Assembly: GCA_041659405.1 (NCBI GenBank)
Contig: JBAZYK010000005.1
Span: forward strand, 61,796 to 93,795
Direction: 5' to 3'
From: Candidatus Altimarinota bacterium
GTDB taxonomy: Bacteria > Patescibacteriota > Gracilibacteria > UBA1369
Length of the DNA stretch: 32,000 nt
Below are positions 1 through 32,000 of this stretch, in pieces; positions within the stretch are counted from its first letter, which is position 1; each line of letters begins with the position of its first letter. The notes under the pieces are model-generated. The model was not told the origin of the DNA, did not search any database, and was given only the letters and a program-made list of their open reading frames with translations. Position numbers and translations under genes: made by a program.

Positions 1-118
1 TAGCCTTAGACCACATTGCGACCATTCTATGGATTTTCAAGGATGACCACCGCTTGGCGGGGTCTTGGACAAGTCCAGGTTGCTATTCACCGACGTTGAA
101 ATATTAATCCTTGATGTG

Positions 119-158
119 AAAAAATTAAAGCTAAAATTAGGCCCCGCTGCGGCGGGGC
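119..158 (-). terminator. Rho-independent terminator candidate for the 188..1654 (-) gene
   Basis: Perfect 7-bp GC stem GCCCCGC (141-147) / GCGGGGC (152-158) with a 4-nt loop, about 30 nt past the stop codon. On the minus strand the stem is followed by a U-rich tail (CUAAUUUUAGCUUUAAUUUUUU). Confidence 0.6.
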
Positions 159-187
159 TTAAGAAAAAGCAAAGATCAAATTTCAAT

Positions 188-1654
188 TTATAAAACCTGC
201 ACCGCGCCACGCCCCCGAAGAGCAACATCCCGATTATCGGGATCGGCCCAATCGAAGGCGACCTGACGACGCTCCGGATCGAAATAACCGTAGGCGAATT
301 TACTTATTTTAGAATTATGTTCTTGATTGAACATCGTCACTGTTTCTTGTGGCTGATCGTAAAAATCAATAATATGTTTTCCCGGATTTGACTCCCCATT
401 CTTCTTTGCTTTCGCATAGGCACGCAGTGAGCGTTGCATGCCCATGGCATACTGATGGTCGTGTATAAGCTCCATTCCCTGTTCCTTGAAGTAGCTTTCA
501 CAAACGCGTAGCTGTTCATCATTGCGCTGTTTTCTGGGTTGCTGCCCCGGAACAACCGCCGGACTTTGAACCATATCGACAATGCTGACGCCGACCTTTT
601 TAGGACCTTCGGGCCATTCATAATCAGTTGCAAAATAAGCTCTATGCTGCTGCTCATAATGGCGATTTACATCCAAATCCATATCATCCTTCATTTCAGC
701 AAAAGATTTATTGGCGGGTTCAATAATCAGTTCAGGTTTACCCATAATGGATGCTATCTTTTCAAGCTTTTTCGTACCCAGTTTTAAAATATTGGCAATA
801 ACCTCTTCTTTGGAAGGCGCGACAATGTCCGGATCAAACTCTCTGGCCGTGGCAAGGGCTTCTTCATATCCACTGACAACACTAAGAAGTTTTTCTTTTT
901 GTTCCGTGGTTAAACGGAGGCGATCAACGAATTGCTGATAATCTTTTTCTAATTTTGCTTCCACTGCTTTTTTAAAATATTCTCCATATGCGATTGGCCC
1001 GGTAGTTTCTATGCTTTTTGCGACACCATGACCAGCGCCTACCTCTGCTTTTGCACCCTGATTCGCCAATTCCAATACACGGGCAGATCTTTTAGCCACA
1101 AACTCACGAATATCAACAATTTTTCCTGTCTGATCAAGCTTTTCTTCCTGTTGCTGCAACGATCTGCGACCTTCAGCATCAAGCTTTGCCATTTTTTCAT
1201 CCCGCTCCGCTATGAGTTTCTCAAGCTGTTGCTGCACATGAAGAGTTTCGACGGCAATGTGCTTCTTCTCTGCTGTTGAAAGTACTGTGGGTTCGATTTT
1301 TTTAGATTTTGGCTCAGGTCGATCAACCAGCCATCGTGCGATTTTTAAAGGTGACTTGCTTAAGCTCAAAGCAACCCTTTTATGCCATGGAGATGCGGGT
1401 TTTTGCACCATGGGTATTTCCGGACTTTGAGGTTCATCTTCCAGACTTTCCATCAAATATTCATAATCATGGTGAAGGAGCTCAATCCTGGTTTCTAGAG
1501 CCATAATATCCTCCAATAGTTTTGATTGCTCGGCTTGAGTTAAAGAACCAGCAGTTTGATTTTTTTCGCCGGCTTGTGCGGTTTTCTGACCTTTTTCTCC
1601 TTCAGAATCTGAAACAGATAGATCGCCTGAATCCGCAGTATGTGGTTTTCCCAT
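188..1654 (-). CDS. Hypothetical protein. N-terminal acidic and coiled-coil region, unrecognised C-terminal globular domain.
   Basis: 488-aa ORF with an ATG start, uninterrupted and followed by a terminator hairpin. Heptad-like E/K/L/Q-rich stretches (e.g. QQQLEKLIAERDEKMAKLDAEGRRSLQQQEEKL). I recognise no family motif. Confidence 0.6.
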   Translation of the reverse strand: MGKPHTADSGDLSVSDSEGEKGQKTAQAGEKNQTAGSLTQAEQSKLLEDIMALETRIELLHHDYEYLMESLEDEPQSPEIPMVQKPASPWHKRVALSLSKSPLKIARWLVDRPEPKSKKIEPTVLSTAEKKHIAVETLHVQQQLEKLIAERDEKMAKLDAEGRRSLQQQEEKLDQTGKIVDIREFVAKRSARVLELANQGAKAEVGAGHGVAKSIETTGPIAYGEYFKKAVEAKLEKDYQQFVDRLRLTTEQKEKLLSVVSGYEEALATAREFDPDIVAPSKEEVIANILKLGTKKLEKIASIMGKPELIIEPANKSFAEMKDDMDLDVNRHYEQQHRAYFATDYEWPEGPKKVGVSIVDMVQSPAVVPGQQPRKQRNDEQLRVCESYFKEQGMELIHDHQYAMGMQRSLRAYAKAKKNGESNPGKHIIDFYDQPQETVTMFNQEHNSKISKFAYGYFDPERRQVAFDWADPDNRDVALRGRGAVQVL

Positions 1655-1717
1655 AATTGTTTGTTTTAAGATTTCTGCTTATTATAGCATTTTTGGCTGT
1701 AATATGCCATGCAAAAT

Positions 1718-3094
1718 CTAAAAAATCATGATCAAATCCCCTAAATTAGTTCCGGTTGGGCCGGTTTTGATGAGGCCGTTTGTTTTTTTGAAAAAAGTGT
1801 AGGAGTCGTTGCGATTTAAAAAGTCGTCGATTTTTAAGTGTTGTTTTTGGGCTGACTGTAAAATGGCTTGATGGCCGATCGCTCCGGCGATTGGCTCGGG
1901 ACAGATGCCATCAACGCCGTCGGTGCCAATTGAAAGGATGCAGTAATTGGAAAGTGCAGAATCCGCAGAAGTGTTTTTTTTAAATTCGTTTTTGGCCTGC
2001 AAGTATTTGAGTCCGCTTAAGACAAATTCCTGATTTCGGCCGCCGTTGCCTTTGCCTTTGCAGGTAACGGTGGTTTCTCCGCTGGCGATGAAGATATGCT
2101 TTTGAGATGTTTTTGAATCTGTCCCCAGTTTTGTTTTTATTTTTTTGATGATGGTTGGCGCAACTTTTCTCGCTTCACCCTGGATTAATTTTTTTGAAGA
2201 TGTGACTTTAAGGCCAAGCTCTTTTGCTCTTTCTTCTGCTACTTTTAGAGCAGTAAAGTGGTCGGCGATGATGTCCACATGAACCTTTTTAAAGATTTGC
2301 GATTGCGGACTTAAGGAGCTCCCTCCGTTCGCGCTGGCAATAGGCACTTTGTGCGTGTTGGAACTTTTGGATTTTGCAGCTTTTCGTTCTTGTAAAATTT
2401 TCAGCACTTTCTTTGGTACTTCGATTTTGTATTTTTTTAAAATATTTAAGGCACCCTGTGGAGTTGATTTATCGCTTGAAATAGGGCCGGAAGCGATTAA
2501 ACTTAAATCGTTGCCGATGACATCGGAAATCACCAATCCCCAAACGGTTGCAGGATATAAAATTTCGGCAAAATGGCCACCTTTAACCTGTGAAAGCTGT
2601 TTTCGGACTGTGTTGAGTTCTTGAATTGGCGCACCAGCTTTTAAAAGTTGATTAGTAATTTTAATTTCATCATTCAAAGTTATACCCGTAAGTGGGGCCA
2701 CAAACATTGCTGATCCTCCTCCGCTTATTAACACAATCGCCAAATCATTTTTGGTTAATTTTTTGGCACTGGAAATTATTTTTTTGGTTTTATTAAGACC
2801 GGCTTTGGTTGGCAAAGGATGGCCTTCATCTGCCAATAAAATAATATCCGGTTTTCGATTGTGATATTTTTTGAGTGATTTTTCGCTTGCCTTAGCCATT
2901 TGCCTGGCTGCTTTCCCAATCGCAAAAATGGCAATTTTTTCAAAACCACTTAAATCTTTTTTTTCAAAAAAATCCCCAATTAAATTTTCCGGCGAAATCT
3001 TCTCCAAAACAAAATCAACAATATCCAGCATGATACCGGCTTTTTCGGCAACCCCTTGCGGTAAATCCAGTAACAATTTTGTCCTATTAATCAT
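1718..3094 (-). CDS. Glycerate 2-kinase / hydroxypyruvate-reductase-like protein (MOFRL family, DUF4147 + MOFRL domains)
   Basis: Family-typical motifs: FAIGKAARQMA near the N-terminus, VLISGGGSAMF, SGETTV..GKGNGGRNQEF, and GTDGVDG near the C-terminus. The start is set at ATG 3094 (MINRTK...), which puts the GKAA motif about 60 aa in, as expected for the family. The longest ORF (start 3196) would read through the hairpin repeat at 3127-3202, so the start is ambiguous. Confidence 0.8.
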   Translation of the reverse strand: MINRTKLLLDLPQGVAEKAGIMLDIVDFVLEKISPENLIGDFFEKKDLSGFEKIAIFAIGKAARQMAKASEKSLKKYHNRKPDIILLADEGHPLPTKAGLNKTKKIISSAKKLTKNDLAIVLISGGGSAMFVAPLTGITLNDEIKITNQLLKAGAPIQELNTVRKQLSQVKGGHFAEILYPATVWGLVISDVIGNDLSLIASGPISSDKSTPQGALNILKKYKIEVPKKVLKILQERKAAKSKSSNTHKVPIASANGGSSLSPQSQIFKKVHVDIIADHFTALKVAEERAKELGLKVTSSKKLIQGEARKVAPTIIKKIKTKLGTDSKTSQKHIFIASGETTVTCKGKGNGGRNQEFVLSGLKYLQAKNEFKKNTSADSALSNYCILSIGTDGVDGICPEPIAGAIGHQAILQSAQKQHLKIDDFLNRNDSYTFFKKTNGLIKTGPTGTNLGDLIMIF

Positions 3095-3126
3095 ATATTT
3101 TTTGAAATTTCGAGCATATCTTTTCA

Positions 3127-3202
3127 GAACTAATGGGAATATTTTTCTGAACACATCCGGGGTAGGGGCCCTGTGTGTTCGGAAAAATATTCCCATTAGT
3201 TC
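3127..3202 (-). repeat. Conserved-loop hairpin element, copy A (stem about 29 bp with 1 mismatch; 18-nt loop)
   Basis: Arms 3127-3155 and 3174-3202 are reverse complements (29 nt, one mismatch). The loop 3156-3173 reads CAGGGCCCCTACCCCGGA on the minus strand, identical to the loops at 12895-12912 and 14889-14906. The element is co-oriented with the flanking minus-strand genes. Confidence 0.85.
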
Positions 3203-4176
3203 TTGATTTGCTCCTTATTCACGCAAAATTCCGGCATGCGGCCTTCAAGCGCATCAATCAGGTTTTGCGCTGCCATTTCGGCCATTTTATTTCTGGACCA
3301 TAAAGTGGCGCTGGCAATGTGTGGCACAATTACCGCATTTGGAAGCTCTGTAAGTCCCGGTTCAAGTGCCGGTTCATTTTCAAAAACATCCAAACCTGCG
3401 GCGAAAATCTTGCGCTCCTTTAAAGCTACCACCAAGGCTTTTTCGTCTACCACAGGCCCGCGCGAGGTGTTAATCAAAATGCAATTTGGTTTCATTTTGC
3501 CAAATTCTTTTTCACCAATTAAATGATGAGTTTCCTCGCTCAAATTTACATGCACAGAAATAAAATCGCTTTCTTTAAGCAAAGTTTCCAGATCAACTTT
3601 TTTTGCTCCGGTTTCTTTTTCCAATGATTCATTTCCTGATCGATCGACATACAAAATTTTCATGCCAAATCCTTTAGCCATTTTTATGGCTACATTACTG
3701 CCAATTCGCCCTGCTCCAACAATTCCAAGAGTTTTTCCGGTTACGTCCTGTCCCAAAAATAGAAGTGGGCCCCAGGCTTTAAATTTTCCTTCACGAGTGA
3801 ATTTGTCCGATTCCACAATTCTGCGAGCGCAGGAAAACAGCAAAGCAATCGCCAAATCCGCGGTGGCATCTGTTAAAACTCCGGGAGTGTTTGTTACCAT
3901 AATGTTTCTTTTACTCGCCGCCGCAACATCAATATTATTAAATCCGACGGCATAGTTGGAAATCACTTTCAATTGTGGGCCGATTAAAGCCATTATTTCA
4001 TCATCAATCGGATCGGTTAAAAGTGACAAAATAGCATCGCAACCTTTAACTTTTGCAATTAATTCTTCACGATCCAAAACACGATCTTCGGTATTCATTT
4101 CAAAACCTGGAAATTTTTGGCGTAAAAGTTGTAGTCCCGCTTCCGGAATTTCTCGTGTGACGTAAATTTTTGGCAT
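3196..4176 (-). CDS. D-isomer-specific 2-hydroxyacid dehydrogenase (glyoxylate / hydroxypyruvate reductase type)
   Basis: NAD-binding fingerprint GIVGAGRIGSNVA. Family-typical segments include NTPGVLTDATADLA, INTSRGPVVDE, AGLDVFENEP and VIVPHIASAT. The start is set at ATG 4176 (MPKIYVTREIP...). The longer ORF to 4275 begins with TTG and overlaps the upstream gene by 32 nt. Confidence 0.85.
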   Translation of the reverse strand: MPKIYVTREIPEAGLQLLRQKFPGFEMNTEDRVLDREELIAKVKGCDAILSLLTDPIDDEIMALIGPQLKVISNYAVGFNNIDVAAASKRNIMVTNTPGVLTDATADLAIALLFSCARRIVESDKFTREGKFKAWGPLLFLGQDVTGKTLGIVGAGRIGSNVAIKMAKGFGMKILYVDRSGNESLEKETGAKKVDLETLLKESDFISVHVNLSEETHHLIGEKEFGKMKPNCILINTSRGPVVDEKALVVALKERKIFAAGLDVFENEPALEPGLTELPNAVIVPHIASATLWSRNKMAEMAAQNLIDALEGRMPEFCVNKEQIKN

Positions 4177-4243
4177 GGCGATTGGATTATAATAAGATCG
4201 TTTTTGAAATTTTGGAATAAATCTCGGCAGTAAGCCATAAAAC

Positions 4244-5458
4244 CTAGGCCGCAACCGGAGTATAAATCTTTTCAATGTATTCTTTCATTCTGCGCATTCC
4301 TTCCATAATGTCTTTTTCGGAAGATACATAAGAGAAGCGAATATAGCCTTCACCATGCACTCCAAAGGCTGTTCCCGGTAAAATTACCACATGAGCCTCA
4401 CGCATAATTTTATCTGCAAGCTCGGAAGCATTTAGGCCAAGTGCCTTAAGTATGGGCTTCACATTCACAAAAAGATAGAATGCGCCTTTTGGAACTTTAC
4501 AACTGAATCCGGGAACTTCATTAACCAAACTCACCAAAAGATCACGACGTTTGCGATATTCTTCTCGCATAATTCCTACGGCTTCCTGAGGGCCGGAAAG
4601 CGCTTCCATTCCTGCAAGTTGAACCATCGCCGCCGTGCAGGAAACATCATTAATAATCAACTGTTCCAAAATTTGAGCCATTTGACGATTCTTGGTTATT
4701 GCCCAACCCAAGCGCCAACCGGTCATAGCATAAGACTTGGAACATCCATTTAAAATCACCGTTCTTGCAGGCAAACCTTTAAAACTGGTGATTGAAGTAT
4801 GCTCACCTTCGTATAAAATCTGATCGTAAATTTCGTCTGACAGAACCCATAAATCATGCTTAACCGCAAGTTCGGCAATACCCTGTAAAATTTCGCGCTT
4901 TAAAACTCCACCGGTTGGATTTTGAGGAGAATTGATAATAATTAGTTTAGTTTTTGGCGTGATGAGTTTTTCCAGATCAGAAAGCAGAAAATTAAAATCC
5001 TGTTCTTCCAAAAGTGGCAATGGAACAGAAGTTCCTCCCAAATAATTAACGACGGATTCGTAAATCGGGAAGCCCGGATTTGGAATAATGACCTCGTCGC
5101 CCGCATCGATCAAAGCGTTGATCATGTGAAACATTACCGGTTTTGCGCCCGGCATAACCACAACATCGTCCATTGTAAATGGTTCGCAGGAACGAGCCGA
5201 ATATTTTTCGGCAATTAATTTTCTAAAATCCGGGATCCCGGGTGAAGCTGTGTAGTGCGTTTGATTTGCCTGAATTGCTTTGATGCCAGCCTGTTTAATA
5301 TTTTCAGGAGTATCAAAAGCCGGCTCGCCAATTTGCAAATAAACCAGTTTTTGGCCCTTGGGTTCCAGCTCTTCCCTTTCAAACTTTTTGGCCTTAGAGA
5401 TCACCGAAAAAGCATTCTCTGTACCCAAATGAGGGATGCGCGTAGAAAAATTTTTCAT
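4244..5458 (-). CDS. Class I/II pyridoxal-phosphate-dependent aminotransferase (aspartate-aminotransferase-like)
   Basis: Typical motifs: YTASPGIPDFR, INSPQNPTGG, and the PLP-lysine region GCSKSYAMTGWRLGW, with IRFSY near the C-terminus. 404 aa, ATG start. Confidence 0.85.
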   Translation of the reverse strand: MKNFSTRIPHLGTENAFSVISKAKKFEREELEPKGQKLVYLQIGEPAFDTPENIKQAGIKAIQANQTHYTASPGIPDFRKLIAEKYSARSCEPFTMDDVVVMPGAKPVMFHMINALIDAGDEVIIPNPGFPIYESVVNYLGGTSVPLPLLEEQDFNFLLSDLEKLITPKTKLIIINSPQNPTGGVLKREILQGIAELAVKHDLWVLSDEIYDQILYEGEHTSITSFKGLPARTVILNGCSKSYAMTGWRLGWAITKNRQMAQILEQLIINDVSCTAAMVQLAGMEALSGPQEAVGIMREEYRKRRDLLVSLVNEVPGFSCKVPKGAFYLFVNVKPILKALGLNASELADKIMREAHVVILPGTAFGVHGEGYIRFSYVSSEKDIMEGMRRMKEYIEKIYTPVAA

Positions 5459-5543
5459 AAGCTTTTGTTAAAAATTCTTTTACTTTTCTTTTACCTTCTT
5501 TGGAATTTTTTATCAAATCATTATCAAATTATAAATAAATTAT

Positions 5544-5572
5544 TTGTTTGAAAATGCTTTCTGACATACAAT
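5544..5572 (+). promoter_or_regulatory. Candidate sigma-70-type promoter for the 5601 (+) gene
   Basis: TTGTTT (5544-5549), a 17-nt spacer, then TACAAT (5567-5572), about 29 nt upstream of the ATG. It lies in the AT-rich divergent intergenic region 5459-5600. Confidence 0.3.
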
Positions 5573-5600
5573 AAAGGCGCTATATGCTTTTTCATTTTTT

Positions 5601-6566
5601 ATGCCGAAAAAAACAACAAAAAAAATCAAAAGAAAAGATACATATCCGTCATTTCTTATAACGCTGCTTTCGATCCTGGTGATCCTGCTTATAATGATGG
5701 TTTCCTATTTTGCAAAGCCGGCCGATCAAACTGCAAATAATGGAATTCAGGCTACGGAAAGCGGAAATATCTCTGCAACTCAAAACACGCAAACGGCGGT
5801 TCAAACGCAAACCCAGACTCAACCTAAAACCCAAGCCGGCTCTACCGTTACTCAGGGAGCAGGGGCCGTTTTGGCAAACACCCGCGTGAAATATAAGATT
5901 GATCATTTTAAAAAACTGGATCGCCAACCTTTGGAATTCCAAGTTTTTGATGCAAAAAACAAACTGATTACGCCAAATGATTTAAAAATTGTGAATCAGG
6001 CAAAACTGCAGTTGGTTGTGATTTCTTCCAATCTGAAAGAATTTCAAAGTTTAAAACCGGCTTTCCAAAGCGGCAAATGGCTTACCGCTGCCAACTTACC
6101 CACGGCCGGAAGTTATAATGCTTACGTAATTTACACACCGGTAACCGGACATGAAGAAATTTTGCGCAGTGAACTTGTGGTTCAAAACCCAAGTACAGGA
6201 TCTCCTTATCCAGGATTAACTACGGAATTAAAAACAGCCATCGGTGATTATTTTGCGCAACTTTCCGTGCAGAAACCGGTTATTTTCCAACAAACTCAGT
6301 TGACCTTTAATTTAACCAATAAAAACGGAACACCAGCTACCAATTTAATGTCTTTGTTTGGCGAATTTGGGCATCTGGTAATGGTTCGTGAAGGTGATCC
6401 GGATACATTGATTAATTTGGGTTCCGCTTCCAGTGACACTAAAAAAGGGTTGGTTCAATTTGTAACTTCTTTTGCTAAAGACGGCCGTTATGTGGCTTTT
6501 GCACAGTTTAAATTGGGTCTAAAGACTTTGGTCTTCCCAATAGTATTTGAGATTAAAAATTCATAA
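5601..6566 (+). CDS. Membrane-anchored extracytoplasmic protein, hypothetical
   Basis: Basic N-terminus (KKTTKKIKRK) followed by one hydrophobic helix (FLITLLSILVILLIMMVSYF), then a T/Q-rich linker (TQTQTQPKTQ) and a beta-rich globular region. No recognised family. Confidence 0.6.
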   Translation: MPKKTTKKIKRKDTYPSFLITLLSILVILLIMMVSYFAKPADQTANNGIQATESGNISATQNTQTAVQTQTQTQPKTQAGSTVTQGAGAVLANTRVKYKIDHFKKLDRQPLEFQVFDAKNKLITPNDLKIVNQAKLQLVVISSNLKEFQSLKPAFQSGKWLTAANLPTAGSYNAYVIYTPVTGHEEILRSELVVQNPSTGSPYPGLTTELKTAIGDYFAQLSVQKPVIFQQTQLTFNLTNKNGTPATNLMSLFGEFGHLVMVREGDPDTLINLGSASSDTKKGLVQFVTSFAKDGRYVAFAQFKLGLKTLVFPIVFEIKNS

Positions 6567-6571
6567 AACCT

Positions 6572-7351
6572 ATGCTTTTCTTTATTTTTTCGTTATTGGT
6601 GGGGGTGGTTTTGTTTCTTGCGCCACTCATAATTTCTAAGCGACTAAGCCAAAAATGGCAGATCGACCGAAAAATCTTTTGGCGCGCCGGAATTTTCCAT
6701 GCCTTTATAATGCTGATTTATTTGTCCGTTCTTAGCAATTTGGAGGCGGTTTTTCCGGGCATTAATAATCTTGGTGAAGTTTGGCAAAGCCTGATAGCCG
6801 CAGCAATTACGGGGCTTTTTATAGAGCTTGGCAGATTTGTGGTACTGGATCGCTTTATGAAAAATGTCCGATCATCCAAAGAAGCAATTTATTTTGGATT
6901 TAGCTGGGCGGGCTTTTATGCCGTGGTTATCGGGATTTTTACCATTATCAATTCCTTTGGAATGTATTATCTGATGAATACCTCGAATATTGCCGCACAG
7001 TTTCCTCAGGCTACACCGGAGCAAATCCAACTGCTTGAAGAAGCCAAAAAACAGTCTACCGAAGATGCGCAAAAACCTTATATGGCCTTTGCGCCTTTAA
7101 TTGAAAACGCGAGTTTAATCATGATTGATGTTGCCATGACGCTTTTGATTTTGTTGGCAATTACAAAACCACTTACCCGCTTTGTGTGGCTTGCTGTAGG
7201 GTTTAAAGTCCTTGCCAATTTTGGAAGCTTTGCCTTGGCAAATGTTAATATTTTCCTGAGTGAAGCGAGTTTAATTTTATTTGCGGTGCTTAGTTACTTC
7301 CTAATTAAGCTTTTGCTGAAAAATTTTGTTCGTCCCACTTCTTTGCTTTAA
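6572..7351 (+). CDS. Polytopic membrane protein, possibly YhfC/DUF2324-like (tentative)
   Basis: About 6-7 hydrophobic segments. The motif GLFIELGRFVV resembles the ExxGR helix of YhfC/CPBP-type intramembrane proteins, but I cannot verify the rest of the signature. It starts 5 nt after the upstream gene. Confidence 0.55.
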   Translation: MLFFIFSLLVGVVLFLAPLIISKRLSQKWQIDRKIFWRAGIFHAFIMLIYLSVLSNLEAVFPGINNLGEVWQSLIAAAITGLFIELGRFVVLDRFMKNVRSSKEAIYFGFSWAGFYAVVIGIFTIINSFGMYYLMNTSNIAAQFPQATPEQIQLLEEAKKQSTEDAQKPYMAFAPLIENASLIMIDVAMTLLILLAITKPLTRFVWLAVGFKVLANFGSFALANVNIFLSEASLILFAVLSYFLIKLLLKNFVRPTSLL

Positions 7352-8024
7352 GAGCTTCATGCGCAGCTTCCTGTTCGGCTTTTTGCTTACTTGAACCGTT
7401 GCCCTCGGCTATCAACTCTTCGCCAACGTAAGCCGCCATAGTGAAGACCTTATCGTGATCCGGTCCTTCTTCTTTTATTACACGGTATTCTGGCGTGATT
7501 CCAAGTAAATCCTGCGACATTTCCTGGAATTGAGATTTTGCATCAATGTGTGAACCTTTTTTAAGGATTTCTTCCAGGCGCTTTAAGATAAATTCATCAA
7601 TAAAACCATGAGCCTCTTTATAACCCTGATCCAAATAAATCCCTCCAATTAAAGCTTCCAGCGTGTTGGCCAAAATGTAATTCTTTTTGCGACCACCGGA
7701 TTTTTCTTCTCCGCGGCTTAAATAAAGGTAAACTCCCAAATTAAGTTCATTTGAAATTTCCGCCAGATGTTTCCCCTTTACCAAAGCTGAGCGCCAATTG
7801 GTTAAAACACCTTCCGGTTCAGTGGGATAATTTTTATATAGAAATTCCGTAACCACCAATTCCAGCACGGCATCACCTAAAAACTCCAATCTTTCGTTGA
7901 ACTCTATTTTCTTATCCTTATGCTCGTTTACGTATGATTTATGAACAAAAGCAAGTTCTAAAAGTTTTTTATCTTTGAAAACAATGTTGATCTTTTTTTC
8001 GAGTTCTTCGTAACGGTTTAGCAC
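7305..8024 (-). CDS. rnc: Ribonuclease III
   Basis: RNase III signature ERLEFLGDAVLELVV, followed by NTLEALIGGIYLD and a C-terminal dsRBD-like region (FTMAAYVGEELIAEGNGSSKQKAEQEAAHEAL). Apparent GTG start at 8024. Confidence 0.9.
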   Translation of the reverse strand: MLNRYEELEKKINIVFKDKKLLELAFVHKSYVNEHKDKKIEFNERLEFLGDAVLELVVTEFLYKNYPTEPEGVLTNWRSALVKGKHLAEISNELNLGVYLYLSRGEEKSGGRKKNYILANTLEALIGGIYLDQGYKEAHGFIDEFILKRLEEILKKGSHIDAKSQFQEMSQDLLGITPEYRVIKEEGPDHDKVFTMAAYVGEELIAEGNGSSKQKAEQEAAHEALKAKKWDEQNFSAKA

Positions 8025-8040
8025 AATTGATAATTAATAT

Positions 8041-8463
8041 TTATTTAACACTTTCCGTGCGATATTTATGCATCACGGTGCTCAAAACTCCATTTACAAA
8101 TTTTGGAGAATTCACATCACCGAAACTTTTGGCAACTTCCACAGCCTCGTTTATGGCAACAATTGGAGGAACATCGGTCGAATAAAGAATTTCATAAATG
8201 CCAATTTCCAAAATCGCACGATCCACCGGGGCGATCTTGTCGATTGGCCATTGAGGAGCCTCTTCTTTTATAACTTCTAAAATATCCTGCTGTTTAGACA
8301 GAACATTTTTTAGAAGTTCCTTCACAAAGGTAAGGTCTTTTAAACGATCGGCGTATTCCCGCAAATTGTAAGCCAAAATACTATCAGCATCACCCCCACG
8401 AAATTCGTAGGCGAAGATGGTTTGCATAACAGCAATACGGGCTAAATGGCGATAACTGGCCAT
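8041..8463 (-). CDS. nusB: Transcription antitermination factor NusB
   Basis: 140 aa. Starts RHLARIAVMQTIFAYEF, then DRAILEIGIYEILY, PPIVAINEAVEVAK and KFVNGVL, matching the typical NusB pattern and size. Confidence 0.85.
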   Translation of the reverse strand: MASYRHLARIAVMQTIFAYEFRGGDADSILAYNLREYADRLKDLTFVKELLKNVLSKQQDILEVIKEEAPQWPIDKIAPVDRAILEIGIYEILYSTDVPPIVAINEAVEVAKSFGDVNSPKFVNGVLSTVMHKYRTESVK

Positions 8464-8470
8464 GGGTAAA

Positions 8471-8707
8471 TTAAGCTTTTACTTTGGTGATTTTGTCGAT
8501 TTTCTTGCCCATATCAATGATCTTCTTCTCGTTATAAAAACCACAATTTGCACATGCAAAGTGGTTCAATTTTTTCTCTTTGCAGTGTGGGCAATCATTA
8601 AGATTTACAATGCCTTGAAGTTTGACTTGAGTATGGTAGGTAAAACTATGATAACGCTTACCTGAACGGCCTTTAGAGGTTTTATACTTGGGTACGGGAT
8701 GCTTCAT
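8471..8707 (-). CDS. rpmF: 50S ribosomal protein L32
   Basis: N-terminus PVPKYKTSKGRSGKRYH and a CxxC...CxxC zinc ribbon (CPHC ... CANCGFY). It sits immediately downstream of a yceD-like gene, the conserved yceD-rpmF arrangement. Confidence 0.85.
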   Translation of the reverse strand: MKHPVPKYKTSKGRSGKRYHSFTYHTQVKLQGIVNLNDCPHCKEKKLNHFACANCGFYNEKKIIDMGKKIDKITKVKA

Positions 8708-8743
8708 TTTTAATTAATAATTAATTATTTTGTAATTGTGAGT

Positions 8744-9355
8744 TTATTGCTGTTTCTTGGAGTCTTTCTTTGGTGTCTTTTTGACCGTTTTGCTCTTTTT
8801 CTCGTCTTTCTGAGCCACTAGAATATTTTGCAGGTCACCAAAGGGTTTATGAGTCTCTGTTAAGACATCTTCTTCCTCTTTGCATTCGCACTTGGTCTTG
8901 TTTCTATTGGCACCACAGTACATGCAAAGGCCCTTACAGCTTTTAGAGCATACTGGAATAAGTGGAAAATGCAAGATAATTTCTTGTCTTACCATCTCTG
9001 AAAGGTCTATGATCAGGGCTTTGGTGTTGATGAGGAAAACATCGCCGGGGTCTTCAATTTCTTTTGGGGCCTCGTGATAAAATTCGCGTTCGGCTTCGGG
9101 GATTACGATTGTCTGAACAAAATGCTCCAAACAAAGCTGGCATGTAAGATTAAGATCAACCTGGGCGTTGCTGATTAGAACGCTGATTTCTTCTTTAAGC
9201 TTGATCATCATTAAATCAGCCTTAAAATTACCGGCAAATTCAAGCCCCTGGTCTTGTGGATAAGAAATTTCCTGATCTATTTTTTCTTTTTCCGATGTCC
9301 CCTGCGGACTATTCCAAATCTTGGCGACACGAAAAGCGAGTTGAGTAAGTTTCAT
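8744..9355 (-). CDS. yceD: YceD/DUF177 family protein (large-subunit rRNA accumulation protein)
   Basis: C-terminal Cys cluster CSKSCKGLCMYCGANRNKTKCEC, typical of DUF177. Conserved position directly upstream of rpmF. Lys-rich tail. Confidence 0.75.
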   Translation of the reverse strand: MKLTQLAFRVAKIWNSPQGTSEKEKIDQEISYPQDQGLEFAGNFKADLMMIKLKEEISVLISNAQVDLNLTCQLCLEHFVQTIVIPEAEREFYHEAPKEIEDPGDVFLINTKALIIDLSEMVRQEIILHFPLIPVCSKSCKGLCMYCGANRNKTKCECKEEEDVLTETHKPFGDLQNILVAQKDEKKSKTVKKTPKKDSKKQQ

Positions 9356-9358
9356 AGT

Positions 9359-10060
9359 TTAGTTTCTGGAACGACTGGAAAGCAGGCGCAAAATATAAAT
9401 GAATAAATTGAAAATGTCCAAATAAAGTTGTAAAGCCGCATCAATGTACCTGTCGGGCGGATAAGTTTTTAAGCGTTGAATATCATACATGGTAAACCCG
9501 GCAAAAACCACTATACCAAAGCCGGAAAAGATCATTTCAAAGTTATTGCTCCAGGGAATAAAAATCCCCACAATTGAAACAATGATCATACCGGTCAGGG
9601 CAATCCATAAAAACCCTCGCAATCCACTAAAATCGCGATGAGTTGTTAAACCAATCGCTGCAATTGCCGTAAAGGCTAAAGTGGTGGATAAAAGCGCTTT
9701 ATAGATGATTCCCGGGCCGCCAAATTCCATGATTACGCTCATAAGCAAAGGTGCGATGGTGACGCCGGTTACAAACGCAAAAAGAGCAAATAACAGGTAG
9801 TTGATGGGATGTTTTGTACTCCAAAGTCTGGAAGTAAAGACCAAAATCAATTCAACGGCCAAACAAATCCAGATTGTTGCCGGATTTTCCACGAAAAATT
9901 GGCTGAAATTGTTGAAACCAACGTAAGCGCCGGCAGCGGAAATCATCAGAGCCATGCCAAAAGCAAAGATCACTTTGGACATAAAACTGCTTCCCGCAGC
10001 AATGCCTGTAAAGTGAGACTGTTCTTCCGGAGACAAATTTTGTTGATAAAGTTCAGACAT
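9359..10060 (-). CDS. Bax inhibitor-1 / YccA family membrane protein
   Basis: Seven hydrophobic segments and the family-typical C-terminal region FTMYDIQRLK...AALQLYLDIFNLFIYILRLL. Confidence 0.85.
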   Translation of the reverse strand: MSELYQQNLSPEEQSHFTGIAAGSSFMSKVIFAFGMALMISAAGAYVGFNNFSQFFVENPATIWICLAVELILVFTSRLWSTKHPINYLLFALFAFVTGVTIAPLLMSVIMEFGGPGIIYKALLSTTLAFTAIAAIGLTTHRDFSGLRGFLWIALTGMIIVSIVGIFIPWSNNFEMIFSGFGIVVFAGFTMYDIQRLKTYPPDRYIDAALQLYLDIFNLFIYILRLLSSRSRN

Positions 10061-10146
10061 AAGCGCTTTATTAGGTGTTAATTTTTGAATCAGGTCAAAG
10101 CCCCGTCGGCCGGAGCAGAGTTTATTTTAGGGCAAAACAATGCTTA

Positions 10147-11505
10147 TTACAAGGAATGCTTTTCATCAATTTCCTGTAGTCCTGAAAAAAGAGACTGCAA
10201 TATTTGTCTTAATTGTTCAAGGCGGGCTTTATAGTATTGTACTGTTCCATATTGCTCTTCCATTAGGGTGATTATTGGTTCCATAAGGGCTGGGTCAGCC
10301 TCGCATAAAGCTTTCGTCTTTAGAAAATAGCCCAGTTCCTCAATAGGAAACATCCTTGCTTCTAAACCTGTTAGTTCGCCAGGTTTTAATCTATCAAACA
10401 AGCTCTGATCAATTATATGCGAATCTAATAAAACTCTTTCAAGACCACGACGAACGCCAGTAATTATTTTCCAAGGCTCATGTTTGACTAATTCTGACAA
10501 CTGTTCAAGGGAGAGCGTTTTTGCCTTACCCTCAATAGCAGCCTGAAGCCTTTTAACCTTTTCATCTCCTTCGGTTAAAATTTTACTTGTTATACTTTTT
10601 GGAACGCCTACGAAATTAGCTAACCTGGTGTACGAAGCCCAGATTTTTCCAGGAGTGAGTTTGCTCGCACTATGTTCTGGCCCTACGGCAACAGACTCAA
10701 CTAAACCCAATGCCCCTATTATTTTTTTATGCTCCAGATAAACTTTATATCTTTTAAGAGCACCACCGTCAAGCTTTGTAAGCCCCATTTGAGCCAATAA
10801 AGGAGCTTTTAACTCAAATGCTTTTTGGGGATTAATGCTTATGGCTTTTTCCAATAGTCCTTTATTACCCAAGGCATCAATTACTTCCATTGGACTAAGT
10901 TTACTTTTGCGTTTTTTTCTACCATCATCGGAGTCGGCACCACTATCTTCGGCTTTAACACTGCCATTGTTGAACTTTATTGATATTTCATCCAGCTCTA
11001 AAAATGCACTGAAAATTTCCGGCTCAGCAGCTAATAAGGCTTGGGTTAGCGCTTCTTCTGAGAATGTACCTTCGCCCAAAATGAAACTTTTAGTTTCTTG
11101 CTCGCTTGTTCCGGTTTTTACAGGATACTTTGCCGCCAATCCACTTAATCTTAGCATTTCCATAACTGTTATCTCGCTTCCCAACTTTGGAGGGGCCATT
11201 GTTTTACTCCCAACGTATCCGGGAGGTGGCGCCATTGTTTTAGCTGCCAAGGCAGCCTTCCCGTATCCTGATTCTGGTGGAGGGGGCACTGTTCTTCCAT
11301 CAACCACAGCAGCCTCGTCCCCTATTTGCCTTAGACCTTCTTCCAGAAGTTGGTCTATATCATCATCATCTGGTTGTTGATTTCGTTCTGTCATAATTTT
11401 TTTAAAAATGGTTGCTATCTTAACAGGCATTGTCGCTTTTGTCAAATTTGAACAACCTAAAAAATATTCCGGGTGTGTGTTGATTTTTTTCGGGGCTTCA
11501 AACAT
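10147..11505 (-). CDS. Hypothetical protein (orphan), with an acidic/Pro-rich N-terminal region
   Basis: 452-aa uninterrupted ORF. Contains a near-repeat KTMAPPPGYVGSKTMAPPKLG. No recognisable catalytic motif. The start is uncertain, with alternative in-frame Met codons at residues 26 and 38. Confidence 0.55.
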   Translation of the reverse strand: MFEAPKKINTHPEYFLGCSNLTKATMPVKIATIFKKIMTERNQQPDDDDIDQLLEEGLRQIGDEAAVVDGRTVPPPPESGYGKAALAAKTMAPPPGYVGSKTMAPPKLGSEITVMEMLRLSGLAAKYPVKTGTSEQETKSFILGEGTFSEEALTQALLAAEPEIFSAFLELDEISIKFNNGSVKAEDSGADSDDGRKKRKSKLSPMEVIDALGNKGLLEKAISINPQKAFELKAPLLAQMGLTKLDGGALKRYKVYLEHKKIIGALGLVESVAVGPEHSASKLTPGKIWASYTRLANFVGVPKSITSKILTEGDEKVKRLQAAIEGKAKTLSLEQLSELVKHEPWKIITGVRRGLERVLLDSHIIDQSLFDRLKPGELTGLEARMFPIEELGYFLKTKALCEADPALMEPIITLMEEQYGTVQYYKARLEQLRQILQSLFSGLQEIDEKHSL

Positions 11506-11605
11506 TCGTCAAACTTGTCAAACCAACCTGCTTAAATGGACGCGCTAATTCTTGCATGTGATATCTGTTTGCGTTAGAATGTTATGGATTTTCGTATCGC
11601 AATTT

Positions 11606-12856
11606 ATGGCTTTCTTTAGACGTCTTCCTAAACCACGTGGAAATTATTATTTAGCTTTGGACATCGGAACAGAAGTGGTTAAAGCACTGATCTGTTCGGC
11701 CGAAGGTGATAAAGGCCGCATTCTTGGTGTTGGCAAAAAAAAGCAGCGCCTGGGTGACATGCAAAGTGGTGCAGTTACCGATATTGCGGCTGTAATCAAC
11801 AATTGTCAGGAAGCGATTCATCAGGCCGAAAAAATGGCTAATGCTTCCGCTTCCCGCTTGATTATGGGCATCGCGGGTGAACTTGTTAAAGGCGCGACAA
11901 CAACAATCAGTTACACTCGACGTGAGCCTGACACCAAAATCGACCTGGCGGAACTTAAAAATATTGTCCACAAAGTTCAGTGGAAAGCTTTTGATGAGGT
12001 TCGCTCGGAATTGGCTTTTGAAACCGGTTATAACGAGATTGATGTGAAGCTGGTTAACGCCGCGATTGTCGGTGTGCAAATTGATGGATATAAGGTTTCC
12101 AATCCGCTTGGTTTTCAGGGTAAGGATGTGACGATTTCGATTTTTAATGCTTTCGCGCCTTTGGTTCATTATGGAGCATTGCAAACGATTGCAGCGGAAC
12201 TTGATATGGATTTAATGGCGATTACTGCTGAGCCTTATGCGGTTTCGCGCTGTATGGGATTTGAAGATGGTGGTAATTTTAGCGGTATTTTTGTGGATAT
12301 TGGCGGCGGAACTACCGACATTGCCGTGGTTAGAAATGGCGGAGTGGAGGGCACGCGCATGTTTACATTGGGTGGCCGCACTTTTACAAAGCGCCTGGCT
12401 CAATCATTAAATATTTCTTTTGAGGAGGCCGAAGAAATTAAATTGGCTTATTCCAGCGACCGTCTGGAAAAACAGTCTCATCGCATTGTCCGTGAGGCCA
12501 TGAAGAGCGACTGTGAAGTTTGGCTTTCCGGCGTGGCTTTGACCTTAAGTGAATTTGAAAATGTTGATGTTTTGCCTTCAAAGATTTTCTTGTGTGGTGG
12601 CGGATCGTTGCTTCCGGAAATTAAAGAAGTGCTGGAAAGCCGTGACTGGACGCAAAAACTCCCCTTCCCTAAAAAACCACAGGTTAGTTTTATGCAGCCA
12701 AAAATGATCAGCAATATGAGTGATGAGACCAAATTATTAAAGGATGTTCAGGACATTACACCGATGGCGCTGGCGAATATTGCGCTTGAATATATGCAGG
12801 AGGAGCAGATTCTTTCGAAACTTCTTAAAAAAGTTGTACGATTAATGCAGATATAA
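11606..12856 (+). CDS. ftsA: Cell division protein FtsA (actin-like ATPase)
   Basis: Phosphate-1 motif YLALDIGTEVVKA and phosphate-2 motif IFVDIGGGTTDIAV, then GGRTFTKRLA and EEAEEIK, with an FtsA-like overall layout. The start is set at ATG 11606; the ORF-track start at 11552 is a TTG. Confidence 0.8.
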   Translation: MAFFRRLPKPRGNYYLALDIGTEVVKALICSAEGDKGRILGVGKKKQRLGDMQSGAVTDIAAVINNCQEAIHQAEKMANASASRLIMGIAGELVKGATTTISYTRREPDTKIDLAELKNIVHKVQWKAFDEVRSELAFETGYNEIDVKLVNAAIVGVQIDGYKVSNPLGFQGKDVTISIFNAFAPLVHYGALQTIAAELDMDLMAITAEPYAVSRCMGFEDGGNFSGIFVDIGGGTTDIAVVRNGGVEGTRMFTLGGRTFTKRLAQSLNISFEEAEEIKLAYSSDRLEKQSHRIVREAMKSDCEVWLSGVALTLSEFENVDVLPSKIFLCGGGSLLPEIKEVLESRDWTQKLPFPKKPQVSFMQPKMISNMSDETKLLKDVQDITPMALANIALEYMQEEQILSKLLKKVVRLMQI

Positions 12857-12861
12857 AGGGG

Positions 12862-12945
12862 GTTGGTCCTGCGAGGGAATTTCCTCCTCGGACACAGGGC
12901 CCCTACCCCGGATGTCCGAGGAGGAAATTCCCTCGCAGGACCAAC
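12862..12945 (+). repeat. Conserved-loop hairpin element, copy B (perfect 33-bp stem; 18-nt loop)
   Basis: 12862-12894 (GTTGGTCCTGCGAGGGAATTTCCTCCTCGGACA) is the exact reverse complement of 12913-12945. The loop 12895-12912 is CAGGGCCCCTACCCCGGA. The element starts 6 nt after the ftsA stop codon and ends 24 nt before the next start codon. Confidence 0.9.
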
Positions 12946-12968
12946 GAACATAATTAAAAAGTACATCA

Positions 12969-14852
12969 ATGGCACCTTTCAAGAAAAATTCGGCGAAAAG
13001 TTCTAAGGATTCTAAAAAAGAGGATCCAAAAATCATGGCTACTCGTCGGATTGGGAATACTGCCGATAAAGAAGAATCCGGGGTTGATGCCAGGGCTTTA
13101 AAGAGGCTGAATGCCAAAAAAGTCATTTATATAGAAATAGATGATGAAGTTACGCAGATTTACGACCGCCTGAAGCAGCTCAGAATGAAAAATATATATA
13201 TCGTGGCGCCAAAACGTGCGATTATTTTTCAGAGTATTATTAATTTGCGCATTCTTAAGCGAAAAGCGGAAGATCTTGGAAAAAATATTTATATAATTAC
13301 CAATGATCTTAATGGAGTTCATTTGGCGACTCAAATTGGCTTAACCGTTTATGATAAGCTGGAAGGTCACGAACATCCAAGTCTGGTTTCCGGTAAATTT
13401 CTTGAAGATCAACAGAATATTACGCCTTTAAAAGCCAGTATTAACGCGCTCGATGATGATGCTCCAACCCGACAGACCGAACGTAAACTTTCGATTTCGG
13501 AAATGATCCGAACCGGAAAACGTAAAGGACTTGCCATTATCGCCAAAAATCTTAGTTTAAAAAAACAAAAAAAAGATGCTGCGAAAAAAGGTGATGATAA
13601 AGGAAAATTGGTTCTGGTCGCCCCAAACAGGCAGGCATTGATTGCTTTAATTGTGGTTAGTTTGATTATTTTGTTAACGATTACTTACATTGCTCTGCCG
13701 GGTTCTACGCTTCACCTTACGCCAAAATCCAATGTATTAGAGACTTCCGTGAACATAATTTTGGCTGATGTGGATTTAAATCAGGGGGAACTGGACACGC
13801 ATCCCGTTCATGAAATTCCAAGTTATACAATTACAACCACCATTAAAAAGGCCATGACTTATCAGGCAACCGGTAAAAACTTTCAGGGGCAGAACGCTAC
13901 CGGAGTTATTACCGTAATTAATGCCAGCAACCAGCCTTGGCCGTTAATTGCCAATACGCGCTTCCAAACCAGTGAAAATCTGGTATTTAGGAGTCAAAAG
14001 TATGTAACGGTACCGGCCCAAAATGGCAATACCCCGGGGACAATTGATATTCCGGTTGTGGCTGACCCGCTGGATGCCATGAATCAGGTAATAGGAGAAA
14101 GAGGAAATGTTGGACCAACCAAATTCTTTTTACCGGGTCTTTCTGCGGACAACCAGAAGAAACTTTATGCGGAAAATAAGACGAATATGACCGGTGGAAA
14201 AACCATTGTGAATAAACAAATAGCTAAAGAAGACTTGGCTGCGGCTCAAGCAAAAATGCAGGCTGATTTAAAGGCTTCCGCGCAGGTTGAGCTTCAATCC
14301 GTTATTAACAAACAAAACAATCAACAGAAGACAAATTTGGTGCTTTTAACTGATTCAAAAGCCATCCAGTCGGGTGATGCAAAGGTGACGATTCCACCTA
14401 ATCTGGAAGGGCAAAAACTGGATTCTTTTGATGTTCAGGGTGAAATTACGGTCAGTGGGGTGGCTTATGATCAGACGGAAATGATGAATATGCTTAAATC
14501 AGAATTGAAATTAAAGAAGAATCCGGAAAAACGGTTGGTTCATATTGATGATAATTCCCTAACTTATCGTGTTGTGGATATAGACGCGGTTAATAAGAAG
14601 GTCAAAATAACCGCAACAATTAAAGGAATTGAAGAGTTCGAAATCAGTCCGGAAAAAGAAAATGGCGCCAGATTGATTAAGAAAATCAAGGAACATGTGG
14701 TTGGGAAGGATATTAAAGAGGCGCGCGATTATATTCAAAATCTGCCGGAAATTGATAAAGTTAAGGTTGATAGCTGGCCGGCTTGGGCGCCGACCATGCC
14801 AAGCGTGCCGGATAATATCCGTATTGATGTGGTTTCGGGGCAGGATAGTTAA
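12969..14852 (+). CDS. Hypothetical single-pass membrane protein with a large extracytoplasmic domain. Distantly reminiscent of baseplate-J-like proteins (very tentative).
   Basis: 627 aa. A cytoplasmic N-terminal domain, one TM helix (ALIALIVVSLIILLTITYIAL), then a long beta-rich region (e.g. GVITVINASNQPWPLIANTRFQTSENLVFRS..VTVPA). Co-directional with ftsA. Confidence 0.6.
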   Translation: MAPFKKNSAKSSKDSKKEDPKIMATRRIGNTADKEESGVDARALKRLNAKKVIYIEIDDEVTQIYDRLKQLRMKNIYIVAPKRAIIFQSIINLRILKRKAEDLGKNIYIITNDLNGVHLATQIGLTVYDKLEGHEHPSLVSGKFLEDQQNITPLKASINALDDDAPTRQTERKLSISEMIRTGKRKGLAIIAKNLSLKKQKKDAAKKGDDKGKLVLVAPNRQALIALIVVSLIILLTITYIALPGSTLHLTPKSNVLETSVNIILADVDLNQGELDTHPVHEIPSYTITTTIKKAMTYQATGKNFQGQNATGVITVINASNQPWPLIANTRFQTSENLVFRSQKYVTVPAQNGNTPGTIDIPVVADPLDAMNQVIGERGNVGPTKFFLPGLSADNQKKLYAENKTNMTGGKTIVNKQIAKEDLAAAQAKMQADLKASAQVELQSVINKQNNQQKTNLVLLTDSKAIQSGDAKVTIPPNLEGQKLDSFDVQGEITVSGVAYDQTEMMNMLKSELKLKKNPEKRLVHIDDNSLTYRVVDIDAVNKKVKITATIKGIEEFEISPEKENGARLIKKIKEHVVGKDIKEARDYIQNLPEIDKVKVDSWPAWAPTMPSVPDNIRIDVVSGQDS

Positions 14853-14857
14853 GGGGC

Positions 14858-14937
14858 GTTCAGGGTTGTAGGAATATCCCTTCACACACAGGGCCCCTAC
14901 CCCGGATGTGTTCAGGGATATTCCTACAACCCTGAAC
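14858..14937 (+). repeat. Conserved-loop hairpin element, copy C (31-nt arms, 29 paired; 18-nt loop)
   Basis: Arms 14858-14888 and 14907-14937 are complementary except for a 2x2 internal mismatch. The loop 14889-14906 is CAGGGCCCCTACCCCGGA. The element starts 6 nt after the stop codon at 14852. Confidence 0.9.
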
Positions 14938-15015
14938 ATAAGGATTTCCTTAATTTTTAATATCGGACCTAATTTAGCTATTTTATGGCTTGTTTTGCTT
15001 TTATGACCGCTACGC

Positions 15016-15043
15016 TTGACAAAATCGATCATTTGTGTAAAAT
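15016..15043 (+). promoter_or_regulatory. Candidate sigma-70-type promoter for the PKD-repeat gene
   Basis: Consensus -35 TTGACA (15016-15021), a 16-nt spacer, then -10 TAAAAT (15038-15043), 37 nt upstream of ATG 15080. Confidence 0.45.
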
Positions 15044-15079
15044 AGATCCTCAAGATACAATCTTTCATTAAAAGGATCA

Positions 15080-16177
15080 ATGAAACTAAGGAATCTAACA
15101 ATTATCGGCTTACTTACACTACTGCTGCCGTCTGAAGCGACATTTGCCGCCTATAACAGCATGCTTGCGCCTACCAATTTTACGCCTGCGAATTACATTC
15201 AGCCGAGTTATGATCCTTTTTCTGCCAGCAATACCTATGCGCCAACTTTGCCGGAAGATCAACCGGATACTGCTCCCGTGGCCGCTTTTAATATTTACAA
15301 TGGTGGGTTTTTCCAGAATAACAACGTGGGCACAACGGATACCGCCTTTACCTTTGATGGAAGCTCTTCTTATGATTCTGAAACCGATTCTTCCCGCTTG
15401 GAAGTTCGTTGGGATTTTGAAAATGATGGCGTAATTGACGGTTATTTTTCGGTCATCAAAAGCATTAAACATACATTTAAAAAACCCGGAGTTTATCAGG
15501 TAAAAATGGAGGTTTTGGATCGTGCCGGAAATGTCTCCAAAGCCACCAAAACTGTAACCGTAGTGGCAAATACAGATCCGATTCCGGCATTTTCGTATAC
15601 TCCTATAAGTGATACCAACAACACAATTTTTCAATTTGATACCCACGTTTCCAGAAGTGACCAGTTTGTGGCTTCAACTCTGCAATATCGTTTTGACTGG
15701 AATGGCGACTCCAAATGGGACACAAAATATCAGGCAAAAACTATCTGGAATCATCTTTTTGACTCAGCAGGATCACACAATGTGATTATGGAGGTAAAAG
15801 ACCCGGGTGGTCATACTGCTAAGGTAAATAGGGCTATTTCTACTTTTGAAAATACCCCACCGGTTGCTTCTTTTGGAGTTTTTACCGGCACTTTTAGCAG
15901 CTATGAATTTAATGCGAAAGCTACGACAGACGCAGAAACTGCTCACTATCGTTTATTTTATCGCTGGGACTTTGAATATAGCGGCACAAATGACATTATG
16001 TACAACACTTACGCCGGCAATACGGATCGTGTTTCTTACAATTATAAAACTCCCGGACATAAAATTGTGCGCCTGGAGGTAATGGACGCATATGGCGCAA
16101 AATCCTATGCCTATGCCGAATTTGATGTTCCCTGGACTAAAGTGATGGCCCAAAATTTGATTGCGCCACTTAAGTAA
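15080..16177 (+). CDS. Secreted protein with three PKD-like domains
   Basis: Signal peptide (LTIIGLLTLLLPSEATFA). Three repeats of the PKD pattern F.FDGS.S.D....L..RWDF.NDG......S..H.F..PG.Y.V.LEV.D..G, e.g. FTFDGSSSYD...RWDFENDG...HTFKKPGVYQVKMEVLDRAGN. Confidence 0.8.
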   Translation: MKLRNLTIIGLLTLLLPSEATFAAYNSMLAPTNFTPANYIQPSYDPFSASNTYAPTLPEDQPDTAPVAAFNIYNGGFFQNNNVGTTDTAFTFDGSSSYDSETDSSRLEVRWDFENDGVIDGYFSVIKSIKHTFKKPGVYQVKMEVLDRAGNVSKATKTVTVVANTDPIPAFSYTPISDTNNTIFQFDTHVSRSDQFVASTLQYRFDWNGDSKWDTKYQAKTIWNHLFDSAGSHNVIMEVKDPGGHTAKVNRAISTFENTPPVASFGVFTGTFSSYEFNAKATTDAETAHYRLFYRWDFEYSGTNDIMYNTYAGNTDRVSYNYKTPGHKIVRLEVMDAYGAKSYAYAEFDVPWTKVMAQNLIAPLK

Positions 16178-16224
16178 AAGTGGAAAGTAATTAGGGTTTC
16201 CTGGTCAAAATTCAGATTGAGTGT

Positions 16225-16253
16225 TTGCGCGTTCATGTTTTTTGTGGTATCAT
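16225..16253 (+). promoter_or_regulatory. Candidate promoter with an extended -10 for the 16289 (+) gene
   Basis: TTGCGC (16225-16230), a 17-nt spacer ending in TGG, then TATCAT (16248-16253). This gives a TGnTATCAT extended -10, 35 nt upstream of ATG 16289. Confidence 0.35.
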
Positions 16254-16288
16254 GTTATGAAAACTTAATTTTTCAAACAAAAACAAAC

Positions 16289-17263
16289 ATGAAAAACTTT
16301 AAACCATCAATGTCATTTATTGCTTCTTTAGCTCTTGCAGCTATTGTTGTTGTTCCGGTTTTTGCAGCAGGTCCATTCGCAGCACCTCCAGGAAATTTGG
16401 TTGATGCGGAGTTTAATAGTGTGACGGCTGTTGGAAGTTTGTCCGGGGCCAGTGTAACAGCAGTTGGAGATTTAAAAGGGGCTACGGTTCAAGCCGATAC
16501 TGGATACTTTGCAAATGGGGTCAGTGCAGGTACTGAGGGGCAAACTGTTACCGGGGGGCATTTTCGTGGCACAAGTTATGGTGTAACAGCTGATGCACTT
16601 GGAGCTTCAGGTATAGGCGGAGCTTTTACGGGTAATTTGGAAGGTGTACATGCTAACACTCAAGGCAACGGCATAGCTGGTGTATTTGTTAACTTTCTTA
16701 ATTCTGATCCTAATAGTATAATTACCCGAGTTAGGTTGGCGGGGCCGACCAGCGCTGTTGAGGCTAGCGGTAACGTTAAGGTAACAGGAAATATTTTGGC
16801 TACTGCAGCAAATTGCCCAAGTTGTCTTGCAGGTATTTTCAGGAACGCCTCAATGGCAAATGCCGTCAATCTTGGTACGAATGTATATTCAATCGATGCG
16901 AATGGACCTGTAAATATAACAGGAAATGCTACCGTTAGTGGAACCATTACTGCAACTGGAGCCACCATTAATGGCAATTTAATTGCTACAAAGATAAAAG
17001 CCTCAAGTATTGGAAAACTTATCAATCAAATGGGCCCTGCTGTTATTCTTAATAACGTGGGAACTTTTATTGCACAAGCTTCTTGTCCTGCACCAAGTAT
17101 CCCGATTTCATGTGGGCATTATGGTTCTTTCTCTGTCATTACGCTCGCGTCATATGTTGATTTGATTAATAAAAAATGCACACTTACGTTTAAAAGTACT
17201 ACCCCCGGGCCTAATGAAAATGCTGGGGCATATGCCATTTGCTGGGACACCAATTCTTTTTAG
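16289..17263 (+). CDS. Secreted Gly/Ala/Asn/Thr-rich protein, probably beta-helical (surface or adhesin-like), hypothetical
   Basis: Start set at ATG 16289 (MKNFKPSMSFIASLALAAIVVVPVFAAGP, a signal peptide); the ORF-track start 16217 is a TTG. Degenerate short repeats (VTAVGSLSGASVTAVGDLKGATV; GNVKVTGNI; GPVNITGNATVSGTITATGATINGNLIA). Cys-containing C-terminal domain. Confidence 0.65.
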   Translation: MKNFKPSMSFIASLALAAIVVVPVFAAGPFAAPPGNLVDAEFNSVTAVGSLSGASVTAVGDLKGATVQADTGYFANGVSAGTEGQTVTGGHFRGTSYGVTADALGASGIGGAFTGNLEGVHANTQGNGIAGVFVNFLNSDPNSIITRVRLAGPTSAVEASGNVKVTGNILATAANCPSCLAGIFRNASMANAVNLGTNVYSIDANGPVNITGNATVSGTITATGATINGNLIATKIKASSIGKLINQMGPAVILNNVGTFIAQASCPAPSIPISCGHYGSFSVITLASYVDLINKKCTLTFKSTTPGPNENAGAYAICWDTNSF

Positions 17264-17275
17264 AGTGGCTAGAAA

Positions 17276-17881
17276 TTACTGACTGATAGAGTCTTTTAAG
17301 CCGTTCTTACACCTAACTTGATCTTCTGGAAGTGATATCTTATCACACAAGCTTGAATCTTTGGTTTGGATAGCTTTGTTTTCTAAAATATTTAATTCGC
17401 AAGTACTTATTAATATTTTATCAGTCAGTTGTTTAGCACAAGCCGTGTAATCTCCAGAACCTATAATTTGATTTTCTTTTTCAATCTCTTTATTTCGTAA
17501 AAGCGCATTTTCTTTATCTTTTAGTCCTACTTCAACACTTATTTTGCAGGCGTTTTGTTGATCTTTGGAGAAGATTTTTGCGCAAATGCTTTCATCCAAT
17601 TTATTCAAGGCTTCATCCATGGCAATCACATCAGCAACGGCTGTTTGGCAGGCTTTTTGATAAGTCGCATCAATAACTTTATCACAAAATTTTGCATCTT
17701 TTAGTTGAACTGCACCGTTAAAAGCAGCTGTATCGGCAGCACTTGTTTGTGAGCCTTGCTGAGAAGATGATTGTACTGAAGTAATGGGCTGATTGGCTTG
17801 ATTTGACGCACTATTTTGGCATCCGGCTAAAATTAACAGACACAAAGATATGCCTGCAATAAAAGTTTTTTTAATATTCAT
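17276..17881 (-). CDS. Lipoprotein with a four-fold Cys-pair repeat, hypothetical
   Basis: Lipobox LLILAGC at residues 15-21. Four repeats of the form C-[DA]-K-x(9-12)-C: FCDKVIDATYQKAC, ICAKIFSKDQQNAC, ACAKQLTDKILISTC and LCDKISLPEDQVRC. Confidence 0.7.
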   Translation of the reverse strand: MNIKKTFIAGISLCLLILAGCQNSASNQANQPITSVQSSSQQGSQTSAADTAAFNGAVQLKDAKFCDKVIDATYQKACQTAVADVIAMDEALNKLDESICAKIFSKDQQNACKISVEVGLKDKENALLRNKEIEKENQIIGSGDYTACAKQLTDKILISTCELNILENKAIQTKDSSLCDKISLPEDQVRCKNGLKDSISQ

Positions 17882-17972
17882 AGGTGTTTTGTTTATTAAA
17901 TTTGTATTAATTTTTTTGTGATGGAGGGGGTGCCTATTTGTGGCGAAGGGCGCGCTTGTGATCTACAGGCTT

Positions 17973-18518
17973 TTATAATCCCAATTTTTTTCTGATTTCT
18001 TCGGCCTGGGCCTGATCGTTGCTCTGTTTTTCCTGGGCTTTTTGAGAAAGTTCAAGATCCATCCATTCGTCGTAATGCTGTTTTTCCAGTTTCTTCAGTT
18101 GTTCAACGTGCTTTGTTGAAAGTTCGGCGAATTTGCGTCGTTCCTCTTCAAAAATACGAATCAACTCATCAACTTGTGATTGTTTTAATTTTGGAATTGA
18201 CTCAATGATGCGCTTTTTTTCGTCTTTGGTAAGAGAAATCGATCCGGCCAAAAGATGAAGAAAATTTTGCTCATCAAACTTTAAAGTGTGATCAGGAACT
18301 TTGATGGCAATTATTTGTGGCAATTTAGAGCCAATTTGGAAATTAGCGGGAGTTGTGTCTTCTACCGGAGGTGGTGGCATCATTTGGCCGCCCATTCCCG
18401 GATTCATTCCCATTTGTTGAGAGGAAGCCTGGCCGAATTGTGGTTGAGCTGCCGGGTTTACTTGTTGCGAATTTTGTTGACCGTTACCGCTATTTTGAGG
18501 AATTGGTTGATCTGCCAT
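17973..18518 (-). CDS. Hypothetical protein with a Q/N/P/G/M-rich low-complexity N-terminus and a helical, charged C-terminus
   Basis: 181-aa ORF with an ATG start. N-terminal 60 aa: NSGNGQQNSQQVNPAAQPQFGQASSQQMGMNPGMGGQMMPPPP. C-terminal half is E/K/Q-rich and helical. Confidence 0.55.
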   Translation of the reverse strand: MADQPIPQNSGNGQQNSQQVNPAAQPQFGQASSQQMGMNPGMGGQMMPPPPVEDTTPANFQIGSKLPQIIAIKVPDHTLKFDEQNFLHLLAGSISLTKDEKKRIIESIPKLKQSQVDELIRIFEEERRKFAELSTKHVEQLKKLEKQHYDEWMDLELSQKAQEKQSNDQAQAEEIRKKLGL

Positions 18519-18581
18519 AATAAAACTTTAAAAACTGATTATGATTTTAATGGAAAGGGGGCTTTAAGACAAGCTAACTTC

Positions 18582-18658
18582 TGGTGGAGATGAGAGGATT
18601 CGAACCTCTGGCCTCAACAATGTCAATGTTGCGCTCTAACCAACTGAGCTACACCTCC
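18582..18658 (-). tRNA. tRNA-Val (anticodon GAC), with the CCA end encoded
   Basis: The reverse complement folds as a cloverleaf: acceptor GGAGGTG/CATCTCC; D arm GCTC-AGTTGGTTA-GAGC; anticodon arm CAACA-TTGACAT-TGTTG (anticodon GAC); variable loop AGGCC; T arm AGAGG-TTCGAAT-CCTCT; discriminator A plus CCA. 77 nt. Confidence 0.95.
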
Positions 18659-18754
18659 ATGGACCATTTAGTAAAGATTTTAGACTTTTTTTAGAAATCG
18701 TTAATCTGTCTAGGGCAAAGTTATTGTACCAGAATGTTTTTATGAGTAAAGATC

Positions 18755-19594
18755 ATGCTTATGATTGATTGGCCAAAACTTGCCAAAAAAATTTGGAACA
18801 CGTTATTGGACTACATTTTTCCAAAATTTTGCCTTGGCTGTAACAAAGAAGGTTCATATTTCTGCACTGAATGTTTTAAAGGCGTAACGCTGCTAAAAGA
18901 ACAGGTATGTCCCATTTGTTACCGTAAAAATGGACTAAATGGCCGTGTCTGTAAATCATGCGAAAATGCTGATTTTTTTCTGGACGGCCTATGGTGCGCG
19001 AGTTCTTTTGAAAAAAATTCGTTACTCCGGCACTGCATCCATAGTTTTAAATATGAATTTATTGAAGAATTGGCTTTGCCTTTAGCCAAAATTTTGAGTC
19101 AAAGTTTTAATGAAACGAATGCTGAAAAACCGGATTTTGGAAACTGTCTGGAAAGTTTTTTTGAGCCAGCAGGTTTGATTTGTCCGGCGCCTTTGCATCC
19201 AAAAAGACAGCGATTTAGAGGCTTCAATCAAACAGAATTATTGGCTGATGAGTTTATAAAATTAAATCGGGGTGTCTTGCAAAAACAACAATTTTTGGAG
19301 CGCATTTATTATCACAAACCGCAAATGGAATTAAAACGGGAAGATCGAATTAAAAATGTGGAAAATGCTTTTCGGCTGAGCCCACAGATGAGTTTGCAGT
19401 GGGGCGCTGGAATGAGTTTTAAATGCAGCACTACAGGTGACACGTCTGAATTTTTGCCGGCCGAAATCCCCCAAAATGTGATTCTGCTTGATGATGTGGC
19501 TACAACTTTATCGACTTTGAATGCCTGCGCCAAAGCGCTTAAGAAGGCCGGTGTAAAGCAAGTTTGGGGGCTTGTTTTGGCACGAGTTTTTTAG
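18755..19594 (+). CDS. comF: ComF family protein (phosphoribosyltransferase-like, ComFC type)
   Basis: N-terminal double zinc-finger Cys pairs (CLGC...CTEC...CPIC...CKSC) and a C-terminal PRTase-like motif VILLDDVATTLSTL. There is an extra segment of about 30 aa (SPQMSLQWGAGMSFKCSTTGDTSEFLPAEIPQ) just before the PRT motif. Confidence 0.75.
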   Translation: MLMIDWPKLAKKIWNTLLDYIFPKFCLGCNKEGSYFCTECFKGVTLLKEQVCPICYRKNGLNGRVCKSCENADFFLDGLWCASSFEKNSLLRHCIHSFKYEFIEELALPLAKILSQSFNETNAEKPDFGNCLESFFEPAGLICPAPLHPKRQRFRGFNQTELLADEFIKLNRGVLQKQQFLERIYYHKPQMELKREDRIKNVENAFRLSPQMSLQWGAGMSFKCSTTGDTSEFLPAEIPQNVILLDDVATTLSTLNACAKALKKAGVKQVWGLVLARVF

Positions 19595-19651
19595 GATTTT
19601 CCCAATTTTTCGGTGGGGAGTATAATACAATCGATTTCTAATGTGCAGTTT

Positions 19652-20764
19652 ATGATTCTTGGGATTGACGCATCGCGTTTTAGTCATCCGGAAGCCACGG
19701 GCGTGGAATGGTACAGCTATCATTTGTTGAATGCTTTGTTCCCTTTGCTGGGCCGCGATCACAATGTGGAGGTTCGTCTGTATGCGCCGAAAGATTTTAA
19801 ACCGCTGGAAGACCTGCCTTTTAACGTGCACAAGCGCATTATCCCCTTTCCACGATTTTGGACCGTGATTCGTCTTTCACTGGAAATGATTTTAAGACCG
19901 GTGGATATTTTGTTTGTACCTTCGCACACTTTGCCTTTAATTGGAGCCAAAAAATCGATCATCATGATTCATGATGTGGCTTTCAAACATTTAAAAAATT
20001 CTTATCATTGGTTTCAACATTGGCTGCTGGATCACACCACAAAAAAGGCTGTGAAAAAGGCTTATCGCATCCTGGTGCCGAGTGAAGCCACCAAAAAAGA
20101 TCTGATTGAGTTTTATAAATGTAAGCCGGAAAAAATTGTGGTTATTCCGCATGGTGCTCCCGAAATTTCACCTTTGCAAATTTGGAAAACGACCGAAAAA
20201 CAGGAATATTTTAAACAGTTTCATTTGGAGGATAACGATCTTTACGTTTTGTATGTGGGCAGACTTGAAAGTAAAAAAAACCTGGAGCGTTTGATTGAAG
20301 CTTTTAATCGATTCTTAAGGGAATTCCCGGATTGGAAACTGGTTTTGGCCGGCAAAAGAGGTGTTGGTTTTGAGCAAATCTGGAAAGTTGTTCAACAATT
20401 TCAACTCGAAAAAAATGTGGTTATGCCGGGGTATATCACAGAAAAAGAGAAGGCGTTTTTGTTTGACCACTGCCGAATTTTTGCTTTCCCTTCTTTATAT
20501 GAAGGATTTGGTTTGCCGGTTTTGGAAGCTTTTGCGCATCGTCGACCGGTGCTGACGTCTAAAACATCGTCGCTGCCGGAAGTGGCCGGTGACGCGGCTT
20601 ATCTTGTTAATCCGGAAAAGGTTGAAGAAATCAGTGTTGGCTTAAAACGGCTTGTTGCCGATGGAATTCTGGCGAGTCGCCTGATTCAAAAAGGTGACGT
20701 GCAACTGAAAAAATTCGACTGGGAAAAGTCCGCAAAAAAAACTGCGGAGGTTTTGCTTGGATAA
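19652..20764 (+). CDS. Glycosyltransferase, GT-B fold (family 4 / GT1-type)
   Basis: Characteristic C-terminal motif FPSLYEGFGLPVLEAFAHRRPVLTS..SSLPEVAGDAA. N-terminus MILGIDASRF, typical of GT4 enzymes. The start is set at ATG 19652; the ORF-track start 19613 is a GTG. Confidence 0.8.
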   Translation: MILGIDASRFSHPEATGVEWYSYHLLNALFPLLGRDHNVEVRLYAPKDFKPLEDLPFNVHKRIIPFPRFWTVIRLSLEMILRPVDILFVPSHTLPLIGAKKSIIMIHDVAFKHLKNSYHWFQHWLLDHTTKKAVKKAYRILVPSEATKKDLIEFYKCKPEKIVVIPHGAPEISPLQIWKTTEKQEYFKQFHLEDNDLYVLYVGRLESKKNLERLIEAFNRFLREFPDWKLVLAGKRGVGFEQIWKVVQQFQLEKNVVMPGYITEKEKAFLFDHCRIFAFPSLYEGFGLPVLEAFAHRRPVLTSKTSSLPEVAGDAAYLVNPEKVEEISVGLKRLVADGILASRLIQKGDVQLKKFDWEKSAKKTAEVLLG

Positions 20765-20828
20765 ATTTGGGAAAGATGATTCTGGAAGCTGGACTTGGGA
20801 ATTAGGATTTCGGAAATATGTGCCCTCA

Positions 20829-21530
20829 TTAATAATGAAAGCGGTAGATTTTGCCGTTTGTTACAGCCGGCTCAGTTACCTTTAATCCGATGTGGTCGCC
20901 TTTTTGGGCGAAGGGAACCGGTTCGCGGTCGATTTGAATTTCTTCCACTTTTTGAAATGACAAAAAGTTTTCGCCGGTAATTGCAATCGTGTCGCCTTGT
21001 TTAAGCGTTCCGGAAAGCATAATGATGGCAACATTTATTTTGGAAATATATTGCGTAACTGTGCCAACGCAAACCATTTTTGGAGGGAGATTTGTTGGCT
21101 GATGCTCGGGAAAATTTGCATTTTGAGAGTATGAAAAATTTTCCTGTTTTGCAGGCTGGATTGGCTCAATCATTGGCGCATGGACTTGCCCGTAGGACGG
21201 TGCGATATAAGGTTCTAAAAAATCCGGACGATCAAAGATGGAGCTGACCGGTTTTTGATAACTGCTGCCATAAGAATTCTGCTCAAGTGAGTTTTGATTG
21301 AGTGAATTTGAAGTCCGGACTTTGCGCGCTCTTCTAGTTCTAGCTAAGCCAGTTCTGTTAACTGTTTTAGTTTTGATTGGAGCAAGCGCCCTTTTTGAAT
21401 TATGTTTTAGGCCGGCCTCTTTGCGATCGAGAGCGGTTAAAATAAGCCTTTGTTTAACTTGCGAAACAATCGCCTTATTGCGCATGAATGCGGGAATTTT
21501 TAATCGGTCTGGATCGTTTTTATTTTGCAT
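20829..21530 (-). CDS. Hypothetical protein: N-terminal FtsZ-C-terminal-peptide-like motif, disordered linker, C-terminal EF-Tu-domain-2-like beta-barrel
   Basis: The N-terminus DPDRLKIPAFMRNK resembles the conserved FtsZ tail (D-IPAFLRK / DIPTFLRNR). The C-terminal 80 aa (VGTVTQYISKINVAIIMLSGTLKQGDTIAITGENF...QKVEEIQIDREPVPFAQKGDHIGLKV) match the small translation-factor-domain-II-like barrel family pattern. Confidence 0.6.
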   Translation of the reverse strand: MQNKNDPDRLKIPAFMRNKAIVSQVKQRLILTALDRKEAGLKHNSKRALAPIKTKTVNRTGLARTRRARKVRTSNSLNQNSLEQNSYGSSYQKPVSSIFDRPDFLEPYIAPSYGQVHAPMIEPIQPAKQENFSYSQNANFPEHQPTNLPPKMVCVGTVTQYISKINVAIIMLSGTLKQGDTIAITGENFLSFQKVEEIQIDREPVPFAQKGDHIGLKVTEPAVTNGKIYRFHY

Positions 21531-21674
21531 AAAAAATTAACGAGGGATTTTTCAGCGAATTGTTCTGGTTTGATTATAGGCGCACTTGTTTTTATGATCA
21601 AGATCCTAAAAATGCACCATTTGTTCTGCGCGCCGGAACGTTGTATCCTGTAATCAGCATTTTATTTTGAGTCC

Positions 21675-23534
21675 ATGGACAATCAAAAAATCGCACAAAT
21701 TTTTCAGGAGATTGGTGATATTCTTGATATTCAGGGCGAAAATCGATTCAGAGTTTTGGCTTACAATAAAGCTGCGCAGGAAATTGCCAACTGGCCAAGA
21801 GAAATGTCCGATGTTTTAAATGAAAATCCCAAAAAACTGGAAGAAATTCCGGGAATCGGCAAAGATCTGGCGCTAAAAATTGTGGAAATGTTAAAAACCG
21901 GAAAGTGCCAATATCATGAAGATTTATTGAAAAAATTTGATAAAGGTCTGCTGCAGATTTTGCGTTTGCGGGGTGTCGGTCCCAAAAAAGTTAAACTTTT
22001 TTATTCGTCTCTCCAAATTAATAATATTGAAAAATTGCGCGCGGCGGCAACGGCGGGAATGCTGCGCGATCTTCCGGGAATGGGCGAAAAAAGCGAACAG
22101 GAAATTTTAAAAAGTCTGGAAGAATACGACAAGCACACGGACAGAATGTTGCTTTCTGATGCGATGCACCAGGTTGAGAAAATTATTGCCTATTTAAAAA
22201 AATGTCCGCTGGTGAAGCGAGTTGAGTATGCGGGAAGTTTGCGCAGACGGAAGGAAACAATTGGCGATCTGGATATTTTGGTGGCGACAAAAAATCCCGC
22301 TAAAGATGCGGAAAAAATCATGGATTATTTTGTGAAATATCCGGAGATGGATAAAGTCATTGGCAAAGGCGAAACCAAGACTTCAATTATTTTAAAATCA
22401 GGGGTGCAATCCGATTTGCGTGTGCTGGATGAGAAAATTTTTGGAGCGGCGTTGCATTATTTTACAGGATCAAAAGATCACAATATTGTAATTCGCGATA
22501 AGGCAAAAAAAATGGGGCTTAAAATCAGTGAATATGGCGTTTTTAGGTTAGAAAAAGCGCGCGGAGGAAAAGAGCCGCGTGAAATTTTGATTGGCGGAAA
22601 AACGGAAGAAGAAATTTTTAAAGCTGTTGGTCTTCCGTATATAGAGCCGGAAATGCGTGAAAATCGTGGAGAATTCCAGGCTGCGGAAAAAGGGAAACTC
22701 CCAAAATTAATTCGCTATGAAGATTTGCGCGGAGATCTGCACGTACACAGCAAATGGAGTGATGGGGCGTGTTCAATCGAGGAAATTGCGCGGGCTTATC
22801 GTGATGCCGGTTTTGAGTATATCGCGCTGACTGATCATTCCCCTGCCGTGACGGTTGCGCATGGACTGAGCGCGGATAGATTTGAATTGCAGTGGGATGA
22901 AATTGATGCGATCAATAAAGATTTGGCTAAGGAGGCCGCGGAGTGGGCAAACAATGGAGGTAAAAAGAATACGCTACAGCAAAATAACGATGGTAAAGCG
23001 TCGTCGGACAAGCCGCCGCTGCCGTTCACTATTTTAAAAGGCGTGGAATGTGACATTAAACCGGATGGAACGATGGATCTGCCGAACAGCGTTTTGAAGC
23101 ATTTTGATGTGGTGGTGGCCTCGATTCATTCGCGTTTTAATATGAGTCTAAAAGAGCAGACCGAACGCGTTTTAAAGGCTTTTAAAAATCCTTATGTCAC
23201 GATTTTTGGACATCCGAGTGGAAGATTAATAAATCAGCGCGAACCTTATGAAATCGATATGGAAGCGGTAATTAACGCGGCCGTGGAACACGATATTTGT
23301 CTGGAAATTGACGGCCAGCCCGATCGCCTGGATCTGTTTGATTTTTACTGCAAAATGGCCAAAGAAAAAGGCGCAAAATTCACCGTGGATTCCGATTCGC
23401 ACCATACCAATCAAATGACTTACTTAAATTTTGCCCTTGCTGTTGCCAAACGCGGCTGGCTGGAAAAAAGCGATGTGATGAACACAATGGGCCTGAAAGA
23501 TTTGAAAAAGTTTTTAATAAAGCGTAAGGGGTGA
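21675..23534 (+). CDS. polX: Family X DNA polymerase with a C-terminal PHP phosphoesterase domain (PolX)
   Basis: N-terminal 8-kDa/HhH region IAQIFQEIGDILDIQGENRFRVLAYNKAAQ. HhH motifs (IPGIGKDLA, LRGVGPKK). Nucleotidyltransferase motif GSLRRRKETIGDLDILV. PHP motifs DLHVHSKWSDG, ALTDHS and SDSH. Confidence 0.9.
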   Translation: MDNQKIAQIFQEIGDILDIQGENRFRVLAYNKAAQEIANWPREMSDVLNENPKKLEEIPGIGKDLALKIVEMLKTGKCQYHEDLLKKFDKGLLQILRLRGVGPKKVKLFYSSLQINNIEKLRAAATAGMLRDLPGMGEKSEQEILKSLEEYDKHTDRMLLSDAMHQVEKIIAYLKKCPLVKRVEYAGSLRRRKETIGDLDILVATKNPAKDAEKIMDYFVKYPEMDKVIGKGETKTSIILKSGVQSDLRVLDEKIFGAALHYFTGSKDHNIVIRDKAKKMGLKISEYGVFRLEKARGGKEPREILIGGKTEEEIFKAVGLPYIEPEMRENRGEFQAAEKGKLPKLIRYEDLRGDLHVHSKWSDGACSIEEIARAYRDAGFEYIALTDHSPAVTVAHGLSADRFELQWDEIDAINKDLAKEAAEWANNGGKKNTLQQNNDGKASSDKPPLPFTILKGVECDIKPDGTMDLPNSVLKHFDVVVASIHSRFNMSLKEQTERVLKAFKNPYVTIFGHPSGRLINQREPYEIDMEAVINAAVEHDICLEIDGQPDRLDLFDFYCKMAKEKGAKFTVDSDSHHTNQMTYLNFALAVAKRGWLEKSDVMNTMGLKDLKKFLIKRKG

Positions 23535-23571
23535 GTGACACTCACCTATGAAAACCCCTGAAACATTCAAC

Positions 23572-23601
23572 TTGCATTATTAACTGTATGCGCGTTAGAA
23601 T
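23572..23601 (+). promoter_or_regulatory. Candidate promoter of the type I R-M operon
   Basis: TTGCAT (23572-23577), an 18-nt spacer, then TAGAAT (23596-23601), 27 nt upstream of ATG 23628. Confidence 0.35.
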
Positions 23602-23627
23602 GAGACAGTTTTTTAATTTTGAAAAAA

Positions 23628-25316
23628 ATGCGCCAAGAGATTCAAGAAAAACTCAAAAACATGCCTAATTTGCTTTCTATAGGCCAAGTTTCGGAGATTT
23701 TTGCAATCCATCCGGACACGCTTAGGAATTGGGAGAAAGAAGGCATTCTCGTGCCGTTGCGTTTCGGGCCACGCAAAGATCGCAAATACCGACCACAAGA
23801 TATTGAAGCAATTGTGGATAAGGTCGGCAGCCAACTGACTCTTCCTCAACTCGAAAGATTTTTGTGGAAAAGTGCGGATATTCTTCGCGGAAAGATCGAC
23901 AGTTCAGATTATAAAAAATATATTTTTGGGTTACTTTTTTACAAACGCATCAGTGATGTTTGGGATGAGGAACATGAAAAAGTAATGAGCGAGTTCAATG
24001 ATGAAAATCTTGCTAAAGCCGATTACAATCACCGTTTTCAGGTTACGGAAGACTGTAAATGGTCGGTCATAACGCAGCAGGCTGAAAATATTGGACCAAA
24101 ACTTAATGAAATTTTTGATAAGCTTACAAATGCCAACAGCCCAAAGCTTGATAAGATTTTTGATGATCTGGATTTTGCCAATAAGGACAAATTCCCGAAT
24201 GAAACACTTCAAAAGCTGATCAACCATTTTTCGCAGTATAGCTTTGCCAGCAATTATATCAGTTCGGATTTGCTTGGTGATGCTTATGAATATTTGATCA
24301 AACAATTTGCGGCCGATGCCGGCAAAAAAGGTGGTGAATTTTACACCCCGCGTGAAGTTGAACGCGTTATTATCGAGATCCTCAAGCCAAAAGAAAAAGA
24401 TCATATTTATGACCCAACAGTTGGCTCCGGCGGTTTTTTGTTGGAGTCTTATCATTATCTTAAAGCAAAGGCTGGCGAAAAAATTGCTAATACACTTTAT
24501 CTTTATGGGCAGGAAGCCAATCTTGGAACCTTTGCTATTTCCAAAATCAACATGTTCTTACACGGCCTTGATAGTGCCGATATTCGTCGAGGTGATACTT
24601 TAGCCAATCCTCAATTTTTAGATGACCTTGGGGCTTTGCAAAAGTTTGATATCGTAGTGGCAAACCCGCCGTATTCAATTAAAGAATGGGCAACGGATTT
24701 TTTTAGAACTAATAAGTTTGGTCGGCTTCAGGGCTACGATATGCCACCTGAAAAGAATGCCGATTATGCATTTATTCTGCATATTTTGAAATCACTTAAA
24801 TCAAATGGTCGTGCGGGCGTTGTGCTTCCTCATGGTGTACTTTTTCGTGGTGGCAGTGAAGGAAGAATCCGCGAACAGATCATCAAAAACGATTTACTGG
24901 AATGTGTTATTTCCATGCCTGCAAAACTTTTTTATGGTGTTGGAATTCCGGTTGCAATTTTAATTTTTAATCCCAGTAAACCGGACCACAAAAAGAATAA
25001 GATTATGTTTATCGAAGCCGAAAAAGATTATCTGGAAGGCAAAAATCAGAATTCACTGCGCAAACAGGATATTGATAAAATCGTTGGTACTTATGATTCC
25101 TGGAAAGACGTTGAAAAAATCGCCCGAATTGTGGATCTGAAAGAAATTGAAGGAAATGAATTCAACCTCAACGTTCGCCGTTACATTGATACGAGCGTGG
25201 AAGAAGAAAAGATCGATGTGGCTGCCGTTTGGCAGGAATTGCAAACCCTTGAACAAGACCGCGAAAAAATTGACCAGCAGGTGGCGAGTTATCTTAAAGA
25301 ACTTAAATATTTTTAA
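23628..25316 (+). CDS. hsdM: Type I restriction-modification system methyltransferase subunit (HsdM) with an N-terminal MerR-type HTH extension
   Basis: HsdM_N pattern LPQLERFLWKSADILRGKIDSSDYKKYIFGLLFYKRISD. AdoMet motif I DPTVGSGGFLL. Catalytic motif IV VVANPPYS (N6-adenine MTase). The first 65 aa or so (LLSIGQVSEIFAIHPDTLRNWEKEGILVPLRFGPRKDRKYRPQDIEAI) match the MerR-family HTH pattern. ATG at 23628; the ORF-track start 23619 is a TTG. Confidence 0.9.
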   Translation: MRQEIQEKLKNMPNLLSIGQVSEIFAIHPDTLRNWEKEGILVPLRFGPRKDRKYRPQDIEAIVDKVGSQLTLPQLERFLWKSADILRGKIDSSDYKKYIFGLLFYKRISDVWDEEHEKVMSEFNDENLAKADYNHRFQVTEDCKWSVITQQAENIGPKLNEIFDKLTNANSPKLDKIFDDLDFANKDKFPNETLQKLINHFSQYSFASNYISSDLLGDAYEYLIKQFAADAGKKGGEFYTPREVERVIIEILKPKEKDHIYDPTVGSGGFLLESYHYLKAKAGEKIANTLYLYGQEANLGTFAISKINMFLHGLDSADIRRGDTLANPQFLDDLGALQKFDIVVANPPYSIKEWATDFFRTNKFGRLQGYDMPPEKNADYAFILHILKSLKSNGRAGVVLPHGVLFRGGSEGRIREQIIKNDLLECVISMPAKLFYGVGIPVAILIFNPSKPDHKKNKIMFIEAEKDYLEGKNQNSLRKQDIDKIVGTYDSWKDVEKIARIVDLKEIEGNEFNLNVRRYIDTSVEEEKIDVAAVWQELQTLEQDREKIDQQVASYLKELKYF

Positions 25317-25943
25317 ATGGCTTATATATTTTTAGATGAAAGTGGAGATCTTGGATTTGGGAAAAAATCATCAAAGTTTTTTGTTATAACATTTCTTTTT
25401 GTTGAAAATAAAAGAGTTATCGAGAAGGTTGTTTCAAAAACTCATGCAGAACTTAAAAAAATACATCGAACAAAAAGTGGGATACTGCATTGCTTCCACG
25501 AAAAACCGATTACTCGTCAAAGACTTTTAGCAAGAATAGCTCAAAAGAACTGTATGATTATGACTATTTACCTTGAAAAAGAGAAAGTTTATACAAAATT
25601 ACCTGATGAAAAAATTGTTCTTTATAATTATGTAGCAAACATCCTCCTTGATCGTATTTTTAGCAAAAAGCTTCATGGTGATCATAAAGTCATTTTGATA
25701 GCTTCCAGAAAAGAAACTAACAAATTTTTAAATGAAAATTTCAAAAATTATCTTTCAAGTCAGATAAAAAATAATCATCAGATTGATCTGCAAATAGAAA
25801 TCAAGACGCCACATGATGAAAAAGCACTGCAAGCTGTCGATTTTATCAGCTGGTCAATTTATAGAAAATACGAATATAAAGATCACAATTATTACGATCT
25901 TTTTAAAGAAAAAATCGTGGAAGAAAACCCACTGTATAAATAA
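25317..25943 (+). CDS. DUF3800-family protein (uncharacterised)
   Basis: The N-terminal YIFLDESGDLGF and C-terminal LQAVDFISWSIYRKYE match the two conserved blocks I recall for DUF3800. Its ATG immediately follows the hsdM stop (TAA ATG, no spacer), implying co-transcription or translational coupling. Confidence 0.7.
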   Translation: MAYIFLDESGDLGFGKKSSKFFVITFLFVENKRVIEKVVSKTHAELKKIHRTKSGILHCFHEKPITRQRLLARIAQKNCMIMTIYLEKEKVYTKLPDEKIVLYNYVANILLDRIFSKKLHGDHKVILIASRKETNKFLNENFKNYLSSQIKNNHQIDLQIEIKTPHDEKALQAVDFISWSIYRKYEYKDHNYYDLFKEKIVEENPLYK

Positions 25944-26079
25944 CAAAACCCCTTATGCTATTTACGAGCAACCATTCCGGAAGCCCACATAAGAGGAATT
26001 ACTTGTTCTGGTAATAGTATAGCGTGGACTATACCTTGCGGTCAATATCTATAACATTATGAAATTATATAAATAAATT

Positions 26080-26244
26080 ATGGATACCAATTTAATGCTA
26101 ATATCTCACAATAAAAAATTTGACGAAATAAAAGTTAAATCAGCCTTTACATTGGGTAGACAAGATGTTGTGGATCATCTTGCTGATATCAGCAAAGTGA
26201 TCGTGGGGTGGGTACAATTTGTACCTATCCTTGACGCAAAATGA
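26080..26244 (+). CDS. Possible small protein (54 aa), hypothetical
   Basis: Hand-translated ATG...TGA ORF (MDTNLMLISHNKKFDEIKVKSAFTLGRQDVVDHLADISKVIVGWVQFVPILDAK). It is below the 60-aa cutoff of the ORF track and lies in the otherwise unexplained 319-nt gap 25944-26262. No other support. Confidence 0.25.
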   Translation: MDTNLMLISHNKKFDEIKVKSAFTLGRQDVVDHLADISKVIVGWVQFVPILDAK

Positions 26245-26262
26245 GATGTAAATATGGGCTAG

Positions 26263-26715
26263 ATGGTATTATTTGAATCAATTATGGAATTTAAAAAATT
26301 TAAACCTATGAGTATCTACGATGCCGCCAAGGATGCCGCTAAAATCCTACAGGAAGCAGGAAAAATCAATGAATATCAAAAAATTCTTGATTTGATCGAT
26401 GATTCATTAAACAAAAGGCATAAGATTGATGAGCTCGAAATGGAAAATCGTGAACTCAAAGAAAAGTTGAAGACCAAAGATGCTTATAGCTTCAAAAATA
26501 ACGCTTATTGGCATAAAGAAACTGGCGATGGCCCTTTTTGTTCAAGATGTTTTGATAAGCATAAGGATTTGATTAGGATTATTCCTGATTCTAACAACAG
26601 CAGTTGGGCCAAATGCCCTGAATGTAAAAATAGCGTTAATTACACGGGAAAAGAGGTGAAGCCACGAAGTTACAATGTCTCTGGCGAACATTTTGATCGA
26701 TTTTCAGCTATTTAA
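26263..26715 (+). CDS. Hypothetical coiled-coil protein with a C-terminal CxxC...CxxC zinc ribbon
   Basis: 150 aa. Helical/coiled segment KIDELEMENRELKEKLKTK, then CSRCFDKHKDLIRIIPDSNNSSWAKCPECKN. It ends 8 nt before the next gene. Confidence 0.6.
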   Translation: MVLFESIMEFKKFKPMSIYDAAKDAAKILQEAGKINEYQKILDLIDDSLNKRHKIDELEMENRELKEKLKTKDAYSFKNNAYWHKETGDGPFCSRCFDKHKDLIRIIPDSNNSSWAKCPECKNSVNYTGKEVKPRSYNVSGEHFDRFSAI

Positions 26716-26723
26716 ATTTGTTT

Positions 26724-27398
26724 ATGACAAAAACACCCACACCAAGAAAAACAAGAGATGAATGGCTCAACTTCTGTCAAAGCTATCTATCATTGGCATT
26801 ACTTGCCTGCGATGAAATGCTTGCGAAAAAGTATACAGTTAAATTGATGGATGTGGACATTCCAGCATACAGTGTTCCTTCTTTGTTTTTACCAACTATA
26901 TATAACATCAAACATGGGCTGGAGGTCTTTCTTAAGACATTAAGAATTATCCTTAACGCCCAGTCTAACCCTAAAGAAGGCAAACATAGTAATCTGGAAA
27001 TTTTTACATTATTAAAAAAAGAAATTGATTCTAAACAAATTCAAAGAGTTATTGAATCAGAATGTAAAAAGAAACCGGATGATACAAATCTTAAACTCTT
27101 ACTGAAAGATCTCGCAAATCTAAGCACTTATGTTGATAAAATAGAAAGCTTAGTCATCAAATATGAACACTGTGAAATAATTAAAAACAAAATCCAGACC
27201 GATTTTACGATTATTGATGAGGACAACACAGCTTTTCGCTATCCACAAAATAGCCTTCAAATAAAATTAGACTATCATAAAATTTTAACAAAAATAACTC
27301 CTGAAGATATCCAGGAAATACGGACCGATGCCGAAGCACTTGTAATCAATCTTAACAGTTTAGGGTTCATATTGGATGTTTATAGTCAGTATAAATAA
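26724..27398 (+). CDS. All-alpha protein, HEPN-domain-like (tentative)
   Basis: The layout resembles classical HEPN (PF05168-type) four-helix bundles: EWL...L.LA helix, IKHGLEVFLKTL (cf. the EKALKAL helix), GKHSNLEIF (cf. THDL..L), AFRYP (cf. the RYP motif), then ITPEDIQEIRTDAEAL. No clear Rx4-6H RNase motif is seen. ATG at 26724; the track start 26718 is a TTG. Confidence 0.55.
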   Translation: MTKTPTPRKTRDEWLNFCQSYLSLALLACDEMLAKKYTVKLMDVDIPAYSVPSLFLPTIYNIKHGLEVFLKTLRIILNAQSNPKEGKHSNLEIFTLLKKEIDSKQIQRVIESECKKKPDDTNLKLLLKDLANLSTYVDKIESLVIKYEHCEIIKNKIQTDFTIIDEDNTAFRYPQNSLQIKLDYHKILTKITPEDIQEIRTDAEALVINLNSLGFILDVYSQYK

Positions 27399-27411
27399 TA
27401 TCTTAAAAATC

Positions 27412-27822
27412 ATGCTTACACCGTTAAAAATCACACGAGATAAAGGCGTTGATCTGAAAAGGTTAAATAAGCTTAGAAGGCAAGGCTTAATTAAAATTTA
27501 TGATGTAAAAATTGAAAATGAAACATCTAAGGTACCTGATAAGATCTTGCCTGTCGGAGTTTGGGGACATACAAAATGGGACGAGTGTATATGGGGGGAT
27601 GAGAAGGATAATACCTTTGATAAGACTCTTGAAATTATTGGAAAAGAAAACATCAAGGATGCTATACATTTAGAAGCACATATCCGTAATAAATTTGACT
27701 ATTTTGTTACGAATAATCCAAACGATTTTATTAAAAATGGAAAAAGAGAAAAACTAGAGTTGGAATTTCCTATTTTAAAGATTTTAACAATAGAGGAATT
27801 GGAAAAAATATGTCAGAAATAA
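27412..27822 (+). CDS. Small hypothetical protein with a PIN-like C-terminal half (tentative, possibly degenerate)
   Basis: DAIHLEAHIRNKFDYFVTNNPNDFI resembles the D..HLA.A....D.FvT.D.DF strand-helix-strand of PIN/VapC domains, but has TNN in place of T-x-D. The start is set at ATG 27412 to avoid overlap; the ORF-track start is 27376. Confidence 0.5.
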   Translation: MLTPLKITRDKGVDLKRLNKLRRQGLIKIYDVKIENETSKVPDKILPVGVWGHTKWDECIWGDEKDNTFDKTLEIIGKENIKDAIHLEAHIRNKFDYFVTNNPNDFIKNGKREKLELEFPILKILTIEELEKICQK

Positions 27823-27835
27823 TTTTAAGAAACTT

Positions 27836-28987
27836 ATGAATACTTTGATTCAAAATAAAGATATGCAAAAAACTGTTAAATTTGATCAGCATATAGTTTT
27901 AAACTACGGCTCACCTTTGCCAGCAACAGATAGACTTAAAGGTAATTTCCCTGTTTATGGTTCAAATGGCGTTGTCGGTCATCATGATCAATTTTTAATT
28001 CAAGGACCAGGGATTATTGTTGGGAGAAAGGGAACTATTGGCGCCGTTGTTTGGTCTGAGTCTAGCTTTTGGCCAATTGATACGACTTATTATATTACTG
28101 CTGATGAATCTGTTGATTTACGATGGCTTTATTACAAGTTACAAACTTTAGGATTACAAAAAATGAATATGGCTGGTGGAGTGCCTGGTTTAAATAGAAA
28201 TGAAGTTTATAATTTGAAAATTTCTATTCCTTCAAGACAAGTTCAGCAGAAAATTGCAGAAATTTTGTCAAAAGTTGATGAAGAGATCGAAAAGGTCGAT
28301 CATGCCATAGAAAAAACGGAACAGCTCAAAAATGGCCTGATGCAGGATTTGCTGACGAAAGGCATAGGACACAGCAAATTCAAGAAAACTGAGCTGGGGG
28401 AGATCCCGGAGGAATGGAAAGTTGTAAAATTAAGAGAAAAAACCGTAGGCATTCAATATGGCTTTACTGAGAGCTCTTCAAATCAAAATATTGGACCAAA
28501 GTTTTTACGCATTACAGACATTGTTGATGGAAACGTTAATTGGGATTCGGTGCCTTATTGTGAGTGCCCAGAAGAACAAATTAATAAATATTTATTAAAA
28601 AATGAAGATATTGTATTTGCAAGAACAGGCGCGACTACAGGCAAAAGTTTTTACGTCCAAAATCCACTATTTGCAGTTTTTGCGTCTTATCTTATTAGGG
28701 TTATCTTAGACCAAAAGACAGGTTTTGTTTCAAAATTTGTATATTATTTTTTCCAAAGCGACAAATATTGGAAACAAATTAAATCATCCATATCTGGAAG
28801 CGCACAAGGAGGGTTTAATGCTTCAAAATTGGGTGATTTAAAACTGCCCTTTCCTCCACTTTCTGAACAGTTACAAATATCATCTATTTTATCTTCTATC
28901 GATGATAGAATGGCTATAAGCAAAAAAGTTAAATCAAAACTTGGACAGCTTAAGGAAGGGTTAATGCAAAATCTTTTTAATAACTAA
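27836..28987 (+). CDS. hsdS: Type I restriction-modification system specificity subunit (HsdS), two target-recognition domains
   Basis: Two TRD-like halves (FPVYGSNGVVGHHD...IIVGRKGTIGAV and LRITDI..GNVNW...IVFARTGATTGKSF). Each is followed by a conserved helical spacer (IPSRQVQQKIAEILSKVDEEIE...LKNGLMQDLLTKG and LPFPPLSEQLQISSILSSIDDRM...LKEGLMQNLF). Confidence 0.9.
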   Translation: MNTLIQNKDMQKTVKFDQHIVLNYGSPLPATDRLKGNFPVYGSNGVVGHHDQFLIQGPGIIVGRKGTIGAVVWSESSFWPIDTTYYITADESVDLRWLYYKLQTLGLQKMNMAGGVPGLNRNEVYNLKISIPSRQVQQKIAEILSKVDEEIEKVDHAIEKTEQLKNGLMQDLLTKGIGHSKFKKTELGEIPEEWKVVKLREKTVGIQYGFTESSSNQNIGPKFLRITDIVDGNVNWDSVPYCECPEEQINKYLLKNEDIVFARTGATTGKSFYVQNPLFAVFASYLIRVILDQKTGFVSKFVYYFFQSDKYWKQIKSSISGSAQGGFNASKLGDLKLPFPPLSEQLQISSILSSIDDRMAISKKVKSKLGQLKEGLMQNLFNN

Positions 28988-28993
28988 TGTTAA

Positions 28994-29698
28994 ATGAATT
29001 TGATGACTAAAATTAAATTGCCTTATATAGCTGCCCTTTTCGCATTAATAAGCTTTTTATTTGCTTTGGGTATTTCATATAATAATATTTTTCAAAATTC
29101 CAGTTGGTTTAACACACTCATAAATCCAATTTCTGCAGGAGATAAAAGCTCTATTACTCAAACCTCTTGGACTATTGCGGGATTTTTCCTTGCGGCTTTT
29201 GGATTAAGTGAATTGATAGAAAAGTTAAATCGAAAAATCGCTCCAGGATTCCTGATGGATAGATCTGAGAAAATACTTATAACGTTAAAATTGCCACCTG
29301 CCGTTTTTGATATCAGTTTTAGTGTTGTTAACCGGGGAAATAAATCGTTAAAGCCTGAGGATCATGTCTATTTCCAGTTGTTGATTCCTTCTGAAATATT
29401 TAAGGAGGTACTTTATATTAAATACAATGGTGAAGGTAATTTAATTGGACCACTAAAGAGAGAAAATTCCGTAAAAAATGGATATGTGACTATTGGTGGC
29501 ATCATCAATGATGCCATTCACCCTAAAAGATGTATTGAGCAATTTAAGATTAAAATGTCTTTTTCTAAAATCGGGAAATATAAAATATTATATTTTTTTA
29601 ATACAGAGAATGGTTTTTATCCCAAAAAGTATAATGAAATAAATTTAACAGGTTTAGAGGAATTAGAAATAGATGTTGAAAATCAACTTACTGATTAA
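28994..29698 (+). CDS. Two-TM membrane protein with a C-terminal beta-rich soluble domain, hypothetical
   Basis: 234 aa. Hydrophobic helices YIAALFALISFLFALGISY and WTIAGFFLAAFGLSELI. It starts 6 nt after the hsdS stop and ends 8 nt before the hsdR ATG, so it is almost certainly part of the operon. Confidence 0.6.
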   Translation: MNLMTKIKLPYIAALFALISFLFALGISYNNIFQNSSWFNTLINPISAGDKSSITQTSWTIAGFFLAAFGLSELIEKLNRKIAPGFLMDRSEKILITLKLPPAVFDISFSVVNRGNKSLKPEDHVYFQLLIPSEIFKEVLYIKYNGEGNLIGPLKRENSVKNGYVTIGGIINDAIHPKRCIEQFKIKMSFSKIGKYKILYFFNTENGFYPKKYNEINLTGLEELEIDVENQLTD

Positions 29699-29706
29699 AT
29701 CTCCTT

Positions 29707-32000
29707 ATGCGCTTCAACGAACAATACACTGTCGAAAATTTTATTCTGGATTTCTTTCAGAAGCCTTTGGGTTATGAATATATTCCGCCGCAGAAGTTTG
29801 CCGCTTTTAGGCAGTTTGAAAATGAGTATGTTATTACTCCCCTTTTGCTTGATGCTGTTAAGAAAATCAATAAAATACATGATGATACTGAAGCGCAAAA
29901 TGTTGTCCGTGAGATTAAAAAGATTGATACAAATGAAGGTTTTTTGAATTTGATGCGGAATGGAATTAACCTGAAAGATCCCGCGCAGGCAGGTCGCATG
30001 CGCGATTATTTTGTGGTCGATTTTGAGAATCTAAAAAATAATCATTTTGTGGTTACAAATCAGTTTTATTTTGAGGGAAATGCGGAAAATATTCGTCCGG
30101 ATATTTTGGTGTTTTTGAATGGCTTGCCGATTGCCGATATAGAGGCTAAAAGCCCTACTGCTGCCAATAATGTTAATTATGAAAAGGCCATTGATCAGCT
30201 GAAACGTTACGAGAAAAATGCCTGGAAACTTTTTTTGCCGAACTGTTTTAATGTTGCTACAGATGGCCTTAAAACTGTTTATGGTGCTACATATAGCCCT
30301 AAACAGCACTTTTTACAGTGGCGCGATGATGTATTAGCTCAGTTTTTTGGTGGTGAATTGGAAATGACTTTGGGGGCTCTATTCCATAAAGAAAAACTGC
30401 TGGATATAATCAAGAATTTTATTCTGTTTGAAAAGGAAAAAGAGCGAACCACCAAAAAGATCTGTCGTTATCAACAATATCGGGCAACCAACCTGATTGT
30501 GGATCGCGTAAAAGGCGCCGAAAAGAAGCGTGGGCTTATTTGGCACACCCAGGGCAGCGGCAAGAGCATTACGATGTTTTATACAGCCTGGAAGCTGCGT
30601 TTTGATCAACAACTAAAGAATCCAAAGATTTTTGTTTTGGTGGATCGCATTGATCTTGATGATCAGATTTATCAAACATTTACAAACTGTGGAGGGGAAA
30701 ACGTGGTGCGGGTGACTTCACGCAAGGATTTGGAAAGCAAAATTCGCTCACCGGAACGTGGTATTTTCATTTCAACAATTCAAAAATTCAGCGAGCTTGA
30801 AGACGAAATTAAAAGTCTGGACCACAATACAATTGTCCTTTGCGATGAAGCCCATCGTGATAATGAAGGCGTTGCCGCAATTAACCTGCGTTCGGCGCTA
30901 CAGAATGCTTTCTTTTTTGGGTTTACCGGAACTCCAATTGACAAAAAAACTCTCAATACTCATCGCAATTTTGGTGAAGAGGGCGAGCGTTATTTGGACT
31001 ATTATTCCATTCAGCAAGCGATTGAAGATGGCACAACCCTGCCGGTAACTTTTGAAGCCCGTCTTTCCAAGTTTTTTATTGATGAAGAAAAAATTGATCA
31101 GCAGTTTGAAGAATTTGCCGCTGATTTAAGCGAAGAGCAAAAAACAAAACTTATTCAAAAATATGGCAAAAAAGCTTCATTGGTAAAGCTGGATAAGCGC
31201 ATGGAAGCCATTGCGCAGGACATTGTTGAGCATTATAAGCTTTATGTGGAGCCAAATGGCTTTAAAGCGCAAATTGTTTGCGCAGACCGTGAAGCCTGTG
31301 TGAAATATAAAAAACTTTTGGACAATTTGATTCCCGCAGATTGGTCGGCCATTATTTACTCTGCAGGCGATCCAAACAGTAGCAATGAAAGCGAAGAGGA
31401 GACAAAAAAATACAATACAACCAAGCCGGAAAGAGAAAGAATGATTGAAAATTTTAAAGATCGTGAAAATCCGTTACGATTTTTAATTGTCTGCGACATG
31501 CTTTTGACTGGTTTTGATGCGCCAAATGAACAGGTAATGTATTTGGATAAGCCTTTGCGTGACCATAATTTGCTGCAGGCTATTGCGCGCACAAATCGGG
31601 TTTATCCTAATAAGGGTTGTGGGAAAATTATTGATTATTACGGAATCACCCGTAATTTGTATGCTGCGCTGGATTTTGATGAAAGCATTGTCAGTTCAGC
31701 AATGTTGAATATTGATGAGTTTAAAAAGCGATTTACGGCTGTTTTAGACGAAGTTATGAAGCTATTTAATGGTTTCAACATTGAAGATCCTTCTTTGGGG
31801 AATTTGCGCAGATGTTTGAAGGTTTTTGTTGATAATGCTGAACAGCAAAACTATTTCCGGACGTTATATACAGAATTAAAACAACTTTTTGAAATTTTAT
31901 CTCCTGATCCTTTTTTGAAGGAGCATTTGCGTAAATTTGAATGGTTGACGAGTTTGTTTTTGGCTTTTACTAAAGAATTTGGAGAACAAAATGGTGGCCA
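29707..32000 (+). CDS. hsdR: Type I restriction enzyme R subunit (HsdR), 3'-truncated by the window edge
   Basis: Hand-translated from ATG 29707 (MRFNEQYTVENFILDFF...). Open to the window end, which is why it is absent from the ORF track. N-terminal PD-(D/E)xK nuclease motif RPDILVFLNGLPIADIEAK. Helicase motif I WHTQGSGKSITM, motif II VLCDEAHR, motif III FGFTGTP, and later LIVCDMLLTGFDAP and QAIARTNR. Confidence 0.9.
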   Translation, partial: MRFNEQYTVENFILDFFQKPLGYEYIPPQKFAAFRQFENEYVITPLLLDAVKKINKIHDDTEAQNVVREIKKIDTNEGFLNLMRNGINLKDPAQAGRMRDYFVVDFENLKNNHFVVTNQFYFEGNAENIRPDILVFLNGLPIADIEAKSPTAANNVNYEKAIDQLKRYEKNAWKLFLPNCFNVATDGLKTVYGATYSPKQHFLQWRDDVLAQFFGGELEMTLGALFHKEKLLDIIKNFILFEKEKERTTKKICRYQQYRATNLIVDRVKGAEKKRGLIWHTQGSGKSITMFYTAWKLRFDQQLKNPKIFVLVDRIDLDDQIYQTFTNCGGENVVRVTSRKDLESKIRSPERGIFISTIQKFSELEDEIKSLDHNTIVLCDEAHRDNEGVAAINLRSALQNAFFFGFTGTPIDKKTLNTHRNFGEEGERYLDYYSIQQAIEDGTTLPVTFEARLSKFFIDEEKIDQQFEEFAADLSEEQKTKLIQKYGKKASLVKLDKRMEAIAQDIVEHYKLYVEPNGFKAQIVCADREACVKYKKLLDNLIPADWSAIIYSAGDPNSSNESEEETKKYNTTKPERERMIENFKDRENPLRFLIVCDMLLTGFDAPNEQVMYLDKPLRDHNLLQAIARTNRVYPNKGCGKIIDYYGITRNLYAALDFDESIVSSAMLNIDEFKKRFTAVLDEVMKLFNGFNIEDPSLGNLRRCLKVFVDNAEQQNYFRTLYTELKQLFEILSPDPFLKEHLRKFEWLTSLFLAFTKEFGEQNGG

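Follow-up and report, generated by a model that had tools for sequence, protein, structure and literature searches.

Three hairpins with an invariant apex in a 32-kb genome segment: most likely a small palindromic repeat element that inserted recently

The 32 kb of contiguous DNA analysed here (the window) contain three near-perfect hairpins of about 80 bases, at 3126-3203 on the minus strand and at 12862-12945 and 14858-14937 on the plus strand, which raise the question of whether such structures are RNA elements kept by the host or copies of a sequence that moves. The first-pass annotation had favoured a host RNA hairpin that is under selection to display an unchanging loop, an interpretation that finds no support in view of the absence of the hairpins from the orthologous sites of relatives and of any G·U pair from their sense-strand stems. 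The likeliest explanation is that copies of a small palindromic repeat element were inserted recently at the three sites, rather than that the hairpins are conserved regulatory RNAs. The features referred to below are as follows.

3126..3203, minus strand: copy 1 stem-loop, 30-bp arms 3126-3155/3174-3203, 97% complementary with one C·A mismatch, loop 3173-3156
3097..3208, minus strand: segment holding copy 1, 112 nt, a net 100 nt more than the 12 nt (GCTTCAGAAATA) present in the sister locus L036
12862..12945, plus strand: copy 2 stem-loop, 33-nt arms 12862-12894/12913-12945, 100% complementary, loop 12895-12912
12857..12950, plus strand: putative complete insertion of copy 2 (94 bp), composed of AGGGG, the stem-loop and GAACA, flanked by TAA 12854-12856 and TAA 12951-12953
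14858..14937, plus strand: copy 3 stem-loop, 31-nt arms 14858-14888/14907-14937, 94% complementary, loop 14889-14906
14853..14938, plus strand: putative complete insertion of copy 3 (86 bp), composed of GGGGC, the stem-loop and a final A, with GAACA as its end, flanked by TAA 14850-14852 and TAA 14939-14941
15016..15043, plus strand: sigma-70-like site (TTGACA-16-TAAAAT), the best in 20 kb, downstream of copy 3
7305..8024, minus strand: rnc, the RNase III gene (context only)

That the hairpins form a real, non-random family, as first proposed, is clear from the loop, CAGGGCCCCTACCCCGGA, which occurs exactly three times in the window (3156-3173 minus, 12895-12912 plus and 14889-14906 plus) against a chance expectation of 0.01 and with no further match at up to three mismatches, and from folding z-scores of -9 to -12 on either strand. 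The 18-nt loop and its ACA/TGT closing pairs are identical in the three copies, making the invariant block really 24 nt long (ACA-loop-TGT, ACACAGGGCCCCTACCCCGGATGT); copies 1 and 3 have an identical stretch of 32 nt in common (ACACA-loop-TGTGTTCAG). The arms are 18 nt apart in every copy, and the apex is GC-rich, with the palindromic hexamer GGGCCC and CCCC/GGGG tracts. The stems, 30-33 bp long and 94-100% complementary, share only the GGAATWT block across the three copies, and differ between copies yet stay paired, as had been noted, with 16 of 32 aligned pairs altered on both sides. Watson-Crick pairs number 33/33 in copy 2 and 29/31 in copy 3, confirming the earlier counts, and 29/30 in copy 1, where the earlier 28/29 was one pair short, giving 91/94 in all. 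None of the three stems has a G·U pair on the sense strand, whereas the antisense strand carries the sole stem wobble and two more wobbles that would extend the apex helix; predicted folding energies for the three copies are -75.3, -55.2 and -46.5 kcal/mol (sense) and -79.5, -62.0 and -55.2 kcal/mol (antisense). The outer stem halves had been described as unrelated, and the outermost 9-13 bp do differ in each copy, but they are not featureless: in copies 2 and 3 alike the stem ends are GTT…AAC, a run of four G comes after the stop and the right end reads GAACATAA, of which only 4 occurrences exist in 64 kb (both strands), two of them being these right ends. Both copies have the end structure TAA-(A)GGGG…GAACA-TAA, in which the left TAA is the stop codon, and the view of the family as the opposite of a MITE fails for these two. 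In copy 3 the outer 8 bp duplicate its own inner stem (GTTCAGGG / CCCTGAAC) and both arms can form one identical 8-bp hairpin, directly oriented; nested arm hairpins of this kind are absent in copy 1.

Perfect palindromes can be yielded by MDA chimeras or hairpin adapters, but an assembly, amplification or adapter artefact is extremely improbable here. An independent assembly (Logan SRR6484324, from a separate read set and assembler) is 100% identical to the window over 1991 nt (12916-14906), flanks and stem are particular to each copy, and the reading frames are intact on both sides. The Logan contig starts in the 3' arm of copy 2 and ends at the last base of the copy 3 loop, and these breaks point to the repeat nature of the hairpins.

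All three copies adjoin stop codons, in line with the first description. The stem starts 5 nt after the stop in copy 2 (stop 12854-12856, then AGGGG) and in copy 3 (stop 14850-14852, then GGGGC), and in copy 1 the final codons of ghrB and its TAA stop (3198-3196) fall within the stem. Copy 2 is preceded by an ftsA/pilM-like gene and followed by a 627-aa gene, copy 3 follows the stop of that 627-aa gene and precedes the promoter-like site of a PKD-domain gene, and the next start codon comes 23 nt after the stem for copy 2 (12969) and 31 nt after it for copy 1 (3094). Placement so close to stops is improbable if intergenic placement were uniform (naive product 2.4e-4). The loop is in the sense orientation of the upstream gene in 3/3 copies, also as reported; this co-orientation has p = 0.25 and is confounded by gene orientation and GC skew, both of which switch at ~11.5 kb. 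A replication-origin reading of the skew switch was considered, and per-gene skews are mixed. The three flanking gene pairs are unrelated in function.

The position of all copies after stops, and of copy 3 between a stop codon and the region's strongest promoter-like site, which places this copy at an operon end, would also suit intrinsic-type terminators or insulators without a U-tract. The TTGACA…TAAAAT arrangement downstream of the copy 3 site recurs in relatives. We consider a terminator function very unlikely, since a T-run is absent after all three copies, as had been stated, the terminator scan does not list the hairpins, and a 30-33-bp stem with an 18-nt loop is far beyond terminator geometry. 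Moreover, copy 2 splits a gene pair that lies 12-39 nt apart, and is presumably co-transcribed, in all relatives, and the lineage has ordinary terminators with a GC stem and T-run (158-141 in the window, 16676-16705 in L020).

Comparison with relatives shows what the sites look like without the hairpins, the flanking genes being syntenic chromosomal genes there (ghrB/glycerate kinase and the ftsA-like/627-aa/PKD cluster). At the copy 1 site the sister locus L036, with 92.8% nucleotide identity over 3.6 kb, has 12 nt in place of 112 nt, leaving a gap of 13 nt between ghrB and the glycerate kinase gene. The junction cannot be placed to the nucleotide, as a quasi-palindromic TTCAGAA motif recurs. 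An imperfect outer extension of the stem (GAGCAAATC / GATATGCTC) overruns 3097..3208 on the ghrB side, reaching 3213 and pairing with the conserved coding sequence GAGCA, and the last 3 residues of GhrB (IKN) all differ from those of the sister (LQK), as against 6/323 elsewhere in a protein of the same length (Fisher p = 1.5e-5). Copy 1 has TAA within the stem with TTA opposite, has no direct flanking repeat and stands outside the TAA…TAA scheme. A precise deletion in the sister lineage may be an alternative to insertion at this site; the outgroup L037 likewise lacks the hairpin, which favours gain. The copy 2 site is free of the hairpin in six relatives (L018, L020-23, L024, L025, L026 and L040), where the ftsA-like gene lies 12-39 nt from the next gene as against 112 nt in the window, and the copy 3 site has no hairpin in four of five (L018, L020-23, L025 and L040), the fifth, L026, presenting a different hairpin there. 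This is the one comparable hairpin in ~190 kb of relatives' DNA, compared with three in the 32-kb window. The absence of the elements from orthologous sites suggests that they are recent insertions and not conserved regulatory sites.

These empty sites bear directly on the proposal of host-selected cis-regulatory RNAs, in which a long helix ending the transcript of each upstream gene would expose an unchanging 18-nt loop to a protein or RNase III, with selection preserving loop and base pairs as the stem drifts in sequence. Several observations are in its favour: the apex is identical in 3/3 copies with stems that differ, the loop is in the sense orientation next to a stop codon each time, and the predicted helices are of RNase III size, with rnc in the window. 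The loop end …GGAUGU, closed by ACA/UGU, also appears similar to the CsrA SELEX consensus RUACARGGAUGU. We nonetheless judge such an RNA role unlikely, because the hairpins are missing from the same sites in the 92.8%-identical sister and in more distant relatives with conserved genes and spacing, the sense strand has no G·U pair and an antisense RNA would fold better, and the flanking gene pairs are functionally unrelated, with no Rfam family and an orientation bias that is weak (p = 0.25). An invariant apex with diverged arms could reflect selection on the apex; zero changes in 3 x 24 nt need no selection if the copies post-date the sister split (~7% divergence). With 91/94 Watson-Crick pairs and no sense G·U, maintenance of a palindrome at the DNA level fits better than compensation at the RNA level.

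The loop 18-mer has 17 matches in 185,579 representative genomes (596 Gb), about the chance number and none in a hairpin context, and no match in viral contigs; the apex 24-mer has none in JGI metagenomes. BLAST with copy 3 gave only chance 25-nt matches among phages (Salmonella phages) and nothing among plasmids, and the 20-nt loop of the L026 hairpin has nine unrelated metagenome matches, six within one homologous coding sequence and none a hairpin. Rfam yielded nothing relevant, whether at gathering or at E-value thresholds: at the former only a tRNA passes in the window, the sub-threshold matches being generic miRNA-precursor hairpins (27-36 bits against thresholds of 57-97). The covariance-model search that the first-pass annotation had advised brought no additional member: model R1, run over the window and 12 related loci (166 kb), recovered only the three known copies and truncated ends in L041, and does not recognise the L026 hairpin. 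Coding potential was considered and rejected, the copy 3 loop being in a different frame from that of copies 1 and 2, with intervening stop codons; a profile of the translated hairpin (shared HRAPTPDV frame) had 0 matches among 1.84 billion protein representatives.

Conserved loops with variable paired stems are the pattern of HUH-nuclease origins and attC sites. The hairpins might, much as in the last option of the first-pass annotation (targets of a hairpin-recognising recombinase), be substrates of a hairpin-specific single-strand DNA enzyme (HUH Y1 of RAYT or IS200/IS605 type, or an IntI/attC-like recombinase) that would read the sequence of the apex and only the shape of the stem, leaving the latter free to change while paired. 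Co-orientation with local gene and skew direction is what targeting of the lagging-strand template would produce, the ability of both copy 3 arms to form one identical 8-bp hairpin is reminiscent of the left and right ends of IS200/IS605, and GTAG sits mid-loop at the centre of the antisense apex (GGGGTAGGGG). We regard this reading as doubtful, however, as copies 2 and 3 have TAA…TAA flanks suggestive of target duplication in a cut-and-paste style, copy 1 has no nested arm hairpins, and no transposase, HUH nuclease, RAYT or integrase is encoded within the window. Y1 transposases are not known to make target duplications. The attC sites have the boxes R'' (RYYYAAC) 5' and R' (GTTRRRY) 3', an imperfect stem with extrahelical bases and a variable centre. 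Like the window hairpins they conserve structure over sequence and follow cassette stops in co-orientation with genes; here, by contrast, it is the centre that is invariant and the outer boxes that are absent, copies 2 and 3 beginning GTT and ending AAC, the reverse order, and copy 1 (CAAGAAC…GTTCTGA) being off consensus, with stems 94-100% paired. Integrons carry arrays of cassettes beside intI; the neighbours here are syntenic chromosomal housekeeping genes, and no integrase is encoded in the window. REPs are defined as imperfect palindromes of 20-40 bp, one end of which carries a GTAG/CGTC tag (PMC3733652), and our elements do not conform to this definition. REPs and REPINs are extragenic palindromes after genes, with proposed roles in mRNA stabilisation or termination and recognition of the folded strand by an HUH enzyme (PMC3733652, PMC2817692, PMC8266576); the window palindromes resemble them in location, but are 78-84 bp long with almost full pairing round an 18-nt loop, and have GTAG at the centre of the antisense loop alone and not at the foot. 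REPs usually exceed 100 copies and typically flank a RAYT gene; the window encodes no RAYT.

The ends of a MITE are normally its conserved part, and unrelated outer stems are atypical for one. Other traits of such elements are present: the whole element is an inverted repeat with 30-33 bp arms, and all three copies vary in presence at orthologous sites. As to a direct target-site duplication, TAA…TAA flanks copies 2 and 3, while copy 1 has no direct repeat and an ambiguous junction with L036. MITEs also form many dispersed copies alike from end to end and have a parent IS with matching ends; the three copies in the window have just the apex and the GGAATWT block in common, and no transposase is encoded there. 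A closer parallel is provided by the Correia elements (CREE) of Neisseria, MITEs whose transcripts form hairpins that RNase III binds or cuts (PMC2649163), and which are likewise small (~80-150 bp), non-coding and almost wholly inverted repeat, intergenic next to genes and present or absent between close genomes. As in Correia elements, co-transcription, which is predicted here, would yield extended RNA helices open to RNase III binding or cleavage, and there may be a short A/T-rich target duplication (TA in Correia, TAA for copies 2 and 3). The window hairpins differ in being unrelated to them in sequence, alike only in the apex and GGAATWT with copy-specific outer stems, and in having no known cognate IS, no direct repeat at copy 1 and three copies seen.

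With moderate confidence, we therefore propose for the hairpins an origin as copies of a non-autonomous, MITE/REP-like palindromic insertion element, young and restricted to the lineage, that sits at TAA stops. The shared unit would be ~60 bp, an invariant 24-nt GC-rich apex with ~20-bp arms carrying the GGAATWT block, inserted at or just after TAA stops where a compact Peregrinibacteria-type genome leaves very short gaps between genes, and the apex is the most likely recognition determinant of the mobilising enzyme. Adjacency to stop codons may combine a target preference with survival of harmless insertions, and would be explained by TAA…TAA brackets that take the stop codon as their left copy. 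Copy 1 falls outside that bracket scheme, and the window encodes no transposase, HUH nuclease or integrase. Near-perfect pairing of copy-specific stems probably arises at the DNA level and not by stepwise RNA compensation, either through propagation by a folded single-strand or self-templated intermediate or through replication template-switching that homogenises and extends the arms. A single template-switching event can make or mend a perfect stem (PMC8794818), and the same process renders the arms of inverted repeats uniform and lengthens them (PMC13100816, PMC8604942). It accounts, one event at a time, for perfect stems, 'compensatory' changes of several bases and arms that grow outwards out of local sequence (PMC8794818, PMC13100816, PMC8604942), and fits the nested repeats of copy 3 and the rewritten last three ghrB codons at copy 1, which arm extension may have reached. 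It is, however, a mutational process and not an element, and cannot alone place an identical 24-32-nt apex at three unlinked loci.

A more speculative and quite improbable variant is a self-templating hairpin element, in which an apex-recognising enzyme would transmit the invariant apex and one arm, the second arm being made by fold-back priming on the first. Every mutation of the transmitted arm would then be 'compensated' instantly, and adjoining target sequence, including the host stop and last codons, would sometimes be copied inverted, building the outer stems from the target site. If true, this would be a mode of transposition giving inverted rather than direct target duplications. A match of the outer arms of copies 2 and 3 to native flank was sought and reached p ~0.02 in 2 of 11 comparisons (CTGCGA in L020, GC[C/G]TTCAG in L026), unconvincing after multiple testing.

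Returning to the palindromic insertion element, each copy would be co-transcribed with its upstream gene and fold into a 30-33-bp RNA helix (-46 to -75 kcal/mol), forming a barrier to 3' exonucleases and an RNase III substrate that would uncouple or stabilise the flanking cistrons. RNase III substrates have ~20 bp or more of near-continuous dsRNA, and the stems are long enough, as first noted, with predicted helices of 29-33 bp and rnc at 7305-8024; if transcribed, they are expected to be cut. Such an RNA effect would be a by-product that may or may not be co-opted.

For RNA discovery based on covariation the hairpins carry a caution, in that 'covarying' stems round a fixed loop can stem from palindrome dynamics at the DNA level. 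In practical terms, hairpin copies break short-read assembly, as in the Logan contig, and can create false N-terminal extensions such as that of ORF 1718-3196. If the apex is an enzyme recognition site, the element would be a minimal substrate (~60 bp) of an enzyme, from an uncultured lineage, that acts specifically on DNA or RNA hairpins. The small, reduced genomes of CPR/Patescibacteria are usually described as poor in dispersed repeats, and an active hairpin repeat that settles on stop codons and splits conserved operons would be one way in which their genomes and gene expression change.

Exact-match and inverted-repeat searches identified three hairpins carrying an identical 18-nt loop (CAGGGCCCCTACCCCGGA) at 3156-3173 (-), 12895-12912 (+) and 14889-14906 (+), as the first-pass annotation had reported, with no further occurrence in the window at up to three mismatches (chance expectation 0.01). 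The hairpins and their gene contexts are as follows.

3126-3203, minus strand: copy 1, ghrB (glyoxylate/hydroxypyruvate reductase) upstream and glycerate kinase downstream
12862-12945, plus strand: copy 2, an ftsA/pilM-like gene upstream and a conserved 627-aa gene downstream
14858-14937, plus strand: copy 3, the 627-aa gene upstream and, downstream, the region's best promoter-like site (15016-15043) and then a PKD-domain gene

The arms around each loop measure 33 nt in copy 2 (100% complementary), 30 nt in copy 1 (97%) and 31 nt in copy 3 (94%), and a separate count of Watson-Crick pairs (33/33, 29/30 and 29/31 respectively) upholds the description of the stems as nearly fully complementary; predicted folding z-scores are -9 to -12 on both strands. 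The block identical across all copies is the 24-nt apex, in which ACA and TGT flank the loop, while copies 1 and 3 have 32 nt in common (ACACA-loop-TGTGTTCAG). Outside the apex the only recognisable homology is a GGAATWT block at 18-20 nt from the loop. The outer stems, initially described as unrelated, are copy-specific over their last 9-13 bp, but copies 2 and 3 have a common end structure.

The reported adjacency to stop codons was also borne out: the stem begins 5 nt past the stop in copies 2 and 3 and encloses the ghrB stop codon in copy 1, and the next start codon lies 23 nt past copy 2 and 31 nt past copy 1. Likewise, rnc is encoded in the window (7305-8024), and none of the three copies is followed by a T-tract. 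A terminator lacking the U-tract is an unlikely reading of these hairpins, since the lineage uses ordinary terminators and copy 2 is located within an operon. Under uniform placement in the available intergenic space the stop proximity has a naive probability of ~2e-4, a post hoc figure from three copies, and the same proximity would also come from selection against disruption of downstream start regions; co-orientation of the copies gives p = 0.25, and with three copies both orientation and target preference are only suggestive. An ORF at 1718-3196 (-), in frame with glycerate kinase, runs straight through copy 1 from an ATG overlapping the ghrB stop (TAATG), and a gene caller might annotate there a spurious 33-aa N-terminal extension (MGIFFRTHRAPTPDVFRKIFPLVLKRYARNFKKY).

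Comparison with relatives points to insertion. The sister locus (L036) matches the window at 92.8% identity across 3.6 kb (GhrB 98%) and has 12 nt (GCTTCAGAAATA) at the copy 1 site against 112 nt in the window, its ghrB and glycerate kinase genes being separated by 13 nt. The hairpin is missing from this site in the outgroup L037-39 too (GhrB 83% identical), and parsimony, with this one outgroup, favours a gain here over precise loss in the sister. The gene pair flanking copy 2 is spaced by 12-39 nt in L018/19, L020-23, L024, L025, L026 and L040 compared with 112 nt in the window, and no hairpin was found at the copy 3 site in L018, L020-23, L025 or L040. Because ~190 kb of relatives' DNA contains one comparable structure against three in the 32-kb window, the window hairpins appear to be recent gains restricted to one lineage. 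The exception, in L026 (JGI 3300064746; 3803-3882), occupies the intergenic region orthologous to that of copy 3 and combines a perfect stem of 30 bp with a GC-rich 20-nt loop of another sequence (AGTCCTCGCGGGGCTGCGGG) and an imperfect outer extension (~3781-3901). Its mid-stem GGGCATATTCTTTT resembles copy 1, with GGGcATATTcTTTT common to both; a covariance model of the three copies fails to detect it, and its loop has no further occurrence in the collections scanned. A second, AT-rich repeat of L026 (TGTCATTTGTCA…TTGCTCATTT) is present as a lone arm in one place and as a hairpin (24-bp stem, 27-nt loop) in the other, at 3968-4000 and 8817-8895.

Copies 2 and 3 have the common layout TAA-(A)GGGG(C)-stem-loop-…GAACA-TAA, in which the left TAA is the stop codon and the bracketed units are 94 and 86 bp long. 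Two of the four occurrences of the 8-mer GAACATAA in both strands of the window are at the right ends of these copies, and removal of the units leaves spacers of 15 nt and ~138 nt, both inside the relatives' range. The TAA flanks look like a short target duplication; some IS5/PIF-type transposons and the MITEs that belong to them typically leave 3-bp TNA/TWA duplications. With TAA as the target, adjacency to stop codons would have a mechanistic explanation, the stop codon being, with spacers of 12-40 nt, one of the few TAA sites at which insertion would do no harm. Copy 1 departs from this scheme, having its own TAA within the stem and TTA opposite. Its net gain relative to L036 is 100 nt, 22 nt above the 78-nt perfect palindrome, and its junction is not placeable to the nucleotide because the quasi-palindromic TTCAGAA(A)NAAT of the native gene end occurs four times in the region. 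GhrB has 326 residues in both window and sister, of which the last three all differ (IKN vs LQK), compared with 6/323 elsewhere (Fisher p = 1.5e-5), and beyond a small internal loop the copy 1 helix takes in conserved coding sequence, where GAGCAAATC pairs with GATATGCTC. The palindrome therefore rewrote, or was built from, the end of ghrB.

The first-pass annotation attributed the paired but diverged stems to selection on an RNA hairpin presenting a fixed loop, whereas four observations favour a DNA-level cause. Watson-Crick pairs make up 91/94 of the stem pairs and the sense strand lacks G·U altogether, the single wobble being on the antisense strand of copy 1; in RNA stems diverging under selection, G·U intermediates are normal on the transcribed strand. 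The antisense RNA has the more stable predicted fold in all three copies, its apex being predicted to lengthen by 6 bp through two more G·U pairs. The outer 8 bp of copy 3 (GTTCAGGG/CCCTGAAC) repeat its own inner stem and the copy 2 arm is a nested quasi-palindrome (8/11 pairs), which is what iterated template switching produces, and the copy 1 palindrome intrudes on the ghrB coding end. Since the copies are probably younger than 7% divergence, no purifying selection is needed to explain an apex free of substitutions over 3 x 24 nt, and the stem differences are far too great for ordinary point mutation over the same time. In replication, single template-switching events are documented to generate perfect stems and 'compensatory' changes of several bases (PMC8794818), and template switching also homogenises and expands inverted-repeat arms (PMC13100816, PMC8604942). 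Spread via a folded single strand, one arm templating the other, would have the same outcome. On both accounts the copies would differ in their stems through descent from different element lineages or through local remodelling. Three points count against a host-selected RNA element, namely the G·U asymmetry between strands, the missing hairpins in relatives and the unrelated gene contexts, while secondary co-option could still have followed; of the earlier case the observation stands and the interpretation is supported in part, without host RNA selection.

The window comes from the chromosome of a Peregrinibacteria-type bacterium within the candidate phyla radiation (CPR), and its ORFs are long when read with the standard code; the proteins MFA5829485.1 and MFA5829496.1 are NCBI entries under a 'Candidatus Gracilibacteria bacterium' MAG. 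Rfam at the gathering threshold returned tRNA only, sub-threshold matches being generic miRNA-precursor hairpins, and the exact apex was not found in the genome, metagenome and viral collections searched. An assembly artefact is excluded by a Logan contig of the same strain (L041, SRR6484324) that matches window 12916-14906 at 100% identity. This contig starts inside the 3' arm of copy 2 and ends at the last base of the copy 3 loop, this short-read assembly being fragmented exactly at the hairpins; repeated palindromes are points where the de Bruijn graph breaks. A gene trio encoding an FtsA/PilM-like ATPase, a 600-630-aa protein and a PKD-domain protein is conserved across Peregrinibacteria (window 11552-16177; L018-L026, L040). 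The 600-630-aa protein has no Pfam or NCBIfam match and the PKD protein weakly matches the CPR pilus protein PamR model NF058578 (E = 6e-4); the three genes are a candidate pilus or cell-surface module. PolX (family X DNA polymerase with PHP domain; 21675-23534), which is encoded not far from the hairpins, keeps its synteny in L018 and L026, with no evident connection to them. A type I restriction-modification island at 23619-29698 includes several unknown ORFs and the following genes.

23619-25316: HsdM with an N-terminal MerR-type HTH
25317-25943: DUF3800 protein
27836-28987: HsdS

The island was probably acquired horizontally, because its GC content is lower (0.32-0.36) than in the rest (0.40-0.43).

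The hairpins are repeated insertions found in this lineage only, near-perfect palindromes with an invariant apex that abut or include TAA stops. We propose a non-autonomous mobile element whose apex is the part recognised by an unlinked mobilising enzyme and whose stem complementarity is kept up at the DNA level. For mobilisation, a substrate of a hairpin-specific HUH enzyme or recombinase is an attractive option, in keeping with the combination of a fixed loop and a variable but paired stem and with the co-orientation of the copies with the gene-direction and GC-skew switch at ~11.5 kb; however, the hairpins match neither the REP nor the attC definition, and no enzyme of this kind is visible, the 32-kb window containing no transposase, HUH nuclease or integrase gene. 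At the switch (~11500), between genes at 10147-11505 (-) and 11552-12856 (+), gene orientation and GC skew change sign together, the skew being negative to the left and positive to the right with its cumulative minimum there. Neither dnaA nor a DnaA-box region is evident at this point; per-gene values are mixed, and a replication-related switch is hinted at because two minus-strand genes on the right keep positive skew. It seems improbable that the element is a hairpin transposon that templates itself and duplicates its target in inverted orientation.

If co-transcribed with the upstream gene, each copy of the proposed mobile element would form a 29-33-bp helix (predicted -46 to -75 kcal/mol) that would block 3' exonucleases and serve as a textbook RNase III substrate; the copy 2 helix would separate two genes that are normally closely coupled, and that of copy 3 would cap an operon end. 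The predicted RNA consequence parallels that of the Neisseria Correia elements, transcribed hairpin MITEs that RNase III binds or cleaves (PMC2649163). The window hairpins are most suitably classed with the known small palindromic dispersed repeats (MITE/REP-like), as a variant in which the invariant GC-rich apex, the copy-specific outer stems and the insertion at TAA stops in a CPR genome are unusual. De Bruijn assembly of this organism's genome will be broken systematically at their copies, which will be under-represented in contig collections.

What the first reader, a model, noticed from the sequence alone, without database searches (positions are those of the whole stretch)
25317..29698. 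Type I R-M operon interrupted by a five-to-six-gene uncharacterised cassette: candidate new defence or abortive-infection module
Canonical type I loci are hsdM-hsdS-hsdR or hsdR-hsdM-hsdS with little in between. Here hsdM (23628-25316) and hsdS (27836-28987) are separated by 2.5 kb. That interval encodes a DUF3800 protein, a possible 54-aa ORF, a coiled-coil/zinc-ribbon protein, a HEPN-like protein and a PIN-like protein. A 2-TM protein is wedged between hsdS and hsdR.

All are co-directional with 0-13-nt junctions, apart from one 319-nt gap, so they are expected to be co-expressed with the R-M genes.

There is precedent for second-line defence genes nested in type I loci. The PrrC anticodon nuclease, whose nuclease domain belongs to the HEPN superfamily, sits inside the E. 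coli prr hsd locus. The rlo genes sit in Campylobacter type I loci. I do not recognise this particular combination (DUF3800 + Zn-ribbon + HEPN-like + PIN-like + TM protein) as any named system.
Basis: partly seen in the sequence, partly recalled or inferred. Interest (0 to 1): 0.8.

Follow-up and report, generated by a model that had tools for sequence, protein, structure and literature searches.

The report
Mixed accessory genes inside restriction operon
An intact type I restriction-modification operon from an uncultured bacterium carries a patchwork of unrelated, mostly unannotated accessory genes at its two subunit junctions; this is a known way for bacteria to stack candidate anti-phage genes, not one new six-gene system.

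Summary
The gene layout is exactly as described: hsdM, then six co-directional ORFs, hsdS, one more ORF, then hsdR, with 0-13-nt junctions and one 319-nt gap.

The R-M genes are intact. A is DUF3800 (RNase H-like). D has a HEPN fold but lacks the Rx4-6H motif. E is PIN/VapC-like by conserved motifs only. F is an orphan membrane protein. The 54-aa ORF is doubtful. None of the six hits PADLOC, including its embedded-candidate models.

The six genes are not a conserved set:
- D relatives sit directly 5' of hsdS in 5 of 6 other loci, never with E.
- E relatives lie in type I operons in 7 of 10 other loci, never with D, and their upstream neighbours vary (AbiTii, DUF5677, ATPase, TPR, membrane proteins).
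- A sister operon (hsdM 71% identical) keeps E before hsdS but carries different cargo.
- An A homologue sits in the other junction in another locus.

Best reading: the hsdM|hsdS and hsdS|hsdR junctions are hotspots for independently acquired embedded genes. This matches the known pattern of PrrC, TgvAB and "guilt by embedding". D and E are new, unannotated, hsdS-linked candidate nuclease families. Any defence function is inferred, not shown. Interest is moderate.

The parts
23628..25316 (+). hsdM, with an N-terminal MerR-type HTH fused to HsdM_N and the N6 methyltransferase domain
   Evidence: Pfam N6_Mtase 1.6e-106, HsdM_N 8.7e-27, MerR_1 2.9e-9. PADLOC MTase_I 8e-145.
25317..25943 (+). A: DUF3800 protein (208 aa), a predicted RNase H-fold nuclease
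   Evidence: PF12686 6.1e-15, 56.6 bits against a cutoff of 21. phrog_9243 2e-13. DESG at residue 7 and QAVD at residue 172. A 49-50% identical homologue lies in the hsdS-hsdR interval of L006.
25944..26030 (+). Conserved non-coding stretch directly 3' of the DUF3800 gene; candidate RNA or regulatory element (n=2 only)
   Evidence: 65% identity to the equivalent 3' flank in L006. For comparison, third codon positions of the two genes are 47% identical and the sequence further downstream is 35% identical. There is a shared stem with 2 compensatory pairs. No Rfam hit.
26080..26244 (+). B: 54-aa ORF, doubtful as a gene
   Evidence: No family or homologue. It ends in TGA, used by only 2 of 29 ORFs. 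It contains two strong hairpins, 26173-26202 and 26205-26231.
26263..26715 (+). C: 150-aa protein with a charged helical N-terminal half and a C-terminal CxxC...CxxC zinc ribbon
   Evidence: phrog_1244 4.6e-9, function unknown. Weak DUF7837 match 2.9e-4, below cutoff. Cys pairs at residues 93 and 118. No relatives in phage or viral collections or in the related loci.
26724..27398 (+). D: 224-aa HEPN-fold protein of an unannotated, hsdS-linked family
   Evidence: 182 cluster representatives in the exhaustive search. Invariant H64, E67, K71, H88, D165, N168, P174. AF2 model pLDDT 94.6. Top PDB fold hit is the sacsin HEPN domain, prob 0.99, E 0.11. Sub-threshold Pfam HEPN in 18/61 members. Directly 5' of hsdS in L027, L028, L029, L031 and L032.
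27412..27822 (+). E: 136-aa putative PIN/VapC-like protein (alternative start 27376, overlapping D) of an unannotated, R-M-linked family
   Evidence: 31 homologues. Invariant D10, D83, D96, T100; nearly invariant E35, D105. AF2 model pLDDT 88.9, alpha/beta. hhalign against VapC 3TND gives E 0.051, aligning D83 with D98 and D105 with E119. Found in type I operons in L004, L006, L009, L016, L018, L019 and L035.
27836..28987 (+). hsdS, with two target-recognition domains
   Evidence: Methylase_S 9.9e-39, 2 stretches. PADLOC Specificity_I 1.9e-69.
28994..29698 (+). F: 234-aa orphan membrane protein in the hsdS-hsdR junction
   Evidence: Strong TM helix at residues 6-30. Only itself found among 5.8 billion proteins by the word-indexed search. 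No family hits.
29707..32000 (+). hsdR (runs off the window; 972 aa in the parent contig)
   Evidence: TIGR00348 5.1e-167. Full-length gene with HSDR_N, ResIII, SWI2_SNF2 and T1RH-like_C in L001.

Best explanation
This is an intact type I restriction-modification operon (MerR-HTH-HsdM, HsdS, HsdR) of an uncultured bacterium that NCBI labels Candidatus Gracilibacteria. Its two subunit junctions, hsdM|hsdS and hsdS|hsdR, act as hotspots where unrelated accessory genes accumulate.

The cargo here is a mosaic of independent units:
- a DUF3800 RNase H-like nuclease with a conserved 3' flank;
- a zinc-ribbon protein;
- a HEPN-fold protein (D);
- a small PIN/VapC-like protein (E);
- a membrane protein (F).

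D and E belong to two separate families that are each habitually placed directly in front of hsdS, with short gaps or overlapping junctions. They are therefore probably co-expressed with the specificity subunit.

The most likely function is inferred, not shown. They would be second-line, abortive-infection-type nucleases co-expressed with the R-M enzyme. Like PrrC with EcoprrI, they would become active when a phage disables or escapes restriction.
For: Shown:
- The R-M genes are intact.
- D relatives were found in type I loci directly 5' of hsdS in 5 of 6 other loci. L027 is hsdM-RhuM-D-hsdS. L028 is hsdM-305aa-D-hsdS-M78-DUF4411-AAA_14-hsdR. L029 is RVT_3-D-hsdS. L031 is D-hsdS. L032 is hsdM-D-hsdS-...-hsdR. 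None of them has E.
- E relatives were found in type I operons in 7 of 10 other informative loci: L004, L006, L009, L016, L018, L019 and L035. In 4 of these (L004, L018, L019, L035) E directly abuts or overlaps hsdS. The remaining three loci lie next to other R-M or defence-candidate genes: HincII R-M plus NERD, PDC-S18, and ParB-MTase. None has D.
- E's upstream neighbour varies: AbiTii, DUF5677, an OLD/AriA-like ATPase, a TPR protein, membrane proteins, or none.
- The sister operon L035 has hsdM 71% identical, E 54% and hsdS 36%, but entirely different cargo on both sides.
- The A homologue (49% identical) lies in the hsdS-hsdR junction of L006.
- G+C falls to 30-35% across 25000-30000, against 39-45% in the flanks.

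From the literature:
- Embedded genes are common in type I R-M and most are uncharacterised (10.1101/2024.01.29.577857).
- TgvAB is a tested example (PMC11411939).
- HEPN-T genes cluster with R-M operons, and the PrrC guard model is described (PMC3710099).
Against: - No experiment or expression data exist; defence function rests on guilt by embedding.
- D lacks the Rx4-6H catalytic motif of active HEPN RNases and falls below Pfam's HEPN threshold.
- E's PIN assignment is not confirmed by fold search or by a PDB profile search.
- Context samples are small (7 D loci and 11 E loci, counting the window), mostly short metagenomic contigs, and were chosen by availability.
- E's constant position before hsdS could equally mean it is an R-M accessory or regulatory subunit rather than independent cargo.
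- No insertion scars or flanking repeats were found.
Confidence: 0.6

Rival explanations
1. D and E (perhaps with C) form one functional module here: a HEPN protein plus a PIN-like partner. It would work as a toxin-antitoxin-like or sensor-effector abortive-infection pair. E would be a portable effector that pairs with interchangeable upstream HEPN-type or ATPase sensor genes.
For: - D and E are separated by 13 nt, or overlap by 23 nt if E starts at 27376.
- In other loci E overlaps its upstream gene by 4-20 nt.
- Several upstream partners look HEPN-like or sensor-like. AbiTii domains are reported fused to the c2405 HEPN family (PMC3710099). The DUF5677 protein has an RLSEYSH motif. The OLD/AriA-like ATPase has a C-terminal RNCIHH motif.
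Against: - D occurs without E in 6 of 6 other loci, and E without D in 10 of 10.
- In L016 E follows hsdM directly with no partner.
- Other partners are membrane or TPR proteins with no HEPN signature.
- Profile comparisons of D with the AbiTii and DUF5677 partners found nothing.
- Pfam found no HEPN in the partners' C-terminal parts.
Confidence: 0.2
2. E, and possibly D, is not a defence effector. It would be an accessory, regulatory or assembly factor of this subfamily of type I R-M enzymes, for example controlling HsdS level or restriction alleviation. The other ORFs would be neutral passengers.
For: - E is retained directly before hsdS in the sister operon while the other cargo changes.
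- Junctions with hsdS are short or overlapping in L004, L018, L019 and L035, and D overlaps hsdS in L028, L029 and L031.
- D lacks the HEPN catalytic motif.
Against: - E also occurs away from type I genes, next to a type II R-M, PDC-S18 and a ParB-MTase.
- E keeps a full set of conserved acidic residues typical of a nuclease active site.
- Most type I systems work without such genes.
Confidence: 0.12
3. All six ORFs form a single, novel multi-gene defence system that is co-inherited as a cassette.
For: The genes are co-directional and tightly packed, have uniformly low G+C, and none matches a named system.
Against: - The combination was found only on this one contig sequence, seen in several samples.
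- The components assort independently wherever relatives exist.
- One of the six ORFs is doubtful.
Confidence: 0.05

Closest known systems
PrrC / EcoprrI (and RloC): anticodon nuclease embedded in a type Ic R-M locus
   Same: A latent HEPN-superfamily protein encoded inside an hsdMSR operon. The proposed logic is a second-line response when restriction is disabled (PMC3710099).
   Different: PrrC has an N-terminal ABC ATPase and a canonical Rx4-6H HEPN, and sits between hsdS and hsdR. D is a stand-alone HEPN-T-like protein without the R...H motif and sits 5' of hsdS. No interaction or activity is known for D.
'Guilt-by-embedding' candidates (HEC/PDC) and TgvAB in type I R-M, BREX, DISARM and Hma operons
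   Same: Variable accessory genes nested between subunit genes of a multi-gene restriction system. Many are predicted RNases (HEPN, PIN-like), and more than half have unknown function (10.1101/2024.01.29.577857; PMC11411939).
   Different: None of A-F matches any HEC, PDC or other PADLOC v2.0.0 model. Neighbours in related loci do match: PDC-S18, AbiTii and OLD/AriA-like models.
HEPN-T (PF05168) family, including sacsin HEPN and MNT-associated HEPN
   Same: D's best fold match is the sacsin HEPN domain. 18 of 61 family members give weak PF05168 hits over the helix carrying H64/E67/K71. This family is reported to cluster with R-M operons (PMC3710099).
   Different: Scores are below Pfam's cutoff. 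There is no MNT nucleotidyltransferase partner. D is about 100 residues longer than the HEPN domains it matches (224 aa against 117-136). The conserved set is H, E, K, H, D, N rather than Rx4-6H.
VapC-type PIN nucleases
   Same: Small alpha/beta protein with conserved acidic residues in PIN order (D10, E35, D83, D105). Its C-terminal 'DAxHLEAHI...FVTxNxxDF' resembles VapC 'DQMIAGHA...IVTNNTREF'.
   Different: No significant sequence-profile or Foldseek match to any PIN structure. There is no adjacent VapB-like antitoxin. The genomic niche is R-M operons.
DUF3800 proteins of retron type VII, Cas12a2-linked loci and the DUF3800 RNA motifs
   Same: A is a bona fide DUF3800 protein with DE and QxxD motifs. 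DUF3800 is a predicted RNase H-like nuclease linked to defence systems and to 11 structured RNA motifs (PMC7736814, PMC10910872, PMC5737381).
   Different: Here it stands alone in an R-M operon with no RT or Cas12. No known DUF3800 RNA motif is detected; there is only an unvalidated conserved 3' flank.

Membership tests
Type I restriction-modification system | HsdM (N6-adenine MTase with HsdM_N), HsdS with two target-recognition domains, and HsdR (SF2 helicase-nuclease), all in one locus | tested here: met
   N6_Mtase 1.6e-106; Methylase_S with 2 stretches; TIGR00348 5e-167; 972-aa HsdR in L001.
Type I restriction-modification system | Methylation and ATP-dependent restriction activity | not testable with these tools
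   Sequence only.
DUF3800 (PF12686) | Profile match above the gathering score, with an N-terminal DE motif and a C-terminal QxxD motif | tested here: met
   56.6 bits against a cutoff of 21. DESG at residue 7 and QAVD at residue 172.
HEPN superfamily (for D) | All-alpha HEPN fold | tested here: met
   AF2 model pLDDT 94.6. The top Foldseek PDB hit is sacsin HEPN 3o10_C (prob 0.99, E 0.11, TM 0.57 on the target); 4nqf HEPN is also listed. Support is modest.
HEPN superfamily (for D) | Conserved Rx4-6H catalytic motif | tested here: not met
   The 61-sequence alignment has invariant H64 and H88 but no conserved Arg. In the F[RK]YP motif the position alternates between R and K.
HEPN domain PF05168 (HEPN-T) | Pfam match at or above the gathering score (22 bits) | tested here: not met
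   The window protein has no hit. 18/61 relatives hit weakly; in the 10 relatives scanned individually the best was 19.2 bits, E 1.4e-3, and the best E-value across all 61 members was 3.8e-5.
PIN / VapC nucleases (for E) | Four conserved acidic residues in PIN order | tested here: met
   D10 and D83 are invariant; E35 and D105 are at least 90% conserved in 31 sequences. D83 and D105 align with VapC D98 and E119.
PIN / VapC nucleases (for E) | Significant sequence-profile or structural match to a known PIN domain | tested here: inconclusive
PrrC/RloC-type anticodon nuclease | N-terminal ABC ATPase fused to a C-terminal HEPN with Rx4-6H | tested here: not met
   No ATPase domain in any of A-F. 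D lacks the motif.
Known or candidate defence systems in PADLOC-DB v2.0.0 (including HEC and PDC) | Match of any cassette protein to a system model | tested here: not met
   Zero meaningful hits for A-F at E <= 1. The same library recognises PDC-S18, AbiTii and Old/AriA in neighbouring loci.
HEPN-MNT toxin-antitoxin | Adjacent minimal nucleotidyltransferase partner | tested here: not met
   No NTP_transf match in C, E or any neighbour.
   0/6 other D loci carry E, and 0/10 other E loci carry D. C and F are absent from all loci. A occurs once, in another junction.

The most novel reading that the evidence does not exclude
E, and separately D, are HsdS-coupled 'guard' nucleases of previously unannotated families. 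E would be a portable PIN-like effector that plugs in directly upstream of hsdS and teams up with interchangeable upstream sensor genes (HEPN-type, AbiTii, OLD-like ATPase, membrane proteins). Together these would form a modular family of R-M-embedded abortive-infection systems, triggered when phage anti-restriction proteins hit the type I complex. In addition, the DUF3800 gene with its conserved 3' element could be an RNA-dependent nuclease module riding in the same operon.
Probability: 0.2. Interest if true: 0.65.

Novelty: new member of a known kind. Interest (0 to 1): 0.4.

Why it matters
The locus adds two unannotated protein families to the pool of genes embedded in type I R-M operons. 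One is HEPN-fold (about 180 clusters at 50% identity). The other is PIN-like (about 30 sequences). Both show an unusually strict position directly 5' of hsdS.

If they are PrrC-like guards, surveillance of restriction enzymes by latent nucleases would be more widespread and structurally more diverse than the single classical example. It would also extend into candidate-phyla-radiation bacteria, where defence biology is almost unstudied.

The practical value is as a shortlist for cloning and phage or anti-restriction challenge. It is not a new class of system.

Tried and rejected
- **Alternative genetic code.** I checked code 25 because NCBI labels the contig Gracilibacteria. 27 of 29 ORFs end in TAA or TAG, but no ORF is broken by an in-frame TGA. 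The PolX gene is complete at its TGA, so table 11 calls stand.
- **Known DUF3800 RNA motifs.** Rfam at gathering threshold and at E<=10 found none in the 319-nt gap.
- **Folding z-score of the gap.** It is -3.67, but this is not specific: coding windows in D and hsdS reach -5.7 and -3.95 with my mononucleotide shuffles.
- **Pattern built from the conserved 3' flank.** It hit two viral contigs, but not next to DUF3800 genes. Those matches sit at a Shine-Dalgarno-like site and I treated them as chance.
- **Searches with no result.** tblastn of D against plasmids and C against phages found nothing. Viral-contig scans for A, C, D and E found nothing.
- **Orphans by word-indexed search.** D and F each found only themselves. 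The exhaustive search rescued D; F was not retested that way.
- **HD-phosphohydrolase reading of D** (H...HD...D). Rejected because the 'D' of HD is N or S in many members, including this one.
- **Profile comparisons.** E against a DUF4411 PIN-like neighbour, and D against the AbiTii and DUF5677 partners, showed no relationship.
- **HEPN in partner C-terminal parts.** Pfam found none.
- **PDB profile searches.** Nothing relevant for D or E.
- **Mobile-cassette repeats.** No flanking repeats mark a mobile cassette.

Full report
**Observation**

The order is:
- hsdM (23619/23628-25316);
- A (25317-25943);
- a 54-aa ORF B (26080-26244) inside a 319-nt gap;
- C (26263-26715);
- D (26718/26724-27398);
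- E (27412-27822, or 27376 if it overlaps D);
- hsdS (27836-28987);
- F (28994-29698);
- hsdR from 29707 to beyond the window end.

All genes are on the + strand, with junctions of 0-13 nt apart from the gap.

The R-M genes are intact. hsdM matches N6_Mtase at 1.6e-106 and HsdM_N. hsdS carries two Methylase_S stretches. hsdR matches TIGR00348 at 5e-167 and is 972 aa in the parent contig.

The window is part of a 106-kb metagenomic contig that NCBI labels Candidatus Gracilibacteria. Some members of that group read TGA as glycine, so I checked stop usage. 27 of 29 ORFs end in TAA or TAG, but no long ORF is interrupted by TGA. The PolX gene is complete at its TGA, so the standard-code ORF calls hold.

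**What each embedded ORF is**

- **A** is a genuine DUF3800 protein: PF12686 at 6e-15, above the cutoff, with DESG and QAVD motifs. The literature describes DUF3800 as an RNase H-like predicted nuclease. It is linked to type VII retrons (PMC7736814), to a Cas12a2 branch (PMC10910872), and to eleven structured RNA motifs of unknown function (PMC5737381).
- **B** has no relatives. It ends in the rare TGA and is largely made of two strong hairpins. I regard it as doubtful.
- **C** has a charged helical half and a CxxC...CxxC zinc ribbon. It matches only phrog_1244, of unknown function.
- **D** found only itself in the word-indexed search. The exhaustive HMMER search returned 182 cluster representatives of about 220 aa.
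  - The family alignment has invariant H64, E67, K71, H88, D165, N168 and P174, and no conserved arginine.
  - An AlphaFold model built on that alignment is confident (pLDDT 94.6).
  - Its best PDB match is the sacsin HEPN domain (prob 0.99, E 0.11).
  - 18 of 61 members give sub-threshold Pfam HEPN hits over the helix that carries H64/E67/K71.
  - So D has a HEPN fold of the HEPN-T type but lacks the Rx4-6H motif.
- **E** has 31 homologues, with invariant D10, D83, D96 and T100 and near-invariant E35 and D105.
  - Its model is a small alpha/beta domain (pLDDT 88.9).
  - Foldseek against PDB and BFVD returned only generic Rossmann-like folds. A PDB profile search found nothing relevant.
  - I compared the family with Shigella VapC, after verifying my recalled sequence against 3TND. 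The result was E 0.051. The alignment puts D83 on catalytic D98 and D105 on E119.
  - PIN-like is therefore plausible but unproven.
- **F** has one strong N-terminal TM helix, and no homologue was found by the word-indexed search.

None of A-F matches PADLOC v2.0.0, NCBIfam, or (apart from A) Pfam above threshold. The PADLOC copy does contain the HEC and PDC embedded candidates, because it recognised PDC-S18, AbiTii and Old/AriA in neighbouring loci.

**Is it one system?**

The decisive evidence is genomic context elsewhere.

*E family.* Of 10 other informative loci, 7 are type I R-M operons:

| Locus | Layout |
|---|---|
| L004 | hsdM-TPR protein-E-hsdS-...-hsdR |
| L006 | hsdM-...-AbiTii protein-E-267aa-hsdS-DUF3800-DUF3800-hsdR |
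| L009 | hsdM-hsdS-hsdR-269aa-DUF5677-E |
| L016 | hsdM-E-107aa-hsdS |
| L018 | hsdM-OLD/AriA-like ATPase-E-hsdS |
| L019 | membrane protein-E-hsdS-Shedu(SduA_C)-hsdR |
| L035 | hsdM-169aa-E-hsdS-... |

The other three E loci lie beside a HincII type II R-M plus a NERD nuclease, the candidate PDC-S18, and a ParB-methyltransferase. E's junctions with its upstream gene and with hsdS are usually overlapping.

*D family.* Of 6 other loci, 5 are type I loci with D directly 5' of hsdS: L027 (hsdM-RhuM-D-hsdS), L028, L029, L031 and L032. The sixth, L030, lies next to an isoleucyl-tRNA synthetase gene.

No other D locus contains E, and no other E locus contains D. The only A homologue (49% identical) sits in the hsdS-hsdR junction of L006. 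C and F have no relatives in any of these loci.

Most telling is the sister operon L035. Its MerR-HsdM is 71% identical to the window's. It keeps E (54% identical) immediately before hsdS. But it has a 169-aa membrane protein where the window has A-B-C-D, and two different ORFs where the window has F.

G+C drops to 30-35% across the cargo, hsdS and F, against 39-45% in the flanks.

Together these results show a mosaic assembled at two hotspots, not a co-inherited cassette.

**Mechanism**

The following is shown:
- co-directional, tightly packed genes inside an intact R-M operon;
- recurrent, position-specific embedding of the D and E families next to hsdS;
- independent assortment of the components.

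The following is inferred:
- D (HEPN fold) and E (PIN-like acidic tetrad) are latent nucleases co-expressed with HsdS.
- By analogy with PrrC held in check by EcoprrI (PMC3710099), they act as a second line of defence when restriction is evaded or inhibited.
- A is an RNase H-like nuclease, perhaps working with a nearby RNA.
- F is a membrane effector or exclusion protein.

I put about 0.6 on the mosaic-of-embedded-defence-genes reading. About 0.2 goes to D+E being a working pair in this locus, with E a portable effector served by interchangeable upstream sensors. Motif-level hints for that reading are RLSEYSH in the DUF5677 partner, RNCIHH at the C-terminus of the ATPase partner, and the published AbiTii-HEPN fusions (PMC3710099). 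Profile comparisons and Pfam did not confirm these hints. About 0.12 goes to E or D being R-M accessory or regulatory factors rather than effectors. About 0.05 goes to the original single-cassette idea.

**Comparison with what is known**

Nesting of variable defence genes in type I R-M operons is established:
- TgvAB in Vibrio cholerae VPI-2 (PMC11411939);
- the systematic 'guilt-by-embedding' survey, which found more than half of embedded genes uncharacterised and validated HEPN- and PIN-like examples (10.1101/2024.01.29.577857).

HEPN-T genes clustering with R-M operons was noted in 2013 (PMC3710099). What is new here is modest. There are two unannotated families with a strict pre-hsdS position, and a CPR-type host. 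Hence 'new member of a known kind', with interest about 0.4.

**Side observation**

The first ~85 nt after the stop codons of the two A-type DUF3800 genes (window and L006) are 65% identical. That compares with 47% at third codon positions and 35% further downstream. The two flanks share a stem with two compensatory pairs.

Given the published link between DUF3800 genes and structured RNAs, this is a lead for a further motif. However, it rests on two sequences and no Rfam model matches. The gap's folding z-score is also not unusual compared with some coding windows.

Noticed in passing
window 25944-26030; L006 6629-6712: About 85 nt directly 3' of two homologous DUF3800 genes are conserved: 65% identity, against 47% at third codon positions and 35% further downstream. 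They share a stem with 2 compensatory pairs. This may be a new DUF3800-associated RNA or regulatory element. It rests on only two examples and has no Rfam match.
   Followed up: partly
window 26080-26244: The 54-aa ORF B is probably not a gene. It has no relatives and ends in TGA, which only 2 of 29 ORFs use. It is largely made of two strong hairpins (26173-26202 at -15.6 kcal/mol; 26205-26231 at -16.2 kcal/mol).
   Followed up: partly
window, all ORFs; PolX 21675-23534: Stop codons are TAA or TAG in 27 of 29 ORFs, and NCBI labels the contig Gracilibacteria (some members use code 25). No ORF is broken by TGA. Reading through the PolX TGA would run in frame for 593 codons through hsdM. TGA therefore looks like a rare genuine stop here.
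   Followed up: partly
window ~23676-23810 (N-terminus of hsdM); L035 4844-6508: HsdM carries an N-terminal MerR-type HTH (MerR_1 2.9e-9). The sister operon L035 has the same architecture (hsdM 71% identical). This could be a built-in regulator of the operon.
   Followed up: no
window 25000-30000: G+C falls to 30-35% across the embedded genes, hsdS and F, against 39-45% in hsdM, hsdR and the flanking genome.
   Followed up: partly
L018 5009-6457: The gene upstream of the E homologue is an OLD/AriA/GajA-like ABC ATPase (482 aa) ending in an RNCIHH motif. It may be a PrrC-like ATPase-HEPN fusion paired with the PIN-like gene. Pfam did not confirm a HEPN domain.
   Followed up: partly
L019 2410-3561; L006 4919-6628; L028 9874-13490; L015 574-1497: Related type I loci carry other cargo in the hsdS-hsdR junction or beside E. 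Examples are a Shedu SduA_C nuclease, two DUF3800 paralogues, M78 peptidase + DUF4411 + AAA_14, and PDC-S18. This illustrates the hotspot behaviour.
   Followed up: partly
window 26059-26084 and 26263-26288: A 26-nt direct repeat (81% identical) links the sequence just upstream of ORF B to the 5' end of gene C. It could be a remnant of a duplication, or chance in AT-rich DNA.
   Followed up: no
window 26861-27186 and 28165-28490: Coding windows inside D and hsdS have strongly negative folding z-scores (-5.7 and -3.95 with mononucleotide shuffles), as extreme as the intergenic gap. The cause is unknown. This weakens the z-score as evidence for an RNA in the gap.
   Followed up: no
L012 4906-5139: A 77-aa CxxC...CxxC zinc-ribbon ORF lies just upstream of the E homologue in a type II R-M context. 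This loosely echoes the zinc-ribbon protein C two genes upstream of E in the window. No sequence similarity was detected.
   Followed up: no

Follow-up and report, generated by a model that had tools for sequence, protein, structure and literature searches.

HEPN-T-like and PIN-like genes as probable, separately mobile cargo of a type I restriction-modification operon in a Candidatus Altimarinota bacterium

Introduction

Defence genes embedded in restriction-modification (R-M) systems have been a productive source of anti-phage effectors, with PrrC, DarTG2 and the HEC systems as cases in point. The guardian anticodon nucleases PrrC, of the EcoprrI system, and RloC are encoded by RNase-fold genes embedded in, and co-transcribed with, type I R-M operons, and a back-up role under blocked restriction has been proposed for them. 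PrrC is a fusion of an ABC ATPase to a HEPN domain with the motif Rx4-6H, and its gene lies between hsdS and hsdR, the order of the E. coli prr locus being prrA-prrB-prrC-prrD. PIN toxin modules are known from hsdM-hsdS gaps, namely vapBC21 and vapBC42 in M. tuberculosis H37Rv. DarTG2 is embedded in a type I R-M system of EPEC (PMC12255303), and 'guilt by embedding' has yielded the HEC/PDC candidates, among them HEC-03, an ABC ATPase combined with a VapC-like PIN domain for which anti-phage activity has been shown, and HEC-08, which combines HEPN with zinc ribbons (bioRxiv 10.1101/2024.01.29.577857). Finally, the AF0298-type branch of the HEPN-T proteins (PF05168), described in 2013 by Anantharaman et al. 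(PMC3710099), keeps the Arg of the motif and bears an acidic residue in helix 2, while a conserved alternative His between helices 2 and 3 takes the place of the motif's His; this alternative site was proposed as catalytic, and the proteins were noted to cluster with R-M operons.

Here we analyse two adjacent genes, A and B, in a window (the whole stretch of DNA under study) of 32,000 nucleotides from a Candidatus Altimarinota bacterium with a genome of 1.5 Mb. The original prediction had read their products as a possible HEPN-like and PIN-like effector/regulator pair, divergent or degenerate, in the position of PrrC.

Results

Layout of the locus

Both open reading frames are real, and they belong to a type I R-M operon with the following genes.

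23619..25316, + strand: hsdM, type I R-M methylase with an N-terminal MerR-type HTH (Pfam N6_Mtase 1.6e-106, HsdM_N 8.7e-27, MerR_1 2.9e-09)
25317..25943, + strand: DUF3800 cargo gene, beginning right after the hsdM stop (Pfam DUF3800 6.1e-15)
26263..26715, + strand: coiled-coil protein with a C-terminal zinc ribbon, 8 nt 5' of A (weak DUF7837 match; phrog_1244 at 4.6e-09)
26724..27398, + strand: protein A, HEPN-T-like (PF05168-type), with a helical insertion and a beta-hairpin
27412..27822, + strand: protein B, divergent PIN_3-like domain, TNN subgroup
27836..28987, + strand: hsdS, specificity subunit, 13 nt 3' of B (Pfam Methylase_S 9.9e-39, in two stretches)
28994..29698, + strand: protein in the hsdS-hsdR slot with a hydrophobic N-terminal region and two TM helices (by eye)
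29707..31998, + strand: hsdR, continuing past the window end (open at the 3' end; phmmer matches)

The genes of the operon all point the same way and stand 0-13 nt apart, a single 319-nt spacer being the exception. From A/B to hsdS, the + strand has no terminator-like site; promoter- or terminator-like sites are not in excess, and Rfam has no family within 25000-30000. GC content is 31-36% in the cassette and hsdS; it is higher in hsdM (37-40%) and in most of hsdR (38-43%). We called hsdR from its phmmer matches to the HsdR of other loci, in which the Pfam domains HSDR_N/ResIII/T1R_D3 are present, and the product of 28994..29698 has no significant match in Pfam, NCBIfam, PADLOC or PHROG. Two of the cargo genes have relatives in comparable surroundings: a 49%-identical homologue of the DUF3800 gene lies within another B-containing R-M operon (L004), and a homologue of the zinc-ribbon protein lies two genes away from an A homologue (L088).

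The proposed PrrC position holds as far as the R-M operon is concerned, but not as regards the slot: A and B occupy the hsdM-hsdS gap, and the two-TM protein takes the place between hsdS and hsdR. What is more, both are small and have a single domain, unlike the PrrC fusion; neither matches a PADLOC model, those for PrrC included, and neither has an ATPase domain or Rx4-6H. The predicted lack of a nucleotidyltransferase partner is confirmed, no such domain being found by Pfam in any cassette protein, and a HEPN-MNT module is therefore rejected.

Protein A resembles the HEPN-T branch

Counted from its ATG, A has 224 residues (an alternative TTG start lies at 26718), and its translation contains each of the motifs from which a HEPN helix pattern had been proposed, that is, EWL, IKHGLEVFLKTL, KHSNLEIF, AFRYP and ITPEDIQE...AEAL. 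The family counts 225 representative clusters at E<=1e-3; to judge from these sequences, A is a conserved protein family and not a chance ORF. Direct family scans against Pfam, NCBIfam, PADLOC (v2.0.0 models) and PHROGs gave no match, and the copy in the window stays below the gathering score of PF05168, and indeed below every Pfam threshold, with no match to that family even at E<=1. Weak matches to PF05168 appear among the relatives, in 14 of 50 (best E 1.3e-4); with the cut-off at 22 bits, one of the 50 exceeds it (P0183, 26.6 bits), and the G185 homologue reaches 21.7-22.1 bits. Profile comparison by hhalign with canonical PF05168 sequences gives a probability of only 13-20%, and the hallmark residues of the two align. 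In particular, a conserved Trp stands in helix 1 of both, helix 2 contains E-x3-K and is followed by 'H-[DN/S]-x-x-[LIF]', and 'RYP' precedes the last helix. The AF2 model (pLDDT 86.3) has long helices at 7-34, 51-78, 90-116 and 193-223, and the helical-bundle core would be common to both. A Foldseek search against the PDB places the sacsin HEPN domain 3o10_C first by probability (0.97) and second by E-value, in a match that is weak (E 0.16, TM 0.36/0.54), with the HEPN structure 4nqf_A only at rank 44; a profile match to ParA among PDB sequences was set aside as spurious. Taken at the superfamily level, the proposed HEPN assignment is borne out, and A appears to be weakly but consistently related to classical HEPN proteins of the HEPN-T type.

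That said, A departs from HEPN-T in an inserted segment of three helices (about 60 residues) and in a beta-hairpin with a family-specific loop, D-x2-N-T-x-F-R-Y-P-x-N, which spans D165 to N176. Residues N61, H64, E67, K71, H88, D165 and N168 are invariant and R172 nearly so among relatives of 25-46% identity; N61, H64, D165, N168 and N176 are invariant residues additional to those of HEPN-T. Rx4-6H, which had been reported missing from A, is indeed conserved neither there nor in 50 aligned relatives. The Arg of 'RYP' is nonetheless kept, an invariant Glu (E67) lies in helix 2 and an invariant His (H88) between helices 2 and 3, a residue pattern that matches the putative alternative active site of the AF0298 type. 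Since the HEPN-T/AF0298 branch normally lacks the His of Rx4-6H and conserves the alternative one (PMC3710099), 'degenerate' is too strong a word for A. The 'RYP' of 25 canonical PF05168 sequences likewise comes with no conserved His at +5 to +7. As for enzymatic activity, we know of no demonstration of catalysis in an alternative-histidine HEPN-T-like family.

Protein B resembles PIN_3 domains

Protein B has 136 residues, and an alternative in-frame ATG at 27376 would make it overlap A by 23 nt. With about 30 homologues of 44-70% identity, B too is a conserved protein family rather than a chance ORF. It has no match in direct family scans against Pfam, NCBIfam, PADLOC (v2.0.0 models) and PHROGs; none of 26 family members matches a Pfam PIN model at E<=10, and a PF13470 scan of the host genome does not report the gene. 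Profile-profile comparison gives a different result. Namely, hhalign aligns the B family with 30 PF13470-verified PIN_3 proteins at 95.7% probability and E 1e-8 in local mode, and at 94.9% over 113 columns in global mode; against 30 PF01850 proteins, the values are E 4.3e-4 and 34%. A genome search with the B profile also retrieves genuine PIN_3 toxins (L089, L090), the former a distant match that carries a MazE/AbrB antitoxin. In the AF2 model (pLDDT 90.4), B is an alpha/beta protein whose strands, of parallel type, lie at 5-9, 27-32, 97-99 and 122-123, and the Foldseek matches of this model in PDB and BFVD are generic Rossmann-like ones (E>=0.02), with no PIN among them, so that the PIN call stems from sequence profiles and not from structure. 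A profile match to CeuE among PDB sequences was discarded as spurious. At the superfamily level, the profile comparisons support the earlier reading of B as a PIN protein, in the form of a divergent PIN_3-like domain.

The likeness to PIN_3/VapC proteins extends over a length of about 135 aa and includes an Asp in strand 1 that precedes a small residue, a Glu beyond strand 2, a helix with 'D-A-x-x-L-E-A', a strand with 'D-Y-h-V-T-x-D' and, as terminal strand, 'I-V-T-P-x-E-L'; it differs at residues 36-68, in mid-domain, which form a beta-rich loop and not helices. In 26 members, T8, D10, E35, D83, D96 and T100 are invariant, and D105 is kept in 25. The TxD Asp, present in PIN_3/VapC, is found in 18 of the 26 and is replaced by Asn in the other eight, including the copy in the window, the C-terminal motif of which, DAIHLEAHIRNKFDYFVTNNPNDFI, is present in the translation as quoted in the original prediction. 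With Asn at this position, catalysis by this copy is uncertain; 'degenerate' is again too strong, because TNN is the trait of a subgroup and a nearby invariant Asp is kept.

Genomic contexts of A and B

Our analysis brought up one new lead, which is that the B family usually sits inside type I restriction operons, an attachment that sets it apart from PIN_3/VapC: hsd genes lie next to B in 16 of 25 distinct loci. In 10 of the loci, B is immediately 5' of hsdS, often with an overlap of 10-15 nt, and in one (L013) the two are joined seamlessly and in frame into one 527-aa B-HsdS protein. The R-M systems that go with B differ widely, with HsdM 26-71% identical to that of the window. No hsd gene was found within the available flank of the remaining nine loci, one of which (L083) is a prophage-like region. 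Upstream of B, the neighbour differs nearly every time, and includes TM+TPR, AbiTii, DUF5677, TM, PD-(D/E)XK, AAA_21 ATPase, KilA-N, Fic and GNAT proteins, or none. These upstream genes are diverse, encode 79-482 aa, and none has an antitoxin domain (AbrB, RHH, HTH, Phd), in contrast to type II VapBC systems with their small DNA-binding antitoxin. The named genomes with B are mostly MAGs of Patescibacteria (CPR). Further loci were sought with a degenerate DNA pattern for DYFVTEDxDF, which the TNN subgroup escapes.

Protein A was found with no B in 10 other distinct places, where its neighbours include type I hsdS, DpnI, ResIII enzymes, GmrSD and a LexA-methylase fusion, a clustering with R-M operons like that of AF0298-type HEPN-T. 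Nucleotidyltransferase-like genes occur near only two of these 10 (L084, L088). A zinc-ribbon neighbour is common beside A and recalls HEC-08; HEC-08, however, has a canonical Rx4-6H and A has none. Both distributions are patchy, with A in seven and B in five of 401 phylum genomes, and in this sample the two occur together only in the genome studied here.

These contexts do not bear out the claim of an effector/regulator pair made up of A and B. Namely, the two are adjacent only in the window: an A-family gene is missing from all of the other 24 distinct B loci, and the other 10 distinct A-family places are in turn free of B-family genes. On this co-occurrence, an obligate pair is rejected. 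So is a cryptic HEPN that would always precede B, since hhalign comparison of the A profile with four different proteins encoded upstream of B (DUF5677, AbiTii and two others of 169 and 472 aa) gave probabilities below 1%. A phage origin was rejected as well, two peptide patterns per family having found neither A nor B in IMG/VR. In Swt1 (PMC3710099), a precedent for PIN and HEPN in one system, the two domains are fused in one eukaryotic polypeptide and the HEPN domain is inactive, whereas A and B are separate bacterial genes with no co-conservation.

Discussion

A and B are separately mobile cargo embedded in an R-M operon, an arrangement of a known kind. Like DarTG2 and the HEC/PDC candidates, they are inserted among the subunit genes of a host defence system, and HEC-03 and HEC-08 have PIN and HEPN effector domains in common with them; neither A nor B matches any of the PADLOC v2.0.0 models. 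The reading that we favour, and hold to be somewhat better than an even bet, is that the hsdM-hsdS gap is a cargo bay in which several accessory defence genes, A and B among them, have been collected independently, with no dedicated pair, and that each of the two is probably an RNA-damaging effector. B would then be a divergent PIN_3-like protein, probably a metal-dependent nuclease, whose family has specialised in riding within type I R-M operons, typically just 5' of hsdS and co-transcribed, with no conserved antitoxin. A would be a HEPN-T protein of the PF05168/AF0298 type, probably a metal-independent RNase or an RNA binder, with a putative site that combines Glu67 (helix 2), His88 (between helices 2 and 3) and the Arg172 of 'RYP'. 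What our data show is how the folds are related, which residues are conserved, where the genes lie and that A and B do not travel together; as for nuclease activity, targets and trigger, we infer that each most likely serves as a second-line, PrrC-like back-up effector, which would damage RNA once restriction fails or is inhibited.

Could B nevertheless work with the gene upstream of it? In most loci with a callable upstream ORF, that gene is co-oriented and overlaps B or lies a few nt away, and the combination of a PD-(D/E)XK protein with B is conserved in two diverged loci (L012 and L021, partners 43% identical), which leaves room for B acting with its upstream gene, A included. One can picture a constant PIN protein with a swappable partner that serves as sensor, regulator or neutraliser, a role that in the window would fall to A, 13 nt away from B or, from the alternative start, overlapping it by 23 nt; the AAA_21 ATPase before B in L014 resembles the layout of HEC-03, although the window itself has no ATPase. 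We consider this reading unlikely. Namely, the partners have no detectable domain in common with one another or with A, B stands directly 3' of hsdR with no partner in L024, gaps of 333 nt (L159) and 88 nt (L070) precede it elsewhere, and A does without B in its 10 other places. What is more, the spacing is not specific to the upstream pair, since B is also tightly spaced from hsdS, as are all the other genes of these operons from one another.

The position of B relative to hsdS invites another view, namely that the family is a PIN nuclease dedicated to type I R-M systems that docks on HsdS, an antitoxin-less guardian freed on inhibition or disassembly of the R-M complex and, as such, a small PIN-based analogue of PrrC; to this specific proposal we would give a rather low probability. 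A related reading, to which we assign a slightly lower one still, has B as an accessory subunit or guardian held on the R-M complex via HsdS and released when restriction is inhibited, following the logic of PrrC, or else as a modulator of R-M, with A as unrelated cargo. The PrrC precedent, the frequent placement and overlap of B right before hsdS, the apparent in-frame fusion and the persistence of the association across R-M families with widely differing HsdM all argue for it. That said, the fusion comes from one metagenome contig, and the nine loci with no hsd gene in the available flank, such as the prophage-like one, speak against it.

Least probable of all is that A and/or B are non-catalytic, be it as binders of nucleic acids or ligands, as immunity or antitoxin-like factors for neighbouring toxins, or as relics of an RNase fold: the Asn at the TxD position of this copy of B, the missing Rx4-6H of A and the toxin-like look of the changing neighbours of B (TM proteins, nucleases, Fic, GNAT), which recalls the promiscuous antitoxin domains that reportedly pair with many toxins in the NetFlax study, would fit it, but the strict invariance of D10, E35, D83 and D96 in B, with D105 nearly so, and of seven residues in A across low identity is what one would expect of residues in an active or binding site, and the alternative-His site of HEPN-T has itself been proposed as catalytic.

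If A and B are ordinary stand-alone toxin-like cargo, the outcome would be a matter of routine annotation. Even so, the locus adds two uncharacterised families to those found in R-M operons, one HEPN-T-like with a putative alternative-histidine site, the other PIN_3-like, missed by Pfam, NCBIfam, PADLOC and PHROG, and with an unusually strong attachment to hsdS. Were B to prove an R-M-tethered guardian, it would provide a second and much simpler model of restriction back-up, and the family would serve as a marker for defence islands in bacteria of the candidate phyla radiation, whose immune repertoire is poorly known.

The type I operon and its cassette

Toxin and defence genes embedded in type I restriction-modification (R-M) operons are well established, as with PrrC and DarTG2 (PMC12255303), and BREX, DISARM and type I systems hold thousands of embedded genes (bioRxiv 10.1101/2024.01.29.577857). 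The locus studied here is, therefore, a case of two undescribed sequence families, those of proteins A and B, in a known arrangement. ORF reading and Pfam outline a type I R-M operon in the window, with every gene co-oriented:

23619-25316, +, hsdM with a MerR-type N-terminus
25317-25943, +, DUF3800 gene
25944-26262, spacer of 319 nt
26263-26715, +, coiled-coil/zinc-ribbon protein (ZnR)
26724-27398, +, protein A
27412-27822, +, protein B
27836-28987, +, hsdS
28994-29698, +, protein with a hydrophobic N-terminus (two TM helices according to the original prediction)
29707 onwards, +, hsdR

At 31-36% GC, the cassette (the genes between hsdM and hsdS) and hsdS lie below hsdM (37-40%) and most of hsdR (38-43%). 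A plus-strand scan between A/B and hsdS gave no terminator-like site, promoter-like sites are not in excess, and an Rfam scan of 25000-30000 matched zero families. The host genome measures 1.5 Mb at 98.5% completeness, and genomes of the same phylum range from 0.6 to 2.1 Mb. The true position of PrrC, between hsdS and hsdR, is taken up here by the 234-residue protein of 28994-29698, for which no family match was found; small TM proteins also stand before B in loci L010, L016 and L017. The DUF3800 gene abuts hsdM and looks like another recurrent R-M rider: a 49%-identical homologue (L004:6002-6628) lies between hsdS and hsdR in a B-carrying type I operon that also has a second DUF3800 paralogue.

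Distribution of A and B

The original prediction, whose quoted motifs are all found in the translations of A and B, had raised the two as a possible effector/regulator pair. Gene contexts speak against a pair: the other 24 distinct B loci carry no A relative, and B is absent from all 10 other distinct places with A homologues. Among 401 genomes sampled evenly across the phylum, 5 carry B and 7 carry A, the window's genome being the only one with both; named genomes with B homologues are mostly Patescibacteria-type MAGs. Two peptide patterns per family found neither family in IMG/VR. Taken together, the contexts of A and B comprise about 35 loci, many of them short metagenome contigs, and the locus counts are descriptive, kinship having been lowered only by dropping near-identical contigs.

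Surroundings of A homologues outside the window
L095: just before hsdS of another type I operon
L093: after DpnI, in an integrase island
L091, L087: adjoining ResIII-type enzymes
L084: adjoining GmrSD and an NTase
L088: adjoining RNase H, a ZnR homologue and an AadA-type NTase
L096: adjoining a LexA-C5-methylase fusion
L001: tandem paralogues among Fic and SLFN/AlbA genes
L085, L086: uninformative surroundings

The two L001 paralogues (4114-4611 and 6023-6742) lie 1.4 kb apart in this defence-like island, one of them truncated to 165 residues. Zinc-ribbon proteins recur beside A-family genes (window 26263-26715; L088:6261-6638, minus strand; L095:3680-3865; L001:5411-5947). The ZnR homologue of L088 is two genes from the A homologue there, and L095 and L001 have unrelated CxxC...CxxC proteins immediately 5' of their A homologues; ZnR itself also matches phrog_1244, and the neighbourhood recalls HEC-08, which combines HEPN with zinc ribbons. 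The genes that directly follow two A homologues, L096:4590-5120 and L084:8696-9712, have HEPN motifs of canonical appearance: one reads R-N-N-F-E-H, the other R-S-Q-F-L-H-G (Apea-like). A-family genes thus sometimes adjoin a second, canonical HEPN.

Protein A and the HEPN-T branch

Protein A has zero matches among Pfam, NCBIfam, PADLOC and PHROG models. A word-indexed search found one homologue, and an exhaustive profile search 225 representative clusters at E<=1e-3, 30 of them at E<=1e-30. In a conservation alignment of 50 members (25-46% identity), F17, N61, H64, E67, K71, H88, D165, N168 and P174 are invariant and W14, K63, F171, Y173, N176 and D202 nearly so, as is R172 in a 15-sequence alignment. 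In the AlphaFold model (pLDDT 86), long helices form a bundle, with a three-helix insertion (103-148), a long C-terminal helix, and a beta-hairpin (161-182) bearing the loop D-x2-N-T-x-F-R-Y-P-x-N.

Several weak signals lead to HEPN. Pfam HEPN (PF05168) weakly matches 14 of the 50 members, the relative P0183 scores above its curated cut-off (26.6 vs 22 bits), and a PF05168 scan of genome G185 recovers the A homologue at threshold. In Foldseek against the PDB the highest probability, 0.97, belongs to the sacsin HEPN domain, but at E 0.16, with another HEPN structure at rank 44. Against 25 canonical PF05168 proteins harvested from genomes, hhalign is weak (E 2e-3 local, 2e-4 global), pairing W14, E67, K71 and H88 with the canonical W, 'EK', 'K' and 'tHdL'; those 25 sequences have 'RYP' and no His at +5 to +7. 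As originally noted, A has no canonical Rx4-6H, and the family alignment confirms that none is conserved. This is normal for the HEPN-T/AF0298 branch and is not decay: the branch keeps the R but has lost the H, with an alternative conserved His in the stretch that links helix 2 to helix 3 and an acidic residue within helix 2 (PMC3710099), exactly the residue state of A. HEPN-T also clusters with R-M operons, and at least 16 HEPN clades are tied to R-M systems (PMC3710099). On these grounds A fits this branch, as a new member with an insertion.

Protein B and its linkage to hsdS

The B family (about 30 homologues, 44-70% identity) has invariant T8, D10, E35, D83, D96, Y97, F98 and T100, with D105 kept in 25 of 26 members. 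No Pfam model, PIN or other, significantly matches any of 26 members, and Foldseek of the confident AlphaFold model (pLDDT 90.4) against PDB and BFVD gave nothing beyond generic Rossmann-like folds. On whole genomes, the family profile retrieves two bona fide PIN_3/PIN proteins above Pfam cut-offs, one with a MazE/AbrB antitoxin upstream. Against 30 PF13470-verified PIN_3 proteins, hhalign reaches a probability of 95.7% at E 1e-8 in local mode and of 94.9% in global mode, across 113 columns, pairing 'ITRD' with 'vlDTNV', and 'DAxxLEAHIRxxxDYFVTxD' and 'IVTPxEL' with their counterparts; ordinary PF01850 PINs match more weakly (E 4.3e-4). By these profile comparisons B is a divergent PIN_3-like domain, with its middle (residues 36-68) remodelled. 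The predicted PIN/VapC character thus survives as PIN_3-like; the TNN read as a replaced TxD is real and common to 8 members, including the window's B, while 18 have TED.

Genes of hsd type flank B in 16 of 25 distinct loci, and hsdS follows directly in 10, often with a 10-15 nt overlap. The hosts are diverse, their HsdM being 26-71% identical to that of the window. The gene before B differs at nearly every locus (TM+TPR, AbiTii, DUF5677, small TM proteins, PD-(D/E)XK, AAA_21/AAA_15 ATPase, KilA-N, Fic, GNAT, a 79-residue basic protein, an unassigned 210-residue protein, hsdR itself), none being related to A. The only upstream partner seen conserved across divergence is a Cas4-like PD-(D/E)XK protein with terminal Cys clusters (L012:3285-3935 and L021:3284-3955, each directly before B). 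The two partners share 43% identity, and the B proteins beside them share 56% and 40% with the B of the window. In L024, B directly follows hsdR, and an Abi_2/AbiD-like HEPN (4739-5608, motif R-N-A-C-A-H-H) lies downstream, apparently split into two ORFs. In L013 (368-1951, metagenome contig Ga0256830_1016781), a single 527-residue ORF joins B to a full-length HsdS, the PIN_3-like domain (residues 10-143) running in frame into HsdS with no linker; either this is a Rosetta-stone hint that B and HsdS interact, or it reflects a lost stop or an error of assembly.

Possible modes of action

Most PIN_3/VapC relatives are RNases, and B would be a metal-dependent nuclease, while A may be a metal-independent RNase or RNA binder acting through the alternative HEPN-T site. 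What the analysis shows is relatedness at the level of the fold, invariance of polar and acidic residues, embedding in operons, a patchy distribution and modular shuffling. Beyond this, each protein may act as an autonomous second-line effector, a role proposed for R-M-linked HEPNs (PMC3710099) and shown for PrrC. That B works instead with whichever gene sits upstream, here A, is unlikely, keeping some weight because the gene before B is in nearly all cases tightly coupled to it and because HEC-03, an ATPase+PIN pair, has been validated as an embedded defence system. Control of B through the R-M complex, quite unlikely in our estimate, is suggested by how faithfully B keeps its place before hsdS, by the lack of a conserved antitoxin and by the single fusion. 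The linkage of B to hsdS is the sole non-routine lead of this locus.
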